This document shows positions 1-64,000 of a stretch of 64,000 nucleotides of DNA, piece by piece (position 1 is the first letter of the stretch; each line of letters begins with the position of its first letter). This stretch comes from a bacterium (GTDB taxonomy: Bacteria; Electryoneota; Electryoneia; Electryoneales; Electryoneaceae): NCBI GenBank assembly GCA_020444265.1, contig JAHLLH010000002.1, positions 297,033 to 361,032 of the forward strand, written 5' to 3'. A program made the position numbers and the translations under genes. Below the pieces are notes generated by a model. That model was not told where the DNA came from, searched no databases, and saw nothing but the letters and a program-made list of their open reading frames with translations.

Positions 1-1
1 A

Positions 2-352
2 GCCCAGCCCCTTACCAATACAGAGGAAAGGGTAGCTGCTATCTGGAAAGAGGTGCTGCGTGTAGCGAGCATCGGACCGGATGACAACTTCTTCGATGCA
101 GGGGGCCATTCGCTATCGCTGATGAAAGTTCGGTCCAAGTTGGAGTCGGAGTTCTCAACAACATTGGATACGGTAGTCATGTTCACATATCCAACTGTTG
201 CAGGTCTGGCACGCTACCTTACCGGGAGAGACGATCCCGACAGGAACCAGCATACCAACCGTGGAGAGATCCGGCAACAACACAACGCTTCCATCAAGCA
301 ACAAAGACTTGCACGGCTGACTCATCGGAAGTCTAAAAGGAACAAGGAGTAG
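2..352 (+). CDS. 3'-end of an upstream NRPS gene (5'-truncated by window): peptidyl carrier protein (PCP/thiolation) domain
   Basis: Frame continues from position 2 with no start codon. Translation ...AAIWKEVLRVASIGPDDNFFDAGGHSLSLMKVRSKLESEF... contains the canonical PCP 'FFxxGGHSL' phosphopantetheine-attachment motif. Stop at 350-352. Confidence 0.8.
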   Translation, partial: AQPLTNTEERVAAIWKEVLRVASIGPDDNFFDAGGHSLSLMKVRSKLESEFSTTLDTVVMFTYPTVAGLARYLTGRDDPDRNQHTNRGEIRQQHNASIKQQRLARLTHRKSKRNKE

Positions 353-358
353 GGCCGC

Positions 359-3300
359 ATGGCATATGCGTTCCGAGGGGGGGACGGTTCCGAAATTGCT
401 GTTGTTGGACTGGCTTGCCGGTTCCCCCGTGCAAAGGACGAAAGGGAGTTCTGGGCTCTGCTTCGCGACGGAGCAGAAGGCATACGTACGTTTAGCGATG
501 ACGAGCTGCTGGCAGCCGGTCTCGATCCTGAACTCATTCAGGACCCGGACTATGTCAAGGCGGCCGGAGAGCTGGATGGTATAGACCGTTTCGATGCCAA
601 CTTCTTCGGGTACACTCCGCAGGAAGCCGCCACCCTGGATCCCCAGCAGCGGCTTTTTTTGCAGGAAGCGTGGAAAGCGCTCGAGAATGCCGGTATTGAC
701 CCGGGACGCAACGATTCAGCGATAGGTGTATTTGCAGGAATCGGCCATAGCGAGTACCTGTTTTCCCTGTCGAGTTCCAGCGATTTTGAACATGATCCTG
801 CAGGACGTTTCGCGTTGATCACCGGCAACGATAAGGATTTCGTTGCCACCCGGCTCGCATACAAGCTTAACCTCTCCGGCCCCGCGCTGACTGTACAAAC
901 TGCCTGCTCCACCTCCCTGGTTGCCGTACACCTCGCTTGCCAGAGCCTGCTCAACGGAGAGTCCGACACTGTCCTTGCCGGAGGGGTTTCGCTGCGCGTT
1001 CCCCACCCCGCCGGGTATCTCTACCAGGAAGGGATGATTGCATCGCCGGATGGTCATTGCAGACCGTTTGACGAAAAAGCTGCAGGAATTGTCCCCTCAG
1101 AAGGGGTTGCGGTAATTGTGCTCAAACGGCTGGAGGATGCACTCGAAGAAGGGGATCGCATCCGTGCGGTTATCCGTGGATCGGCGATCAACAATGATGG
1201 GTCCGAGAAGATCGGCTATACCGCGCCTAGTGTGCAGGGACAAAGTCGGGTGATTCAGGAAGCCCTCGCAGTCTCGGGTATTGACCCATCTCAGATTGGC
1301 TACGTTGAAGCCCATGGAACCGGCACAAGCCTTGGCGATCCCATTGAGATCGAGGCGCTCAACAAGGTGTTTGCCTCCCCGGATCGTACCCCCGGATCGA
1401 TGCTCGTCGGATCGGTGAAAAGCAACCTTGGGCATACAGATACCGCAGCGGGGGTGGCGAGTGTCATCAAAACCGTCCTGGCGCTGGAACATCGTCACAT
1501 CCCGGCCACCCTTCATTTCCAATCGCCCAATCCAAAAATCCGTTTCGCCGATGGTCCTTTTCGCGTCTGTGAACGTTTGACACCCTGGACAGCGATTGAT
1601 GGAATCCGTCTCGCCGGGATCAGTTCCTTCGGTATCGGCGGCACCAATGCGCACCTGGTGATACAGGAGGCGCCGGACTGGATCGAGGAACCGGAAAGCA
1701 AGTCAGATTTGCGACCGTTTGCGCTGTCCGCGAAAACCAATTGGTCCCTCCGTGAGCTCGCGAAGCGCTATGCCGATGCCCTGATTGAACGACCTGATTT
1801 ACGCCTCGAGGATATCGCTCACACAATCGATGTGGGACGGGCACGTTTCCCCGAAACCCTGCTTCTCGCGGCGAGCACCACGGAAGAGATGTACCGTGAT
1901 CTGCGCACGTGGCTGGATGATGAAGGGCAGGCATCGACCCTGGAGCTGCATTGTCCATCCAACGCTCCGAAACTGGCGTTTCTCTTCACCGGTCAGGGAG
2001 CGCAGACTCTTCGGATGGGATGCGGGTTGCTGAAGCAGGACCCGGGATTCCGGGCGAACATGGAGCGATGCGACAGCCTTTTTGCCCCGCATCTTGGTGG
2101 TTCGTTGTTGGAGGTGATTGATCCATCCGAAGGGGATGCGGAAGCGAAGGCGTCAAAATTGAACGAAACAGGCTGGACCCAACCGGCCCTGTTTGCGCTC
2201 GAGTATTCGCTTGCACAGTACTGGCGGGAACGTGGGGTGGTCCCGGACGCACTTCTCGGGCACAGCATTGGGGAAATTGCCGCTGCCTGTTTCGCCGGGG
2301 TCTTTTCGCTTGAGGATGCAGTTACCCTGGTGGCGCATCGTGCTTCCCTGATGCAGGCACTGCCGAAAGATGGGTCGATGGCGGTCCTCTTCACGGAGGA
2401 GGAATCGCTCACCCCATTGCTGGAAGCCGCAGACGGCCAGCTTGCCATCGCGGCTCGCAATGCTCCGGGAAGCATCGTGATCTCCGGTACCAGCAATGCT
2501 GTCACCGAGGTGTGTGCCCGGGCAAAGGAAAAGGGGATCGGCTCAAGAGAGCTGACAGTCTCCCATGCCTTCCATTCGCCCCTGATGGAGCCGATGCTCG
2601 ACACCTTCAGGGATAAGATCGCGGCCATTCATTTCCAATCCCCAAACCTGCCCCTGGTATCGAACCTCACAGGTGAGGTTGCCGGAGCGGAAATCGCCAC
2701 ACCCGACTATTGGGTACGGCAGGTGCGAGAAACCGTCCGCTTCCAAGCGGGTGTTGAGACCCTCCTGAACCAGGGGTTCAATCTTTTCCTTGAGCTGGGA
2801 CCCCGTCCTGTTCTGTGCCAGTTGGGACGTCAAACGGCTGATGCTGTGGGCAGCGAGTGCGGGTGGATTCCAACTCTCGTTCCGGCGAGTGATGACTCCA
2901 AACGGATGATGCTCGCAACCGGTGCGTTACAACGAGCCGGGATCAAAATGGGCGAGGATCAACCATCGACCGTCGGACGGATTATCGACCTGCCAACATA
3001 TCCCTTCGACGAGCGGTCCTACTGGTTGGCACCGCCAGCTTCCTCCAGGCAGGTTCAAACGCCGCATATCTACGCAACAGCCAATGCCCCCGCTTCGGAA
3101 GCGGGGCAGAACCGGGTTCCGAACATGGTTAGTCCCAGTGAATCGAATACCGTCCACAAGACGGATGTCCTTGAAGCGTTAACGGATGAGGTCAAGTCGC
3201 TGACAGGAGTTTCTGTCGACGAGGATAAAACAGAGGTGAACCTGTTTCATCTCGGCATTGATTCCCTGATGCTCGTACGGATACGTCAGGCGATCAAGAA

Positions 3301-5095
3301 ACGTTTCGGGGTTTCCCTCCCGATGGCTCAGTTCTACAGCGACCTGGACAGCCTGTCGAAGATAGCAGACGCCGTTTCTGCTCAGGTGCCGCAGGTTCCC
3401 ACAGTAACCCCTGCCCAGTCTCCGAGGACGATGCAATCTGACGGAGGCAACGGAGCCAGCACCCCTGTCAGGACCGCCCCAGCAAATCTTCCCCAGGGAA
3501 GAGCGGATGCTTCGGTGGTGGAACGTGTCGCGGCGATGCAGATCGAAGAGATGAGCCGTTTCATGGCGCACCAACTCGAGGTGTTGAGTGGTTCGCTTCA
3601 GGGGTCCACACCAGCCGAAGCGCCCGCAAAACGAGTTCCCTCGAAAGAAGCTCCCGAATACCGTCCTCAAAACCTCTCGATGTTCCAGAACTTTGAGGCC
3701 GAACACTTTACCGTGGAACAACAGGCCTTCCTCGATGATCTGATTGGTCGCTATACCAAGCGAACGCCGAAATCGAAAGATTCGATCGAAACCTATCGCC
3801 CCTGTTTTTCCGACTGGATCAATGCGGTTAATTTCCGCTTTTCATTGAAAGAAATTCTCTATCCCATCGTTGTCCATCAGTCCAAGGGTGCCCGTCTGTG
3901 GGATATCGATGGCAACGAGTACCTCGATCTTGCGATGGGCTATGGGGTTAATTTCCTCGGGAACCGTCCAGATTTCGTTGAAAAGGCAATCGAAAAGCAG
4001 CTCCATGAGGGCATTCAACTCGGTCCGCAATTCGACATGACCGGTGAAACCGCCAAAATGTTGTGCGACCTGATCGGCGTTGAACGGGTCACCTTCACGA
4101 ATACAGGCACCGAAGCGATGATGGTTGCGGTGCGGATTGCACGTGCGGCAACAGGACGGAAAACCATCGTTGTCTTCCAGGGGTCCTATCACGGCATGTT
4201 TGATGGGCTGATGGTTGCCCCGAGCGATGAGGGGACCCTGCCCGCCTTCCCCGGCATTCCTGAGGGAATGGTGGAAGATGTGATCATGCTGAACTACGGT
4301 TCGGAGGATTCGCTTGAGGAGATCCGCAAGCTTGGTCCCTCCCTCGCGGGGGTCATTGTCGAACCCGTTCAATCCCGCCGTCCCGGTTTTCAGCCGCGCG
4401 AGTTCTTGCACAGTCTGCGGGACCTGGCGGACAAGGATGGCTTCGCGCTCGTCTTTGATGAAATCATTACCGGGTTCCGTGTCTCCCCCGGTGGGGCGCA
4501 AGAGTATTTCGATGTACGGGCGGACATCGTCGGCTATGGCAAAGTGATCGGTGGCGGCATGCCGATCGGCATCATCGCGGGCAAGTCAAGGTTCATGGAC
4601 TTCATCGATGGTGGAACCTGGAAATATGGCGACCGCAGTCATCCCGAAAGCGGCACCACCATTTTCGCTGGAACCTTCTGCAAACACCCGTTGACGATTG
4701 CATCCATGCACGCGGTGTTGAGCCATTTGACGAAAGAAGGGCCGAAACTGCAGGAACGGGTGAATGCGATGGCCGCCCGTCTGGTGGATACACTCAATGA
4801 CTTCTTCGTCGAACAGGACGTCCCGATTCGGATTCGACGGTTTGCATCCCAGTTCCGTTTTGAATCCTTTGGTGAGTACGATCTGGCAAAAAACCCGATT
4901 GAGATGGAATTGCTGTTTTACCTGCTGATGCTGGACGGTATCTACACCTGGGAACGGCACATCTGCTTCCTCTCGACCGCACACACGGACGATGATGTGG
5001 ACCGGGTGATCGAGCGGACAAAAGCGGCAGTGATGGCGCTTCGTGCCGGAGGTTTTTCCTTCAGCTCAAACGTTAAAACCGGGTTGAAGGCATGA
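359..5095 (+). CDS. Type I PKS module fused to a PLP-dependent class-III aminotransferase (KS-AT-ACP-AMT)
   Basis: KS motifs: TACSTSLVAVHLACQ, EAHGTGTSLGDPIE, NLGHTDTAAGV. AT motifs: FTGQGAQ, GHSIGEIAAACFAG, AFHSPLM. ACP motif: LGIDSLM. C-terminal ~430 aa has glutamate-1-semialdehyde-aminomutase-like motifs (YLDLAMGYGVNFLG..., FDEIITGFRVSPGG..., VIGGGMPIG). Start overlaps previous stop by a few nt; stop overlaps next gene (ATGA). Confidence 0.9.
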   Translation: MAYAFRGGDGSEIAVVGLACRFPRAKDEREFWALLRDGAEGIRTFSDDELLAAGLDPELIQDPDYVKAAGELDGIDRFDANFFGYTPQEAATLDPQQRLFLQEAWKALENAGIDPGRNDSAIGVFAGIGHSEYLFSLSSSSDFEHDPAGRFALITGNDKDFVATRLAYKLNLSGPALTVQTACSTSLVAVHLACQSLLNGESDTVLAGGVSLRVPHPAGYLYQEGMIASPDGHCRPFDEKAAGIVPSEGVAVIVLKRLEDALEEGDRIRAVIRGSAINNDGSEKIGYTAPSVQGQSRVIQEALAVSGIDPSQIGYVEAHGTGTSLGDPIEIEALNKVFASPDRTPGSMLVGSVKSNLGHTDTAAGVASVIKTVLALEHRHIPATLHFQSPNPKIRFADGPFRVCERLTPWTAIDGIRLAGISSFGIGGTNAHLVIQEAPDWIEEPESKSDLRPFALSAKTNWSLRELAKRYADALIERPDLRLEDIAHTIDVGRARFPETLLLAASTTEEMYRDLRTWLDDEGQASTLELHCPSNAPKLAFLFTGQGAQTLRMGCGLLKQDPGFRANMERCDSLFAPHLGGSLLEVIDPSEGDAEAKASKLNETGWTQPALFALEYSLAQYWRERGVVPDALLGHSIGEIAAACFAGVFSLEDAVTLVAHRASLMQALPKDGSMAVLFTEEESLTPLLEAADGQLAIAARNAPGSIVISGTSNAVTEVCARAKEKGIGSRELTVSHAFHSPLMEPMLDTFRDKIAAIHFQSPNLPLVSNLTGEVAGAEIATPDYWVRQVRETVRFQAGVETLLNQGFNLFLELGPRPVLCQLGRQTADAVGSECGWIPTLVPASDDSKRMMLATGALQRAGIKMGEDQPSTVGRIIDLPTYPFDERSYWLAPPASSRQVQTPHIYATANAPASEAGQNRVPNMVSPSESNTVHKTDVLEALTDEVKSLTGVSVDEDKTEVNLFHLGIDSLMLVRIRQAIKKRFGVSLPMAQFYSDLDSLSKIADAVSAQVPQVPTVTPAQSPRTMQSDGGNGASTPVRTAPANLPQGRADASVVERVAAMQIEEMSRFMAHQLEVLSGSLQGSTPAEAPAKRVPSKEAPEYRPQNLSMFQNFEAEHFTVEQQAFLDDLIGRYTKRTPKSKDSIETYRPCFSDWINAVNFRFSLKEILYPIVVHQSKGARLWDIDGNEYLDLAMGYGVNFLGNRPDFVEKAIEKQLHEGIQLGPQFDMTGETAKMLCDLIGVERVTFTNTGTEAMMVAVRIARAATGRKTIVVFQGSYHGMFDGLMVAPSDEGTLPAFPGIPEGMVEDVIMLNYGSEDSLEEIRKLGPSLAGVIVEPVQSRRPGFQPREFLHSLRDLADKDGFALVFDEIITGFRVSPGGAQEYFDVRADIVGYGKVIGGGMPIGIIAGKSRFMDFIDGGTWKYGDRSHPESGTTIFAGTFCKHPLTIASMHAVLSHLTKEGPKLQERVNAMAARLVDTLNDFFVEQDVPIRIRRFASQFRFESFGEYDLAKNPIEMELLFYLLMLDGIYTWERHICFLSTAHTDDDVDRVIERTKAAVMALRAGGFSFSSNVKTGLKA

Positions 5096-8000
5096 CGTTC
5101 GCCGGGCGAGACATTTTCCCTGTTTCGTCGGGGGAAAAACGGCTGTATGCCCTCAGCAAACTGGAGGGAGGTGAGGCGCCCTATCACCTCACCGCCACCA
5201 TCCGTCTCGCCGGAGATATCGATGCAAGCCGTCTCCAGCAACACCTGGCAACACTGATTCAGCGTCATGATGCTTTGCGCAGTGGCTATGAGGTGGTTGA
5301 CGATCAGATCGTTCGCGTGCAGTACGATCATGTTGACTTCACCTGTCCCCTGCTCGAACGTTCTTCAGTCTCGCTGGACTCGCAAATTCGCTCGATCACC
5401 ATTCCCTTTAACCTGGCACAACCACCCCTGCTACACGCCGCGATTTTGCGTGAATCCAGCGAGGAGCACCTGCTCGTGCTGGATGTCCACCATATCGCGG
5501 TGGATGGCCTTTCCTGGAATACTCTGATCCAGGAACTGGAGATGTTGTACAACGGTCAGCAACTCGAACCCGATCCACCACAGATAAACGAGTTCACCTC
5601 CTCGCAACTTGCATGGCTCGAGACGGATGACGCAAAAAACCATGCTCACTTCTGGCAGGAGACCTTTGCTTCCGGCATTCCACGTCTCGAACTGCCCTGC
5701 GACCATCCTCGCCCAAAGCATCAGGATTTCACCGGGCAGGAACACCATTTCTCTCTGCCGGAAAGGTTGACCACTGCCTTGCGTTCCAGCGCTCGTGAGC
5801 AGGGAGTCACCCTGAACATGCTGCTGCTGGCTGCCTGGTCGCTGCTGTTGTATCGCCTGAGCGGGCAGGATGACCATGTGATCGGTTTCCCGACGAGTGG
5901 CCGATTTGACGAACGGCAACAGAAAATTGTCGGCATGCTGGCGGGTACTTCGATGGTGCGTCTCCGCCTAGCCGCCGACACTCTCTTCAGCCACTTTCTC
6001 ACCGTCGTCCGGGAAGAGCTGCTGGCCGTTTACCAGCACCTCGAATACCCTTTCGAGCAAATTGTTGAGGATGTGCAGGTACGTCGCGACCTGGCCCGAA
6101 ATCCGTTGTTCGACACGACCTTTGTGTACGAAGTGGCGGACGAACGATGGATCGACTTGAACGACCTTCAGAGCGACTTTCAACCTGCTCCAAAAGGGAC
6201 GTCGATGTTCGACATCGCCCTCGAAATCACCGACGCAAAGGGTGATTTGAGCGGTGCATTCGAATACTCGACTTCTCTGTTTGGTTCGGCGACCATCGAG
6301 CGTTGGGCTGGGTACTACACCCGTCTCCTCGAACAAATTGTCGCCCAGCCGGATACCCCTCTCAGCAAGTTTGATTTGCTGGACGAGGTGGAGCGTAAAC
6401 GTCTACTTGTGACGTTTAATCAGCCGGGTATTGCCGAACCTTACCCGGGTACCGTCGTCGAAGGTTTCCTTCGCATCGCGACGGAACATCCTGCCAACAT
6501 CGCACTTCGATTCGGCGACGAGGAAACCAGCTACGAGGAGCTGGCGACTCAGTCCCGGCGGATCGCCGGGTGGCTGGCGGAGATTGGGGTTGGACGTGGG
6601 GATCGGGTTGCACTCCTGCTACCTCGTTCTCCCGATCTGATTTTTACCCTGCTCGGTGTGCTCCGGGCGGGGGCGGCCTATCTGCCTCTGGACCCGGCCC
6701 AGCCGGACACGCGTCTGCAATCAATTCTCGATTCGAGTGGTTGCAGCCTCATGTTGGTGTCTGCAGGAACGATGGATCGTCTCGCCGATGCGGAATCCCT
6801 GCGTAGGGTAGATGTGGCCCTCATCATGGAAGGGTCCTCCGGCAAGTCGCTGCCGGAGGTTCACACAACTGACTCGGCTTACATCCTTGCAACATCGGGC
6901 ACCACAGGAATCCCGAAGCTCTGCCCCATCCGTCACTCGAACCTGATGAACTACATCGGTTGGGCGACGGGCAGCTATTTCGGTGATAACATGGAGGGGG
7001 ATTTCCCGTTCTTCACGTCCATCAGCTTTGATCTGACGGTGACCAGCCTCTTCTGCACGCTTCTGCGTGGACGAACCCTCGACATCCTGCCGGATGGGCT
7101 CGAAGCGAGTGAGTTGTTGCAGAGGATTTTCGGCCCCGAATCACGGGTGGACACGGTCAAGCTGACCCCTGCGCATGTGGGTGTCCTGGGCGAGCTTGGA
7201 TTGCTAGAAACGGGCATTCAACGTGTGATTCTCGGCGGCGAAGCGGTGACTCAGGATCATGTACATCTGCTTCAAAAGCTGAATCCCGCGATGGCGGTCT
7301 ACAACGAGTATGGTCCGACGGAAACGACGGTTGGCTGCACAATCAAGCGGCTTGCTCTGGATGAGAACACCATCACCATCGGTCATCCGATTGCGAACAG
7401 CCGTGTCTATGTGCTGGATGAAAACCGTGAGCCGGTACCGATTGGGGTCTATGGCGAACTTGTTGTGTCGGGTGCCGGAGTTTTCCAGGGCTACTTGGAC
7501 AATCCTGTTGCCACAGAGAAGGCGCTGATTCACCTGCCCTTCGATCCGGCGAAACGGGGGTACCGGACCGGGGACCGTGCGCGATGGCGAGCTGATGGCG
7601 AGCTCGAGTGTGCGGGGCGTCTCGATGGTCAGATCAAATTACGGGGCCACCGGATTGAACCGGGGGAGATTGAACAGGCGTTGCTTCAGCATCCCAATGT
7701 TCAGGATGCCGTGGTTGGCCTCCATGAACCAGGTGGCGAGCCGGAGTTGACCACCTGGCTTGTATTGGACCAGCCGGTCGATGCGCTCGAACTTCGGTCT
7801 CACCTCGCTGCGATGCTCCCCGAAATGATGATCCCAACACGTTTCAACCGTATCGATCGGGTGCCGTTGACGACAAACGGCAAACGTGACCTGCGCGCCC
7901 TGCTCGAGATGGAAGAGGCCCGGATCGAAAACGGCCAGGATTACATGCCGCCTTCGACCTCCCTCGAAAAGACCCTTGCTGCGGTCTGGCAGGAGGTGCT

Positions 8001-10926
8001 GAAACGAGACGTTGTCGGGATACGGGATAACTACTTCCTGCTCGGCGGCGACTCCATCAAGGCAATCCAGATTGTTTCACGGCTGGGGTCGAAGGGCATC
8101 CACCTCCTTTTCCGTGACCTCTTTGAACGGCCCACCATCGAAGCACTAGCACCAGTGGTACGCGGGCACGCAGTGGTCGCGGCGGAGCAGGGTCCGGTAA
8201 CAGGAGAGGTGCCGCTCAGCCCGATCCAACAGGAATTTTTCGCACGTCACCCCTTCCACCGTGCCCACTTCACCCAGGCGGTGCTGCTGGAGTGCGGGGA
8301 TCGGGTGGATCAGCACCAGCTCGAACAAGCGCTTGTTTCGCTCCAGGACCACCATGACGCGCTGCGCATGCGCTATGATTTCAGCGGTAGTGGCGTCCGT
8401 CAGCTCAATGCGGGACTGAACTATCCGCTGGCTTTCGAATTCGAGGATTTGCGCGGAAAGCCGGATGAATCCGCCGAGGCCCAACGTCTGTTAGCTGCGC
8501 TTCCGGCTAAGGTAAACCTGTCGGAAGGACCGATGTTGCGCGCGCTGCTGCTCCGGATGAGCGATGCGGACCGTCTCCTCCTGGCTGCTCACCACCTGGT
8601 GACGGATGGTGTTTCCTGGCGAATCCTGGTGGACGATTTGAACCGTCTGATGCAACATGCGGGAGAGGGAGAATCCGTTTCCCTGCCTGCCAAGACGAGT
8701 TCCTTCCGGGAGTACGCCCTCGAAGCGAAACATCTGCAAACCTCGGATGCTCTTGAAGAGGAAATGGAGTACTGGCGTGCCCTCTCTGAACAGCCACCAG
8801 CGTCACCAACCACATGGTTGGAAATGGGTGCTGGGACCATTGCGGAGCGAATCGACCTTGCTGGAACTCTCGATCCTGAGACTACCTCAACTCTTGTGCA
8901 GGCGTCCCGTTCGACCGGTCAGCCGTTACAACAGCTGCTGTTGACAGCACTCAGCCGGGCCATGCAGAAGGAGGGGACAGGTCTGCGCCTGATCGCTCTC
9001 GAAGGGCATGGTCGTGATGGCTGGTTCGATCAGCTCGATCTCACACGAACCGTCGGCTGGTTCACCACCATCTACCCCTTCCTGTTGCCAGAGGGTCGGG
9101 CTGGTGTCGAGGAGACGCTGGAAGAAATTCGCTCCTCGTTCGAAACTCTCCCTCGGCAGGGCGGGGGGTATGGGTTGCTTCGATGGGGCGGGCAAGATGA
9201 GATCAACGCCCACCCAAGCGTCCTCTTCAACTTCCTCGGTGATTTTGATACGGAGCAGGAGGAAGGTCCGTTCAAGCTGAGGATCGAACCCCTGGCCAAC
9301 ACCATCGGCCCGACCTACCCACGCTGGTATGAGCTTGAGGTCGAATGTTGGATCCAGAAGGGATGTCTTGAACTTCATCTCCTGGGCAATGGCAGGTGCA
9401 TGGACCGTGCGAAGCTCGAGACACTCCATCGCACGCTGCTAGAGGAAGTCGGACAGATCGCAGATGTTCTTGGAACGGGGTCTATGCTCCCGGAAGATGG
9501 TCCCCTGCCTGCCGATTCCGCCATCATCGAGAAAATTCTGGAGGTGCCAAAGGACCGCCTGGAGGAGATCGTTCCCCTCGCCCCCTTGCAGGAAGGGATG
9601 CTGTTTCATGCGTTGCAGGACCGGGACTCCTCCGCCTATGTGGAGCTCTTTTCACTCCAACTCGAGGGGGCGCTCGACTGGGAAACGTTTACACGCGCCT
9701 GGAGCAATCTGATAAATCGTCACACAATTCTCCGGACACGATTTGTTCACAGCGAAACGAGTCAACCTTGGCAGGTAGTGCTGAAGCAGGAGGATGTTTC
9801 GCTCGAATGGCTGGACCACATGGCCCTGAGCAACGAGCAGCAGGAGAAAGCACTTGGACAGTTGATCGAGCAGGAGAAACAGTCCGGGTTCGACCTCGAG
9901 AAGGGGCCGCTGATGCGTGCTGTTGTGGTACGCGAAGGGGAATGGAAGCACCGCCTTGTCTGGTCGTTCCATCACATGCTGCTGGATGGTTGGTGCATGG
10001 GGATTTTCTTCCGGGAGCTGTTTGAACTGCTGGATGATCCGGACCGCGAACTCCACCCGGCGCAGCCTTTTTCCACGTTTATCCGTCACCTCAAACAGGT
10101 TGATCGCAAGGCAGCGACAGACTTCTGGAAGACCAGCCTTGATGGTATCCGTCAACCGACCCGTTTCTGCCCGGTGGTCGATGGTGCGAACCCGCCCGAC
10201 CCAGCCAGTTCCGACCTGGTGCTCGATTCAGAGACCACCTCTTCACTGAAAGAGGTTGCAGCACGAGCCGGGGTTACTCTCAGCACGCTGGTCCGGACAG
10301 CATGGGGCGCGCTGGTCAGCCTTGATACGGGCCACAGCGATGTGATCTTCGGCGCTGTTTCTTCCGGACGGCCCGCCGACCTGGAAGGGGTCGATCAGAT
10401 GCTGGGCCTTTTCCTGACAACCCTTCCTGTGCGTGTCGGGCTGAGCTCGAGCGAGCCTATCACAGACCTGTTGAGACGGGTGCAGGAAACCGCGCTCGAG
10501 ATGGATGTTCACCAATACCTGCCCTTGCCGGACATCCAGATGCTCACACCTGCTGGTGGTGAACTGTTCGACCACATCCTCGCCTTCGAGAATTACCCCC
10601 TCAACCCGGAATCGCTGGGGAGCCGTAAGGAGGAACACCCCCTTCGGATGACGGATGTTCAATCCTTCGAGCAGACCCATTACCCGCTCACAGTTGAGGT
10701 CTATCCAGACCAGAACCTGACCTTCCGTTTCCTCTACGACTCGAACCGATTAACGACGGAGTGGGTGGAGGGGATCAAGGGACGATTGCAGGAGCTTCTG
10801 CTCAGGATGGTGGACCGGAGGAATGGTTCAATCGGAGAGTGGATCGACGATTTGAAAAAGCCGGACGACATGGAAGAGGAGCAGGCCTTCATCGCCTCAA
10901 CACTCGAGATCGACGACGATTTCTAA
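5092..10926 (+). CDS. NRPS: C-A-PCP-E-C
   Basis: C domain HHIAVDGLSW. A domain LATSGTTGIPK, NEYGPTETTVG, YRTGDRARW...LRGHRIEPGEIE. PCP LGGDSIKAIQ. Epimerization domain AAHHLVTDGVSWRIL preceded by PLSPIQQEFF. Second C domain WSFHHMLLDGWCMG. Acidic C-terminal tail (docking-like). Confidence 0.9.
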   Translation: MTFAGRDIFPVSSGEKRLYALSKLEGGEAPYHLTATIRLAGDIDASRLQQHLATLIQRHDALRSGYEVVDDQIVRVQYDHVDFTCPLLERSSVSLDSQIRSITIPFNLAQPPLLHAAILRESSEEHLLVLDVHHIAVDGLSWNTLIQELEMLYNGQQLEPDPPQINEFTSSQLAWLETDDAKNHAHFWQETFASGIPRLELPCDHPRPKHQDFTGQEHHFSLPERLTTALRSSAREQGVTLNMLLLAAWSLLLYRLSGQDDHVIGFPTSGRFDERQQKIVGMLAGTSMVRLRLAADTLFSHFLTVVREELLAVYQHLEYPFEQIVEDVQVRRDLARNPLFDTTFVYEVADERWIDLNDLQSDFQPAPKGTSMFDIALEITDAKGDLSGAFEYSTSLFGSATIERWAGYYTRLLEQIVAQPDTPLSKFDLLDEVERKRLLVTFNQPGIAEPYPGTVVEGFLRIATEHPANIALRFGDEETSYEELATQSRRIAGWLAEIGVGRGDRVALLLPRSPDLIFTLLGVLRAGAAYLPLDPAQPDTRLQSILDSSGCSLMLVSAGTMDRLADAESLRRVDVALIMEGSSGKSLPEVHTTDSAYILATSGTTGIPKLCPIRHSNLMNYIGWATGSYFGDNMEGDFPFFTSISFDLTVTSLFCTLLRGRTLDILPDGLEASELLQRIFGPESRVDTVKLTPAHVGVLGELGLLETGIQRVILGGEAVTQDHVHLLQKLNPAMAVYNEYGPTETTVGCTIKRLALDENTITIGHPIANSRVYVLDENREPVPIGVYGELVVSGAGVFQGYLDNPVATEKALIHLPFDPAKRGYRTGDRARWRADGELECAGRLDGQIKLRGHRIEPGEIEQALLQHPNVQDAVVGLHEPGGEPELTTWLVLDQPVDALELRSHLAAMLPEMMIPTRFNRIDRVPLTTNGKRDLRALLEMEEARIENGQDYMPPSTSLEKTLAAVWQEVLKRDVVGIRDNYFLLGGDSIKAIQIVSRLGSKGIHLLFRDLFERPTIEALAPVVRGHAVVAAEQGPVTGEVPLSPIQQEFFARHPFHRAHFTQAVLLECGDRVDQHQLEQALVSLQDHHDALRMRYDFSGSGVRQLNAGLNYPLAFEFEDLRGKPDESAEAQRLLAALPAKVNLSEGPMLRALLLRMSDADRLLLAAHHLVTDGVSWRILVDDLNRLMQHAGEGESVSLPAKTSSFREYALEAKHLQTSDALEEEMEYWRALSEQPPASPTTWLEMGAGTIAERIDLAGTLDPETTSTLVQASRSTGQPLQQLLLTALSRAMQKEGTGLRLIALEGHGRDGWFDQLDLTRTVGWFTTIYPFLLPEGRAGVEETLEEIRSSFETLPRQGGGYGLLRWGGQDEINAHPSVLFNFLGDFDTEQEEGPFKLRIEPLANTIGPTYPRWYELEVECWIQKGCLELHLLGNGRCMDRAKLETLHRTLLEEVGQIADVLGTGSMLPEDGPLPADSAIIEKILEVPKDRLEEIVPLAPLQEGMLFHALQDRDSSAYVELFSLQLEGALDWETFTRAWSNLINRHTILRTRFVHSETSQPWQVVLKQEDVSLEWLDHMALSNEQQEKALGQLIEQEKQSGFDLEKGPLMRAVVVREGEWKHRLVWSFHHMLLDGWCMGIFFRELFELLDDPDRELHPAQPFSTFIRHLKQVDRKAATDFWKTSLDGIRQPTRFCPVVDGANPPDPASSDLVLDSETTSSLKEVAARAGVTLSTLVRTAWGALVSLDTGHSDVIFGAVSSGRPADLEGVDQMLGLFLTTLPVRVGLSSSEPITDLLRRVQETALEMDVHQYLPLPDIQMLTPAGGELFDHILAFENYPLNPESLGSRKEEHPLRMTDVQSFEQTHYPLTVEVYPDQNLTFRFLYDSNRLTTEWVEGIKGRLQELLLRMVDRRNGSIGEWIDDLKKPDDMEEEQAFIASTLEIDDDF

Positions 10927-10954
10927 TTCAGGCATCGAGGATAGCCGGACGTCT

Positions 10955-13900
10955 ATGAACAAGCGTTACGTACACAGTATTTTCCGATCGATTGCTTCTG
11001 CACGCCCTGACTCCGTCGCCATCCGGTCAGCAGAAGGCGAGATTCGCTATGCCGACCTGCTGACCCGTGTGGATCAGCTCGCCGTCCGAATCCGTGGACA
11101 AGGAATCGGCGACGGCTCTTTTGTCGCCATCGATCTTCCTGAAAGCATCGACCTTGTCGTCTCGATGCTCGCAGCCTGGAGTTGCGGAACCGTCTATTTC
11201 CCCATCGGTCAGGAATGGCCGGAAGCACGGACCCGTTCCCTCCTCGAGCGAGTCAGTCCCGCATTGGTGCTTTGTCTTGAGAAGGATGCCGGAAAGCTGG
11301 AGCGGCTTCTCGCCGCAGGAAACCCATCTGGCTACCGTCCGAACATCCTGCTTGTTGATAATCCGCCCGCTAGCACCTCCTCGCCACAGACCGAGGAATC
11401 GCAATTCAATACGAATGGCGACGGGGACGAAGATGCTTACCTGTTGTTTACCTCCGGTTCGACCGGGGAGCCGAAAGGCATCCTGGGACGGCACAAAAGC
11501 CTGAGCCATTTCATTCATTGGGAGATGAAGGAGTTCGGGATCGGACCAGAGGATCGTGTCAGCCTGCTCGCACCGCCGACCTTCGATGTCAGCTTGAGAG
11601 ATATGCTGGTTCCACTCCTCTCCGGCGGCTGCCTTTGCATCCCGCCAGAGGGGGTGAAACGGTCGCCGGGTCGTCTTCTCGAATGGCTCGAGCGGGAAGA
11701 GGTCACAACGATCCACTTGGTGCCATCGCTGATGAGGTTGCTGGAACAGGAGGCGCGTGACCAGAATGCCTCCACCTCACTACGTGCGGTGAAGCATCTG
11801 CTTCTGGCTGGGGAGCCGCTCTTTGGTGCGGACGTGAACCGTTGGCGCGAGACCTTCGGGGACTCGATGGAGTTGGTGAACCTCTACGGTCCTTCCGAAT
11901 CGACCCTCGCGAAACTCTACCAGCGCATCGAAGAGGGTCCACTCCCTTCCGAGAAAATGGTCCCGGTTGGAAAACCGATCAGCAACACTGCGGTGTTGAT
12001 TTTGCGAGATGGTGCCCTCTGCCGTATCGGCGAAGAGGGCGAAGTTCATATCAAAACACCGTTCCTGAGCAACGGTTACTTCGGCCTGCAGGAAGCGAAC
12101 CGCGCGAGCTTTGTGGACAACCCTTTGAACCCGGAAGAAGAGGATATCCTCTTCCGGACGGGTGACCTGGGCTGTTACCTGCCGGATCGAAGTGTCGTGC
12201 TTCACGGCCGCCTGGATATGCAGGTTAAAATTCACGGCAACCGTGTTGAGCCCGGCGAGATTGAGAGCTTGCTGGTTTCGTACGAGGGAATCCAGCAAGC
12301 CGCGGTGCTACCCGAGGAACAGGTGGATCACTCCTGGTCCTTGAGTGCCTTTTATACCAGCGATGGGGAGCTCAACGGGGAGGAACTCGGCGATTGGCTC
12401 GGCCAGCATCTGCCCGCCTACATGGTCCCCGGTCGGTTCTTCAGGTTGGATTCCCTGCCGTTGACCAGCCATGGAAAAATGGATCGCCACGCTCTGACCA
12501 AGCTCTCCCGTGAACGGCAACAGGAACAGGAATACCTCGCCCCCGAGACGGAGGCAGAACTCATCCTTGCCGAGATATGGCGGGAGGTGATCGGGCTTGA
12601 TCGTGTGGGGGCCAGCTCCCATTTCTTCGAGATCGGAGGGCATTCACTCCACGCTATCCGTGTGGTGGCGCGTCTGCAACGAGCCACGGGTATCGAATTG
12701 TCGATCCAACAGCTCTTCGGCCACCCAGTACTGCGGGATTGTGCCACTCTTCTGGATAGCCTGACACCGAAAACCGAAGCGACTATTCCGCATCTACCCG
12801 ATAGCGAGGAAGGCTATCCTCTCTCGCCTTCCCAGCGTCGCCTCTGGACCCTCTTTCAGATTGATCCCGGATCTCTCGCTTACACCATTCAGAGCGGGAT
12901 TCGTCTGGAGGGTGAACTCGATCAGCAGAGCCTCCGCACCGCGTGGCAGATGTTGGTCGAGAGGCATGAAGTGCTGCGCAGCCGGTATGTGCTGGTGGGG
13001 GACGAACCACGTATGAAGGTCGATCCGCCTCGAGCAGAGCTGCCGATGGTTGACCTCTCCAGCGAGGTTGATCCCGAAGCCACAGCCACCATCGAGATGG
13101 AGCGTTTGTCCGGCAAACCCTTTGATCTCACCACTGGGCCGCTTGTGCGTATCGCGCTCTACCGGATCGGTGAAGAGAACCACCTCCTCGCCTTGCAACT
13201 GCATCACATCGTGGCCGATGCCTGGTCGCTGGATGTCCTCGCCGGGGAGTTGCAGCAGCTCTACAACAGCCTCCGCAGTGGAGAGGATACCGACCTGCCT
13301 GCCCTCCCCTTCCACTACCGGGACTATGCTTCCTGGGCACGGGATCGTCTCCAGCAGCAAGGAGTTGAAACATCGCTCGGCTACTGGACACGGAAGCTGG
13401 CGGATGCGCCGGTCCCCGCTGAATTGCCCGGGGATCGAACACGGCCCATGCGTCGCTCCTTCAAGGGCGGAACCATCTTCCGCTCTTTGGACCAGGCGAC
13501 GCAAAACTCCCTTGAATCGGCGAGTCGACGATATGGAACGACTCCCTTTTCTATCCTGCTGACAGCGTTAAAGGTACTGGTCTACCGTCTAAGCGGGGAG
13601 CGTGATGTCATTGTCGGCACCACCGTCGCCAACCGTACGATTCCCGAGCTCGAAAACCAGGTAGGGTTTTATGTCAATACCCTCGCCCTCAGGGACCAAC
13701 TCCATCCGGATCAAGGTTTCGCAGAGCTGATTCAAGCTGTATCACAGACCGTTCGGGATGGTTTCGCACAACAGGACCTTCCCTTCGACAGCGTTGTTGA
13801 AGCGCTGGATTTGCCACGCGACCTCGCACGCAACCCGTTATTCGATATCGCCCTGATCCATCATGCGGACCGTGTGACCTCCATCGAGATGGATGGCTTG

Positions 13901-16900
13901 AAGGCGGCCCCAATCCCCGTTGAAGAGCAATCGGCCAAGTATGATCTCCTGATCTCTTTCGAACAGCGGCACGGCGAATGGATGCTGGAGGCGAACTACA
14001 GCAGCGACCTGTACGACCCCGAAACGGTAGAACGTCTGCTGGACCTCCTGACGACCACCCTTTCGACAGGTGTGGCGCAGCCGGACACCCCGATTGGCGA
14101 TCTGCCTCTGCTTTCGGGCACTCATCTTGAACAGGTGCAATCCTTCGGGGTTGGCGAACAACGACCCGAGTGGCTTGGCAAAACGGTGCCGGAAATATTC
14201 CTGCGGCAAGTGGGCCGGACACCCGATGCGACTGCTTTGATCAAGGGATCGAGTTCATGGTCCTATGCAGAGTTGCAACGTGACATGCAACGAATATCAA
14301 CGTGGCTGAGGGCGGAAAAGGTCGAGCATGGCTCGGTGATCGGTGTGCAGTGTGAACGCTCCCCGGAAGGGATCGCCGCCCTGCTCGCCATCTTGCAGGC
14401 GGGATGTGTTTACCTCCCGCTTGAGCCGGATCTGCCCGCCGAACGGCTTGCCTGGATGCTCCGCGACTCCGGTTGCAAACTGGTTTTGCATGACGGCTGT
14501 TCCACAGCAGCCATACCGGATGATGTCAACCGTGTTGCCCTGTCTGCGATGAAGAATAATGGAGTTGACGGCGAGTCATCTTCACCGGGTTCCAGCGACC
14601 TTGCCTACATCATCTACACCTCCGGGACGACGGGTACTCCGAAAGGGGTGATGGTCGAGCATGGTGGTTTCTGCAACATGATCGCAGCCCAGATTGAAGC
14701 GTGGGAAGTGGCGCCGGCATCACGGGTGCTGCAATTCGCCTCGTGGGGATTTGATGCGGCGTTGTCTGAAATCTTCATGGCCCTCTTCTCCGGCGCGGCC
14801 CTTGTGCTCGCAGATCGCGACACCCTGCTCGAACCAGACCAGTTCGCCCGGCTGATGGAACGTGAGCAGATTACCACGGCTACCCTTCCACCGGTGTACC
14901 AGGCCGCACTCGGCAAGCGATCCTTCCCCTCTCTGCGCACGCTGATATCCGCAGGTGAAGCAGCAGAGCCTTCGCTGTTGGCTTTTCACAGCGAGACAGC
15001 GACTTGCTGGAATGCGTACGGCCCAACCGAGTGCAGTGTCTGCGCCACGATGTACCGCTACAGCCCAGCTGGACAGTCCCGCATGGTTCCTATCGGCTCA
15101 CCCATCCCGAATGGCGAGGCGCTTGTCCTCGATGCGCGCGGCAATCTGCTCCCGGTGGGAATTCCGGGAGAGCTTTGCCTCGGCGGTGTGGGAGTTGCCA
15201 GGGGCTATCTGAATGATCCGGAACGAACCAAACGCCTTTTCCCACCCCACCCTGTCGGGGTGGAGGGCCAACGTATCTACCGGACAGGGGATCGTGTACG
15301 CTGGCTCGCCGATGGAAATCTTGAGTACCTGGGACGAATCGACAATCAGGTAAAGATTCGAGGCCATCGTGTCGAACCCGCCGAGGTCAGCCGTCACCTT
15401 CTCGACCATCCGTCCATTGCCGATGCAGTCGCCGCTCCTCTGGGGAGTGATTCCGGGGGGGAGTTGGTCGCCTGGACTCGCACGAGGAGGCGTCCTGAAC
15501 TATGGCCGTCTGTGGCCGAGTTTTATGTCTACGACGACATCCTCTACCGAGCGATGTACACGGATGAGGAGCGAAACAGCCGTTATCGGGCGGCCTTTGA
15601 AGCCGCGCTTCCGGGCAAGACCGTTCTTGAAATCGGCCCCGGTCCTGTAGCCATTCTGGCGAGGATGGCGATTGAGGCGGGAGCACGAAAAGTGTATGCC
15701 GTCGAGCTGCTGGAAGAGTCCTGGCGCAAGGCAAAAGCACGTGTCGCCGAGCTGGGGTTGCAGGATCAAATCGAGCTGATTCACGGGGACATTCGAACCG
15801 TCACCCTGCCCGAAAAGGTGGATGCCTGTATCTCGGAAATCGTCGGAGCGATTGGCGGGTCCGAAGGGTCCGCGAAGCTGATCAATGAAGCGCGTCGCTT
15901 CCTGAACGACCCTGCCGCGATGATTCCTTCTCGCAGCCTGACCTGGATGGCGGCGATGGAACTGCCCGATGATCCAGACCTGCTTCAGCTTCCCGACATC
16001 GCCACCCACTACATCAGCCGGATTTTCGAGGAAGCCGGACGACCATTCGATCTGCGCATGAGCTTGAAACATGTCGATTCCAGCCTGCTCCTGAGCGATC
16101 GCGGTCCGATTGAGGACCTCGACTATACCCGGCCGGTGCCGTTGGAAGCGAGCCACAAGGTTGAGCTCGAGGTGAAGCGGGACGGTATCTGTCATGGCAT
16201 CCTGGCGTGGATGGAGCTCTTTACCGACCCGGATCATTCCATCGACATTCTCGAGCATGCGGGGAGCTGGCTCCCGGTCTTCCTGCCGCTTTCGGACGAG
16301 CCCTTTGAGGTGCGTGCGGGTGATTCCCTGCATGGTCGTGTCGATCGAACACTTTATGAGAACGGGTTAAATCCCGAGTTCACGGTCAAGGGGGAACTTC
16401 ACCGTGAAGGGTCGCTGGTGCAGCGGTTCACGGTCGAGGCGAAACATATTTCGCCCGGATTCCGCACCACACCCTTCCATCATGACCTGTTTGATGAAAA
16501 GGGACTTGTCCGTAGCATTCCTGAGGCGAATGCCACCGGCCTTCGCCGTTTTTTGCAGGATCGTCTGCCGGACTATATGATTCCGTCACGGTTTATTGAG
16601 GTCGAGTCCATTCCGCAGACCGCGCATGGCAAGGTGGACTTCGAGGCGCTGCGGGTCCTCGCGGCGGAGGAGACGCATGAAATCGCATCGAAACCGCCGG
16701 TAACAGAGAAGCAACAGACCATTGCCGAGGTGGTTGAGCAGGTGACAGGTTCACACCTTCCGGGCGTGGACCAGGATCTGTTCGCCTACGGTCTCGATTC
16801 GATTCGAGCCATTCAGATGGTTGCCCGTTTAAAGGAAGCGGGGCTGCATTTGGACGTGCGGGATATCTTTAATCATCCTACGATTGAACGCCTTGCGGAG

Positions 16901-18340
16901 ATCGCTCGCGAGAGTGGTCGTTCGATCGACCAGGGGCCGGTGACCGGTAACGTTCCTCTTGGGCCGATCCAGGAATGGTTCTTCGACACGCACCATGCTT
17001 GCCCTCACCATTTCAACCAGTCGATGCTACTCGCACCCTCTGAACCACTTGATACTCCCAGCTTGCAGGCAACCCTCGACTCTTTGGTGGATCATCATGA
17101 TGGCTTGCGTCTCGTGGTCAAGCAGGGGGTTGATCAACCAGAGCTGGTGATCCAGCCGTTCAACAAGGCTCACCTCGTTGAGGTTGATCTGCGGGGAGAG
17201 GAGGATGCGTTATCCGCCATGCAGGATCGAGCGCAGCAGCTCCAGTCCGATTGTGATCTCGACAGGGGACCGCTTTTCCGTGCCGTCCTGTTCCACCTCC
17301 CGAAAGCGGACCGTTTGCTGCTCATCGCGCACCATCTCCTTGTTGATGGAATTTCCTGGCGCATTCTGCTCGAAGATCTCGAGCGCGGGTATCGAATGGC
17401 AATGGAGGGCGATACTCCCATATTCGCCGCAAAAACGGACTCGTTGATCACATGGATGGACGCTTTGCAGGCGGCTGCCGATACTGGCGAGTTCGAAGAG
17501 GAACGTTCCTTCTGGACCAGCATGAATCAAGCGGACGTCCAGCCACTTCCACATGCTAGCAGCGATGGCCAAGCCGCGACACGAGCCGACAGCGAGGTGC
17601 TTCATGCTTCGCTCGAGGTGGAGCAGACTCATCTTCTATTGACGGCTGCCCTGGGTCGCTACGGTACCGAGACGACCGACCTGCTCCTCACCGCTCTGCT
17701 TCGCGCTTTGAAGCAATGGACAGGAACTGGTCAGGCACGGCTTGCCTTGGAAGGGCACGGACGTGAAGAGCTGTTTGATGACGTTGATGTCACACGTACT
17801 GTTGGATGGTTTACCTCGCTCTACCCAGTGCTGCTGGATATTGATGAATCCGAAGAGATCGGCTGGCAGGTACGAACCATCAAGGAATCACTCCGCGCTA
17901 TTCCCAACCGTGGCATAGGCTATGGGGTTCTGCGCTACCTGGCTGATCCACCTCTTTTCAGCAGCCCAGCTTCTGCAATCAGTTTCAATTACCTGGGACA
18001 GACCGGCACGAGCGACAGGGATACTTTTTTCCAAATGTCCGATGAACCGGCCGGTCTCGAGATTGGCTTGAAATCGGAACTCGAAGCAGAGATCGCCCTT
18101 GTCTGTGCTGTTGTTAAAGGTGAACTCCGAATCGACCTACGCTTCAACCGGACACTTTTTACCCATCGGGCGATGGAAAGGCTGCTGGAAGACTGGATTG
18201 GGGAGTTACGTTCCCTCATCCAACATTGCATGGAATCAGGGGAGCGTGAACTGACGCCGAGCGATTTGACCTACGATGGTTTTTCCATGCAGGAACTCGA
18301 TGACTTCCTTGACGATATTGATCTCGGGGAAGAGGAGTAG
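10955..18340 (+). CDS. NRPS: A-PCP-C-A(with embedded SAM-dependent methyltransferase)-PCP-E
   Basis: A1: LFTSGSTGEPKGI, NLYGPSEST, A10 LTSHGKMDR. PCP GGHSLHAIRV. C: HHIVADAWS. A2: YIIYTSGTTGTPKGV, NAYGPTECSV, YRTGDRVRW...IRGHRVEPAEV. A ~370 aa insertion carrying Rossmann SAM motif VLEIGPGPVAILARMA follows, before A10 (IPQTAHGKVD). PCP YGLDSIRAIQ. E: AHHLLVDGISWRIL. Acidic C-terminal tail. Confidence 0.9.
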   Translation: MNKRYVHSIFRSIASARPDSVAIRSAEGEIRYADLLTRVDQLAVRIRGQGIGDGSFVAIDLPESIDLVVSMLAAWSCGTVYFPIGQEWPEARTRSLLERVSPALVLCLEKDAGKLERLLAAGNPSGYRPNILLVDNPPASTSSPQTEESQFNTNGDGDEDAYLLFTSGSTGEPKGILGRHKSLSHFIHWEMKEFGIGPEDRVSLLAPPTFDVSLRDMLVPLLSGGCLCIPPEGVKRSPGRLLEWLEREEVTTIHLVPSLMRLLEQEARDQNASTSLRAVKHLLLAGEPLFGADVNRWRETFGDSMELVNLYGPSESTLAKLYQRIEEGPLPSEKMVPVGKPISNTAVLILRDGALCRIGEEGEVHIKTPFLSNGYFGLQEANRASFVDNPLNPEEEDILFRTGDLGCYLPDRSVVLHGRLDMQVKIHGNRVEPGEIESLLVSYEGIQQAAVLPEEQVDHSWSLSAFYTSDGELNGEELGDWLGQHLPAYMVPGRFFRLDSLPLTSHGKMDRHALTKLSRERQQEQEYLAPETEAELILAEIWREVIGLDRVGASSHFFEIGGHSLHAIRVVARLQRATGIELSIQQLFGHPVLRDCATLLDSLTPKTEATIPHLPDSEEGYPLSPSQRRLWTLFQIDPGSLAYTIQSGIRLEGELDQQSLRTAWQMLVERHEVLRSRYVLVGDEPRMKVDPPRAELPMVDLSSEVDPEATATIEMERLSGKPFDLTTGPLVRIALYRIGEENHLLALQLHHIVADAWSLDVLAGELQQLYNSLRSGEDTDLPALPFHYRDYASWARDRLQQQGVETSLGYWTRKLADAPVPAELPGDRTRPMRRSFKGGTIFRSLDQATQNSLESASRRYGTTPFSILLTALKVLVYRLSGERDVIVGTTVANRTIPELENQVGFYVNTLALRDQLHPDQGFAELIQAVSQTVRDGFAQQDLPFDSVVEALDLPRDLARNPLFDIALIHHADRVTSIEMDGLKAAPIPVEEQSAKYDLLISFEQRHGEWMLEANYSSDLYDPETVERLLDLLTTTLSTGVAQPDTPIGDLPLLSGTHLEQVQSFGVGEQRPEWLGKTVPEIFLRQVGRTPDATALIKGSSSWSYAELQRDMQRISTWLRAEKVEHGSVIGVQCERSPEGIAALLAILQAGCVYLPLEPDLPAERLAWMLRDSGCKLVLHDGCSTAAIPDDVNRVALSAMKNNGVDGESSSPGSSDLAYIIYTSGTTGTPKGVMVEHGGFCNMIAAQIEAWEVAPASRVLQFASWGFDAALSEIFMALFSGAALVLADRDTLLEPDQFARLMEREQITTATLPPVYQAALGKRSFPSLRTLISAGEAAEPSLLAFHSETATCWNAYGPTECSVCATMYRYSPAGQSRMVPIGSPIPNGEALVLDARGNLLPVGIPGELCLGGVGVARGYLNDPERTKRLFPPHPVGVEGQRIYRTGDRVRWLADGNLEYLGRIDNQVKIRGHRVEPAEVSRHLLDHPSIADAVAAPLGSDSGGELVAWTRTRRRPELWPSVAEFYVYDDILYRAMYTDEERNSRYRAAFEAALPGKTVLEIGPGPVAILARMAIEAGARKVYAVELLEESWRKAKARVAELGLQDQIELIHGDIRTVTLPEKVDACISEIVGAIGGSEGSAKLINEARRFLNDPAAMIPSRSLTWMAAMELPDDPDLLQLPDIATHYISRIFEEAGRPFDLRMSLKHVDSSLLLSDRGPIEDLDYTRPVPLEASHKVELEVKRDGICHGILAWMELFTDPDHSIDILEHAGSWLPVFLPLSDEPFEVRAGDSLHGRVDRTLYENGLNPEFTVKGELHREGSLVQRFTVEAKHISPGFRTTPFHHDLFDEKGLVRSIPEANATGLRRFLQDRLPDYMIPSRFIEVESIPQTAHGKVDFEALRVLAAEETHEIASKPPVTEKQQTIAEVVEQVTGSHLPGVDQDLFAYGLDSIRAIQMVARLKEAGLHLDVRDIFNHPTIERLAEIARESGRSIDQGPVTGNVPLGPIQEWFFDTHHACPHHFNQSMLLAPSEPLDTPSLQATLDSLVDHHDGLRLVVKQGVDQPELVIQPFNKAHLVEVDLRGEEDALSAMQDRAQQLQSDCDLDRGPLFRAVLFHLPKADRLLLIAHHLLVDGISWRILLEDLERGYRMAMEGDTPIFAAKTDSLITWMDALQAAADTGEFEEERSFWTSMNQADVQPLPHASSDGQAATRADSEVLHASLEVEQTHLLLTAALGRYGTETTDLLLTALLRALKQWTGTGQARLALEGHGREELFDDVDVTRTVGWFTSLYPVLLDIDESEEIGWQVRTIKESLRAIPNRGIGYGVLRYLADPPLFSSPASAISFNYLGQTGTSDRDTFFQMSDEPAGLEIGLKSELEAEIALVCAVVKGELRIDLRFNRTLFTHRAMERLLEDWIGELRSLIQHCMESGERELTPSDLTYDGFSMQELDDFLDDIDLGEEE

Positions 18341-18356
18341 TTAATCAGGGGGGGGG

Positions 18357-19307
18357 ATGGACTACACGTTGACCATGAACGACCTGAAGCGCCTCACCGG
18401 CTTCAGCGCCCCGGAGGTACGGGACCGTCTCGCTCGCGATCACAGCATCGAGCTGACACCCTCCGATTTGACGGTACCTCCCCACGCCGTGCGGGCACTG
18501 CTCGGTTCCCTCGGGGTGGCTTACAAGCCCAAAACAATCGCCTTTGTCAACCTGAAGGGCGGGGTCGGCAAAACCATTTCCGCGATCACCTTTGCATCCC
18601 GGGCAGTGCAGTATGGATTCAAAACCTGCCTGATCGACATGGATTCCCAGGGGTCAGCATCCCTGGCGTTCGACAGTGAACCGGCGGAAGACGACCCCAT
18701 TTTTTACGATGTGTGGCAGAAACCGGGGAAGATGGTCCTGCCCTCTCTGCATCAAATCGGAGATGGGTTTTACCTGCTTCCCTCCTCGCTTGACAATGCC
18801 CTGCTCGATGCAGCCCTTGCCAATCCAGCCGCTCAGAAAAGTGCGGTGCAGGGCGTGTGCGACGAACTCTACCGGGGCGGATTCGACCTGGTCGTGATTG
18901 ATTGTCCACCCTCCCTCGGCACAGCAGTCATCTCGACCATCAGTGCGGCAGACAGTCTTGTTATTCCGTTGGCCAACGACCCCTATTCCTCAAAAGGGTT
19001 GGCACTTACGCTGGCAGAAAGCCGTTCGATCCGCTCCACTTTTGGACTACCCGAACCGAATGTTCATATCCTCTTCACACGCTACGATAAACGTGAGCGG
19101 CTTACCGAAGAGGCACATCGCTACCTCAAGAAACACCACAAGAAAAATCTGTTGCCGGTTGTGATACCGACCAGCACGCGATATGCACAGGCTCTGGCAC
19201 GACGCGAAACGGTTTTTGCACCGGGGGATTACCGTGAGGCGAGGAAGCCCTACGATCTCCTGACACGCCATCTACTGGCGATTTTTCCTTCGAAAGGGGG
19301 GAAGTAA
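18357..19307 (+). CDS. ParA/MinD-family (deviant Walker A) ATPase with ~55 aa N-terminal extension
   Basis: KGGVGKTISAITFA deviant Walker A. DMDSQGS and VIDCPPSLG motifs typical of ParA/MinD/Soj. N-terminal extension LTMNDLKRLTGFSAPEVRDRLAR may be HTH-like. G9 tract directly abuts the ATG. Confidence 0.8.
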   Translation: MDYTLTMNDLKRLTGFSAPEVRDRLARDHSIELTPSDLTVPPHAVRALLGSLGVAYKPKTIAFVNLKGGVGKTISAITFASRAVQYGFKTCLIDMDSQGSASLAFDSEPAEDDPIFYDVWQKPGKMVLPSLHQIGDGFYLLPSSLDNALLDAALANPAAQKSAVQGVCDELYRGGFDLVVIDCPPSLGTAVISTISAADSLVIPLANDPYSSKGLALTLAESRSIRSTFGLPEPNVHILFTRYDKRERLTEEAHRYLKKHHKKNLLPVVIPTSTRYAQALARRETVFAPGDYREARKPYDLLTRHLLAIFPSKGGK

Positions 19308-19308
19308 C

Positions 19309-20052
19309 ATGGCAGATGACCATCCTGATAAACCAAAAGTGAACCGGTCGAGACGGCGGCCCTACGAACAGGCTGCAGCCGGTGGCACCAAGAAACGTCC
19401 AGCGAAAGCCACGGGGTCGCGTCCGAAAACGACGAAGAAGATCGCTTCTCGTCCAACCCGTAGCACCAAATCAGGATCAGGCAACGCACCAAAGCCGAAA
19501 ACGGAAGCGGCTGTGGAAGCGACACCCCTTGAGACCAAAGCAGGCCCGGCACCAGATATCGGCAATTCGATCAAGGTGGTTGAGGTAGAGGAGCCGTTGA
19601 CGCCGAAAGCGGACAAGGTGGTAAGAAACCATGTGATCGCCTCGATGGGGTTTGGCCTGATTCCGATTCCTATCGTTGATATCGCTTCCCTGATCCCGGT
19701 CCAGATGTCCCTGGTCGCCGAATTGGCAGAACTGTATGGCTGTTCTTACAAACGCGACCGGGATCGGTCGGTAATGGCAGGCGTTTTGACAGGCATCCTC
19801 TCCCATCATTTTGCCTCCGGCAAGTACCGTTTCCTCGTTCACACCATTCCTGTGGTTGGACCGCTGCTCAGCATGGCCACCTTCCCGGTATTCGCCGGCG
19901 CAAGCACCTATGCGGTCGGGAAGGTCTTCATTCAGCACTTCGAAACAGGTGGCACGTTGCTCGATTTCAAACCGGAAAAGGTGAAAAGCTTTTTCCGTGA
20001 ACAGTACGAGCAGGGGAAACGTTTCGCCTCTGGCGTGAAGACCGGGAAATAG
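19309..20052 (+). CDS. Hypothetical protein: highly basic Lys/Arg/Pro-rich N-terminus plus conserved C-terminal hydrophobic domain (DUF697/YcjF-like, tentative)
   Basis: Starts 1 nt after parA-like stop; stop overlaps next NRPS start. N-terminal ~100 aa is rich in K/R/P/T. C-terminal domain (GFGLIPIPIVDIASLIPVQMSLVAELAELYG ... ATYAVGKVFIQHFETGGTLLDF) is paralogous to 29077..29571. Resemblance to E. coli YcjF is from memory only. Confidence 0.6.
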   Translation: MADDHPDKPKVNRSRRRPYEQAAAGGTKKRPAKATGSRPKTTKKIASRPTRSTKSGSGNAPKPKTEAAVEATPLETKAGPAPDIGNSIKVVEVEEPLTPKADKVVRNHVIASMGFGLIPIPIVDIASLIPVQMSLVAELAELYGCSYKRDRDRSVMAGVLTGILSHHFASGKYRFLVHTIPVVGPLLSMATFPVFAGASTYAVGKVFIQHFETGGTLLDFKPEKVKSFFREQYEQGKRFASGVKTGK

Positions 20053-23000
20053 ATGGCCGACCGGAAGAACATTCAGGATCTTTATCCGCTGACTCCGCTT
20101 CAGGAAGGGATGCTGTTCGAGGCTAATCTCGACACAGCATCGAGTGCCTACTTCCAGCAGATGACGATGTGGCTGAGCGGAGAGCTTGATCCGGATCTCT
20201 TCGAACAGGCGTGGAACGAGCTGATTGACCGTCACGACATCCTGCGAACCGCATTTATTCAGAGTGGCGGCAAACGACCGATGCAGGTGGTCTTGCGGAA
20301 ACGCCCGCTCATGTTGCACGTCAAAGATTTGACTGCCCTCAGCGACGACGAAGCACGTGACCATGTGGACTCTGTTGCCCTCGAGCAACGGAGGCGCCCC
20401 TTCGATCTCGCACGAGATGTTCTCCTGCGGCTTCACCTCTTCCGTCTGTCCGGCCAACGATGGTCCTTGCTCTTCTCGTTCCATCATATCCTGATGGATG
20501 GCTGGTGTTTTCAAATCCTGTTCAAGGAATTACGTGAGCTCTACACGGCCCTGATCGAGGGGCGATCCGCATCGCTTCCGCCGGTCGAACCGTTCGGTCG
20601 TTTTGTCAAGTGGCTGGAAAAGCTGCGCAGTGAAGATGATTTGTCCTGGTGGCGTGAACAACTGAAGGGGATCGAAAGTCCGACCCTGCTGCCATCCGCC
20701 CGAGGCGACCAGAGCGAAAAAGGGTCCTATCGGCTTGAACGTCATACGCTGACACTCGGTGAGGATGAGAGTCTGGCTTTGAGATCGCTCGCGGCTAGGA
20801 ACTCGGTCACCTTGAGTAACCTTGTGCGTGCGCTGTGGGCGCTTTTCCTGCGCGGACATGGCGCTGAAGAAGAGGTTGTATTCGGGACAACGCTCGCGGG
20901 ACGGTCCATCGACCTTCCGGGGATTGAGCGGATGATCGGCCTCTTTATCAACACCGTGCCCGTGCCGATTCGGGTGAGCAGGGGCGAGTCATTCTCCTCC
21001 CTACTGAAACGAGTGCAGGAACAGTCCTTCGAGCAGGATCAACACCAGTATCTCTCCCTTGCGGATATCCAGAGCGTCAGCAGCTTGAAACGCGATCTGA
21101 TCAACCACCTGCTCATCTTCGAAAACCTCCCGGAAGAGGAGGGGGATGCAGACAGATCGTTCCTTCCCGGGCTGGACCTGCTCGACTCCTCAACCTTTGA
21201 GCAGACGCAGTATGATCTCGAAGTGTCGGTCTTTCCGAGGCAACACCTTTCGATACGTTTCGCTTACAATGCGAACCGTTTCACCGCGAACGACATCCAC
21301 CATTTTTCGCAACGGTTTGAAGCTCTCGCACGGTCGGCAATAAGCTTGGGTGATGTATCCCTTGACCGGATTGACCTTGTGCCGGACGAGGAGCGCAAGT
21401 GGCTTAAAGGGGTAGATGAGGTTGGTAGCGGCGCGAAACCGTTCAAAACTCTGACCGAACTGTTTGCCGAACAGGTCGATCAACGACCCGATGAAACCGC
21501 CGTCATCGCCGGGGAAAACCGATTCAGTTTCCAGCAGCTTGATCAACTCGTGGACCGAGTTGCCGGACGACTTCTTGAGAGTGGTCTTGATGCAGGGGAA
21601 CGGGTAGCCCTGTTGCTGCATCGCAGCGAGTGGCTGCCGGCGGGGATGATAGGCGTATTGAAGGCGGGTGGGGCATGGGTGCCCATTGATCCGGACTATC
21701 CAGACGCGCGCATTCGGACCATCCTTGACCAGGCGGGGGTACGTTTGGCACTGGTGGACGACCCGCAGGAATGGCAGGATCGCATGGGTGCTGGTCTCGA
21801 CTGGGTCGGTGTGCACGAGTTGCCCGAGAAGCCCAGCCCGATCCTGCCACCGGATGACCCGAAGAGCTTAGCCTATGTCACTTTCACATCCGGTTCCACC
21901 GGCGAGCCAAAAGGTGTGATGGTTGGCAGGGACAACCTTGCTGCGTTCTCCCGCAACCTGACGGATCGTTTCGGGATGGTGCCCGGCGACATTATCTACG
22001 CTGTCACAACCCATACCTTCGACATTTCCATCCTTGAACTCCTCTGCACCCTGCTCAACGGTGTCACGGTTGTGATCGCCTCCCGTGAGTCAACTTCGGA
22101 TGCAACACACATCCTCGAAGAGATCGCGGAGCATGAGGCAACCCTGCTACAGATGACCCCTTCCCACCTGGGGATGATTCTCGAGGGACTTCCGATCCTC
22201 CCGCACCTGCACACCCTGCTGATCGGGGGCGAACCTCTTCCTGCTGACCTGCATGATGAGCTCTGCACGCTACCGGGAAAACGCCTGTTTAATGTGTACG
22301 GTCCTACCGAGACCACGATCTGGTCAACCGCGAAGGAAATCAGGCGGGGCCAGCAGACGATCGGCACTCCGCTCGCGGGGGAACGTGTTGTTGTGCTGGG
22401 CTGGAACGGCTTTCCTGCACCAACAGAGGTGCCCGGAGAAATCTGCGTAGGCGGGTCCGGCGTGTCGAGGGGGTACATCGGAAACCCCGGCATGACAGCT
22501 GAACGATTCATCGATGATCCGGACAAACCCGGTGAAACTCTTTATCGTACCGGGGATCGTGGACGTCGTCTCCAGAATGGGGAGGTCGAGTTCTTCGGAC
22601 GGCTTGATAATCAACTCAAAGTGCGTGGTTACAGGATTGAACCAGGCGAGATCGAGGCGCACATCGCTCGTCTTGAAGGTGTTCTGGAAACCATCGTGGT
22701 TCAGATTGAAGATGGTGAAGGATCGTCTGCGCTGGTCGCATTCTATACCGGGCTTCACGTCTATGATGAAGCCACCATACGGCGTGAGCTGACCCCCTAC
22801 CTGCCGATCTACATGATTCCGTCCCGTTTTATCTACCTCGACCAGATGCCCTTAACTCACGCCGGGAAGGTCGACCGGAAGGCGCTTGTTGTCAGCGATG
22901 CGGCACGTCGATCTTCCATCCGCCCCTTCGATATCCCGCGCACGGAACTCGAATGGACCATTCTACGCATCTGGGAAGAGGTGCTGAACCAGCCGAGAAT

Positions 23001-26000
23001 CGGGATTCACGATTCCTTCCTCGAAATCGGTGGTCACAGCCTGAAGGCGATGCAAATCGTTTCGCGTCTTCGCAAAGATGCGGGTGTGTCGGTATCCGTC
23101 GGCGAACTGTTGGAATCGGGGACGGTTGCAGCTCTCGCTGAAAGAGTACGACTGGCCGGCTGGACAGCCTACAAGTCCATCCCGCATCTGCCGAAATCTG
23201 GGACAAGCGAGCTATCACACGCGCAAAGACGGTTGTACGTCCTCGAAAAACTGGCGGAGGGGGGCTCCTCGGCCTACATCCTTCCCAGTCTGACCCGCTT
23301 GCAGGGCAAGCTTGACCTCACGGCACTGTCCGAAGCCTTCCGGATCCTCGTTCAGCGTCATGAATCCCTGCGGACTCGATTTGTCATTGTTGACGGCGAA
23401 CCTCGTCAGGAGGTGGTGGAGGTCAGGGACTTCGACGTCGCACAGGTTGATTGTCGAACAAAGCCCGACCCGGAAGCATGGGCCCTCAAAGAGGCTCATG
23501 CCCGTTTGAACCACCCCTTTGATCTCGCGCGAGCACCCTTGTTCGATGTCACCCTCTTTCGGCTGGACGAGGAGGAGTGGCTGCTCTATACACGCATGCA
23601 TCACATCATTACCGATGCTGGGTCGATGGCAATCCTTGAGCGGGAATTGGTCGCCTGCTATGATGCCTTCTCGAACGGATCCGCTCCTTTGCTTCCTGAT
23701 CCGGAGGTTCGCTATCGCGACTTTGCCTCCTGGCAGACAAACCTGCTTGAGGATGAACAGGGTAATAATCACCGTGATTATTGGCTGAAAACCTTGCGGG
23801 ATGTTTCGTTGCTAGACCTGCCTGCCGACCGGCAACGTCCTGCCAGTCAGGATGTAAGTGGGGATACCGTACAAGTCGAGCTTGGGGAAGAGACCGTTCG
23901 AAAGCTTGTTGCCCTGGGTCAGGACGCCAACGTTTCTCTGTTCACGACGATGATGGCGGTGACCAGTCTTTTCCTGAAACGGTTGACCGGGGAAGAGGAT
24001 ATCCTGCTCGGCACTCCCGTCAGCGGTCGTGACCACCCCGATCTCGATCGAGTCGTCGGCTTCTTCGCCAACACTCTTCCCTTGCGGACGCGATTTGAGG
24101 GTATTGAACGGTTTCGTGATCTGCTCGAGCATGCTGGACGTGTTGTTCGTTCCGCGATGGACCATGCGCTCTATCCCTTTGATCGACTGGTGGATGATCT
24201 CGAGCTCCAGCGCGACCTGAGTCGTCCCCCGCTGGTCTCGGTGATGCTCTCCCTCGATGAAGTGGAGCAAGAGCCGACGCTACCGGGTGTCGAAAGCCAG
24301 CATGTACCGTTGACTTCCACTATCAGCCGTTTCGACCTCACCATCGAGGCTCTGCGTCGCGATGGCGACCTCCGCATTGGGTTGAACTACTCCACAGCCC
24401 TGTTTGACCGGGCGACAGTGGAACGGTGGGCTCAATGGCTTCAGCAACTCCTTGCCTCGATCCTCGATTCGCCGGAAAGACCTCTTTCATCGCACGCAAT
24501 GCTGTCCGGCAGCGAACTGGCCATGCTCAAGGAGAAATCCTCAGGCGTGTTTAAGCCCATCGATCCTGCGACCAACCTGGTCAGCCTGTTTGAGGCATCG
24601 GTTGATCGAGACAATGACCGTAGTGCGGTACGTTGGGGCGGAGCGGATTGGACCTATGGCAAGCTGGACAGTGAGGCAAATCGTATCGCCCATGCGCTTG
24701 CCGAACTCGGTATCGAAAAAGGGAATGTTGTCGCTTCGCTGCATGACCGATCTGCCCAGGCGGTAGCGGCAACATTGGGAATTCTCAAGGCGGGTGGGGT
24801 ATTGCTCCCCTTGCGTACGGACGACCCTGTGGAACGGGTCCAGGGAATGCTCAGGGAATCGGGATGCCGGGTGGTGGTCTGTGAACCGAGGTACACCGAG
24901 ACTGCATCACATTTCCAGAATGTTCGGCTTCTGACAGCAACCATGTGGGCATCGATGCCGGAGCATCGTCCGGTGGGCACCCTTGATGGGAACGATCTCG
25001 CCTACCTGATTTTCACCTCGGGATCGACCGGTACTCCCAAGGGTGTGCTGGTGGAGCATGGCGGTTTCTGCAACATGATCCGTGACCAGATCGAGCGGTT
25101 CGGAGTTCGATCCGAGGATCATGTCCTGCAGTTCGCACCTCTTTCCTTCGATGCGTCCCTGTCGGAAATCTTCATGGCCTTGCTGGCAGGAGCTGCCCTT
25201 GTACCCGTATCAAGCGAGGTAATCGCAGACCCACAACAATTTACTGGGTTCCTTGAGGGCGAATCCATCACGGTTGCAACCCTGCCGCCCTCCTACCTGA
25301 CCCTGCTTGACCATCAGGCGGTAGCGAGATTGAAGGTGCTGATCACTGCTGGTGAAGCGCCCATCCAGAGGGATGCTGAGGCGTTGCGGGAGAAACTACG
25401 CTACTTCAATGCCTATGGCCCGACCGAATCTTCTGTCTGTGCGACCATGCAGGAGATTCTCCCCGACCTCGACCTGTCGCGTGGGGTCCCAATGGGGTCT
25501 CCGGTCGCAAACATGCGTCTCTATTTGCTGGATCATGATTTGGTTCCTGTCGGTCCCGGTGTTCCCGGCGAGATAGCTCTTGCTGGACCCGGTTTGGCTC
25601 GAGGCTACCTGAACCACCCGGACGTGTACGAGAAAGCCTTTCTGCCCGATCCCTTCTACACCGGCGAAAGGATGTATCGAACCGGGGATCTGGCAAAACG
25701 ATCTCCTGATGGGGAGCTGATCTACCTGGGCCGTCGCGACGAGCAATTGAAGGTGCGTGGTCAACGGATGGAGCTTGGGGAAATTCGCCACCATCTTCTC
25801 GCCCTCCCAGGTGTGCGAGATGCTGCACTGCTTCCTTTCCCGGAACGGGGTCCCATCACAGGTGTCACCGGCTGGCTTGCCGGGGTCGAACCGGACCAGC
25901 TTCCGGCACACCTTCATCTGCTGAAGGATAATCTCCCGGAAAGCATGATTCCCGGCCAACTGATCGCGGTTGAGACCTTGCCATTAACCCCGCAGGGGAA

Positions 26001-27561
26001 GCTTGACAAGAAGGCCTTGCTGGCGATGAGGGGAACCGGTGCTGAGGCGACTGTCACGGCGGCCGGACTTCGTGGAGTGCTGCTCGAGGAGTACCGGCGA
26101 ATCCCCGGGTTGGAATCCATCGGGCTGGATCAATCGTTTTTCGCGGCTGGAGGCAACTCCCTCGGTGCGATTCAACTGGCAACCTGTCTGTCCGAAAGGC
26201 TCGAGCGACCGGTGGGAGTGCGCGCGCTGTTTCAGCATCCGACGATCAACTCGCTTGCAAACCACCTGGAGCAGGATGATGAGGAAAATCCCTTGCCAGT
26301 CCATGTCCAGAGTGCTTCGCTCCACTCCCCAAAAAGCTCTCTCGTTGAGGTGGTCGATACACCCCTGTACGAACAGTTCCGTCAAGGGGTTGTCGCACCA
26401 GTTGATGCGGCGGCTGTTGGCTATTTCACCCAGGAGATGCTTACTGCAACGGGTTATTCACACGAGGAGTTTCTGGCTCGTGCAGGGGACAAACCAGTGC
26501 TCAGCAATATCATTTCGTCGCCTCATGGACGAATCGCCTTCTTCACCCTCCCCCTGTTTACGGCCGATCTTTTCCGTGCTCCTGCTCACGTTCTCGATCT
26601 TCTCTCCCAAACCCTCACCATGGCAGGCGAGATGGGCGCTCGGATGGTTTCGTTGACGGGGTTGATTCCCTCTGCAACCGGGTACGGGCGTGATCTGTTG
26701 GAACGTGCGAAAAACCACCCGGAATGGCCAGATGTGACGACCGGTCATGCTACCACGGCGGCAACGGTTCTACTCTCTATCGAACGTATTCTGCACGAGA
26801 CAGGACGTTCACTGGAAGACGAAAAACTGGGGTTGCTAGGCCTTGGGTCTGTCGGAACCTCGATGATGAGGTTGATTCTAGCTTCAATGCCACACCCCAA
26901 AGAACTACTATTATGTGACTTAGAGAGTAAAAGCGACCATCTGAATAAGCTCGAGCAGGAAGCGAAAGAAACGTATCAATATTCTGGAAAAATTGAAAAA
27001 GTAATTTCTCAATTAGAAGTTTCTGATGCATTTTACTCCTCTTCCCTTATTGTCGGGGCGACAAGTATTCCGGATATCCTGTCTGTCTCAAAATTGAGTC
27101 CGGGTACACTTGTTGTGGATGACAGCGGTCCACATTGTTTTTCTGCCGACGATGCTGCTGACCGTATTTCTCGCACGGGCGATGTCTTGTTTACGGAAGC
27201 AGGGGGGTTACGGACGAGCACACCCTTTGGTGTTCAAGCCTGGCTTCCCGATTTTCTGCTTGATTGGATGAGTCAACACGATATCCGTCCCTACGAGGGG
27301 TTTGACACTCACGAAATCACGGGTTGCGTGTTGTCGTCCTTGTTGACAGAACGTGAGCAAAAGCTCACCCGGACCGTGGGGCAGCCCAGCGTGGAAGAAT
27401 GCCTGGACCACTTGCACGCATTGCGAGCGTGGGAGATGACAGCAGCTCCTCTCAAGTTCGGAGATATAAAGATCGGAAGCGACGAGATCAGACGTTTTCT
27501 GCGTGGCCAGCAAAAGGCTGGGCAGCATGTTACGCAGAGTGGAGTACATACAACATCCTGA
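20053..27561 (+). CDS. NRPS: C-A-PCP-C-A-PCP plus non-canonical C-terminal NAD(P)-binding-like domain (no TE)
   Basis: C: HHILMDGWCFQ. A: YVTFTSGSTGEPKGV, NVYGPTETTIW. PCP: IGGHSLKAMQ. C: HHIITDAGS. A: YLIFTSGSTGTPKGV, NAYGPTESSVCATM. PCP: AAGGNSLGAIQ. Final ~420 aa has a glycine-rich Rossmann-like motif GLLGLGSVGTSMMRLI and no GxSxG thioesterase motif. Confidence 0.9.
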   Translation: MADRKNIQDLYPLTPLQEGMLFEANLDTASSAYFQQMTMWLSGELDPDLFEQAWNELIDRHDILRTAFIQSGGKRPMQVVLRKRPLMLHVKDLTALSDDEARDHVDSVALEQRRRPFDLARDVLLRLHLFRLSGQRWSLLFSFHHILMDGWCFQILFKELRELYTALIEGRSASLPPVEPFGRFVKWLEKLRSEDDLSWWREQLKGIESPTLLPSARGDQSEKGSYRLERHTLTLGEDESLALRSLAARNSVTLSNLVRALWALFLRGHGAEEEVVFGTTLAGRSIDLPGIERMIGLFINTVPVPIRVSRGESFSSLLKRVQEQSFEQDQHQYLSLADIQSVSSLKRDLINHLLIFENLPEEEGDADRSFLPGLDLLDSSTFEQTQYDLEVSVFPRQHLSIRFAYNANRFTANDIHHFSQRFEALARSAISLGDVSLDRIDLVPDEERKWLKGVDEVGSGAKPFKTLTELFAEQVDQRPDETAVIAGENRFSFQQLDQLVDRVAGRLLESGLDAGERVALLLHRSEWLPAGMIGVLKAGGAWVPIDPDYPDARIRTILDQAGVRLALVDDPQEWQDRMGAGLDWVGVHELPEKPSPILPPDDPKSLAYVTFTSGSTGEPKGVMVGRDNLAAFSRNLTDRFGMVPGDIIYAVTTHTFDISILELLCTLLNGVTVVIASRESTSDATHILEEIAEHEATLLQMTPSHLGMILEGLPILPHLHTLLIGGEPLPADLHDELCTLPGKRLFNVYGPTETTIWSTAKEIRRGQQTIGTPLAGERVVVLGWNGFPAPTEVPGEICVGGSGVSRGYIGNPGMTAERFIDDPDKPGETLYRTGDRGRRLQNGEVEFFGRLDNQLKVRGYRIEPGEIEAHIARLEGVLETIVVQIEDGEGSSALVAFYTGLHVYDEATIRRELTPYLPIYMIPSRFIYLDQMPLTHAGKVDRKALVVSDAARRSSIRPFDIPRTELEWTILRIWEEVLNQPRIGIHDSFLEIGGHSLKAMQIVSRLRKDAGVSVSVGELLESGTVAALAERVRLAGWTAYKSIPHLPKSGTSELSHAQRRLYVLEKLAEGGSSAYILPSLTRLQGKLDLTALSEAFRILVQRHESLRTRFVIVDGEPRQEVVEVRDFDVAQVDCRTKPDPEAWALKEAHARLNHPFDLARAPLFDVTLFRLDEEEWLLYTRMHHIITDAGSMAILERELVACYDAFSNGSAPLLPDPEVRYRDFASWQTNLLEDEQGNNHRDYWLKTLRDVSLLDLPADRQRPASQDVSGDTVQVELGEETVRKLVALGQDANVSLFTTMMAVTSLFLKRLTGEEDILLGTPVSGRDHPDLDRVVGFFANTLPLRTRFEGIERFRDLLEHAGRVVRSAMDHALYPFDRLVDDLELQRDLSRPPLVSVMLSLDEVEQEPTLPGVESQHVPLTSTISRFDLTIEALRRDGDLRIGLNYSTALFDRATVERWAQWLQQLLASILDSPERPLSSHAMLSGSELAMLKEKSSGVFKPIDPATNLVSLFEASVDRDNDRSAVRWGGADWTYGKLDSEANRIAHALAELGIEKGNVVASLHDRSAQAVAATLGILKAGGVLLPLRTDDPVERVQGMLRESGCRVVVCEPRYTETASHFQNVRLLTATMWASMPEHRPVGTLDGNDLAYLIFTSGSTGTPKGVLVEHGGFCNMIRDQIERFGVRSEDHVLQFAPLSFDASLSEIFMALLAGAALVPVSSEVIADPQQFTGFLEGESITVATLPPSYLTLLDHQAVARLKVLITAGEAPIQRDAEALREKLRYFNAYGPTESSVCATMQEILPDLDLSRGVPMGSPVANMRLYLLDHDLVPVGPGVPGEIALAGPGLARGYLNHPDVYEKAFLPDPFYTGERMYRTGDLAKRSPDGELIYLGRRDEQLKVRGQRMELGEIRHHLLALPGVRDAALLPFPERGPITGVTGWLAGVEPDQLPAHLHLLKDNLPESMIPGQLIAVETLPLTPQGKLDKKALLAMRGTGAEATVTAAGLRGVLLEEYRRIPGLESIGLDQSFFAAGGNSLGAIQLATCLSERLERPVGVRALFQHPTINSLANHLEQDDEENPLPVHVQSASLHSPKSSLVEVVDTPLYEQFRQGVVAPVDAAAVGYFTQEMLTATGYSHEEFLARAGDKPVLSNIISSPHGRIAFFTLPLFTADLFRAPAHVLDLLSQTLTMAGEMGARMVSLTGLIPSATGYGRDLLERAKNHPEWPDVTTGHATTAATVLLSIERILHETGRSLEDEKLGLLGLGSVGTSMMRLILASMPHPKELLLCDLESKSDHLNKLEQEAKETYQYSGKIEKVISQLEVSDAFYSSSLIVGATSIPDILSVSKLSPGTLVVDDSGPHCFSADDAADRISRTGDVLFTEAGGLRTSTPFGVQAWLPDFLLDWMSQHDIRPYEGFDTHEITGCVLSSLLTEREQKLTRTVGQPSVEECLDHLHALRAWEMTAAPLKFGDIKIGSDEIRRFLRGQQKAGQHVTQSGVHTTS

Positions 27562-27607
27562 GACAAGAAAGCCTTGGGCAGGAAGGCAGTAAAAAAGGGA
27601 GAAGATC

Positions 27608-28867
27608 ATGAAACAAGTGTTACGGCTGGCGTTGGGGGGGGCACTGATTTTGTCTACAGTGCTGGCAGTCACAAGCTGTTCGGAGGAGGATGATAACAAC
27701 CCGGTATCCATCAAAAACGAAGCAGAAAAAATTGTAATGGAGGCGATGCTTGATTCGATCGTCACTCTTGCAAGAGTACCGGGAGCAGCACTTGCGATCA
27801 GGTTCCCTGATGGGGATGAGTGGGTCACCTGCACAGGTACCGCAGATCTAGCAACCAATCGTCCGATAACAGAATCGGATCCTTTCAAAGTGGGGAGCAT
27901 CAGCAAGACCTACACAGCGACCGTGGTGCTCAATTTGGTCAAGACAGGCGTGATCGAGTTGGATGAACCACTAGCAACCTACCTGCCAGACAGCATCGCA
28001 GCGTACTTGCCTGTATCCGATGTTGATTCTGTGATTACCGTCCGAAGGGCTTTAAATCACAGTTCGGGCATTGTCAATTATGTCCATCTTCCCGCTTTCC
28101 TGAGTCAGTATACCACAGATTGGACCTATACCTGGACGCCGGAAGAACTGATCGCCTTTACGACCGACACCCTCTATTTTACCCCGGGTTCGGGCTGGAC
28201 CTATTCGAACACGAACTACATCTACCTCGGTCTGATGGTTGAACATCTCACCGGCCATTCCCTTGCGGAGGAGATTCAGAATGTGGTTCTTGATCCGCTC
28301 GGATTGGCCCATACCTGGTTCCCCAACACAGATGCGGATTTGCCGTCAGGAATCGCACAGGGATACTACGATTTCAACAGCGATTCGACCTTGGAAGCTG
28401 ACGAGTCCATCACCGATGCATCCCCAAGCGCAGCGTGGGCAGCCGGCGCGGTTGTGGCGACTCCGCTCGACCTTCTCCATTGGTTGGCCGCACTCGATGA
28501 TGGCACCCTGTTGACCCCGGAATTGCAGGCACAACGTGAGATTACAATTGATTTCACCCTCGGGGGCGAAGCCTACGGGTACGGCCTTGGGATTGCGCGT
28601 CAAGCAGCTGTGGCATGGGGGCACCAGGGAGGGATCGATGGATTTGGTGCCATTATCAACCGTCACGATGAGGGCTATGATTTTGCGGTCGTAGTGAACG
28701 GAGAATCTCCGATTATTGCCGAAAATCTTGCAAACGTCATCTATGTCACGGCGGTTGATAAGCTGATCGGTGGGCCAGCCAAGCGTCTGGCGAAGAGCAC
28801 TCAACCCCAATCCGCAGGCAGTGATTATTCGACCGGTGTTTCGGTTTTGCGCCACTTGCGCTATTAA
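27608..28867 (+). CDS. Serine hydrolase, beta-lactamase/S12 D-Ala-D-Ala carboxypeptidase family; predicted lipoprotein
   Basis: Signal peptide with lipobox-like ...VLAVTSC. SxxK motif (GSISKTY) and YxN motif (YSNTNY) of class C beta-lactamase/S12 family. RBS GGGAGAAG upstream. Confidence 0.8.
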   Translation: MKQVLRLALGGALILSTVLAVTSCSEEDDNNPVSIKNEAEKIVMEAMLDSIVTLARVPGAALAIRFPDGDEWVTCTGTADLATNRPITESDPFKVGSISKTYTATVVLNLVKTGVIELDEPLATYLPDSIAAYLPVSDVDSVITVRRALNHSSGIVNYVHLPAFLSQYTTDWTYTWTPEELIAFTTDTLYFTPGSGWTYSNTNYIYLGLMVEHLTGHSLAEEIQNVVLDPLGLAHTWFPNTDADLPSGIAQGYYDFNSDSTLEADESITDASPSAAWAAGAVVATPLDLLHWLAALDDGTLLTPELQAQREITIDFTLGGEAYGYGLGIARQAAVAWGHQGGIDGFGAIINRHDEGYDFAVVVNGESPIIAENLANVIYVTAVDKLIGGPAKRLAKSTQPQSAGSDYSTGVSVLRHLRY

Positions 28868-29076
28868 CGAAAAACAACCGGGGTCGTTGGACGATCGATC
28901 TGCTTAATGACTGTTTCCGTCGTGCGGTCCCAGTCAACGGAGCAGGTTATCGGGCTGAAGATGACCTCCAGAGTTTGACGATTAGTTCAAGATTGTGAAA
29001 AAAGAAACCTGAGAGCCGGTCATTCGATTGCTAACTTGGTCGGCACAGAAAAGTCTAAAGATCGGGAGAAAAGAAG

Positions 29077-29571
29077 ATGGCAGATCAGATGGATACTACA
29101 GTGGTGGAAACGCCAGCCGACGCATCGAAAAAGATTGTCAAGAACTATATGTGGTGGTCCATGGGGGCGGGTCTGATTCCTGTTCCCCTCGTTGACATGG
29201 CTGCCGTTACGGGTGTTCAGATGAAGATGGTGGCGGATATCTCCAAGGAATACGATGTAAAGTTCTCGGAGAACCGCAGCCGAAGCATCATCATTTCGTT
29301 GCTTGGCTCGCTTGTCCCGAACGCCTTTGCTCGCGGATTTGTTGGTAGCCTGCTCAAAGCCTTACCCCTGGTTGGTACCATCGCGGGCACACTCTCGATG
29401 TCCCTCTTCTCGGGTGCGGCGACTTATGCCATTGGCCAGGTGTTCGTGCAGCATTTTGAATTGGGCGGCACCCTGCTGGACTTCGACGCGGACAAGATGA
29501 AAGCCTACTTTGAGGAACAGTTCAAAGAGGGGACGAAGAAAGCGGAAGAGCTGAAGAAAGAAAAGGCGTAG
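29077..29571 (+). CDS. Hypothetical protein with DUF697/YcjF-like domain (tentative); paralog of the C-terminal domain of 19309..20052
   Basis: MWWSMGAGLIPVPLVDMAAVTGVQMKMVADISKEYD ... ATYAIGQVFVQHFELGGTLLDFDADKMKAYFEEQFKEG aligns motif-for-motif with 19309..20052. RBS GGGAGAAAAGAAG before ATG. Confidence 0.6.
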   Translation: MADQMDTTVVETPADASKKIVKNYMWWSMGAGLIPVPLVDMAAVTGVQMKMVADISKEYDVKFSENRSRSIIISLLGSLVPNAFARGFVGSLLKALPLVGTIAGTLSMSLFSGAATYAIGQVFVQHFELGGTLLDFDADKMKAYFEEQFKEGTKKAEELKKEKA

Positions 29572-29624
29572 CCGACCTACCGGCACGAGACAGGTCGTTT
29601 CGGACGGAGAAAAGGGGGACGGAA

Positions 29625-29825
29625 ATGCCCTTCCAGTTTTATACCTTCCTGCTCGCATCACCGCAGCTTATGCTCGGGTACGCCCTGGCGTGCATGCTGG
29701 TAGGGTGGTATGGAAAAGATACGCGTATCGGGTATTGGGGATTTCTGATACTCTCTTTTGTTCTGACTCCGTTCGTGGCATTTCTTTTCATCTTTCTCAG
29801 TGCTCCGGCAAAACGCCGTAAATAG
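29625..29825 (+). CDS. Small hypothetical membrane protein (two predicted TM helices)
   Basis: 66 aa ORF, very hydrophobic (LMLGYALACMLVGW..., FLILSFVLTPFVAFLFIFL). RBS-like GGGGGACGGAA upstream. No homology recognised. Confidence 0.35.
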   Translation: MPFQFYTFLLASPQLMLGYALACMLVGWYGKDTRIGYWGFLILSFVLTPFVAFLFIFLSAPAKRRK

Positions 29826-29912
29826 CGACTGAAGTTGAGAGAAGTCATTGACGAACTGCCCTGTTGAGGTTCAGCAGGGTAGTTCGTCGCTTACCCTTAC
29901 CCGAAAACGGGC

Positions 29913-31559
29913 ATGAGCAACTATATTCGCTTTATAGAGATGTTTCGAAGGGAGACAGCCGACGCTGCGACGGGAATCCGTCTGCTGGTTGTCACCTTTC
30001 TCGCGGGGGTCTTCAACGTCGCCCTGCTTGTCATCATCAACTCCGCGGCACACGACACATCGTATGGCTCAGCCAATTTTCGTTACTTCGGGCTGTTTGT
30101 CGTAGCCATCCTGCTCTTCATTCTTTCACAGAAGTACATCCTTTCAAAGATCACCGTCCTGACTGAAACGGTTATTGATCAAGTGCGGACGAGGATCGCG
30201 GACAAGGTGCGCTCCTGTGATTATTACAAGCTGGAGCAGATCGGTCACTCAGACATCTATTCGAAAATCACCAAGGATACAGCGACCATTACCCAAACCT
30301 CACCTGTCATCATGAATGCTCTACAGAGCGGCCTGATGGTAGTGTTGAGTATGATCTATGTTGCCGTCCTCTCCACGACGGCATTCTGGCTGGCCATGAT
30401 TTCAATCGCCATCTCGGTGGTTTACTTCATTATCAATGACCGTGAAATCTCGGGCAATATGCGTGAGGCAGCTCGCCGGGAAGTCCACCTTTTCGATTCC
30501 CTCACTCATATCCTCGATGGGTTCAAGGAAATCAAGGTCAACCAGGAGAAGAGCGAAAGTGTTGCCAACCACCTGAACTCAATCTCGTCATCCGTACGCG
30601 AATCGAAGATAAAAGCACTGATTCCATACGCCAACAATTACATCTACTCGGTCGTCTTTTTCTACCTTCTGATCGCGGTGATCATCTTTGTCTTGCCAAA
30701 TTTGATTGAGACCTTCAATGATGTCGTGGTCAAACTGACGACAGCGATTCTATTCATCGTCGGCCCCCTCTCCAATGTCGTCAACATGATTTCTCTGCTA
30801 TCTCAATCGAACATCGCTGTGGAAAACATCTATAACCTGGAAGAGGTTCTGGACGATGCAAATGATGGCATTAATCCCAATTTGCAGCAGATCATTCCCA
30901 ACCATGAATCCTTCGGCAAGATCCGTTTCGACAGCGTCTATTTTGATTATCGGGACGAGCAGGGTACACCCCAGTTCCGGGTTGGTCCGATTGATCTGGA
31001 ACTCAAGAATGGGGAAGTGCTGTTTATTGTCGGCGGAAACGGCAGCGGCAAGTCAACGTTCCTCAAGCTGCTGACCGCTCTATACCACCCGCGTCAGGGA
31101 TCAATCTGGCTCGATAACACTCCAATTCAACGGGAGACCATCCAATCCTACCGTGAGCTCTTCTCTATCATTTTCTCAGATTTTCACCTGTTCGACAAGC
31201 TGTACGGGTTGAACGATATCGATCCAGATAGAGTGCATGAACTTCTGCAGGTTATGGAGCTGGAGTCGAAAACGAGTTACGATGGCGAACGGTTTACCAA
31301 TTTGAATCTTTCGACCGGGCAACGGAAACGTCTGGCCCTGCTTGTCACCTACCTCGAGGACAAGCAGGTCTATGTGTTCGACGAGTGGGCGGCCGATCAG
31401 GACCCCCATTTCCGAACCTATTTCTACAACACCCTCCTGCCGGATCTTCAGAAACGAGGCAAGACAGTGATTGTGGTTACGCATGACGACCGGTACTTCG
31501 CCACCGCAGATAGGATTCTCAAGATGGACATGGGAAAATTTGTTCCCATGGACGTTTAG
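29913..31559 (+). CDS. ABC transporter, fused permease-ATPase (SyrD/YojI-like cyclic-peptide exporter family)
   Basis: N-terminal ~300 aa hydrophobic with multiple TM segments. C-terminal NBD has Walker A GGNGSGKST, ABC signature LSTGQRKRLALL, Walker B VYVFDEWAADQD and H-loop VTHDD. Size (548 aa) and layout match SyrD-type peptide exporters. Confidence 0.85.
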   Translation: MSNYIRFIEMFRRETADAATGIRLLVVTFLAGVFNVALLVIINSAAHDTSYGSANFRYFGLFVVAILLFILSQKYILSKITVLTETVIDQVRTRIADKVRSCDYYKLEQIGHSDIYSKITKDTATITQTSPVIMNALQSGLMVVLSMIYVAVLSTTAFWLAMISIAISVVYFIINDREISGNMREAARREVHLFDSLTHILDGFKEIKVNQEKSESVANHLNSISSSVRESKIKALIPYANNYIYSVVFFYLLIAVIIFVLPNLIETFNDVVVKLTTAILFIVGPLSNVVNMISLLSQSNIAVENIYNLEEVLDDANDGINPNLQQIIPNHESFGKIRFDSVYFDYRDEQGTPQFRVGPIDLELKNGEVLFIVGGNGSGKSTFLKLLTALYHPRQGSIWLDNTPIQRETIQSYRELFSIIFSDFHLFDKLYGLNDIDPDRVHELLQVMELESKTSYDGERFTNLNLSTGQRKRLALLVTYLEDKQVYVFDEWAADQDPHFRTYFYNTLLPDLQKRGKTVIVVTHDDRYFATADRILKMDMGKFVPMDV

Positions 31560-31576
31560 AACGGAGCAGCGACATC

Positions 31577-32425
31577 ATGATTAAGAAACTGTACCGCCGA
31601 ATGAAGGAGTGGTTTTATCAGCGCCGCTTTCGGCTGATTATCACTCTGCTGCTCGTTCTTTTCGTGTTGTTCTATCTCGCTCCCCACATGTTCATCTTCG
31701 TCCTGCCCGGGCAGGGCGGAGTACTCTGGAAACGATTTGCGGGCGGCACGGTCATCGAGAAAGTGTACGAGGAGGGGACGCACATCATTGCGCCCTGGAA
31801 CAAGATGTACATCTATGATCTTCGTACTCAACAGGTTCAGGATATTGTCCCCATCATTAGCGAAAACGGCTTAACCATTCACGTTGAGCTTTCGATTCGT
31901 TATCACCCGAACCGTTCGATTGTAGGTCTTCTGCACAAAATGGTTGGCCCGGATTATGTGAATGTCGTCGTGGTTCCAGAGGTTGAAGCTGTGGTGCGTT
32001 CTACCGTCGGTAAATACAAACCTGAAGAGGTTTATCGCGCACAGGAAGCCATTGCAGAGAAAATCGTTGAGGAATCAGCTAAACAGCTTGAAGAAAGGTA
32101 TGTGAAGCTCGACGATGTGCTGATTAAACGGATCAGACTTCCCGAGTTGATCAGCCAGGCGATCGAGAACAAGTTGATCCAGCAGCAAGTAGCTCAAGAA
32201 TATGATTATCGTCTTGAGACATCGGTAAAGGAAGCCAAGCGGAAGCGCATTGAGGCCGAAGGAATCAACAATTACAATGTCATCGTTGAGCAAAACCTGA
32301 ACGAGAACATCCTCCGTTGGGAAGGAATCCGGGCAACACGTGAACTTGCGGTTTCAGAGAACGCGAAGGTTGTTGTGATTGGTTCTGGTCCGGATGGCCT
32401 TCCCATTATCCTGGGGAACCAGTGA
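31577..32425 (+). CDS. SPFH/band-7 (prohibitin/HflC-like) membrane protein
   Basis: N-terminal TM (LIITLLLVLFVLFYLAP) followed by a band-7 domain and a coiled-coil-like region (QQQVAQEYDYRLETSVKEAKRKRIEAEG). Stop overlaps next gene start. Confidence 0.75.
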   Translation: MIKKLYRRMKEWFYQRRFRLIITLLLVLFVLFYLAPHMFIFVLPGQGGVLWKRFAGGTVIEKVYEEGTHIIAPWNKMYIYDLRTQQVQDIVPIISENGLTIHVELSIRYHPNRSIVGLLHKMVGPDYVNVVVVPEVEAVVRSTVGKYKPEEVYRAQEAIAEKIVEESAKQLEERYVKLDDVLIKRIRLPELISQAIENKLIQQQVAQEYDYRLETSVKEAKRKRIEAEGINNYNVIVEQNLNENILRWEGIRATRELAVSENAKVVVIGSGPDGLPIILGNQ

Positions 32426-34086
32426 TGAACTGGTCAACGGGAATGAAAACAGTCGCCATCCTGTCATTGGCCTTTCTCTGCTCATCTTGTGAGCCAGATA
32501 AAAATCTGGTCAAAAAACGGCTTGCTTATCAGCAGGAAAACACCGGCAATATCCTGATCGGGGTGAATTGGCCATTTTCGGCCCTGGACGATCATTTCCG
32601 TGAAGGGCTTCTTCTCGCGCAGGAAGAGATCAATGAAGCGGGAGGTGTGCTCGGAAGAAAGATAGTCTTAGATATTCACGACAATGGTGGAGATAAAAAC
32701 AGGGCGCGAAAAATTGCGCGCGAGTTCGCAAAGAACAGAAAAATGGCAGCTGTCATTGGTCATGCATATTCACGCATCACCGTTGAAACGAGCGTCATTT
32801 ACGAGGAAGCCGGTCTACTTTGTCTTTCACCACGCTCCCAGCTTTCAACCCTGACACAACATGACCTTGATCTCTTCTTTCGAACCTCTCCATCCAATCG
32901 CGAGCTGGGTGACGCTGCAGCAAAATATACGTCGCTCTTGAATTTTCGAGAGCCGGTCGTAATCATGGCTTCGGACGAGTATTCCAAGGAGCTGGCAAGT
33001 TACTACCAGACCAATTTGGCAAGACGTGGAATTGAAGTAGTCTATACCTTCTATTATTTCCCCTGGAACACCGATTACCGTGCGATAATAAATGAAATGA
33101 ACCACATGCATCATGATATCATCTTTGTGTCTATGGATGGTGACGAGGTTGCCGATTTTGCTTCGAAAGCTCGTTCGCTGGGGGAAAATGCTCCAATTAT
33201 GGTGATCAATAATACGACAGATGATTTTATCGAACACGACAGCGCTGCAGCAAACAACTCCTATAACATTGCCTACTTTAATCCTAATGTAGAGACTGAA
33301 TCAGTTACTCAGTTCATGGAAGCTTATGCACAGCGTTTCGATGCTAAACCGGATAATTGGGCTGCAAAAGGATATGATACGTTGAAGCTATACGCCGATA
33401 TGGTAAAAGAGACAGGATCAGCAAACGCTTTTGAGGTCGCTGCAAACCTGCGCTATTTAACCGGATGGGAGGGAGTGAGCGGGACGTATGATTTTTCCAG
33501 GGAAGGTGACGTGCATGTTTCCCCTCTCTTTGTCGAATCCGTTCAGGATGGAAAAATTACCTACAGGGGGGTGGATGAGTTCCATCAACCAACGCTTGCT
33601 GAAAAAGTGGCTGGGGTCTGCGAGAATGAGATCAGGAGAGGACTGGCAGAAGTAAATGTGAATAAAAATATCCTTTCTGTCGCGCTGGCCGAAAGCCTCC
33701 TTTTTGGTGATCAATTGACATCACTAAGTTTTGAGGGGCGAACCATCCTGGGGTCCATTGCTGCCGCGTTTCTTGCGGATACTCATGCGCATTCACTCCA
33801 TGTTCTGGGACAGATTGATTATGAGACGATTATCCTTGAAGAAAGAATAGGCAGTCATACCGATTCCGAAGTTGCGGAGCTACGCTCGATGGCGGTCGGG
33901 TCCTATCTGATCAGCCAGGGGATCAATTCAAAAGAAATTGTTGTTGCGGGCGCTAATGTTGAGAATACGATTCCTGAACATATCATTCCCGAGACTTCTC
34001 GTATACAGGGCAATCGAATCGAAGTTCTGTTCGTGCATGATGTTGATCTTAAACAATCTATCAATAACCCTCCATCTGGTAATTAG
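32422..34086 (+). CDS. Lipoprotein: type-I periplasmic binding protein (LivK/ANF-receptor-like) fused to C-terminal OmpA-like peptidoglycan-binding domain
   Basis: Lipobox LAFLCSSC. N-terminal region resembles Leu/Ile/Val-binding protein family (ILIGVNWPFSALDD..., GVLGRKIVLDIHDNGGD..., AVIGHAYSRITVETS). C-terminal ~110 aa resembles OmpA/MotB C-domain (SHTDSEVAELRSMAVGSYLISQGI..., NRIEVLF). GC is markedly lower than the NRPS genes. Confidence 0.65.
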   Translation: MMNWSTGMKTVAILSLAFLCSSCEPDKNLVKKRLAYQQENTGNILIGVNWPFSALDDHFREGLLLAQEEINEAGGVLGRKIVLDIHDNGGDKNRARKIAREFAKNRKMAAVIGHAYSRITVETSVIYEEAGLLCLSPRSQLSTLTQHDLDLFFRTSPSNRELGDAAAKYTSLLNFREPVVIMASDEYSKELASYYQTNLARRGIEVVYTFYYFPWNTDYRAIINEMNHMHHDIIFVSMDGDEVADFASKARSLGENAPIMVINNTTDDFIEHDSAAANNSYNIAYFNPNVETESVTQFMEAYAQRFDAKPDNWAAKGYDTLKLYADMVKETGSANAFEVAANLRYLTGWEGVSGTYDFSREGDVHVSPLFVESVQDGKITYRGVDEFHQPTLAEKVAGVCENEIRRGLAEVNVNKNILSVALAESLLFGDQLTSLSFEGRTILGSIAAAFLADTHAHSLHVLGQIDYETIILEERIGSHTDSEVAELRSMAVGSYLISQGINSKEIVVAGANVENTIPEHIIPETSRIQGNRIEVLFVHDVDLKQSINNPPSGN

Positions 34087-34132
34087 AGATGTGTTATCGA
34101 ATCTCGACTTACGAGCGGTAAGAGGCAACCGG

Positions 34133-34891
34133 ATGATGGATACAGATGGATCACAGACCGGACGTATCACCCTCTTCGCCCTTCCATATGCTGGAGGGAC
34201 CGCCAATGTGTACCGTCGTTTTGCCCCCCACCTGTCCCCTTCCGTTGAATTGGTGCCCATCGATATTCCCGGACACGGGCAACGGATTGCATCGCCTCCC
34301 TTGAAACAAATGGAGGAGTTGGTTGCTTTCATTATCGAGCGGATAGAGGAACATCATCCCGGCATCTATGCTCTGTTTGGCCATAGCTTTGGTGCCCATC
34401 TGGCCTTTTTGGTTGCGAGAGAGATGAGAAATACAGGAAGAGCGCTTCCTGCTCATCTCATATTGAGCGGCAAGGCTGGCCCCGACATTCCCTTCAGGCA
34501 CAAGGGTATCCACAAGCTGCCGGGAAAGGAGTTTCTGGAAATCCTTCATGGATATGGTGGGATACCGGATCAATTCTTCGACGAATCGGAGTTAATCGAA
34601 CTTTTCCTCCCTGTTCTCAAGGCAGATTTTGAGGCCATGTCCAGCTACAGGTTTGATGAGGAACAGCCGCTACCAGTCCCGATTACCGTCTTCCATGGTG
34701 AAAAGGACTTGTACCCATCTGAAGACTATCAATCCTGGGCAGAGGAGACATCAGAGAGCTTTCGTATCCTGACGTTCAGCGGAAACCACTTCTTCCTCTT
34801 TGATCACCTCGCAGAGATCGGCAATGTGGTTTCGGAACAGCTCGCTGCAGCATATCTGAGTTTCCAGATACAGACTGCACCGAGGGCCTGA
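34133..34891 (+). CDS. Type II thioesterase (editing TEII, alpha/beta hydrolase)
   Basis: LFALPYAGGTANVYRRF (TEII N-terminal motif), GHSFGAHLAF (GxSxG), C-terminal His region GNHFFLFDH. Start chosen at the MMDTDG... ATG at 34133 rather than the far-upstream ATG of the ORF track, which overlaps the previous gene. Confidence 0.85.
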   Translation: MMDTDGSQTGRITLFALPYAGGTANVYRRFAPHLSPSVELVPIDIPGHGQRIASPPLKQMEELVAFIIERIEEHHPGIYALFGHSFGAHLAFLVAREMRNTGRALPAHLILSGKAGPDIPFRHKGIHKLPGKEFLEILHGYGGIPDQFFDESELIELFLPVLKADFEAMSSYRFDEEQPLPVPITVFHGEKDLYPSEDYQSWAEETSESFRILTFSGNHFFLFDHLAEIGNVVSEQLAAAYLSFQIQTAPRA

Positions 34892-34895
34892 GCTC

Positions 34896-35552
34896 ATGAC
34901 CTGCACGGTGCATGTTGCGGTGACCTCGATGTTGCTTGACGAAGGGACTTGGGATCAGGCACTGGCAGTTTTGCCGCAGACAATCATTGAGGAAATCCGC
35001 CGTTTCAGACGTTGGCAGGACCGGACAAATGCTCTCGCAAGCAGGCTCGTACTCCGGAAAGTGTTCAAGGAAAGGGGACTGCCGGACGATTCGCTTGAAC
35101 ATCTGGAACGCACCAGACAGGGACGGCCTTTCCTGGTTGGAATGCCGGACTTCAACATATCTCATTGTGATGGCTTGCTGGTGTGTGCGATCGCAAGCGA
35201 AGGAGAGCTTGGCATTGATGTCGAGAACGTCAGGCCCGTCTCTTTTGATGATTTTCGTACACAGTTCTCAGATGAAGAATGGAGAGCCATCCATCGGGGT
35301 TCCGAGCCGGAACGTCACTTTTTCCGACTATGGACGCTCAAGGAAAGCCTTGTAAAAGCTGATGGCAGAGGGTTGGGCCTTGACCTGCTCACCATTCAAC
35401 ATAGACATGGCATAGCCATTCTTGATGGTAAACAGTATCACGTTCGAGAACTTGAGCTTGGCGCCGGTTTTTGTGCCCATGTGGCGAGCAGAGAACCGAT
35501 AACCGAGGTACATATCCAGTGGGAAGAAAAATGGTATCAACCATCCGAGTGA
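34896..35552 (+). CDS. 4'-phosphopantetheinyl transferase, Sfp-type
   Basis: FNISHCDGLLVCAIA...GIDVE and FRLWTLKESLVKADGRGLG (W/FxxKESxxK) motifs of Sfp/EntD-family PPTases. Confidence 0.85.
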   Translation: MTCTVHVAVTSMLLDEGTWDQALAVLPQTIIEEIRRFRRWQDRTNALASRLVLRKVFKERGLPDDSLEHLERTRQGRPFLVGMPDFNISHCDGLLVCAIASEGELGIDVENVRPVSFDDFRTQFSDEEWRAIHRGSEPERHFFRLWTLKESLVKADGRGLGLDLLTIQHRHGIAILDGKQYHVRELELGAGFCAHVASREPITEVHIQWEEKWYQPSE

Positions 35553-36379
35553 TACGGTCGGTCCTCATCGTGGCCACATGTCTCCTTCTTGCAACCCCAA
35601 TGATAAGTGTGGCTGAAGAGAGCGGAGGGATGTCGACGCCTGCTAGTGCATCGGGTGCAGGAACCTGGTGGCGAAGCAGTTCCCTCGCTCAACCTTCCCT
35701 GTCGGACAAACTCCAGTTCCATGCAGAAGCACAACTTTCGTATGAATGGAAAACGGGAAACCTGGAGGGGAACGAGCAGAATGGTGACGCCATGATGGCG
35801 TTGCGCTGGAATCGTTTCACGAACTACATCCTTTTCGAAATCGACAACCAGACCTATGACGTCATCCCGAGTAATGCCTCCTTTGAACAGCGTCGTTGGG
35901 CTGTTGAAGAGATACTCCGAGTGGATCTGACCAGGTTGTTCTATTTCGACGTGGATGTGCTGTTCAACGAAGACACAAGCATCTATCTGACCCGTCGTCT
36001 CGGTGGCTACGCCGGGCCGGGCGTCTACCTTCAATTTGGAAAATTCAATATTTCATTCCAGGTGGGTGCCGGTGCCGACAGCAAAGAGTATATCCCGGCG
36101 GTTTCATTTGCCGATAGGGACGGAGCCGCATTGTTCTTTGGCGAAACCATCCATTATCAGTTGACACCGATGACAGAAATTTCCCAATTGACTCGATTTG
36201 TGAAGCTGATCGATTATGCTGGTTTTTCCGAGTACAATTTCAAAGTGAGTGTGACCCAGGCGATCACAAGAACAGTGGCTCTGCTGTTTTTGTTTGAGTA
36301 CTCCTATAGTGACGTGGATATCCCCGGAGTGGTAGCCGGGAATACGGATCAGGGAATCGGGTTGCAGCTGATGCTATGA
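35531..36379 (+). CDS. Hypothetical secreted protein (signal peptide; possibly outer-membrane beta-rich protein)
   Basis: Start taken at MVSTIRVIRSVLIVATCLLLATPMISVAEE (signal peptide) rather than upstream ATG overlapping the PPTase gene. Alternating hydrophobic pattern. No family recognised. Confidence 0.45.
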   Translation: MVSTIRVIRSVLIVATCLLLATPMISVAEESGGMSTPASASGAGTWWRSSSLAQPSLSDKLQFHAEAQLSYEWKTGNLEGNEQNGDAMMALRWNRFTNYILFEIDNQTYDVIPSNASFEQRRWAVEEILRVDLTRLFYFDVDVLFNEDTSIYLTRRLGGYAGPGVYLQFGKFNISFQVGAGADSKEYIPAVSFADRDGAALFFGETIHYQLTPMTEISQLTRFVKLIDYAGFSEYNFKVSVTQAITRTVALLFLFEYSYSDVDIPGVVAGNTDQGIGLQLML

Positions 36380-37587
36380 GACTGGTTGATGAGGAAGCGC
36401 GCCACGGTTTATGATCAGGGTACAAACCAGTTGCGTGGACCTGTCAAAGTCACCCGAGCAACACAGGATACCGATCATTGCCGTGGCAATTCTTTGCGGG
36501 AAGCGAAAAGCAATTCCGAAAGCCTCTAAAAAATGTAATTCTATACTGATCGTAGAAATGCCAAAATGTTGACCGCCCCGGGCCTACTCCCAGGCGGTTT
36601 TGAGTTCTTGCGCAGAAACAGCATCAACCAGAAGCTGTAAGCCTCCGAAAACCTGAGCAAAACATGCTGTCCGGTTTCAACCGAATCTTGCAGGATACTG
36701 CGGATTTGTGAGTATGAAAACGAGCACTTACATGTTTTGTCCTTTCCCGTCACCCCAAGGTAAATGAGGCTCCTCTTGGAGTCAGGAGTGACTAACAATG
36801 ACAGTGTAAGAATTTTTGGTTGATTCGCTAATTCCATAGTATATGGGATTTTTGGTAATTGGCTAAGATAATTCCATAAATAGAATGGAGTTAAGCAAAT
36901 TAAAAAAACTGCTAAAGGTTGTTTTTTAACAAGTTGTAAAATTGTAAACTCAGTTTTTAAGCCTTGCGCTTTAGCCCTTTGGGAATTTCTCTTTTTTTGT
37001 TAGAGACACCTATCTTTTGGAGTTCCAACACTACTTTGATGCCTATTGCACCATGCGAATAGTCCTTTGAGTTCGATCGATCTGATAGAGCGCCGAGGTG
37101 GAAACTCACCTTCGATGATTTGAGATTGATCCTTTTCAGCTTTCATCAGGATTCACGGTTCTGACCCCGGATAGCGGGGGGGGATTTACAAGATTGCATT
37201 TCTGGAGGCGGATGAACACGTTTGCGCTGGGTGCTGTTGCAGGGGGATTATCTACTACCCTACCACCTTATCAAGCTGCTTGTCCCGATTGGGATACTCG
37301 CGACGTTTCATTGACCACCAGGACAATTTCCAGGTCGTCCAAGAGATGGACTTGGAAGTTAAAGCCGACGTTTTACTCCGATCCTTCCGTTACTGCCCGC
37401 ACGTGATCTTCCCGAAAAAGAGTAAAAGTCTCTGACTCTCCGGAGACATGGTTCTTTGGTTTTTACGGAATTGTGATCGTCGTCAACTTTGAGTTAGGAA
37501 CTCCTAAGTATATCTGCCTGCAAGTGAAGCAGAAACCTCGTTTAAAAAAGAAGAAAATAGAATAGCAGTTGAGTGGAGGAGGAAGAG
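36380..37587. other. 1.2 kb AT-rich non-coding spacer between the NRPS cluster and the T9SS cargo array
   Basis: No ORF with a plausible start/RBS. GC drops far below flanks (roughly 40% vs ~58-60%). Contains a G9 tract (~37177-37185), A/T-rich runs and several short hairpins. The RBS AGTGGAGGAGGAAGAG for the first cargo gene lies at its 3' end. Confidence 0.6.
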
Positions 37588-40500
37588 ATGAAGAAAATCG
37601 TAGTGTTTTTCACCATGGCAGCCTTGCTGGTTGGTTTTGCTGCGGTGGCTTCTGCCGGGCAATTCAGTAAAACGCCCTTGGATCCTTTTAATTCGAAGCG
37701 CGGAAACGTGACCGAGCGGACCGGCCTGGGGGAGAATGCGGTCGATGTCGTTGGGGTCAACATTGACTCGGTCGGAGTCTATAATTTCACGGATTTTGTC
37801 AACGGCATCGTGTATTTGGACGGGCTGCTTTATATCGGAGCCGAGACGAACGGCTTGCAGATTCTTGACGCTTCCGATCCAACCTCTCTATCACTCGAGG
37901 GCTCCGAAAATACTTACGATGTTACCGGTGTAGCAGTATCAGGTGGTTACGCTTATGTAGGTGATGCTTCCGGTATATTCGCCGTCTACGATGTGAGTGA
38001 TCCGACAACTCCCACCGTACATGGAGCCGCGAGCACTGTTTCCGAACCTCTGCTGACAGTCACTGTTGACGGTGGCTATGCCTACTGTGGCAGCAGTAGC
38101 GGGACGCTTTACATCTTCGACATTAGTGATCCCTCCTCACCAACTCTTTCAGGTTCGCTCACCTTCGCCTCCGAGTATGCCTACAACGTTGTTGTTGAAG
38201 GCGATACAGCGTTTGTAGCCAATGGGAAGTTTGCGTTTGGAGGGGATATATCCGGGCTTCGGATTGTGGATGTCACCGACCGCACTACTCCGACCCTGAT
38301 CAACAGCATTGACTTCCCCTCGACCTCCATCGTGCAGGGTGTAGCGATTGACAATGATCTCGCTTACATCACCTGGGCGAGCACCACATCCGGTGGCGGT
38401 CTTGAAGTCTACGATGTTTCCGATGTGGACAATCCCACCTCATACGGAAGCTACGCATACGGCGATGAAATGCGTAGCATCGCCATTCAGGGCGACTATG
38501 CGGTCATCAGCGCCGGGTACAGCGGTGTGATGGTGCTGGATATCACCGATGCTGGGAACGACAATTTCAGCGAAACCGGCAGCTACATCGCCTGGGACTA
38601 CTGTGATCAGCTCGTTGTCAACGGCGGGGACTTCTTCAACAACGCATCGGCATCCACAATCGCCTTTGACGGTTCGGCGGCTGGCCTGGCAGCGAGTGTC
38701 ACCCCCAGCAACAGCCTTACCCTTGATGCGATTACCTCATCCGCCTTCCCGGCTGTTGACGTGGATGTCACCGTCGTTGATCAGGATCTGGCAGCCGTAA
38801 CCGGGCTTACTTCGTCCGAGTTCACCATCTCAGAAGATGCATCCGGCCAGACGATTACAAACGTGGCCGACAATGGCAGCGGCAGCTACACGATTTCTTA
38901 CACCACGTCGAACACAACCGAAGATGGTTCCTCGCGTTCGGTGACGGTGGACCTCGACAATGGTGGCCTGACCGATTCCGCAACAGACAGCTACACCGCG
39001 CCGACCGCGGCCGCTACGGAACTGACCATCGGCACCCCGACGGTACTGACAGGCGATACCGCTTGTGTGCCGGTCACGGTGACCTCCTTCAGTGATGTCA
39101 GCACCCTCGAGCTCTACATCAACTTCCATCCGAGCGTGGTCAGCTTCGACACCCTGACCAGCGTCCCCATGGATGAGCCAGTCTTCAACGCTGCAGCGGA
39201 TAGTGTTTTCCGTGTCACCTGGTCCTCGGTAACCCCGATCACCTTATCCGATGGCGACACCCTCTTCTGCATGTACTGGGTCAACGACGCTCTCGCGTCC
39301 GGCGACACCACCATCTTCGACTGGGATTCGGGCAGCTCTTTCCTCGCTGACTCGGATGCCAGTGTCTTCACGGGTGTCACTTACAATGATGGCTGGTTGG
39401 CCGGCCTCACCCTGATGAATATTTCGGGGAATATTGCCTACAACACCAACGGAAATGTTGTCGATGGAGTCACCGTTGACCTGACGGGTGATGCAACAGC
39501 ATCCACCACCACGGACGAGAACGGCGACTACAGCTTCAGCGACCTCGAGCCGGGTACCTACTATGTGACCCCCTCCTACGAGGTGGAAGGTCACACGAGT
39601 GTCAACGCGCTCGACGTCTTCCGTATCCAGCAGCATATCGCCACCGACCCCTCCTTTACCGATGGTTTCCAGTACGTCGCGTCGGATGTTGACGGCGGAA
39701 CCACAGTTTCCACGATTGACGCCTACAAGATTCAGCGTGTAATCGTGGTGTTGGACACCAACTTCACCCGTGGGGACTGGAACTTTATCCCCACCAACTA
39801 CGGCACCAACACTTCGAACTGGGATAGCGCCTGGGATGAGTGGGCGGTTGGTTTGGTAACAGACGATGTCACCGGTGTTAACTTCGATGGTGTCCGGATC
39901 GGTGATGTCAACAACACCTGGCCCAACAACTTCGTCGCCGCCAAGACGGGCAACGAAGAAGTGTCCGGCAACCTCTACCTGACCGATGCCACTGTCAACC
40001 CGGGTGAAGCAACCACGGTTGAGCTGCGTGCGAACGGTCTCGCTGAAGTCGGCGTGGTCGAGTTCCATATCGAGTACGACCCGGAGATGATCAGCCTGGA
40101 GGATATGGACCTGTCCGCTCTTCCGGGTGCGGTCAGCTCGGATGTTGATGGCGAGATTCACGTAGTCTGGGTCAACGTGCAGTCCGCGTTGCCCTGCGAT
40201 GACCGTACCCTCGCCACCTTCGAGTTCCAGGCGGCTGAGACCAGTGGAGCCAGCGAGATCACGTTGAACGATGTGGTCATGGGCAACAGCCAGGGGCACG
40301 AGCTGAACCCGGCCGTTGACAACGGTACCGTAACCGTCAGCGCCACCACCAGCCTCGAAGGCGACAACGCCCTCGTGACCGAGTGGGCACTGCGTCCGGC
40401 CTACCCGAACCCGTTCAACGCCTACACGACGATTTCCTTCGACGTGAAGGATGCGAGCAACGTTCGGATCCAGGTCTACAACGTACTCGGTGACCTGGTG

Positions 40501-40641
40501 ACCACGTTGGTCAACGACAACCTCGCCCAGGGCCGCTACAACGCCAGCCTCAACGCGAACACGTTGTCCTCGGGTACCTATTTCGTGGTGATGAAGAGCA
40601 GCGGCTTCAACAAGATCCAGAAGATTGTCCTGCTGAAGTAA
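37588..40641 (+). CDS. Large secreted T9SS cargo protein: LVIVD-type beta-propeller repeats, cohesin-like, CarbopepD_reg-like, dockerin-like, cohesin-like, T9SS C-terminal sorting domain
   Basis: Signal peptide MKKIVVFFTMAALLVGFAAVASA. Repeated ...YAYVGDASGIFAVYDVSDPTTPT... LVIVD-like repeats. Cohesin-like TVLTGDTACVPVTVTSFSDVSTLELYINFHP. GVTVDLTGDATASTTTDENGDYSF (CarbopepD_reg-like). Dockerin-like ASDVDGGTTVSTIDAYKIQRVIV. C-terminal EWALRPAYPNPFNAYTTISFDV...GTYFVVMK...KIVLLK = Por/T9SS CTD. Confidence 0.85.
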   Translation: MKKIVVFFTMAALLVGFAAVASAGQFSKTPLDPFNSKRGNVTERTGLGENAVDVVGVNIDSVGVYNFTDFVNGIVYLDGLLYIGAETNGLQILDASDPTSLSLEGSENTYDVTGVAVSGGYAYVGDASGIFAVYDVSDPTTPTVHGAASTVSEPLLTVTVDGGYAYCGSSSGTLYIFDISDPSSPTLSGSLTFASEYAYNVVVEGDTAFVANGKFAFGGDISGLRIVDVTDRTTPTLINSIDFPSTSIVQGVAIDNDLAYITWASTTSGGGLEVYDVSDVDNPTSYGSYAYGDEMRSIAIQGDYAVISAGYSGVMVLDITDAGNDNFSETGSYIAWDYCDQLVVNGGDFFNNASASTIAFDGSAAGLAASVTPSNSLTLDAITSSAFPAVDVDVTVVDQDLAAVTGLTSSEFTISEDASGQTITNVADNGSGSYTISYTTSNTTEDGSSRSVTVDLDNGGLTDSATDSYTAPTAAATELTIGTPTVLTGDTACVPVTVTSFSDVSTLELYINFHPSVVSFDTLTSVPMDEPVFNAAADSVFRVTWSSVTPITLSDGDTLFCMYWVNDALASGDTTIFDWDSGSSFLADSDASVFTGVTYNDGWLAGLTLMNISGNIAYNTNGNVVDGVTVDLTGDATASTTTDENGDYSFSDLEPGTYYVTPSYEVEGHTSVNALDVFRIQQHIATDPSFTDGFQYVASDVDGGTTVSTIDAYKIQRVIVVLDTNFTRGDWNFIPTNYGTNTSNWDSAWDEWAVGLVTDDVTGVNFDGVRIGDVNNTWPNNFVAAKTGNEEVSGNLYLTDATVNPGEATTVELRANGLAEVGVVEFHIEYDPEMISLEDMDLSALPGAVSSDVDGEIHVVWVNVQSALPCDDRTLATFEFQAAETSGASEITLNDVVMGNSQGHELNPAVDNGTVTVSATTSLEGDNALVTEWALRPAYPNPFNAYTTISFDVKDASNVRIQVYNVLGDLVTTLVNDNLAQGRYNASLNANTLSSGTYFVVMKSSGFNKIQKIVLLK

Positions 40642-40839
40642 TGTCCATGTGCTGTTGGCCCGCACAATCCCGTGCGGGCCAACAGCCTTTTGTTTTATCG
40701 TCGTAGATATGGACTCTGCACGGTTTGGGAAGATGGTTCAGAATCGTGTGGGTCTGGGGGGAACCTCGTGAAGAAGCTGTTCAAGGTAGATATGAATGTT
40801 GCAGATGGTATTGCTGATTCGATTGGGAGGAAGCCGGAG

Positions 40840-43800
40840 ATGAACAGGCTATCGATTGTGTTGCTAACCCTGGCGTTGGTTGTCTCGGCCTCCTTTGCCG
40901 AAAACCGGCACGGTAACAGCCAAGTGCAATCCTCCGGTCAGCAGATGAAACGGTCTGATGAGTCAGGTCGGAATGTTGGGCCCTCGACAGAAAGCCTCGA
41001 TAGCGTTGAGGATAATTTTAATTTTCTCTTGACGAACAGCTATGAGACAGCAGGTCGTCTTCACTTCAACAGCTTCGTAGGTGATTATCTCTATGGGACG
41101 ATCACGTCTACACCGGGATTTTTTATCTTTGACATCTCCGATCCTGATACCATCGCGCCTATTGGTTCCGCACATGATATCCCGTTGGGACCCAACGAGT
41201 ACTTAGACCAGCTTGATTCGGGCAATGGTCGTGTCTACGTGCTAACGTCCGAAGACAGGTTGCTCATCTTTGATGTATCCAATCCTGCTGATGTATCGCT
41301 GACTAGTTCCACCACCATCGGTGGAAATATTACCTACATGGTCGCGAATGGGAATATTGTCTATTTTTCCACGTGGGGTCTTTTCCCGGATTATGTCTCA
41401 CAACTGATTGTATATGACGCAACCAATGCAGCATCTCCTGTCCTTGCGGATCAGCTTGCCATGTATGACCGCGGCGGAATGCTGCTGCAAGGAAATTATC
41501 TCTACTACCTTCAGTCTAATGATGATCTTTGGATCTACGATATTTCCGATCCGTACAATGTCACGGAAGCTGGCAGTTATACGGGTTGGGATTCCTTCTC
41601 GGGCCTACGTCTTGCTGGTGACAGATTGTATTGGCCCGGCGCAGCCATTGAAGGTGATGACCCTAGAATTGGCGTGTTCGACCTCACTTCCCCTACTTCA
41701 CCAGTTTACCTCACCTCCATTCTGGGTGGCTATACCAGCACTCCAGACGTGACAGCGTATGGCGATCACATTGTGGTTACAAATTCAGTAGAAGACACAA
41801 CTTATATGCGGGTTGTTGATGTAAGCGACCTGGCAAACGATAACTATTCGCAGACGGGTTACTACGAGAGAGCTGTTGATGGTTACTCTCGCACCTATTT
41901 TAATGGAGACCGTGCATACGACTATGGATATGAGGGTGCCGGGTTTGTGCTGGAGGTTCTTAATTTTGCCGCTGCGCTGGGCGATTCATTATCGTTTACT
42001 GTTGCGAACATTGACACCAGCTCCTTTCCGCTTGTCTCGTTTGAACTGACTGTTACCGACAGTAGTGGTTCGGCCGTTACAGGTGTGAACACATCAGACG
42101 TTCAGCTATCCGAAGATGGAGTTGTTCTGTCCAATGTTGCGGTTTCCCAACTTGGTGATGGGGTCTATCAAGTTTTCTTTCAGCCTGACAACGATACGTA
42201 TGATGGTGCTGTTCGTCAGATCGATTTGTTTGTCGAGACAACCCATCCATTCGGTGGAACCAGCCTTAGCTATACCGCTCCGCCACCAGAGGTCTACCTG
42301 GCATTAGACAACACGGATGTATCCAGCTTCCCCGATCTGCACGTCACCGTTACAGTCACAGACGAGACTGAGGGTGGGGTCACCGGATTAACATCCGGCA
42401 GCTTTGTTGTCAAAGAAGATGAGATCGACCAGGCTACCGTTTTGGTGGATGACCTGGGGGATGGCAGCTACGACGTGTCATATTACACATCCAATGCGGC
42501 GTTTGATGAGACGGTACGTCAGGTTCAGCTTGTTGTAAATCACAACACCGTCGCGGACACCATCGACACCCAGTACACTGCGCCTGGTCCCGAACTGCAT
42601 GTCGCGATCAACCATGTGGATGGGTCCACCTTCCCGACCGTCACCAACTACCTCAAGGTGAACGATGAGTTGGGGCAGCATGTGCCCGGCCTGATTGCCG
42701 CCAATGTCGATCTCGAAGAGGATGGGGTGGCGCACAGTCTTGAGAGTGTGAACGAGACGAACACGGCAGGCCGTGCGGCAACCAGTCTGATGCTGAACTT
42801 CCGTTCTTCGATGACACCGGAAGCGATCGAGCAGATGCGCGTCGGTGCTCGCACCTACATACGCAATTTCGCGCCAGGCGATACCGGTCTGGTCGGTACC
42901 TACGCGGGTGCGCTGGGCAATGTCAGCAACCTGACGTCCGACACCACCGCCCTGATGTCCATCGTCAACTCGACCCACAATGGCTTGACGGTGGGTAGCT
43001 ACTTGATTGATGACATTCAATTCGCAGGTGCCGCCGTCAACTTCACCTCTGCGGACAAAGCAGTGATCATCGTCGCCGACAGCGCCGATGATGGGCGAAG
43101 TGTGACATCGCTGTCTGACCTCTACGCCAACCTTCGTGCCGCGAATGTCCGTGTCTTTCCCATCGGGATCGGAAGCATGGTGGATGCCTCGTTTATGCAG
43201 GCTCTCGCCGACACCTCCGGTGGACGGTACTATCAGGTGAGTCATCCCGACTCGTTACCCGGCATCTTCAAGCAGATTTCGACCATCATGCAGAGTAACT
43301 ACGAGGTCGCCTACCAGACTCAGAACGACGTCAGCGATGGCAGCGAACGTGCTGTGCAGCTAACCGTCACGCAAGATGACCTTTCCGACAGCGCGGACAG
43401 CGGCTACACCGCGCCGAATCCGCCGACTCTCGCCATTGGCGAGGTCAGCGTGGTTCCCGGCGATAGCGTGAAAGTGCCCGTGACTGTCAGCTCGTTTACC
43501 AATGTCAGCGTGATCGAATTCTACATCCACTACGATCCAACGGCCCTCTCCTTTGGACGTGTGAGCAGCGCTGCGATGGATGCGCCGGTCCACAACGCGC
43601 CCGACGAAACAGAGATGTTCATCTTGACCTGGTCCTCGATCAGCCCGATTACCCTGAACGACGGCGATACCCTGATGCACCTGCATTTCGCGACGGATAA
43701 CCTGGGCTTCGAGGAGGTGACCCCGGTGATCTGGGCGGAGGCGGACAGCAGCTATCTCGCCAACTACAATGGACGTGTCTTCGCAGGAACCGCGCTTGAG

Positions 43801-45060
43801 GACGGTTCGGTCACTGGGTTGTCGATTATGACCGTTTCCGGCGCGGTCAGCTACTATTCGAACGACATCGCCCTCGATGGGGTGACAGTCGATCTCGCGG
43901 GGGATACGACCCTGACGACGACTACCGACAGCGACGGTAACTACAGCTTCCTGGAAATCCGGCCTGGTTCCTACACCGTGACCCCCAGCTTGAACGATGA
44001 GAGCGGGCATCCAGGGGTGAGTACGCTGGATGCCTACCGTATCCAGCAGCATGTTGCCAGCATCGACCCCTTCACGACGGGCTATGACCTGTTTGCATCG
44101 GAAGTGAACGGCGCTGATGGGGTGAACACGGTCGATGCCTACCAGATCCAGCGTGTGATTGTCGGACTGGACGAAGCGTTCGCCGCAGGCGATTGGGCTT
44201 TTGTCAGCAGCCATTACCCGATGAACAGCGACAACTGGGCGGATGCCGACCAGCTCAACAGCTTCACCCTGACCGATACCGACAGCCTTGATCAGGATTT
44301 CTACGGCCACCGAGTCGGGGATGCCAACGGTACCTGGCCCTCCTACTTCCCGGGGCCGAGTAAAAACGAAGACTTCAGAGGTATTGTCAGCCTCGCAGAT
44401 GCTGCCGTCCAGCCGGATGGAGTGGTCACCGTCGAGCTTACGGCCTCAGAAATGCCGCCGATCGGGTCGGTGGAAGCGCACATCGCGTTCGATCCTAATG
44501 TGATCGAGTTGGTGGAGATGAACTTCGACGCGCTCGAGGGCGCGGTCGCCTTTGCAACCGACAGCACGATCAGCGTCAGCTGGTTCAACATCAACGAGCC
44601 GTTGCATGCCACCGATCTCGTGTTGGGCAGCTTCCAGTTCGAAGCGGTGGGTCCGCTCAACAGCGAAAGCGCGCTTGACTTGTACCGTGTCGAATTCGGT
44701 ACCGAGCTGGGTGAGAAGCTGTTCACGGAGGTCAGCGACGGTTCGGTGTCCATCACCAACGATCTCGGTGTGGACTACCAGGGCGCGGAGCTGGTGACCG
44801 ATTGGGCCCTGCGTCCCGCCTACCCGAACCCCTTTAACGCCTATACGACCCTCTCCTTCGACATGAAGGAGACCAGTCGTGTCCAGATCCGTGTCTACAA
44901 CATCCTCGGCGATCTGGTGGCGACGCTGGTGGAAGGATCGCTGCCGAAGGGTCGGTATGCTTCGAGTGTCAATGCGCAAGCGTGGTCGTCCGGCACCTAT
45001 TTCGTTGTGATGAAGACCAGCGGCTTTAACAAAGTCCAGAAGATCGTGCTTCTGAAGTAG
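40840..45060 (+). CDS. Large secreted T9SS cargo protein (paralog): LVIVD-like repeats, Ig-like repeats, vWA-like domain, cohesin-like, CarbopepD_reg-like, dockerin-like, cohesin-like, T9SS CTD
   Basis: Start at MNRLSIVLLTLALVVSASFA (signal peptide) with AGGAAG RBS. vWA-like segment (...AVIIVADSADDGRS..., TSGGRYYQV...SLPGIFKQI). Cohesin-like GDSVKVPVTVSSFTNVSVIEFYIHYDP. Dockerin-like SEVNGADGVNTVDAYQIQRVIV. CTD DWALRPAYPNPFNAYTTLSFDM...KIVLLK. Confidence 0.85.
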   Translation: MNRLSIVLLTLALVVSASFAENRHGNSQVQSSGQQMKRSDESGRNVGPSTESLDSVEDNFNFLLTNSYETAGRLHFNSFVGDYLYGTITSTPGFFIFDISDPDTIAPIGSAHDIPLGPNEYLDQLDSGNGRVYVLTSEDRLLIFDVSNPADVSLTSSTTIGGNITYMVANGNIVYFSTWGLFPDYVSQLIVYDATNAASPVLADQLAMYDRGGMLLQGNYLYYLQSNDDLWIYDISDPYNVTEAGSYTGWDSFSGLRLAGDRLYWPGAAIEGDDPRIGVFDLTSPTSPVYLTSILGGYTSTPDVTAYGDHIVVTNSVEDTTYMRVVDVSDLANDNYSQTGYYERAVDGYSRTYFNGDRAYDYGYEGAGFVLEVLNFAAALGDSLSFTVANIDTSSFPLVSFELTVTDSSGSAVTGVNTSDVQLSEDGVVLSNVAVSQLGDGVYQVFFQPDNDTYDGAVRQIDLFVETTHPFGGTSLSYTAPPPEVYLALDNTDVSSFPDLHVTVTVTDETEGGVTGLTSGSFVVKEDEIDQATVLVDDLGDGSYDVSYYTSNAAFDETVRQVQLVVNHNTVADTIDTQYTAPGPELHVAINHVDGSTFPTVTNYLKVNDELGQHVPGLIAANVDLEEDGVAHSLESVNETNTAGRAATSLMLNFRSSMTPEAIEQMRVGARTYIRNFAPGDTGLVGTYAGALGNVSNLTSDTTALMSIVNSTHNGLTVGSYLIDDIQFAGAAVNFTSADKAVIIVADSADDGRSVTSLSDLYANLRAANVRVFPIGIGSMVDASFMQALADTSGGRYYQVSHPDSLPGIFKQISTIMQSNYEVAYQTQNDVSDGSERAVQLTVTQDDLSDSADSGYTAPNPPTLAIGEVSVVPGDSVKVPVTVSSFTNVSVIEFYIHYDPTALSFGRVSSAAMDAPVHNAPDETEMFILTWSSISPITLNDGDTLMHLHFATDNLGFEEVTPVIWAEADSSYLANYNGRVFAGTALEDGSVTGLSIMTVSGAVSYYSNDIALDGVTVDLAGDTTLTTTTDSDGNYSFLEIRPGSYTVTPSLNDESGHPGVSTLDAYRIQQHVASIDPFTTGYDLFASEVNGADGVNTVDAYQIQRVIVGLDEAFAAGDWAFVSSHYPMNSDNWADADQLNSFTLTDTDSLDQDFYGHRVGDANGTWPSYFPGPSKNEDFRGIVSLADAAVQPDGVVTVELTASEMPPIGSVEAHIAFDPNVIELVEMNFDALEGAVAFATDSTISVSWFNINEPLHATDLVLGSFQFEAVGPLNSESALDLYRVEFGTELGEKLFTEVSDGSVSITNDLGVDYQGAELVTDWALRPAYPNPFNAYTTLSFDMKETSRVQIRVYNILGDLVATLVEGSLPKGRYASSVNAQAWSSGTYFVVMKTSGFNKVQKIVLLK

Positions 45061-45251
45061 GCGAGAGATTAAAGGAGAGAGCGTTCCCTTCACATGTGAA
45101 ATCCCCGATGTGATTGAAACGTAGGGCAATAGATACGCCCTAAAGAGTTAGGTGTTTCTAAGATTTTCAAAAAAAATCGTGCGCCCATGACTTCGATATG
45201 CGAAGGGGGGAATGCACGCATGGGAAAGTACTTGGGACAAGTGAGGTGGTC

Positions 45252-48200
45252 ATGAACAAGCTGAAGATTGGTGTATTGCTTGCGGCTTTCACCCTGTTCG
45301 CCGTCACGATGACGGCGGATGTAGCGAACGCTGCTGGAGGTCAGAACAGTCACGTGAGTGGAACATCGTTAACAAAAAGAAGCCATACCGGATCTGGGTC
45401 CACAGTGGGGCTCGATGACATTGAGAGTAATATCTCCTTGCTCGGGTCCGTTGACTTGCCTTCACAGCCCTACGCGGTGGATGTGCAGGGTACGTACGCT
45501 TTTGTCGCTTGTGACGTAGACGGACTCCTGATCTATGATCTTTCGAATACCGCATCTCCCACCTTGGTGGATCAGGTCACGGACATGAGCGGATCATACG
45601 ATGTGGTGGTACGGGGTGACTACGCCTATGTCGCGGACTATGAGGGTCTGTTCATTGTTGATGTGTCCGACCCGACTAACGCCAGTCTGGCAGGATCACT
45701 CCTGTCGAGCTTCCCCTATTACGGAGTGGATGCATCGGGTGACTATGCCTATGTCACCATCTCCCAGGGTGCGCTCTGGGTGATTGATGTTTCCAACCCT
45801 TCTAGCCCCTCGATGGTAGGTAACCTGACACTCCCGGAAGCTAATCCGGGCGCCATCTCATACCAGAATGATTATGTCTACATCTGCGATGGAGCGAGTG
45901 GACTAGTTACAGTGGATGTCTCAACGCCCAGTTCTCCAAGTGCGGCAGATACGTTAAGTCTGGCAGGGACACCGCTGGATGTATCAGCGTTTGGTGACCA
46001 CCTCATCGTGGCAATTAGCGGTTCATACATAGCAATTGATATAGCGACTCCATCCGAACCAACTCACCTTTTCTCGACGTCGGTCAGTCCCCTGGGTGCG
46101 GTTAGCTTAATAGAGAATACTGCAGTCATTATGGGAACATCCGCAAGCAACAACTATGTCGCGATCTTCACACAGTCAAATTGGACCTACTCAAGTGAAG
46201 ATGGGTATTATAACCCTGATAGTAATGAACCATTTGTAGACGGGGAGCTGGTGGGTACGACCTATATTTGCGCGATTTCCCAAACAACTCTCTATATGCT
46301 GGATGCCTCCGCTGCATTGGGAGGCTATCAAACATCCTATACCGTAACCCTGAACAACATTGATACGTCGGCTTTTCCGCAACTTACTTGCAGTGTCACC
46401 GTGGAGGACGGAAGCTCCAATCCTGTCACCGGCCTGACCGCTTCAAATTTCAGCCTGACCGAGGACGATGCCAGCCAGTCCCTGGCCTCGTTTACCGAAC
46501 AGGGTAGCGGCAGCTATGATATCGTTTACACAACCGCCAACTCGGCCACAGACGGTTCCAGCCATGCGGTTGAGGTAAACGTGACGAATGGTTTTGCCTC
46601 GGGATCGGACACAGAATCCTATAACGCGCCACTGGTCTACGATGTCACCATTGACGCCATTGATGCGAGCGCTTTCCCCGTCGTTACCAGCACGGTGTCG
46701 GTCCTGATCGGCGGCAGCCCCTATGCGGGTTTGACTGCGGCTGATTTTGCGTTGTCCGAGGATAATTCCGATCAAACATTGACTTCCGCTACAGCCGTCA
46801 GCGACAGTTATGAACTGGTCTACACGACATCAAACGCCGCTGAAGATGGTTCCAACCGGGCAGTCGCTGTGAGCATGACCAACGGGACAGGGTCGGATGA
46901 AAGTTCCTACACGGCACCCGAGGCGTACGGCGTTACGGTCGATGCCCTGGATGCCAGCGGTTTTCCGGCGATCAGCGCGACGGTTACCGTGCTTGGTTTC
47001 GACGAAACCCCGGTGTCCGGATTGACCCTGTCGGACTTCTCCCTGTCCGAAGATGATGCAAGCCAGACCCTGGCTTCAGCGACCGAGCAGGGCGACAACA
47101 GCTACATTCTTGTCTATACCACCTCCGGTACTGATGAAGACGGGACCAGTAGAACCGTTGATGTGAATGTAGATGATGGAAGCGGTAGTGGATCGGCGAG
47201 CGGTTCCTACACGGCACCGGAAACCTACACGGTTTCCATCGACAATCTTGACGAGTCTGCCTTCCCGCAGATTACCGGTACGATCTCCGTTCTGCATTTC
47301 AACGGTGATCCTGTGGCCGGATTGAGCATGTCGGACTTCTCACTGTCGGAGGATGAAGCAAGCCAGACCCTGACATCTGTAACCGAAGAGGAGGACAATA
47401 GCTACACCGTTGTCTACTCGACAAGCAATCCGGCGGAAGATGGCAGCACCCGCACCGTGGAGGTGGCGGTCAGTCATGATGACAGGTCCGATTCGGGGGA
47501 TGGCAGCTACCAGGCGCCGCAGGTTCCCGGACTAGTCATCAGCGATGAAATTATTCTGATCGGCGAGGTTGTCGATGTACCCGTGACGGTTGCGAACTTC
47601 CACAACATCTCCGTGCTCGAGCTGTATATCGATTACGATACGTCGAAGCTGACCTTCTCCGATCTCGTTCAGGACAACATCAACGGTGCTGTCTTTAACG
47701 ACAACGAGGGTACGGTCATCTTTTCGTGGTTCTCGACCACGCCATTGGATCTCATGGACGACGATACGCTATTTACGCTTCAGTTTGAGACGGACGGTCT
47801 GGTCAACGGCGAAACCACAGATCTGACTTGGGGTGAAGCATCCTACATGGCAGACTTCGATGCCATTGTATTCCAGGAAGATGCCTTCATTGATGGTTCC
47901 GTGCATGGTATTTCGACTGCGATCATCTCTGGTTCGCTTTCCTACTTCACCAGCGAAATCGCCTTGCAGGGTGGTACGGTTAACTTGACCGGTGACACGA
48001 CCCTTGCGGCGACCAGCGATGAAAATGGGAGCTTTCTCTTCGAGGATATTCTGCCCGGGTCCTACATGGTCTCGGCAGAGATGAGCGATGAGGGCCATCC
48101 CGGGGTCAACACTCTCGATGCCTACCGTATCCAGGTCTCCCTGGATGAGATCAATCCCTTCGAAACCGGCTACCAGTCCTATGCGGCCGATGTGGATCAG

Positions 48201-49148
48201 TCCGCACTGGTCAACACGATGGATGCGTACAAGATCCAGCGCGTCGTGGTGGGGCTGGATGAGGGCTTTGATGCGGGCGAGTGGGCCTTCATCAGCAGCA
48301 GTTACGGGATGACGACCGAGAACTGGGCCGATGCGGAGCTGTTACGCAGCTTCAGCCTGATGGGTGTCGACAGCACCGACCAGAACTTCTATGGTGTCCG
48401 TCTCGGTGATGCCAACAACACCTGGCCCAGCCTCTTTATCGAGAACGATGAGGAAGAAGAGATCATCGGTAGCATGACCATCGCCGAAGCAGTTGTTAGC
48501 CCGGGTGGGACCGCTACAGTCGAACTGCGTGCTGAAGGGCTGATGGATCTTGGTGTGATCGAATACCACATCGAGTTTGACCCCACCGTGGTGTCGTTGC
48601 AGAGCTATGATCTGGCAGCGCTTGGTGGAGCCATTGCTTCAACGACGGACAGCACGATCAATGTCAGCTGGTTCGATATCCAGACCCCGCTCAACTGCGG
48701 CGACCGTATCCTCGGTAGCTTCACCTTCCAGGCGGTCAACGAAGTCAACGTGCAGAGCGACCTCGAGCTGACCAGCGTGGTGCTTGGTGATGCCAACGGT
48801 ATCGAGCTGTTCACCGAGCAGAACGATGGTTCGATCATGGTCAGCAATACGATGGGGGTCAACTACCAGGGTGCCGAACTGGTGACCGACTGGGCGCTGC
48901 GTCCCAGCTACCCGAACCCGTTCAACGCGTACACGACCCTCTCCTTCGATGTGAAGGATGCCGCCGAGGTGCAGATCCATGTTTACAACGTCCTCGGTGA
49001 CCTGGTCACCACCCTCGTGCAGGGCAACCTGCCGAAGGGCCGTTACACGAAGAGTGTCAACGCCCAGAACTGGTCGTCCGGCACCTACTTCGTCGTGATG
49101 AAGAGCCAGGCCTTCAACAAGGTGCAGAAGATTGTTCTGTTGAAGTAA
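45252..49148 (+). CDS. Large secreted T9SS cargo protein (paralog): LVIVD-like repeats, 4 tandem Ig-like repeats, cohesin-like, CarbopepD_reg-like, dockerin-like, cohesin-like, T9SS CTD
   Basis: Start MNKLKIGVLLAAFTLFAVTMTA with GAGGTGG RBS. YAFVACDVDGLLIYDLSNTASPT-type LVIVD repeats. Four ~98 aa repeats (...FSLSEDDASQTL...SYxxVYTTSN...DGSxRxV...). C-terminal half near-identical to next gene. CTD DWALRPSYPNPFNAYTTLSFDV...KIVLLK. Confidence 0.85.
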   Translation: MNKLKIGVLLAAFTLFAVTMTADVANAAGGQNSHVSGTSLTKRSHTGSGSTVGLDDIESNISLLGSVDLPSQPYAVDVQGTYAFVACDVDGLLIYDLSNTASPTLVDQVTDMSGSYDVVVRGDYAYVADYEGLFIVDVSDPTNASLAGSLLSSFPYYGVDASGDYAYVTISQGALWVIDVSNPSSPSMVGNLTLPEANPGAISYQNDYVYICDGASGLVTVDVSTPSSPSAADTLSLAGTPLDVSAFGDHLIVAISGSYIAIDIATPSEPTHLFSTSVSPLGAVSLIENTAVIMGTSASNNYVAIFTQSNWTYSSEDGYYNPDSNEPFVDGELVGTTYICAISQTTLYMLDASAALGGYQTSYTVTLNNIDTSAFPQLTCSVTVEDGSSNPVTGLTASNFSLTEDDASQSLASFTEQGSGSYDIVYTTANSATDGSSHAVEVNVTNGFASGSDTESYNAPLVYDVTIDAIDASAFPVVTSTVSVLIGGSPYAGLTAADFALSEDNSDQTLTSATAVSDSYELVYTTSNAAEDGSNRAVAVSMTNGTGSDESSYTAPEAYGVTVDALDASGFPAISATVTVLGFDETPVSGLTLSDFSLSEDDASQTLASATEQGDNSYILVYTTSGTDEDGTSRTVDVNVDDGSGSGSASGSYTAPETYTVSIDNLDESAFPQITGTISVLHFNGDPVAGLSMSDFSLSEDEASQTLTSVTEEEDNSYTVVYSTSNPAEDGSTRTVEVAVSHDDRSDSGDGSYQAPQVPGLVISDEIILIGEVVDVPVTVANFHNISVLELYIDYDTSKLTFSDLVQDNINGAVFNDNEGTVIFSWFSTTPLDLMDDDTLFTLQFETDGLVNGETTDLTWGEASYMADFDAIVFQEDAFIDGSVHGISTAIISGSLSYFTSEIALQGGTVNLTGDTTLAATSDENGSFLFEDILPGSYMVSAEMSDEGHPGVNTLDAYRIQVSLDEINPFETGYQSYAADVDQSALVNTMDAYKIQRVVVGLDEGFDAGEWAFISSSYGMTTENWADAELLRSFSLMGVDSTDQNFYGVRLGDANNTWPSLFIENDEEEEIIGSMTIAEAVVSPGGTATVELRAEGLMDLGVIEYHIEFDPTVVSLQSYDLAALGGAIASTTDSTINVSWFDIQTPLNCGDRILGSFTFQAVNEVNVQSDLELTSVVLGDANGIELFTEQNDGSIMVSNTMGVNYQGAELVTDWALRPSYPNPFNAYTTLSFDVKDAAEVQIHVYNVLGDLVTTLVQGNLPKGRYTKSVNAQNWSSGTYFVVMKSQAFNKVQKIVLLK
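46338..47520. repeat. Intragenic tandem repeats (~295 bp x4) encoding Ig-like modules in 45252..49148
   Basis: Four consecutive protein repeats ...(A/S)FP.(I/V)T.T(V/I)(S/T)V.....P(V/Y).GL(T/S)..DF.LSED.ASQTL.S.TE....SY..VY(T/S)TSN...DG(S/T).R.V.V.... Confidence 0.7.
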
Positions 49149-49323
49149 ACCAAGTCTGTTCCCCGATTGGGTGCCGTTGGCCAGAGACGGTCAGCGGCAC
49201 CCAAAACGGGGTTGCAGCTACCTGTTCTACACGCTGTTCCGATTGGTAAACGTTTGAAAGCCTGCTCAATCCTGAAACGGGGGGATGCAGGAGATGAGAA
49301 GACTGGCAAGGAAAGACCTGAAG

Positions 49324-52300
49324 ATGAAAAAATTCGCGTACGTATGGTTGATCGCAAGCATGGTTGTTTCTTCGGCTGCAGCGAAGACCACTCCTGGTGT
49401 TTCCACACAGTTTCCGGAACGTACCACAGATGTGGTTACATCCCTTCCGCTAATTGGGTCGAACGTGGCAATTAATAGCCCCGAATACGCAGAAGTGACC
49501 TTCGATAGTGGGAAGCTGTATGTCTCAGGAACGTCTCCCGGACTCCAGATTCACGATGTCTCTTCTCTACCAAGCATAACCCCGCTTGGAATCTACTCCG
49601 GTGATCAGACGTACGGTCTTGGTGTTTCCGGCAATACTGCGCTGGTGGGTGGTACAGGAGATTTCAGCGGTTATATACCTTTTTACGTGCTGGATGTAAG
49701 TAACCCATCATCGCCTGCACAAGTGGGTTCAGGAACGGTGACTGGTTTATCAGATGGTCCGTCCATTGTCAGTGTGCAACTCTTCGGTACAACTGCCGCT
49801 ATTCTTTCAAAGGACCTGCTCCATGGCAGTCAACTCGACTTCTGGGATATATCTACTCCGTCCAGCCCCACCCGGATCAGTTCTGGTACGCCCCCAGCAG
49901 CCGTTACATATGAATCAGAATTGTACCTTTCCGGCACAAAGCTCTATCAGTTGGGGAATAGTGGCGCGGGGGTTGTGGACGTAAGTGATCCCGCCAATCC
50001 AACACACCTGAGCTCGTTCTCTGTAAATACCAGTCCCCAGGCATCACTTACTGCAATTGCAGGCAAAGATGAGATGGTCTTTATTGGCGACGCGAATGGT
50101 AGTGTAAAGTTCTTCGACACATCCGTCTCACCCGCCGTTGAAACCGGATCAATCCAGCTTGGCCAGGGAGTGAAGGATTTGTTGATTGAAGGTGATTATC
50201 TCCTGGCGCTCACAAGTGAGCAGCTTACTGTGTACCACATCGGCCGAGTGGCTGAGGGAGATGCGTACCTCACAGGTTCCCAGGGCGACTTTACTTCTGC
50301 TCACCATGTTCTTGGTGATGGGACTACGGTCTATATCCTTGAGGATGATCACATTTTCGCCTATGATGCCACCCAGGCGTACGTGGAGCCCTCCTTTCCG
50401 GTGATCACCTACACGGAAACGGTGACAAGCGGTTTTCCTGAGATTCAGAGTTCCTTGAGTGTCACAGAGGTATTTGACAGCAACACGCCTTACACGGGCT
50501 TGACCTCGGACAACTTTACTCTTACCGAGAACCTCTCCAGCCAGACAATCTCCGTCCAGGAAGGCACTCCGGGCTCCTACGTTCTGACCTATACCACTGA
50601 AGACTTGAGTGGACAAGGTCAGAGTCGTGATCTTCATCTCGTCCTCACGTACGAGGGTGAAGCGACCGATTCGGTGGATGTGACCTATGTCGTGCCTTCG
50701 ATCGAACTAACGGTTGGCACCGTTGATGTCAGCGAATTCCCGTCCATCAGCTTCCCTGCAACCGTGGTGAACGAGAACGGTGTGAAGCGGACCGGGTTGA
50801 CGACTGCCCATTTCGAGTTGGTGGAAAATGCGGTGACCCAGACCGTGTCGTCCGTGACGGAGCAGGCAGACAGCACCTACATCGTTGGCTATACACCCAC
50901 AGACCTCAGCCATGTTGGGAATCTCCGTACGCTCAACGTAACCATCGACTACAATGGGCTTGAGGCATTTGCATCCGTGGATTATACCGAGCCCACTATT
51001 GCGCCGGCCCTTTCCGTCGAGCTGGTTGACGGGTTGCTCAACTTCCCCACGCTGACGGTGATGATGCAGGTGACAGACGAAATCGAGATACCTGTAGCAG
51101 GTCTTGCCGCTTCTGATATTACGGTGGAAGAAAATGGAATCGTTCCGGAGCAAGTGTCTTTCGGCAACGTAGGTGACGGTTATTACATCATCGGTTATAC
51201 GTCACCGAACGGAATTCCGGACGGCACCACCCGTTCTGTCGAGTATTCCGTAACAAGTGGTGACCTGTCCGACGTGGCAAGCACCACCTATGATGCTCCG
51301 CTGCCCCCGAGCCTGACCATTGGCAATGGCGAAGCTGTGCTGCCAAACGTGGCGGATGTTCCGATTACAGTGGAGAGCTTCGGCAATGTCTCGGTCATGG
51401 AATTCTACATCAACTACGATCCGTCCAAGGTGACCTTTGAGAACATCACAAGCGACGTTGCCGAAGGAATCGTTTTCAATGCATCCGACGGCAACCTCAT
51501 CCTCTCCTGGTTCTCGACCAACCCGATGTACCTGGACGATGGCGACACGTTGCTGACGATGCATTTCGCCACGGATGGCTTCGAGGCCGCTGGCTATGAG
51601 ACCTCCCCGGTAACCTGGGCGGAGGGCACCTATATGGCCAACTACGATGCCGATCTCTTCGAAGGGATCACCTATGAGGATGGTTCGGTGATCGGCCTTT
51701 CGCATGCTGACATTTCAGGTGTCTTGTCCTACTTCACCAGCTCGATCCCACTCGCAGGCGCCGAAGTTGGCCTCGTCGGTGACACCACGTTGTCAGCAAC
51801 CAGCGACGAGAACGGTGCGTATCTCTTCGAAGCAATACTGCCCGGGAGCTACAGTGTGGGAGTCCTGATGAGCGATGAGGGCCATCCCGGGGTCAACACT
51901 CTCGATGCGTATCGTATCCAGATATCCCTGGATGACATCAATCCTTTCGAATCCGGGTACCAGTACTTCGCCGCCGATGTCGATCAGACTCACTTGGTCA
52001 ACACGATGGATGCCTACAAGATCCAGCGTGTGGTGGTCGGGCTCGACGAGGGCTTTGATGCGCCCGATTGGGCATTCATCAGCAGCAGTTTTGCCATGAC
52101 GACCGAGAACTGGGCTGATGCGGAGCTGTACCGCAGCTTCGACCTGATGGGTATCGACAGCACTGGTCTGGATTTCTACGGGGTCCGTCGGGGTGATGCA
52201 AACAACTCCTGGCCAAACCTCTTCCTCGAAACAACCACTGAAGAGGAGATCACCGGCAGCCTGACCATCGCCGATGCGGTGGTGGGACCGGGTGGCAGGA

Positions 52301-52935
52301 CTACTGTCGAACTGGAAGCACTTGGCCTGGGCGAAATTGGTGCGCTGGAATGGCACCTCGAGTTCAATCCGGATGTGGTCACTCTGTTGGACTACGACCT
52401 GCCGGGGATCGGTGGCGAGGTGGTCACCACGACCGACAGCACCATCAGTGTCAGCTGGTTCAACGTCGCCTCGGCGATGAACTGCGATGCCCGTATCCTC
52501 GGCTATCTCACCTTTGAGGCTGTCGAACAGGTCAATGTCGAAAGCGACCTGCACCTATACAGAGTCGTACTCGGCGATGACTCGGGCGAAGAGCTGTGGA
52601 CGGATGTCCAGGATGGCACGATTACCGTTGCCAACATGTCGGACCTGAATTACCAGGGCGCCGAGTTGGTAAGCGAGTGGCAGCTGCGTCCAAGCTACCC
52701 GAACCCGTTCAACGCCTACACCACGCTCTCCTTTGATGTGAAGGATGCGAGCGAGGTGCAGATCCATATCTACAACGTGCTCGGCGACCTGGTCGAGACC
52801 CTCGTGCAGGGCAACCTGCCGAAGGGCCGTTACACGAAGAGTGTTAACGCTCAGAACTGGTCGTCCGGCACCTACTTCGTCGTCATGAAGACCCAATCCT
52901 TCAACAAGGTCCAGAAAATCGTCCTGTTGAAGTAA
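49324..52935 (+). CDS. Large secreted T9SS cargo protein (paralog): beta-propeller-like N-region, Ig-like repeats, cohesin-like, CarbopepD_reg-like, dockerin-like, cohesin-like, T9SS CTD
   Basis: Start MKKFAYVWLIASMVVSSAAA (alternative upstream ATG at 49285). C-terminal ~520 aa ~85-90% identical to 45252..49148. CTD EWQLRPSYPNPFNAYTTLSFDV...KIVLLK. Confidence 0.8.
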   Translation: MKKFAYVWLIASMVVSSAAAKTTPGVSTQFPERTTDVVTSLPLIGSNVAINSPEYAEVTFDSGKLYVSGTSPGLQIHDVSSLPSITPLGIYSGDQTYGLGVSGNTALVGGTGDFSGYIPFYVLDVSNPSSPAQVGSGTVTGLSDGPSIVSVQLFGTTAAILSKDLLHGSQLDFWDISTPSSPTRISSGTPPAAVTYESELYLSGTKLYQLGNSGAGVVDVSDPANPTHLSSFSVNTSPQASLTAIAGKDEMVFIGDANGSVKFFDTSVSPAVETGSIQLGQGVKDLLIEGDYLLALTSEQLTVYHIGRVAEGDAYLTGSQGDFTSAHHVLGDGTTVYILEDDHIFAYDATQAYVEPSFPVITYTETVTSGFPEIQSSLSVTEVFDSNTPYTGLTSDNFTLTENLSSQTISVQEGTPGSYVLTYTTEDLSGQGQSRDLHLVLTYEGEATDSVDVTYVVPSIELTVGTVDVSEFPSISFPATVVNENGVKRTGLTTAHFELVENAVTQTVSSVTEQADSTYIVGYTPTDLSHVGNLRTLNVTIDYNGLEAFASVDYTEPTIAPALSVELVDGLLNFPTLTVMMQVTDEIEIPVAGLAASDITVEENGIVPEQVSFGNVGDGYYIIGYTSPNGIPDGTTRSVEYSVTSGDLSDVASTTYDAPLPPSLTIGNGEAVLPNVADVPITVESFGNVSVMEFYINYDPSKVTFENITSDVAEGIVFNASDGNLILSWFSTNPMYLDDGDTLLTMHFATDGFEAAGYETSPVTWAEGTYMANYDADLFEGITYEDGSVIGLSHADISGVLSYFTSSIPLAGAEVGLVGDTTLSATSDENGAYLFEAILPGSYSVGVLMSDEGHPGVNTLDAYRIQISLDDINPFESGYQYFAADVDQTHLVNTMDAYKIQRVVVGLDEGFDAPDWAFISSSFAMTTENWADAELYRSFDLMGIDSTGLDFYGVRRGDANNSWPNLFLETTTEEEITGSLTIADAVVGPGGRTTVELEALGLGEIGALEWHLEFNPDVVTLLDYDLPGIGGEVVTTTDSTISVSWFNVASAMNCDARILGYLTFEAVEQVNVESDLHLYRVVLGDDSGEELWTDVQDGTITVANMSDLNYQGAELVSEWQLRPSYPNPFNAYTTLSFDVKDASEVQIHIYNVLGDLVETLVQGNLPKGRYTKSVNAQNWSSGTYFVVMKTQSFNKVQKIVLLK

Positions 52936-53073
52936 GGAAGAAGAGTAGCACATGATCTCAGCTTTGATACATTTTGCATCGATGCGGTTCGTTCGGGGAA
53001 GCGATGTTTCCCCGAACGGTCAGCTCGATCAAACAGCTATCGTCCCGCAGGGACAGGAGAACTTGAGGGGGCT

Positions 53074-56000
53074 ATGGGACTGAAAAAATCCAAACTGGCC
53101 GCACTGCTGTTGCTTGTCGCACTTCCGCTTGCAGCGAAAAGCCAGACCCTGGTACAGATTCCTGACCAGGTGGTCAACTCGGGTGAGACGGTCGAGGTTC
53201 CGCTCGTGGTCCAGGACTTCAACGACGTTGCTGTCTTCGAGATGTACATCGACTACTCGAGTTCCGTGCTCGAATATGTCTCGATGACCGGGCCGACTCC
53301 CTCGCCAGTAGTCAATGACGTTGGCGGCAGGACCATCATCTCATGGCTCAGTACCAACCTGCTTAGCCTCGAAGATGGCGAAACGTTGATGACCCTGACC
53401 TACCAGGTAAATGGTGCGCCGGGCGAATCGACAGTGATGGACTTCACCTCCAGTTCCTATCTGGCCGACGAGAACAGCCTGGTGATTCCGACCACCTTCG
53501 AAGATGGTCAGATCGAAGTCTTCAACCCGCAGCCTCCGGCGGCCTTCAACCTGGTTTCGCCCGCGAATGGGGCGTTGCTGACCACCCTGACACCTGAGCT
53601 GGTCTGGAATGCGACCACCGATCCAAACCCGGATGATGTTCCGACGTACAACATCTACCTCGATACCCAGGCCGACCTCTCGACCATGCAGCTTGTGGGC
53701 GAGGGAGTGAGTGAGGCGAGCTTCAGCCTGGATGCGTTGATTGACGACGAGACCTACTACTGGACCGTCTTCGCGACTGATGTGAACACCGACGGCACTT
53801 GGGCGTCGGATACTCTCTCATTCTCGACCGCAGTACCGGATCCTCCCTCCGCATTTTCTCTGATTACACCTGCAGAGGACGACACGCTGAACAGTACGGA
53901 GGTCTTTTTCCAGTGGGAAGCCTCTGTCGATCCCGATCCGGGCGAGAACGTGGTTTACGATGTCTACATCGACACGGATGCTGATATGGCTGAAGCAGTG
54001 CCGCTTCAGTCCTTGATTACAGACACGGAATTCACTTCGACGATCGAGGATGGCCTGACCTACTACTGGACCGTTCATGCGATCGATGCCTCCACCCTCG
54101 AGACGATTTCCTCGGACACGGTGATGTTTGTAGTCAACGAACCGGATCAGCCACTCGATTTTGCCTATGTCTCGCCCTCAGACGGCGCCGAATTGAACGA
54201 GCCCGAGGTGACGGTTCTTTGGCGCACCGCCGAAGATTCCGACTTGGCGGATCTCGTTATCTACCGGATTGAATGGGGCACCGACCCTGAGTTTGCCGAA
54301 TATTTTGAAACGACGACCACAGATACTACGTATACCATCACCGATCTTGCGAACCCGGCGAACCGTTCGAAACGTTTAACAGACTCGTCAGGTAGAGGTA
54401 ATGGCACCTCCGAACCGGACGATCTGCCGGACAACAGCACTGTGTTTTGGAGGGTTGTCGCGATAGACAGGTTTGGGTTGGAGACAGTAGGTCAAGAAAA
54501 TCAAGCGTGGTCGTTCACTGTTGAATTGCCCAACTCTCCCGAAGCGTTCACCCTGCTGACCCCGGAAGACGAGACAATCCTGGAGAGTCTGGATACATGG
54601 CTGACCTGGGAGGCGACCATCGATCCGGATGATGTGGAACGGTTGCAGCATTACGATGTCTGGCTCGATACCCAGGCCGACCTTTCGACGGCCCAGCTGA
54701 TCGCGGACAGCCTTGGTGACATTGAGCATTTTATCGCAGAGCTTGAGGACGATCAGAACTATTACTGGACGGTTCGGGCGACGGACGACAACACTGCGGG
54801 CAGATGGGCCTCCGACACGCTTTCCTTCAGCACGGCGTACCCCGAAGCGCCGCTTGCCTTCACTCTCATCTCGCCGGAAGAAGGCGCCGAAATTTCGGCC
54901 ACCAGCGCAACGCTGACCTGGAACGCGACCACCGATCCGGACCCGGATCAGATACCGACCTACGATGTCTGGTTGGATACGTTCCCGGACCTCTCGACCG
55001 GGCAGACGGTTGCTTCCGGCCTGACTGGCACCGAATTCACGGTTGAGGATCTGCTGGACGACCACACCTATTACTGGGCCGTCCATGCGACCGACAGCAA
55101 TACCCCGGGCACTTACTCGGACACCCTCTCCTTTGTCACCAACCAGCCCGAGTTGCCTTCCGAATTCTCCCTGCTGACACCGCTGGAGGATGACACGGTC
55201 TGGGCGGGTCTGGATACGACCCTGACTTGGGAAGCCTCGGTTGATCCGGACCTCGACCAGGTGCCGTTTTACGACGTATGGCTCGATACCCTGGCTGACC
55301 TCTCCACTGCTGAGTTGGTGGCGGACAGCATCGAACCAGCGGAGTTCCTGATCGCTGATCTACTGGATGACCACACCTACTACTGGACGGTTCGTGCGAC
55401 CGATATCAACTCGCCGGGACGGTGGGCGTCGGACACCCTCTTTTTCCACACTTACATGCCCGAGCAGCCGACCGCCTTCAGCTTGGCGGCACCAGCGGAC
55501 AGCACGGTGATCTCGTTCGATCCGCCATTCGATGTGGAGCTTTTCTGGCACCCCTCGGTCGATCCTGACCCGGAACAGACGGTGACCTATGACATCACCT
55601 GCGTTGTCAGTTCCAACTTTGCCGAGGACAGCACCTTTGTCTTCGCGGGGATTGCGGACACCAGTTATGTGATTAACATTCCTGACAGCCTGCACATCGA
55701 AACCTGGCCCGATACGATCAATGCCTTGTGGCATGTGGATGCAATCGCGGCAGGCGATACAGTGCGAAGCACGGAGACCTGGCTGATCATCTATGCGCCG
55801 CCGCTCGATGTAGCCGAGGGCCCGGATGGCCTGCCGCTCGTCTACGGTATCCAGTCGGCCTACCCGAACCCCTTCAACCCGACGATGACAGTGGAGATAA
55901 GCCTGCCACAGGCATCGCCTCTGCGTGTTGAGGCCTTTGATGTGTTGGGAAGGCGGGTTGCCCTGCTGCACCAGGGACGAGCTGAAGCGGGAGTTCGTCA

Positions 56001-56103
56001 GTTCGTTCTGGATGGCTCCAGCTTATCCAGCGGCGCCTATTTCGTGCGGGCCACCGTACCCGGAAAGATGAACCAGGTCCGTAAAGTGGTCCTGATGAAA
56101 TAG
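53074..56103 (+). CDS. Secreted T9SS cargo protein: N-terminal cohesin-like domain followed by ~8 tandem Fn3-like ~96-aa repeats and T9SS CTD
   Basis: Signal peptide MGLKKSKLAALLLLVALPLAA. Cohesin-like VNSGETVEVPLVVQDFNDVAVFEMYIDY. Repeats with consensus ...F.L.SP..GA....T..L.W.A..DPD.D..P.YD..LDT.ADLST.......TYYWTV.A.D.N....W.SDTLSF.T. CTD GIQSAYPNPFNPTMTVEISL...AYFVRAT...KVVLMK. Confidence 0.85.
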   Translation: MGLKKSKLAALLLLVALPLAAKSQTLVQIPDQVVNSGETVEVPLVVQDFNDVAVFEMYIDYSSSVLEYVSMTGPTPSPVVNDVGGRTIISWLSTNLLSLEDGETLMTLTYQVNGAPGESTVMDFTSSSYLADENSLVIPTTFEDGQIEVFNPQPPAAFNLVSPANGALLTTLTPELVWNATTDPNPDDVPTYNIYLDTQADLSTMQLVGEGVSEASFSLDALIDDETYYWTVFATDVNTDGTWASDTLSFSTAVPDPPSAFSLITPAEDDTLNSTEVFFQWEASVDPDPGENVVYDVYIDTDADMAEAVPLQSLITDTEFTSTIEDGLTYYWTVHAIDASTLETISSDTVMFVVNEPDQPLDFAYVSPSDGAELNEPEVTVLWRTAEDSDLADLVIYRIEWGTDPEFAEYFETTTTDTTYTITDLANPANRSKRLTDSSGRGNGTSEPDDLPDNSTVFWRVVAIDRFGLETVGQENQAWSFTVELPNSPEAFTLLTPEDETILESLDTWLTWEATIDPDDVERLQHYDVWLDTQADLSTAQLIADSLGDIEHFIAELEDDQNYYWTVRATDDNTAGRWASDTLSFSTAYPEAPLAFTLISPEEGAEISATSATLTWNATTDPDPDQIPTYDVWLDTFPDLSTGQTVASGLTGTEFTVEDLLDDHTYYWAVHATDSNTPGTYSDTLSFVTNQPELPSEFSLLTPLEDDTVWAGLDTTLTWEASVDPDLDQVPFYDVWLDTLADLSTAELVADSIEPAEFLIADLLDDHTYYWTVRATDINSPGRWASDTLFFHTYMPEQPTAFSLAAPADSTVISFDPPFDVELFWHPSVDPDPEQTVTYDITCVVSSNFAEDSTFVFAGIADTSYVINIPDSLHIETWPDTINALWHVDAIAAGDTVRSTETWLIIYAPPLDVAEGPDGLPLVYGIQSAYPNPFNPTMTVEISLPQASPLRVEAFDVLGRRVALLHQGRAEAGVRQFVLDGSSLSSGAYFVRATVPGKMNQVRKVVLMK
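53520..55800. repeat. Intragenic tandem repeats (~288 bp, ~8 copies) encoding Fn3-like modules in 53074..56103
   Basis: Protein repeats share YYWTV.ATD.N....WASDTLSFST and LDTQADLST motifs (GACCTACTACTGGACCGT / TATTACTGGACGGTTCG etc.). Divergent at DNA level but clearly periodic. Confidence 0.7.
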
Positions 56104-56128
56104 CATCCACCTTTTTGTTCTCACGCGT

Positions 56129-56172
56129 TGGGCAGCACCCCTCAGGTTTTTGAAGGGGTGCTGTTTTGTTCC
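56129..56172 (+). terminator. Rho-independent terminator downstream of 53074..56103
   Basis: GCACCCCT-CAGGTTTTTGA-AGGGGTGC stem followed by TGTTTTGTT. Confidence 0.6.
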
Positions 56173-56243
56173 GCCCGGTCCGAAAAGTCCCTACATTGCT
56201 GGCGAGTGGAAGAGAGTCATTTTGTCGGGAGGGGGGAAGCAGG

Positions 56244-56543
56244 ATGAGTGAGGCGCGTAAACAGTGGATGCAGCTGCCAGACATCGTCTTTCGCGATGAT
56301 TTTCAGGACGATGCTCTCCTCTTCGACCCGGAAACAGACAAGGCGTTTCGATTGAACCGTACAGGAGTTCTCGTATGGAACGCACTCGAACAGGGGGCGA
56401 CAGTCGAGGAAGTGATCGAGCGAGTCCGTGCGAAAACAAGCGACCACCCTGCCTCGCTTGAGGAGGATGTGCGTGCCTTTTTCCGGTTGCTACAGGAGAA
56501 GTCTCTGATCGGACGAGTCAGCGGGCTGAACGACCGAGGGTGA
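56244..56543 (+). CDS. PqqD-family protein (RiPP recognition element-like peptide chaperone)
   Basis: ~99 aa: LPDIVFRDDFQDDALLFDPETDKAFRLNRTGVLVWNALEQGATVEEVIERVRAKTSDHPASLEEDVRAFFRLLQEKSLI matches the PqqD/RRE pattern (D..LL.D..TG....LN.TG..IW..L..G.T..EI...L...Y......E...DV..FL..L...GLI). Start at MSEARKQW with GGGAGGGGGGAAG RBS. Confidence 0.75.
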   Translation: MSEARKQWMQLPDIVFRDDFQDDALLFDPETDKAFRLNRTGVLVWNALEQGATVEEVIERVRAKTSDHPASLEEDVRAFFRLLQEKSLIGRVSGLNDRG

Positions 56544-56547
56544 GTGA

Positions 56548-57420
56548 ATGAGCATCGCCTACCACCTGCAGCTAGCCGATGGCACCTGTTGGCAATTTGA
56601 AGCGGATACAGCCCTTACTCCCTGGTTGGCCGATTTTGCATCGATCCTCTCTCTTCCTGCTGCCGCTGACCCACCCGACTCCTCTTCATGGACCTTCTCG
56701 GTTCACTCCACAGCACCTTCTACCCTGTCCATTGATAGCCTTCAGTGGTCGATGTATGGAGTGAACTTCCAGCTCAGCGAATCCGAGAAAAAGGTCAGCG
56801 CTGTTGTACCAGCAAGCCTCGAGGGGGAGCGACGCATTTACTCGATGTGGTCGATGGTTCAGCCGCTCTATCGTCGAGCGACCCTGCGAGGAGGTGGACC
56901 GTTGCATGCTGCCCTGTTGGCGCGTCACGGGGTTGGTGTGCTGATCGCAGCACCTGGCGGGACGGGAAAAACCACCACCTTTCATCGTTTCAGCGAACCG
57001 TGGAAAAAGGTGACGGACGACGAACTGCTGGCGGTGAACACGGACTCCGGTTATGTAATCCACCCCTTCCCGACCTGGAGCCGATTTCTGCTCGATCCGG
57101 GGAACCATCGTTGGAATGTCAACCAGATGCTTCCCCTCGGTGCCTGCTTTTTCATGCAACAGGGGGAGGACGTACAGATCGACCGTCTCGGGCAGAGCGA
57201 AGCCGCGGTGCTGATCCATCAGTCGATGCGTCAAATCCTGCGACGAGGATGGCAGGCAGCTGGAACAGCGCAGGAAAAGAGACTGAAGCTTGCCGCCTTC
57301 GATTCCTCCTCGGAGCTCGCAAAGCAGGTGCCTTGCTGGAGACTGACCCTTCCACTCGAGGGGACGTTCAGCGACCAGATTGAAGAGGTGTTGAGGAGGG
57401 AGGGGGTGTGGGATGAGTGA
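56548..57420 (+). CDS. HPr kinase-related P-loop protein (HprK C-terminal-domain-like kinase)
   Basis: LHAALLARHGVGVLIAAPGGTGKTTTFHRF....VTDDELLAV matches the HprK catalytic-domain pattern (HAs.v..g.GVLI.G.SG.GKS...L...G..LvsDD.v). Starts 5 nt after the PqqD stop. Stop overlaps next gene start. Confidence 0.75.
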   Translation: MSIAYHLQLADGTCWQFEADTALTPWLADFASILSLPAAADPPDSSSWTFSVHSTAPSTLSIDSLQWSMYGVNFQLSESEKKVSAVVPASLEGERRIYSMWSMVQPLYRRATLRGGGPLHAALLARHGVGVLIAAPGGTGKTTTFHRFSEPWKKVTDDELLAVNTDSGYVIHPFPTWSRFLLDPGNHRWNVNQMLPLGACFFMQQGEDVQIDRLGQSEAAVLIHQSMRQILRRGWQAAGTAQEKRLKLAAFDSSSELAKQVPCWRLTLPLEGTFSDQIEEVLRREGVWDE

Positions 57421-58048
57421 AGCAGCACAGGATTCTCCTCACGCGGTGAACTCCTCAACGGGCGGGCATGAGGTACGGTTTGTCGGCACCAGCATGTCGC
57501 CACTCTTCACCTCCCTCGACCAATTGCGAATTGAACCGATCTCCTTTCAGGAGGTCCATCGCGGGGACATCCTCGTCTTTCAACACCCTTCCAAACCGAT
57601 CCAGGTGGTCCATCGTGCGGTCGAAGTGAAGGATGATTATGTCCGAACTCGTGGCGACAATTTGAGCGCTCCCGATCCTTATACCCTGACCGAACTGGAT
57701 CAGCTTCATCGTGTGGTTGGGGTTGCGCGAGGCGGTACCCTTCATTCCGTGCTGAATGGTCCAAAAGGTTTCCGTTATGCGAGACGGCGTCACCGGATCC
57801 TTCTCCTGCGTCGGAGCATCCGTCGCCCACTCCTGCTCGCCGTGCTGGGGGTCCATGCCATTGCCCCGGTGCTGCTGCAGCGCATTCTGCGGAAACATTT
57901 GCGAGTGGTAGACAAGCAGGTCAACGGAACCACCACGCAGCTCCTTCTGCTTGGAAAGCGACCAGTCGGAAAACGTGCCACAAGCCGCTCCGAATGGGAG
58001 CTGAACCCTCCTTTTGACAAGATTTTATCCACCACCCATCTGCCCTGA
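57413..58048 (+). CDS. S26-family (signal peptidase I-like) serine peptidase, soluble (no N-terminal TM anchor)
   Basis: GTSMSPLF (SPase I box B-like 'GxSMxPT'), GDILVFQHP (box C-like 'GDxVxF'), VRTRGDNLSAPDPYT (box D-like 'GDNRxxSxDSR'). No hydrophobic N-terminus. Translationally coupled to the kinase gene (ATG overlaps its stop). Confidence 0.65.
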   Translation: MSEAAQDSPHAVNSSTGGHEVRFVGTSMSPLFTSLDQLRIEPISFQEVHRGDILVFQHPSKPIQVVHRAVEVKDDYVRTRGDNLSAPDPYTLTELDQLHRVVGVARGGTLHSVLNGPKGFRYARRRHRILLLRRSIRRPLLLAVLGVHAIAPVLLQRILRKHLRVVDKQVNGTTTQLLLLGKRPVGKRATSRSEWELNPPFDKILSTTHLP

Positions 58049-58179
58049 ATACCGACCAGGCTCCGGGGGAACCGCACGAGCGGCGTTCTCCAAAGTGTGC
58101 TACCTTTCACAAGGTTGGTTGACGGGAAGTACATGGGGAATCCGTCTACCATCGAAACTTGTCTTGGGGGTTGGCAGGC

Positions 58180-58947
58180 ATGAAGACCAGGGTATTGCGC
58201 TGGACCGTCCTTTCCGGATTTGCAGCGTTTGTTTTGTGGTACGCGTTCGGATATGGGGATCGATCCTTCGAAAATCTCTGTCCCTTCGGGGGTGTTGCGA
58301 GCTTGTATGGTTTGGCTACCGGCGGGGAGTTTACCTGTTCGCTCGGCCCGGCAAACTTGTCGCTGCTGATCGGGATTGTGGTTCTCGCCCTGATCGCGAA
58401 ACGAGCTTTCTGCGGCTGGGTCTGCCCGCTCGGGTTTATCGGAGAGTTGATCTACCGTCTTCGTGAAAAGGTGACACGGAAACGGGTCAAGACCATCCCA
58501 CCGCGTCTCAATGCCTGGCTCAAACCCCTTCGATACATTGTGTTGGTGCTGGTCCTCTATTTCACCTGGCAGACCGGCGACCTGATTTTCCGCGGGTATG
58601 ATCCCTTCTATGCGATCTTCTCCGGGATGGGACACGGCACCCTCGGCTGGATTACCTGGAGCATCCTTGCCATCTTCCTGATCGGATCATGGTTTGTTCC
58701 GATGTTCTTCTGCCGCTATTTCTGCCCACTCGCGGCCACCCTCGACCCCTTTAGCCGTCTCGGGTTGATCAAAGTGAGCCGGAATGCCGAGACCTGCATC
58801 GACTGCAACAAGTGCCACAAGGTCTGCCCGCATGATCTGCACCCGGAAAAGGTGGATGTGCTGCGTCACCATGATTGCACCAACTGCATGGAATGCATCG
58901 ACGCCTGCCCCATCGCGAAGTGTATGACCCTGAAAGCGAAAGTGTAA
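58180..58947 (+). CDS. NapH/MauN/CcoG-like integral-membrane polyferredoxin (2x [4Fe-4S] CxxCxxCxxxCP)
   Basis: Start at MKTRVLRW (ATG with GGGGG upstream; the ORF track used an upstream TTG). TM segments with CPFGG and CGWVCPLG motifs. C-terminal ferredoxin motifs CIDCNKCHKVCP and CTNCMECIDACP. Confidence 0.75.
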   Translation: MKTRVLRWTVLSGFAAFVLWYAFGYGDRSFENLCPFGGVASLYGLATGGEFTCSLGPANLSLLIGIVVLALIAKRAFCGWVCPLGFIGELIYRLREKVTRKRVKTIPPRLNAWLKPLRYIVLVLVLYFTWQTGDLIFRGYDPFYAIFSGMGHGTLGWITWSILAIFLIGSWFVPMFFCRYFCPLAATLDPFSRLGLIKVSRNAETCIDCNKCHKVCPHDLHPEKVDVLRHHDCTNCMECIDACPIAKCMTLKAKV

Positions 58948-58959
58948 GGAGAAGAAACG

Positions 58960-59340
58960 ATGACGATCCCACGTTGGGTGATCCCGGTTCTTGTGGTTGT
59001 CTTCATGTTCGGTGGGTATGGCCTCCGTCTCGCTTTCACTCAGCCCACGACAAACGTGGTCTTCGCTGAGCAGACAGCGAGTGGGGAGATGGCGAAGATC
59101 GAGGCGACGGTTCAGGGAGTAAAATGCAAGGGCACCGCAGGCTTCTTCACAAAGATGTACAACGAAACGCCCGGCATTTACACGATCAAGACCTACGCCT
59201 CCGAGCACAAGGCGGTCTTTACCTACGATCCCTCTGTCACCTCGCCCGACGACATCAAGGCGGTGATGGAGAAGAAGCTGACCTTTGGCGATGGGTCCAA
59301 ACGTCAGATTTTCACCTGTCTGGAGATGGTGGAGAAGTAA
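58960..59340 (+). CDS. Small membrane-anchored protein with ferredoxin-like/HMA-like fold lacking the CxxC metal motif
   Basis: N-terminal TM (IPVLVVVFMFGGYGL). Region EATVQGVKCKGTAGFFTKMYNETPGIYTIKTYASEHKAVFTYDPSVTSPDDIKAVMEK resembles an HMA-like beta-alpha-beta-beta-alpha-beta unit with a single Cys. RBS AAGGAGAAGAAACG. Confidence 0.5.
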   Translation: MTIPRWVIPVLVVVFMFGGYGLRLAFTQPTTNVVFAEQTASGEMAKIEATVQGVKCKGTAGFFTKMYNETPGIYTIKTYASEHKAVFTYDPSVTSPDDIKAVMEKKLTFGDGSKRQIFTCLEMVEK

Positions 59341-59375
59341 GGCACAACGCTCACGATTGTACTGTTGATAGGGTG

Positions 59376-59405
59376 GCCCGACTTGCTCGCAAGTCGGGTT
59401 TACTT
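59376..59405 (+). terminator. Rho-independent terminator ending the 56244..59340 operon
   Basis: CCCGACTTG-CTCG-CAAGTCGGG perfect 9-bp stem followed by TTTACTT. Confidence 0.65.
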
Positions 59406-59761
59406 ATGAAAATATCGCATCAGGTCTCGGCGACACCCTGCTGGGAACGAGGTGGGTGGCATGGTTATCGCAGATAGCCATGCCACCCGCCGCTAAGGAC
59501 CTGACGGAACCATCCCGTGGACCTGACAGAACGTTGCATACGTCAAATGTCCACCCCCCAGTCATCCCCAGCGCACAAGCGCGCGGAAGCGGGCTCGAGG
59601 TTGTCGTTGTGCGCGTCGGGGATCCCCGTAGGCGGAGTTTGTGAACCTTGGCGCTTCGCATCAGGGGATCCCCGACGCGACATGGTGGCCTATGGCCACA
59701 ACAGGGTTACACCCTGTTTGTCGCTGGGGATGACAGGTGCGGAAGATGAGGTCCGGGGTGA

Positions 59762-59800
59762 CACACAGAAAAACCCCGACAGCAAGCTGCCGGGGCTGGA
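59762..59800 (-). terminator. Rho-independent terminator for minus-strand gene 59856..63560
   Basis: Minus-strand reading: CCCCGGCAGC-TTGC-TGTCGGGG (10-bp stem, one G-U) followed by TTTTTCTGTG. Lies just downstream of the stop at 59856 on the - strand. Confidence 0.55.
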
Positions 59801-59855
59801 CTATCTCGTGCTGATATGCAAGCTTGGGTGACGGGGCACCCAAGCCACGTACACG

Positions 59856-62800
59856 CTACCGCATCAGCACCACCTTGCGCACCTGGACCGTCTGGCCCGG
59901 TGCGGTGGCGCGGACGAAGTAGACGCCGCTGGCAAGACGGTGGCCGTCGATTACGTACCGATGATGGCCCGCCTGCTTGTGCCCATCACCGAGCAATGCC
60001 ACCCGCTGCCCAAGCAAATTGAACAGCTCGACACGCATCTCCGCCGCCATCGGCAACCCTACGACCACTGTCGCAGTCGGGTTGAAGGGGTTGGGGTAGA
60101 CAGCTTTGATGCCGTACTCAACCGGCATCGTTGTCCACTCATCCACACCGAGGGATGGTGCGAAGAAGACATGGAAGGTGTCCACCGATTGGGTCGTGTC
60201 GCCCTGTGAAATGGCCTCGACCCACCACTCGACTGAGATGGTATCATCCCATTCGGTAAACAACAGCGAGTCCGGCAGGTTCAACGTCAGGCCGTTTTCT
60301 GCCAGGCTGTCCAGCGAGACGGTGGTATCCACCAGCTCCGCATAGGTGACATGACCGAAGAAGCTGTAAAGCAGCTCCGCGCCTTCGTCCGGATCGCTCG
60401 ACTCATCCCACGTGAAGTTGAGCTCCAACGGTGGGAAGTAGGGCACCCAGGTGCTGTCGAACGGGGTCGACAACCCGAAAGGAGTTGGCGGATCGTTCAG
60501 CGTTGTATTGAACGACCATGTTTCGGTCGAGGTACGGTTGCTGTCGGTAAAGGTGTCGTAGGCGAGCACCTTCCAGAAGAGGGTCATGTTGTCCGCGAGG
60601 GCATCCATCGTGTAGAAGGTGTCCAGGCCAACAGCATAGGTGTCGACGACAGCAAATTCCGCGTCCTCACCAAGCAGCAGCTCGTAGCTGATTTCATCAG
60701 CCGGATCATCATCTGTCGCTGCCCGCCAACGGAAGGTCAGGGGCAACTCGGTCACGAGTGAATCCTGCGCAGGGGTGACCAGCGAGAACTCGTTCGGGAT
60801 CGACACACCACGTCCCTGCAAGCTCACCGCGACATCCTCTTCATCCGGATCATCGCTGATCACATGAAGCTCGCCCATCACCTGCTGGTTGAGGATTGGT
60901 GTGAAGAGGACCTCGATCTCGGCGAAGGTTTCCGGTTCGATGACGACGGGATCGTCAAAGACGACAGAGAAGGTGTCCGGGTCGACCATGGTGACAGAGG
61001 TAACTGTCAGATCACCCGTGCCGAGGTTCAGCACTTGCATCATCCAGCTCCCCGATTCACCCAGCAGCACGTTCCCGAAATCGTGGAACGTCTCCTCGAT
61101 GTGGATATCCGGCACCGGCGCCGGGGTTCCGACACCCTGCAGGTTGATGGTGGTCTCCTCCTCATCCGGATCATTGCTGACCAGGGTGATCACCCCTTGC
61201 CGCAGACCAGTAGCATTCGGCGCAAAGGTGATGACAACCGTGCCTGAACCTTCCGGCGCGATGGTGATCGGTTCGGACGTGGTGAAGACTTCATTGCTGG
61301 AGAGGATTTCGCTAATGACCAGGTTTGCTGTGCCGATGTTCTCGACGACAGCGGTCCAGTCGCGTGTCTCGCCAACCGTCACGCTTCCGAAATCATGTAC
61401 ATCGACATCGATGAAGATGTCCGGTGTTCCCTCTTGAACTCCGATGCCGTTGACCGCGATGGTCACTTCGGCTTCGTCCGGGTCATTGCTTGTAAGCGTG
61501 ATGGTTCCTGACAGTTCGCCGCTTTCGGTGGGCGAGAAGGTGATGGTAACCGTCGCGGAACTCTGGGCCGGAATGTTCACCGGACCGGAGGTGGTGAACG
61601 AGGCATTGTCCGTGGTGATCTGGCTGATCACCAGCTCCTCGTCTCCCACATTCTGCACCGTCGTGTTCCACGGCACCTCTTCACCAACCGTGACCTCACC
61701 GAAGTCGTGCTCGGTGTCGGTCAGGGCGATATCGGGGCCGAGGCCGCCGCTGACCGAGGTCAGCTGGCTGACATTGGTGCCGAAACCGAAGCCGAAGGTG
61801 CCGTCCCCAACCGCGTACTCGGGAACTGCGGGCAGCTCCTGCTGTCCTGCTGCAGACCAGATGCGGAACGAAATCATGTTGCCGGGGGTAAAGCCATCCA
61901 ACTCCTGGCTCGCATCGGCCTGCCAGGCGGTGATGGAAGCCGGCCAATCGCCATCCAAAACAAGCGACCCGACACAGAGCTCGCCGTCAAACACTGCGAT
62001 CTCATCGCCAACACCGAGGGCTTCTTCATCGAGCGAGGCTGCCTGCACTACGACTGCGTAAGGCAGACCGGTTGGCTCGACTGGAGTGAAATGGGCATCA
62101 CCGGCTACACCTACACCTGAGACAGTGACGAGAAGCTCTCCCTCGTCCGGATCGTTGCTGGTGACAGCCAGGGATGCCTCGACCAGACCGGTGGTTGTTG
62201 GTGTGAACTGGACGGAGACCCATTCATTCGTTCCGGGTTCAATCACGATTGGAAATGCCGTGTCAATCGTGAATGCCGGGTGATTGCTGGAAACCCCGCT
62301 GACCGTCAAGTCCTGCTCGCCGCTGTTCTGGATTTCCATGCCCCAGACATCGGTGATTCCAACACTGACCTCGCCAAAACCATGCGTTGTCAGGGGAAGA
62401 TGAATATCAGGATCATCTCCCCCACCCGTCGTTGCAACCAGCATGCTGACATTGGTGCCGAAACCAAAACCGAAGGTTCCATCCCCGACAGCGTATTCGG
62501 GCACGGCTGAAAGTTCCTGCTCGCCAAAGGCGGACCAGATTCGGAAGGTGATCGTATTCCCGGGAGTGAACCCATCAAGCTCCTGGCTGGCGTCCGCCTG
62601 CCATGTGGTGATCGATGCTGGCCAATCTCCATCCAACACAAGCGATCCGACACAGAGGGCGCCATCAAAGACGGCGATCTCGTCGCCCGCACCGAGGGCC
62701 TCTTCGTCGAGCGAGGCTGCCTGCACCACAACAGCATAGGGCAGTCCGGTCGGTGGGACAGAAACAAAATGGGCTGGAGCGGCAACACCTTCGCCGCTGA

Positions 62801-63560
62801 CCGCAACTTCGACCGTGGGTTCATCCGGATCGTTGGACGAGATTGTGATCGTCCCCGTGAACATTCCTTCGGAGTTTGGCGAGAAGTGAACCAATACGGT
62901 TTCTTCCTGCTCGGGGTCGAGGGTCAGGTCACTGGGCTCATCAAGAGTAAACGCTTCGTTATCCGATGTGCCATCTGTTAAGGACAACTCTGCTGTACCA
63001 ACATTGCTGATTGTCACCATCCAGCTCAGCACATCGCCAACTTCCACCTGGCCAAAATCGATGGTTGTCGGTGAAACGTTGATGTCAGGCAGATCCGTGC
63101 TGCCGCTTGTCGCGCTCAGCAGGCTGATGTTGGTGCCGAACCCAAGCCCGAAGGTGCCATCACCCGTGAGATAGGTCGCCGCTCCCGCTGCTTCCATCTC
63201 GGCGGAGGCATCGTAGACGAAATAGCTCATCTCGTTGCCGGAGGTAAACCCCTCGAGTCCCTGGCTGGCGTCTGCCTGCCAGGTGGTCACCGAGAGCGGC
63301 CAGCTTTCACCAACCACACCCGCGCCCACACACAGCTCGCCATCGAAGACACCGATTTCATCGCCAGCGACCAGTCCCTCACCATCGAGAGTGGCCTGCT
63401 GGAAGACAACGGCATACGGCAGGCCGGTTGCTCCTACAGGTGTAAAGTGGTCTTGGGCAGCCGCTGGCATTGTGAGAAGCAGCAGGACACCCATCCACAG
63501 AATCAGTTTCTTCATACCATACTCCTTCCTGCAGTCGGTGTGCCCACCGGGCAGATGCAC
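59856..63560 (-). CDS. Giant secreted T9SS cargo protein: 3 near-identical ~225 aa tandem modules, ASH/choice-of-anchor-D-like Ig-fold repeats, Fn3-like repeats, T9SS CTD
   Basis: Signal peptide MKKLILWMGVLLLLTMPAAA. Three copies of HFTPVxPTGLPYAVVVQAASLDEEALGxGDEIAVFDGELCVGS...GDGTFGFGFGTNVS, each followed by DIxLTxTxHDFGEVxVG...SNDPDE...V.GxG repeats. C-terminal Fn3-like repeats resembling 53074..56103. CTD GIKAVYPNPFNPTATVVVGL...GVYFVRAT...KVVLMR. Confidence 0.85.
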   Translation of the reverse strand: MHLPGGHTDCRKEYGMKKLILWMGVLLLLTMPAAAQDHFTPVGATGLPYAVVFQQATLDGEGLVAGDEIGVFDGELCVGAGVVGESWPLSVTTWQADASQGLEGFTSGNEMSYFVYDASAEMEAAGAATYLTGDGTFGLGFGTNISLLSATSGSTDLPDINVSPTTIDFGQVEVGDVLSWMVTISNVGTAELSLTDGTSDNEAFTLDEPSDLTLDPEQEETVLVHFSPNSEGMFTGTITISSNDPDEPTVEVAVSGEGVAAPAHFVSVPPTGLPYAVVVQAASLDEEALGAGDEIAVFDGALCVGSLVLDGDWPASITTWQADASQELDGFTPGNTITFRIWSAFGEQELSAVPEYAVGDGTFGFGFGTNVSMLVATTGGGDDPDIHLPLTTHGFGEVSVGITDVWGMEIQNSGEQDLTVSGVSSNHPAFTIDTAFPIVIEPGTNEWVSVQFTPTTTGLVEASLAVTSNDPDEGELLVTVSGVGVAGDAHFTPVEPTGLPYAVVVQAASLDEEALGVGDEIAVFDGELCVGSLVLDGDWPASITAWQADASQELDGFTPGNMISFRIWSAAGQQELPAVPEYAVGDGTFGFGFGTNVSQLTSVSGGLGPDIALTDTEHDFGEVTVGEEVPWNTTVQNVGDEELVISQITTDNASFTTSGPVNIPAQSSATVTITFSPTESGELSGTITLTSNDPDEAEVTIAVNGIGVQEGTPDIFIDVDVHDFGSVTVGETRDWTAVVENIGTANLVISEILSSNEVFTTSEPITIAPEGSGTVVITFAPNATGLRQGVITLVSNDPDEEETTINLQGVGTPAPVPDIHIEETFHDFGNVLLGESGSWMMQVLNLGTGDLTVTSVTMVDPDTFSVVFDDPVVIEPETFAEIEVLFTPILNQQVMGELHVISDDPDEEDVAVSLQGRGVSIPNEFSLVTPAQDSLVTELPLTFRWRAATDDDPADEISYELLLGEDAEFAVVDTYAVGLDTFYTMDALADNMTLFWKVLAYDTFTDSNRTSTETWSFNTTLNDPPTPFGLSTPFDSTWVPYFPPLELNFTWDESSDPDEGAELLYSFFGHVTYAELVDTTVSLDSLAENGLTLNLPDSLLFTEWDDTISVEWWVEAISQGDTTQSVDTFHVFFAPSLGVDEWTTMPVEYGIKAVYPNPFNPTATVVVGLPMAAEMRVELFNLLGQRVALLGDGHKQAGHHRYVIDGHRLASGVYFVRATAPGQTVQVRKVVLMR
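61400..63480. repeat. Intragenic tandem DNA repeat, ~680 bp period x3 (within 59856..63560)
   Basis: Units beginning near 61771, 62447 and 63127 (e.g. ACATTGGTGCCGAAACCGAAGCCGAAGGTGCCGTCCCCAACCGCGTACTCGGGAAC vs ACATTGGTGCCGAAACCAAAACCGAAGGTTCCATCCCCGACAGCGTATTCGGGCAC) are ~85-90% identical over hundreds of bp. Confidence 0.8.
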
Positions 63561-63598
63561 CTGGCACCTGCCCGGTGGGGCTCAACCGGACATCCACG

Positions 63599-64000
63599 CT
63601 ACTTCAACAGCATGATCTTCTGCATCTTCGTGGCGGACCCGAAGTCCACACGCAGGAAGTAAACGCCGCTGACCATGTTCGGACGGGCCTGCATGATGTG
63701 ACGGTGGTAACCCGCCTTCATCACGAGGTTCTGCTTCGCGACACGCTGGCCAAGCAGGTTATACAGGGTAAAGGTCACTTCACCACCCTCGGGCAGGCCG
63801 AAGGGGATGGTGATGGACGGGTTGAACGGGTTCGGGTAACCATTGCTGACCGTGAACTCGGTCGGCAGTTCGGCACGTTCCACACTAATCCGTGCGCCTG
63901 CGCCTTCACCGAACTTCGCATTGCTCGACTCAGCCTTCAACGGCAGCTCAGTACCATCTTCGCCGATCAGGCGAACCTTGATGTTCTGGCCACGGGTGAA
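63599..64000 (-). CDS. 3'-end of another T9SS cargo gene (5' end beyond window)
   Basis: The frame stays open in the same reading frame to the window edge (ORF track start is a TTG). C-terminus ...TVSNGYPNPFNPSITIPFGLPEGGEVTFTLYNLLGQRVAKQNL...GVYFLRVDFGSATKMQKIMLLK = T9SS CTD. Confidence 0.75.
   Translation of the reverse strand, partial: FTRGQNIKVRLIGEDGTELPLKAESSNAKFGEGAGARISVERAELPTEFTVSNGYPNPFNPSITIPFGLPEGGEVTFTLYNLLGQRVAKQNLVMKAGYHRHIMQARPNMVSGVYFLRVDFGSATKMQKIMLLK

Follow-up and report, generated by a model that had tools for sequence, protein, structure and literature searches.

Do the five genes that lie between two hairpins in this 64-kb stretch of DNA (the window) form a single peptide-modification operon? 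An earlier note on this DNA described them as one operon, and an ORF check confirmed that there are five open reading frames on the same strand, at 56244-59340 (Table 1). As the last two of these genes also occur independently of the others, we propose that there are two unrelated units instead. On balance, we think it probable that unit 1 corresponds to the conserved core genes of a SynChlorMet (SCM) cassette, without the radical-SAM enzymes, and acts in trans, and that unit 2 happens to sit downstream of it in this lineage.

Table 1. Features in and around the five genes; z compares the fold energy to that of shuffled sequence.
Feature	Positions	Strand	Details
Upstream T9SS cargo gene	53074-56103	+	cohesin, fn3/Ig repeats, Por_Secre_tail C-terminal domain; Pfam; CTD HMM 109 bits
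Terminator hairpin of upstream cargo gene	56130-56166	+	fold −26.5 kcal/mol, z −3.9; then UUUUGUU
Unit 1	56244-58048	+	PqqD-family protein, ScmC, S26 peptidase
g1, PqqD-family peptide chaperone (RRE), ScmD-like, 99 aa	56244-56543	+	PF05402, TIGR04248
g2, ScmC, PEPCK/HPr-kinase-fold P-loop protein, 290 aa	56548-57420	+	TIGR04249; Walker A APGGTGKTT; H120, K141, D157, D158
g3, cytoplasmic S26B-like (SEC11/SipW-type, Ser-His-Asp) peptidase, 211 aa	57413-58048	+	
g3-g4 intergenic region	58049-58179	+	conserved with L001; palindrome; no terminator-like fold
Unit 2	58180-59340	+	NapH-like polyferredoxin and membrane-anchored HMA-like protein
g4, NapH/MauN-like membrane polyferredoxin, 255 aa	58180-58947	+	Fer4_5 61 bits; TIGR02163 119 bits
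g5, one N-terminal TM helix and HMA-like domain	58960-59340	+	PF00403 24.9 bits
Terminator-like hairpin 3' of g5	59375-59400	+	fold −24.1 kcal/mol, z −5.2

The two flanking stem-loops and the tight gene junctions are as the earlier note had them. Both hairpins are much more stable than shuffled sequence. The upstream one is the intrinsic terminator of the preceding T9SS cargo gene, and it fills a 140-bp gap that is the site of the precursor gene in sister loci. The contig end of a 69%-identical relative, L001, carries the start of the same hairpin as the downstream one. Within unit 1, there is a 4-nt gap between the stop codon of g1 (56543) and the start of g2 (56548), and g2 and g3 overlap by 8 nt (ATGAGTGA, 57413-57420). 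A mechanical call placed the start of g1 at a TTG at 56166, which we rejected because it falls inside the upstream terminator; the ATG at 56244 has a GGAGG-like RBS, and NCBI's call is also 99 aa. Similarly, a TTG at 58159 was rejected as the start of g4, because the version from the ATG at 58180 has the length of its homologs (255 aa).

The first gene of unit 1 had been described as PqqD-like, and Pfam agrees (PF05402, 55.7 bits against a cutoff of 23.4, E = 6.5e-15), as does its NCBI name ('PqqD family peptide modification chaperone'). Its best match in NCBIfam is ScmD (TIGR04248), at 60 bits, which is below the equivalog cutoff of 100. The second gene encodes ScmC: it scores 196 bits against TIGR04249 (equivalog cutoff 125) and is already annotated as ScmC by NCBI. 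The earlier name, an HPr-kinase-like P-loop kinase, is right about the fold and is consistent with an HprK-like local match, but the family is ScmC and the similarity to HprK/P by sequence is marginal (E = 0.18). H120, K141, D157, and D158 are kept in at least 85 of 87-88 homologs.

The third gene had been picked out as an S26 peptidase without a membrane anchor and with SMSP and GDNL motifs, and we find these S26/S24-like motifs as GTSMSP and RGDN. Its catalytic Ser, His, and Asp are invariant and are of the ER/archaeal S26 type, and its score against the ER/archaeal-type signal peptidase I family (44.5 bits) is just below the cutoff (51.85). A catalytic beta core (residues 19-112) is followed by a long helix (116-162) and a C-terminal beta domain. 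In contrast to S26B peptidases such as SEC11 and SipW, the protein lacks an N-terminal membrane anchor, has the extra helix and C-terminal domain, and belongs to a type found in fusion or coupling with a cytoplasmic protein that binds ATP. It is a full-length homolog of its counterpart in canonical SCM cassettes.

Because ScmC passes the cutoff for TIGR04249 and is annotated as such by NCBI, unit 1 belongs, in reduced form, to a cassette family that was already catalogued and does not represent a new kind. The SCM cassette is a peptide-modification system that was defined bioinformatically and is present in databases (NCBIfam/TIGRFAM families TIGR04248, ScmD; TIGR04249, ScmC; TIGR04250, ScmE; and TIGR04251, ScmF); in the searchable literature, we found no experimental study of it. 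The earlier suggestion of an uncharacterised RiPP-like cassette holds insofar as the PqqD, P-loop, and S26 genes co-localise in most of 162 ScmC loci and sister loci encode leader-bearing precursors, but the family was already catalogued and, as discussed below, a redox step is not supported. The result that the earlier note would have taken as a refutation, namely that the three genes never co-localise in related genomes, was thus not obtained.

In a crude neighbor-joining tree of ScmC (without support values), the window and L001 lie inside a clade of FCB-group bacteria (the group that includes Bacteroidota), along with L004-L009, L011, L013, L028, and L088. These loci are from Hatepunaea, Electryonea, Caldithrix, Tariuqbacter, and related MAGs. 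Whereas the canonical cassette has two radical-SAM/SPASM maturases, ScmE and ScmF are absent from the window, and no clade member has them within 10 kb. In most of the sister loci, a small ORF directly upstream of PqqD encodes a precursor of 47-67 aa (none was detected in L013), with an SCM-type leader of the pattern Y-E-x-P-x-L-x-E-I-x-L-L-D-E-S-A-x-G. An hhalign comparison shows homology between this leader and that of canonical SCM precursors (probability 92.8%, E = 3.9e-7). The cores differ: they are acidic and rich in Pro, Asp, and Glu, with 0-1 Cys, while canonical cores are Cys-rich repeats with a median of 6. Most sister loci also encode an NTP_transf_5 protein (confirmed by Pfam), an ABC exporter, or both.

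The redox step that the earlier note placed in the cassette depends on unit 2. The description of g4 as a membrane NapH-like polyferredoxin with two [4Fe-4S] motifs was accurate: Fer4_5 CxxxCP motifs precede a 2x[4Fe-4S] dicluster ferredoxin domain, as in NapH/MauN, and the alignment spans most of TIGR02163. However, g4 scores below the cutoff for that family (213 bits), there are no nap or mau genes nearby, and its constant partner is g5. What had been noticed as a small membrane protein is a TM-anchored, HMA-like protein, whose invariant motifs GVKCKGTA and FTC hold two Cys and no CxxC; it is 53-89% identical to the partners from L001, L084, L085, and L086 with which we aligned it.

Could these two proteins provide a redox step to the PqqD/kinase/peptidase pathway, as parts of a single RiPP operon? 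The five genes do share a strand between two hairpins, the 131-bp gap between g3 and g4 does not fold into a terminator-like structure (z −1.5), and L001 has the five genes in the same order. Because of the missing terminator, read-through from g3 into g4-g5 is possible and, given the order in L001, so is co-transcription in this lineage. However, among the ScmC loci, the NapH/HMA pair matches only in the window, L001, and L087 and is absent from about 160 others. The pair also occurs apart from ScmC, among unrelated neighbors, in three other genomes that we examined (L084, L085, and L086), among them that of Hatepunaea meridiana, where it is on a different contig than the ScmC locus. For g4, 581 homologs were found, and the best 120 of the 581 are 51-94% identical. 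When the window is compared with L001, conservation of the pair (94% and 89% identity) far exceeds that of the trio (60-80%). The g3-g4 gap itself is 84% identical between the window and L001, although dS for the flanking genes is about 0.9-1.8, and it includes an operator-like palindrome (TGTGCTACCTTTCACA, 58096-58111); it is probably the promoter/operator of g4-g5. Finally, the precursors in the clade offer no Cys or other obvious redox target. A single operon with a redox step is therefore improbable, and unit 2 is a separate redox/metal module that is conserved across FCB-group and Zixibacteria genomes.

How might unit 1 work? We propose that PqqD docks the leader peptide and that ScmC would then phosphorylate the peptide with ATP, an activity that we extrapolate from the lasso-peptide kinases PadeK, ThcoK, and PsmK. 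Where NTP_transf_5 is present, it would decorate the phosphate as is done by PsmN, the uncharacterised NTP transferase that partners PsmK (PMC6993621). The S26 partner would cut off the leader, putatively after a small-x-small site (G-x-S or G-x-G), and the ABC transporter would export the product. The lasso kinases (PadeK, ThcoK, SyanK, and PsmK, of the HPr-kinase family) are precursor-directed P-loop enzymes with the HprK fold and a catalytic His-Lys-Asp-Asp motif (PMC9266682, PMC6993621), which is the set conserved in ScmC; in PsmK, D158/D159 form the metal site (PMC6993621). Like them, ScmC is encoded with a PqqD-type RRE and, in sister and canonical SCM loci, with an NTP_transf_5-type enzyme and an ABC exporter. 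Unlike in lasso systems, there is no lasso cyclase or B2 transglutaminase protease, leader removal is assigned to the S26 serine peptidase, and the C-terminal Ser that lasso kinases target is not conserved among the precursors of the sister loci. Because the sequence similarity of ScmC to HprK is marginal, its putative kinase activity rests on analogy of fold and motif.

A second system for comparison is HPr-rel-A, which we take to be an uncharacterised conserved neighbourhood of HprK-related kinase A (TIGR04352) and a PqqD-related protein (TIGR04353). There too, a member of the PqqD family occurs together with a P-loop protein related to HprK, but we rejected this assignment because the window's proteins are far below both cutoffs (17.9 vs. 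200 bits and 19.9 vs. 35 bits); their lineage is ScmC/ScmD.

Alternatively, ScmC could be the ATP-driven partner of the S26 peptidase, so that together they form a PqqD-guided, ATP-dependent leader peptidase, akin to the RRE and ATP-dependent protease of lasso systems, and there is no tailoring kinase. The window's trio would then simply be a leader-removal machine. Fusions of ScmC and S26 in 31-34 of the 162 loci, in both gene orders, are consistent with this, as is their adjacency or overlap elsewhere. Also, the pair is kept in systems with (rSAM+) and without (rSAM−) radical-SAM enzymes, regardless of core chemistry, and the window retains PqqD, ScmC, and S26 alone. But the His-Lys-Asp-Asp residues are those of the catalytic motif in kinases that are proven to act on peptides (PMC9266682). 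NTP_transf_5 accompanies ScmC in 23/31 rSAM+ loci and 8/16 rSAM− loci, and the NTP_transf_5 enzyme of pseudomycoidin acts on the phosphorylated peptide only (PMC6993621). Furthermore, L006 and L007 have ScmC without a recognisable S26 gene. So, we consider it unlikely that ScmC serves the peptidase rather than modifying the peptide.

The surroundings of the cassette raise another possibility. It had been said to lie amid T9SS-secreted proteins, and the window does encode five T9SS cargo genes on the + strand (37573-56103) and two on the − strand after 59856. If the cassette in this clade were tied functionally to the adjoining cargo, then the trio would act on or with that cargo and not on a free RiPP precursor; for example, its peptide product could regulate or modify proteins that are secreted or on the surface. 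In the window, L001, L004-L009, and L088, the gene immediately upstream of the precursor or PqqD encodes a Por_Secre_tail protein; in L011 and L028, such a gene is the divergent upstream neighbor and separates the S26-NTP_transf_5 gene from the other cassette genes. Among the 31 canonical rSAM+ loci, there is no such neighbor (0/31). On the other hand, the cargo proteins share the sorting domain only: their passenger domains are unrelated (cohesin/fn3, LVIVD, FG-GAP, ice-binding-like, or CBM_4_9), and they contain no leader-like motif. Some FCB genomes have T9SS cargo genes at high density (there are 3 in 16.7 kb at the control locus L084), a strong terminator separates the cargo gene from PqqD in the window, and L013 has no cargo adjacency. 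We doubt that there is a functional link, and the cargo gene upstream of g1 is context only.

This leaves the question of what the window's trio acts on. The earlier note saw no precursor, and nor did we: a leader HMM had no match in any frame of the window (64 kb of a 750-kb contig) or of L001 (best E = 12). Neither locus has a precursor, ABC exporter, or NTP_transf_5 gene, while all other clade members carry one or more of the three. At the window's locus, all three were lost or never present. If they were lost, then the trio might be a non-functional remnant, but this seems highly improbable: the three ORFs are intact in both genomes at a dS of about 1.2-2.9, all of the catalytic and motif residues are retained, and the translational coupling is kept. 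Also, dN/dS between the window and L001 is 0.04 for PqqD, 0.19 for ScmC, and 0.18 for S26, so the trio is under purifying selection. Because the trio is intact and under purifying selection without a precursor at its locus, the likeliest reading is that this reduced SCM cassette works in trans and that its substrate is a peptide encoded elsewhere in the genome.

The three genes g1, g2 and g3, which encode a PqqD protein, ScmC and an S26 peptidase (the trio), belong to the known SynChlorMet (SCM) cassette family, but the window locus lacks both the radical-SAM enzymes and the precursor of that family. The trio is followed by a NapH-like gene (g4) and an HMA-like gene (g5), and all five genes lie between two hairpins, as the earlier note had observed. 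The junctions that it described are also there: a gap of 4 nt between g1 and g2 and an overlap of 8 nt between g2 and g3 (ATGAGTGA). Both g1 and g4 begin with ATG. (The start of g1 lies behind a GGAGG-like site, while a mechanical TTG start at 56166 falls within the upstream terminator; the start of g4 gives a protein that matches its homologs in length.)

Table. Coordinates of features in the window and in comparison loci
Locus	Feature	Coordinates	Strand	Details
Window	Hybrid PKS-NRPS cluster	359-36379
Window	PKS gene	359-5095		KS-AT-ACP and class-III aminotransferase
Window	NRPS gene	5092-10926
Window	NRPS gene	10955-18340		N-methyltransferase domain
Window	NRPS gene	20053-27561
Window	ABC exporter	29913-31559		PKS-NRPS accessory gene
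Window	Type II thioesterase	33938-34891		PKS-NRPS accessory gene
Window	PPTase	34896-35552		PKS-NRPS accessory gene
Window	T9SS cargo genes	37573-56103	+
Window	Hairpin	56130-56166		-26.5 kcal/mol, z -3.9; U tract
Window	g1	56244-56543	+	99 aa
Window	g2	56548-57420	+	290 aa
Window	g3	57413-58048	+	211 aa
Window	g3 hydrophobic stretch	57833-57889		residues 141-159
Window	g3-g4 gap	58049-58179		131 bp
Window	Palindrome	58096-58111		TGTGCTACCTTTCACA
Window	g4	58180-58947	+	255 aa
Window	g5	58960-59340	+	126 aa
Window	Hairpin	59375-59400		-24.1 kcal/mol, z -5.2
Window	T9SS cargo genes	59856-64000	-
L003	Canonical precursors	964-1179; 1269-1469		leader K-Y-E-S-P-x-L-V-P-L-G-E-M-A-K-G-S-G
L035	Canonical precursor	7197-7601		L003-type leader
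L053	Canonical precursor	651-950		L003-type leader
L006	Hydrophobic protein after ScmC	10916-11398		160 aa
L007	Hydrophobic protein after ScmC	10915-11397		160 aa
L168	Sulfotransferase-like gene	7054-8004		faint Sulfotransfer_4 match
L012	PqqD-leader ORF	7863-8486		K-F-T-Y-E-R-P-M-L-V-D-L
L010	PqqD-leader ORF	7610-8317		K-F-T-Y-E-R-P-M-L-V-D-L

The 140-bp gap upstream of g1 holds the terminator as its sole content. A sigma-70 promoter scan returned no sites, but the sigma-70 model is uninformative for an FCB-type organism. An Rfam search in and around the cassette gave sub-threshold noise only, with no structured RNA or riboswitch, and PADLOC matched none of the five proteins to an anti-phage defence system. 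The ORFs at 59341-59855 have no homologs and run into the terminator of the gene on the minus strand. The two convergent terminators enclose about 370 bp (59400-59770) with GGGGATCCCC repeats, no convincing ORF and no above-noise Rfam match.

The protein encoded by g2 matches the ScmC model TIGR04249 over its full length (positions 5-282; 196.3 bits, against an equivalog cutoff of 125). Its precomputed Pfam assignment is also ScmC (PF27840), as is the name of the identical NCBI protein (MCB2198632.1). An AlphaFold2 model built from a 42-sequence alignment had a pLDDT of 93.1. ScmC carries, on an HprK-like fold, the His-Lys-Asp-Asp set of the lasso-type peptide kinases PadeK, ThcoK and PsmK: H120, K141 (within the Walker A motif APGGTGKTT), D157 and D158 are kept in 85-88 of 87-88 homologs. 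In lasso-peptide kinases, this set is catalytic by mutagenesis (PMC9266682), and PsmK D158A/D159A is inactive (PMC6993621).

The earlier note had allowed that the P-loop protein might be a true HprK/P in a PTS context. It is not: g2 has no match to PF07475 (Hpr_kinase_C) at E ≤ 1, and the annotated window ORFs of 150 aa or more include no PTS genes. With HprK sequences in the PDB, g2 gave alignments of about 45-51 residues, at E 0.18-0.22 and no better, and what it has in common with HprK/P is the fold alone. Nor is g2 a member of HPr-rel-A (HprK_rel_A, 17.9 bits, cutoff 200). A lasso-peptide cluster can be set aside as well. As the earlier note had said, the Asn-synthetase-like cyclase and the transglutaminase-like B2 protease are missing: they match none of the five genes, and the other examined ORFs of at least 150 aa in the window, which are PKS/NRPS, accessory or T9SS cargo genes, include neither.

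The Pfam profile agrees that g1 belongs to the PqqD family (PF05402, 55.7 bits, cutoff 23.4), and NCBI names it "PqqD family peptide modification chaperone." Among the NCBIfam models, ScmD (TIGR04248) fits it best, at 60 bits, which is below the equivalog cutoff of 100. NCBI names g3 only as "hypothetical protein." It scores just below the cutoff of TIGR02228, the archaeal/ER-type signal peptidase I (44.5 bits, cutoff 51.85), and it aligns with human SEC11C over the GxSMxP, VHR and GDN motifs. Ser27, His67 and Asp82 are invariant across 66-67 homologs, and g3 has the S26 fold with a serine nucleophile and a histidine general base. In this it is like the S26B signal peptidases, but it is below their cutoff and has no N-terminal anchor. 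Indeed, there is no hydrophobic segment at the N terminus, which agrees with the earlier description of g3 as lacking a membrane anchor; its sole hydrophobic stretch lies in the long central helix, at residues 141-159 (Kyte-Doolittle 19-residue mean of 1.93). The counterpart in L001, the closest relative of the window locus, has a mean of 1.74 and most homologs are below 1.6; the stretch is not conserved and has Arg-rich flanks. This stretch may confer membrane association in the window lineage only. The Ni-SOD maturation protease SodX is a poor match (TIGR02754, 29 bits, cutoff 63.25).

ScmC and the peptidase are closely tied. Besides overlapping the stop codon of ScmC, g3 is a full-length homolog (E 7e-18) of the S26-like gene in L003, a canonical SCM cassette from an Anaerolinea MAG. 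Fusions of ScmC with S26 occur at 31-34 of 162 loci, and because the two are fused in both gene orders, we take this as evidence that they act as one functional unit. A close rival to a role for ScmC in modifying the peptide builds on the same tie: ScmC could power or gate the S26 peptidase, with no tailoring of the core, and the frequent fusions fit this well.

To our knowledge, the SCM cassette has no assigned substrate, though it has been in protein-family databases for years. We found no experimental study of it in the literature (searching SynChlorMet, the TIGR accessions, PF14907 and PF27840), and NCBIfam holds no model for SCM precursors. We collected another 160 ScmC loci from contigs of genomes and metagenomes, added loci from an exact-protein look-up, and mapped them with purpose-built HMMs. 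The canonical order, as in L003, is precursor(s), PqqD, ScmE, ScmF, S26-like, ScmC and ABC exporter, often with NTP_transf_5 (PF14907) next; the radical-SAM genes of L003 are bona fide ScmE and ScmF. Radical-SAM genes were present at 31 of the 47 loci with full context. All 31 also had PqqD and a precursor, 30 had an S26-like gene adjacent to or fused with ScmC, 27 had the ABC exporter and 23 had NTP_transf_5.

The canonical precursors form a clear family (the Table gives examples among many loci), with up to seven copies per locus (L023). A leader motif, K-Y-E-x-P-x-L-x-x-L-G, was defined from all 31 of these radical-SAM-containing loci, and the fuller leader reads (K)-x-K-Y-E-x-P-x-L-V-P-L-G-E-M-A-K-G-x-G. 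The core is long and repeats Cys-x-x-G units (C-T-A-G-like), with a median of 6 Cys (range 2-19). Some loci have further genes. In L168, a canonical cassette from a Bacteroidetes MAG, the sulfotransferase-like gene is immediately 5' of ScmC and five tandem genes for 48-58-aa products are 3' of it. In two "delta proteobacterium" MAGs (L012 and L010), with no radical-SAM gene within 10 kb, a single ORF combines a PqqD domain with a leader-like sequence, and in L012 it also bears a Cys-rich core. These ORFs would be chaperone-substrate fusions. A 489-aa minus-strand ORF between the PqqD-precursor and ScmC in L012 matches no family.

The window locus falls elsewhere in the family. In a neighbor-joining tree of ScmC, the window and L001 (69% identical) lie within a clade in which every locus is without radical-SAM genes (L004-9, L011, L013, L028 and L088) and whose members include Candidatus Hatepunaea, Electryonea, Tariuqbacter, Caldithrix and related MAGs. 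With a radical-SAM HMM derived from bona fide ScmE and ScmF, no locus of this clade gave a match within 10 kb, and the twelve closest ScmC proteins from species-representative genomes had none in the DNA covered, mostly about 10 kb per side. L001 was the sole close relative in a word-indexed protein search, and a metagenome scan for closer relatives gave nothing above 36-44% identity.

At the sister loci, the precursor is an ORF of 47-67 aa immediately upstream of PqqD (none was detected at L013). The leader, Y-E-x-P-E-L-x-E-I-x-L-L-D-E-S-A-x-G-[YFW]-S, is homologous to the canonical one (hhalign probability 92.8%, E 3.9e-7). The core is free of Cys, is rich in Pro, Asp and Glu, and frequently ends in SFDWL, SFEWL or KSRQW. 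Typically, a T9SS cargo gene (a secreted protein with a C-terminal Por_Secre_tail domain) is followed by the precursor, PqqD, ScmC, S26, and then the ABC exporter and/or NTP_transf_5. In L011 and L028, S26 and NTP_transf_5 are fused. In L006 and L007, a hydrophobic protein with no Pfam match takes the S26 position after ScmC.

Relative to the SCM cassette, the window has ScmC and the S26 peptidase, but g1 is below the ScmD cutoff, and the two radical-SAM/SPASM maturases (ScmE and ScmF) and the precursor are missing. The cassette content of both the window and L001 is PqqD, ScmC and S26 alone. The radical-SAM HMM found no match to ScmE (TIGR04250) or ScmF (TIGR04251) in the 64-kb window. A search with the leader HMM through every six-frame fragment of 12 aa or more from the window and L001 reached E 12 at best, in line with the earlier report of no visible precursor; the sister loci gave E 6e-9 to 0.1. 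NTP_transf_5 was not found in the window and no ABC exporter was found near the trio. (One exporter in the window scored well against the cassette ABC HMM, yet we left it out of the trio because it is 26 kb away, within the PKS-NRPS cluster, and of a generic type.)

The trio keeps all of its motif residues. Compared with L001, dN/dS is 0.04 for PqqD, 0.19 for ScmC and 0.18 for S26 (dS of 1.2-2.9), and by these sequence measures the trio is not decaying. Either its substrate gene must lie in another place, or the substrate is not a classical precursor. The retention of exactly PqqD, ScmC and S26 is a second point in favor of ScmC as an energizer or gate of the peptidase.

The NapH-like/HMA genes are bystanders that form a separate unit. 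g4 scores 119.2 bits against TIGR02163 (NapH/MauN), whose cutoff is 213; it is like these polyferredoxins in family, but it is below the cutoff and no nap or mau genes were among the neighbors at five loci. g5 has one TM helix and an HMA-like domain. The search gave 581 homologs of g4, and the best 120 of these are 51-94% identical and come, where named, from Hatepunaea, Electryoneaceae, Calditrichaeota, Zixibacteria and related MAGs. In three loci (L084, L085 and L086), the NapH-like gene is followed by a partner of 118-127 aa in which the motifs GVKCKGTA and FTC are invariant, with unrelated neighbors and no ScmC, and Hatepunaea meridiana carries the pair on one contig and the ScmC locus on another. 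The earlier note had proposed a polyferredoxin redox step in the peptide pathway, but this is not supported, as the pair stands alone at those three loci and, among all ScmC loci, accompanies the trio in the window lineage only.

The pair is also more conserved than the trio: it is 94% and 89% identical to its L001 counterparts (dN/dS of 0.04-0.06), versus 60-80% for the trio. Over the gap between g3 and g4, the window and L001 share 84% identity, while the adjoining genes have a dS of about 0.9-1.8. The gap contains an operator-like palindrome, TGTGCTACCTTTCACA, similar to sites of the CRP/FNR type; the L084-L086 homologs have no such motif upstream. As folding found no terminator-like structure in this gap (z −1.5), transcriptional read-through from g3 into g4 is possible.

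The earlier note had also placed the genes among T9SS proteins, and the trio does lie in an island of seven cargo genes. Across the clade (loci L004-L009, L011, L028 and L088), the gene just before the precursor or PqqD almost always encodes a Por_Secre_tail protein, and in L011 and L028 a cargo gene is inside the cassette. The Por_Secre_tail domain is all that these cargo proteins have in common; their passengers are unrelated (cohesin/fn3, LVIVD, FG-GAP, ice-binding-like and CBM_4_9). None of the radical-SAM-containing SCM loci has a T9SS cargo neighbor. We treat this adjacency as a lead.

The other large feature of the window is a hybrid PKS-NRPS cluster. We take its first gene to be an iturin/mycosubtilin-type loading module for a beta-amino fatty acid. 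Besides those in the Table, its accessory genes encode a ParA-like ATPase, two DUF697 proteins, a beta-lactamase-fold protein, a Band_7 protein and a periplasmic binding protein.

If ScmC is a peptide kinase, then the pathway could run as follows. PqqD would bind the leader of the precursor, and ScmC would phosphorylate the peptide at the expense of ATP. NTP_transf_5, where present, would build on the phosphate, much as PsmN acts on phospho-pseudomycoidin (PMC6993621). The S26 partner would cut after a small-x-small site at the end of the leader (G-x-S or G-x-G), and the ABC transporter would export the product. The earlier RiPP-like reading is thus supported in part: its core of PqqD, kinase fold and S26 peptidase is real and conserved across loci; that core was already catalogued as SCM, and the NapH-like/HMA pair is no part of it.

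Tentatively, and with the balance of our judgment against it, we suggest that the FCB group has a radical-SAM-independent SCM branch, in which Cys-free, Pro- and acid-rich peptides are phosphorylated by ScmC, decorated by NTP_transf_5, freed of their leader by a cytoplasmic homolog of ER-type signal peptidase and exported, with a genetic tie to T9SS cargo genes. On this view, the window trio would be a satellite without a precursor of its own, serving a peptide encoded elsewhere or the neighboring T9SS proteins. If so, this branch would be a RiPP-like class that has yet to be described and whose leader peptidase is of a new kind. A cytoplasmic signal-peptidase homolog that removes RiPP leaders while coupled to a partner that binds ATP would represent a new route of processing.

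The family now offers four handles: for the canonical cassette, a clear family of precursors that join a leader to Cys-rich repeats; a clade that acts on Cys-free acidic peptides without radical-SAM enzymes; evidence for an HprK-fold protein and an S26 peptidase as a single functional unit; and NTP_transf_5 as a frequent extra member, which echoes the lasso-peptide kinase/PsmN pair. The window locus is a reduced copy that lacks a substrate gene, and its value is that it points to this family. The complete sister loci, such as those of Electryonea (L005) and Hatepunaea (L004), are better targets for study.
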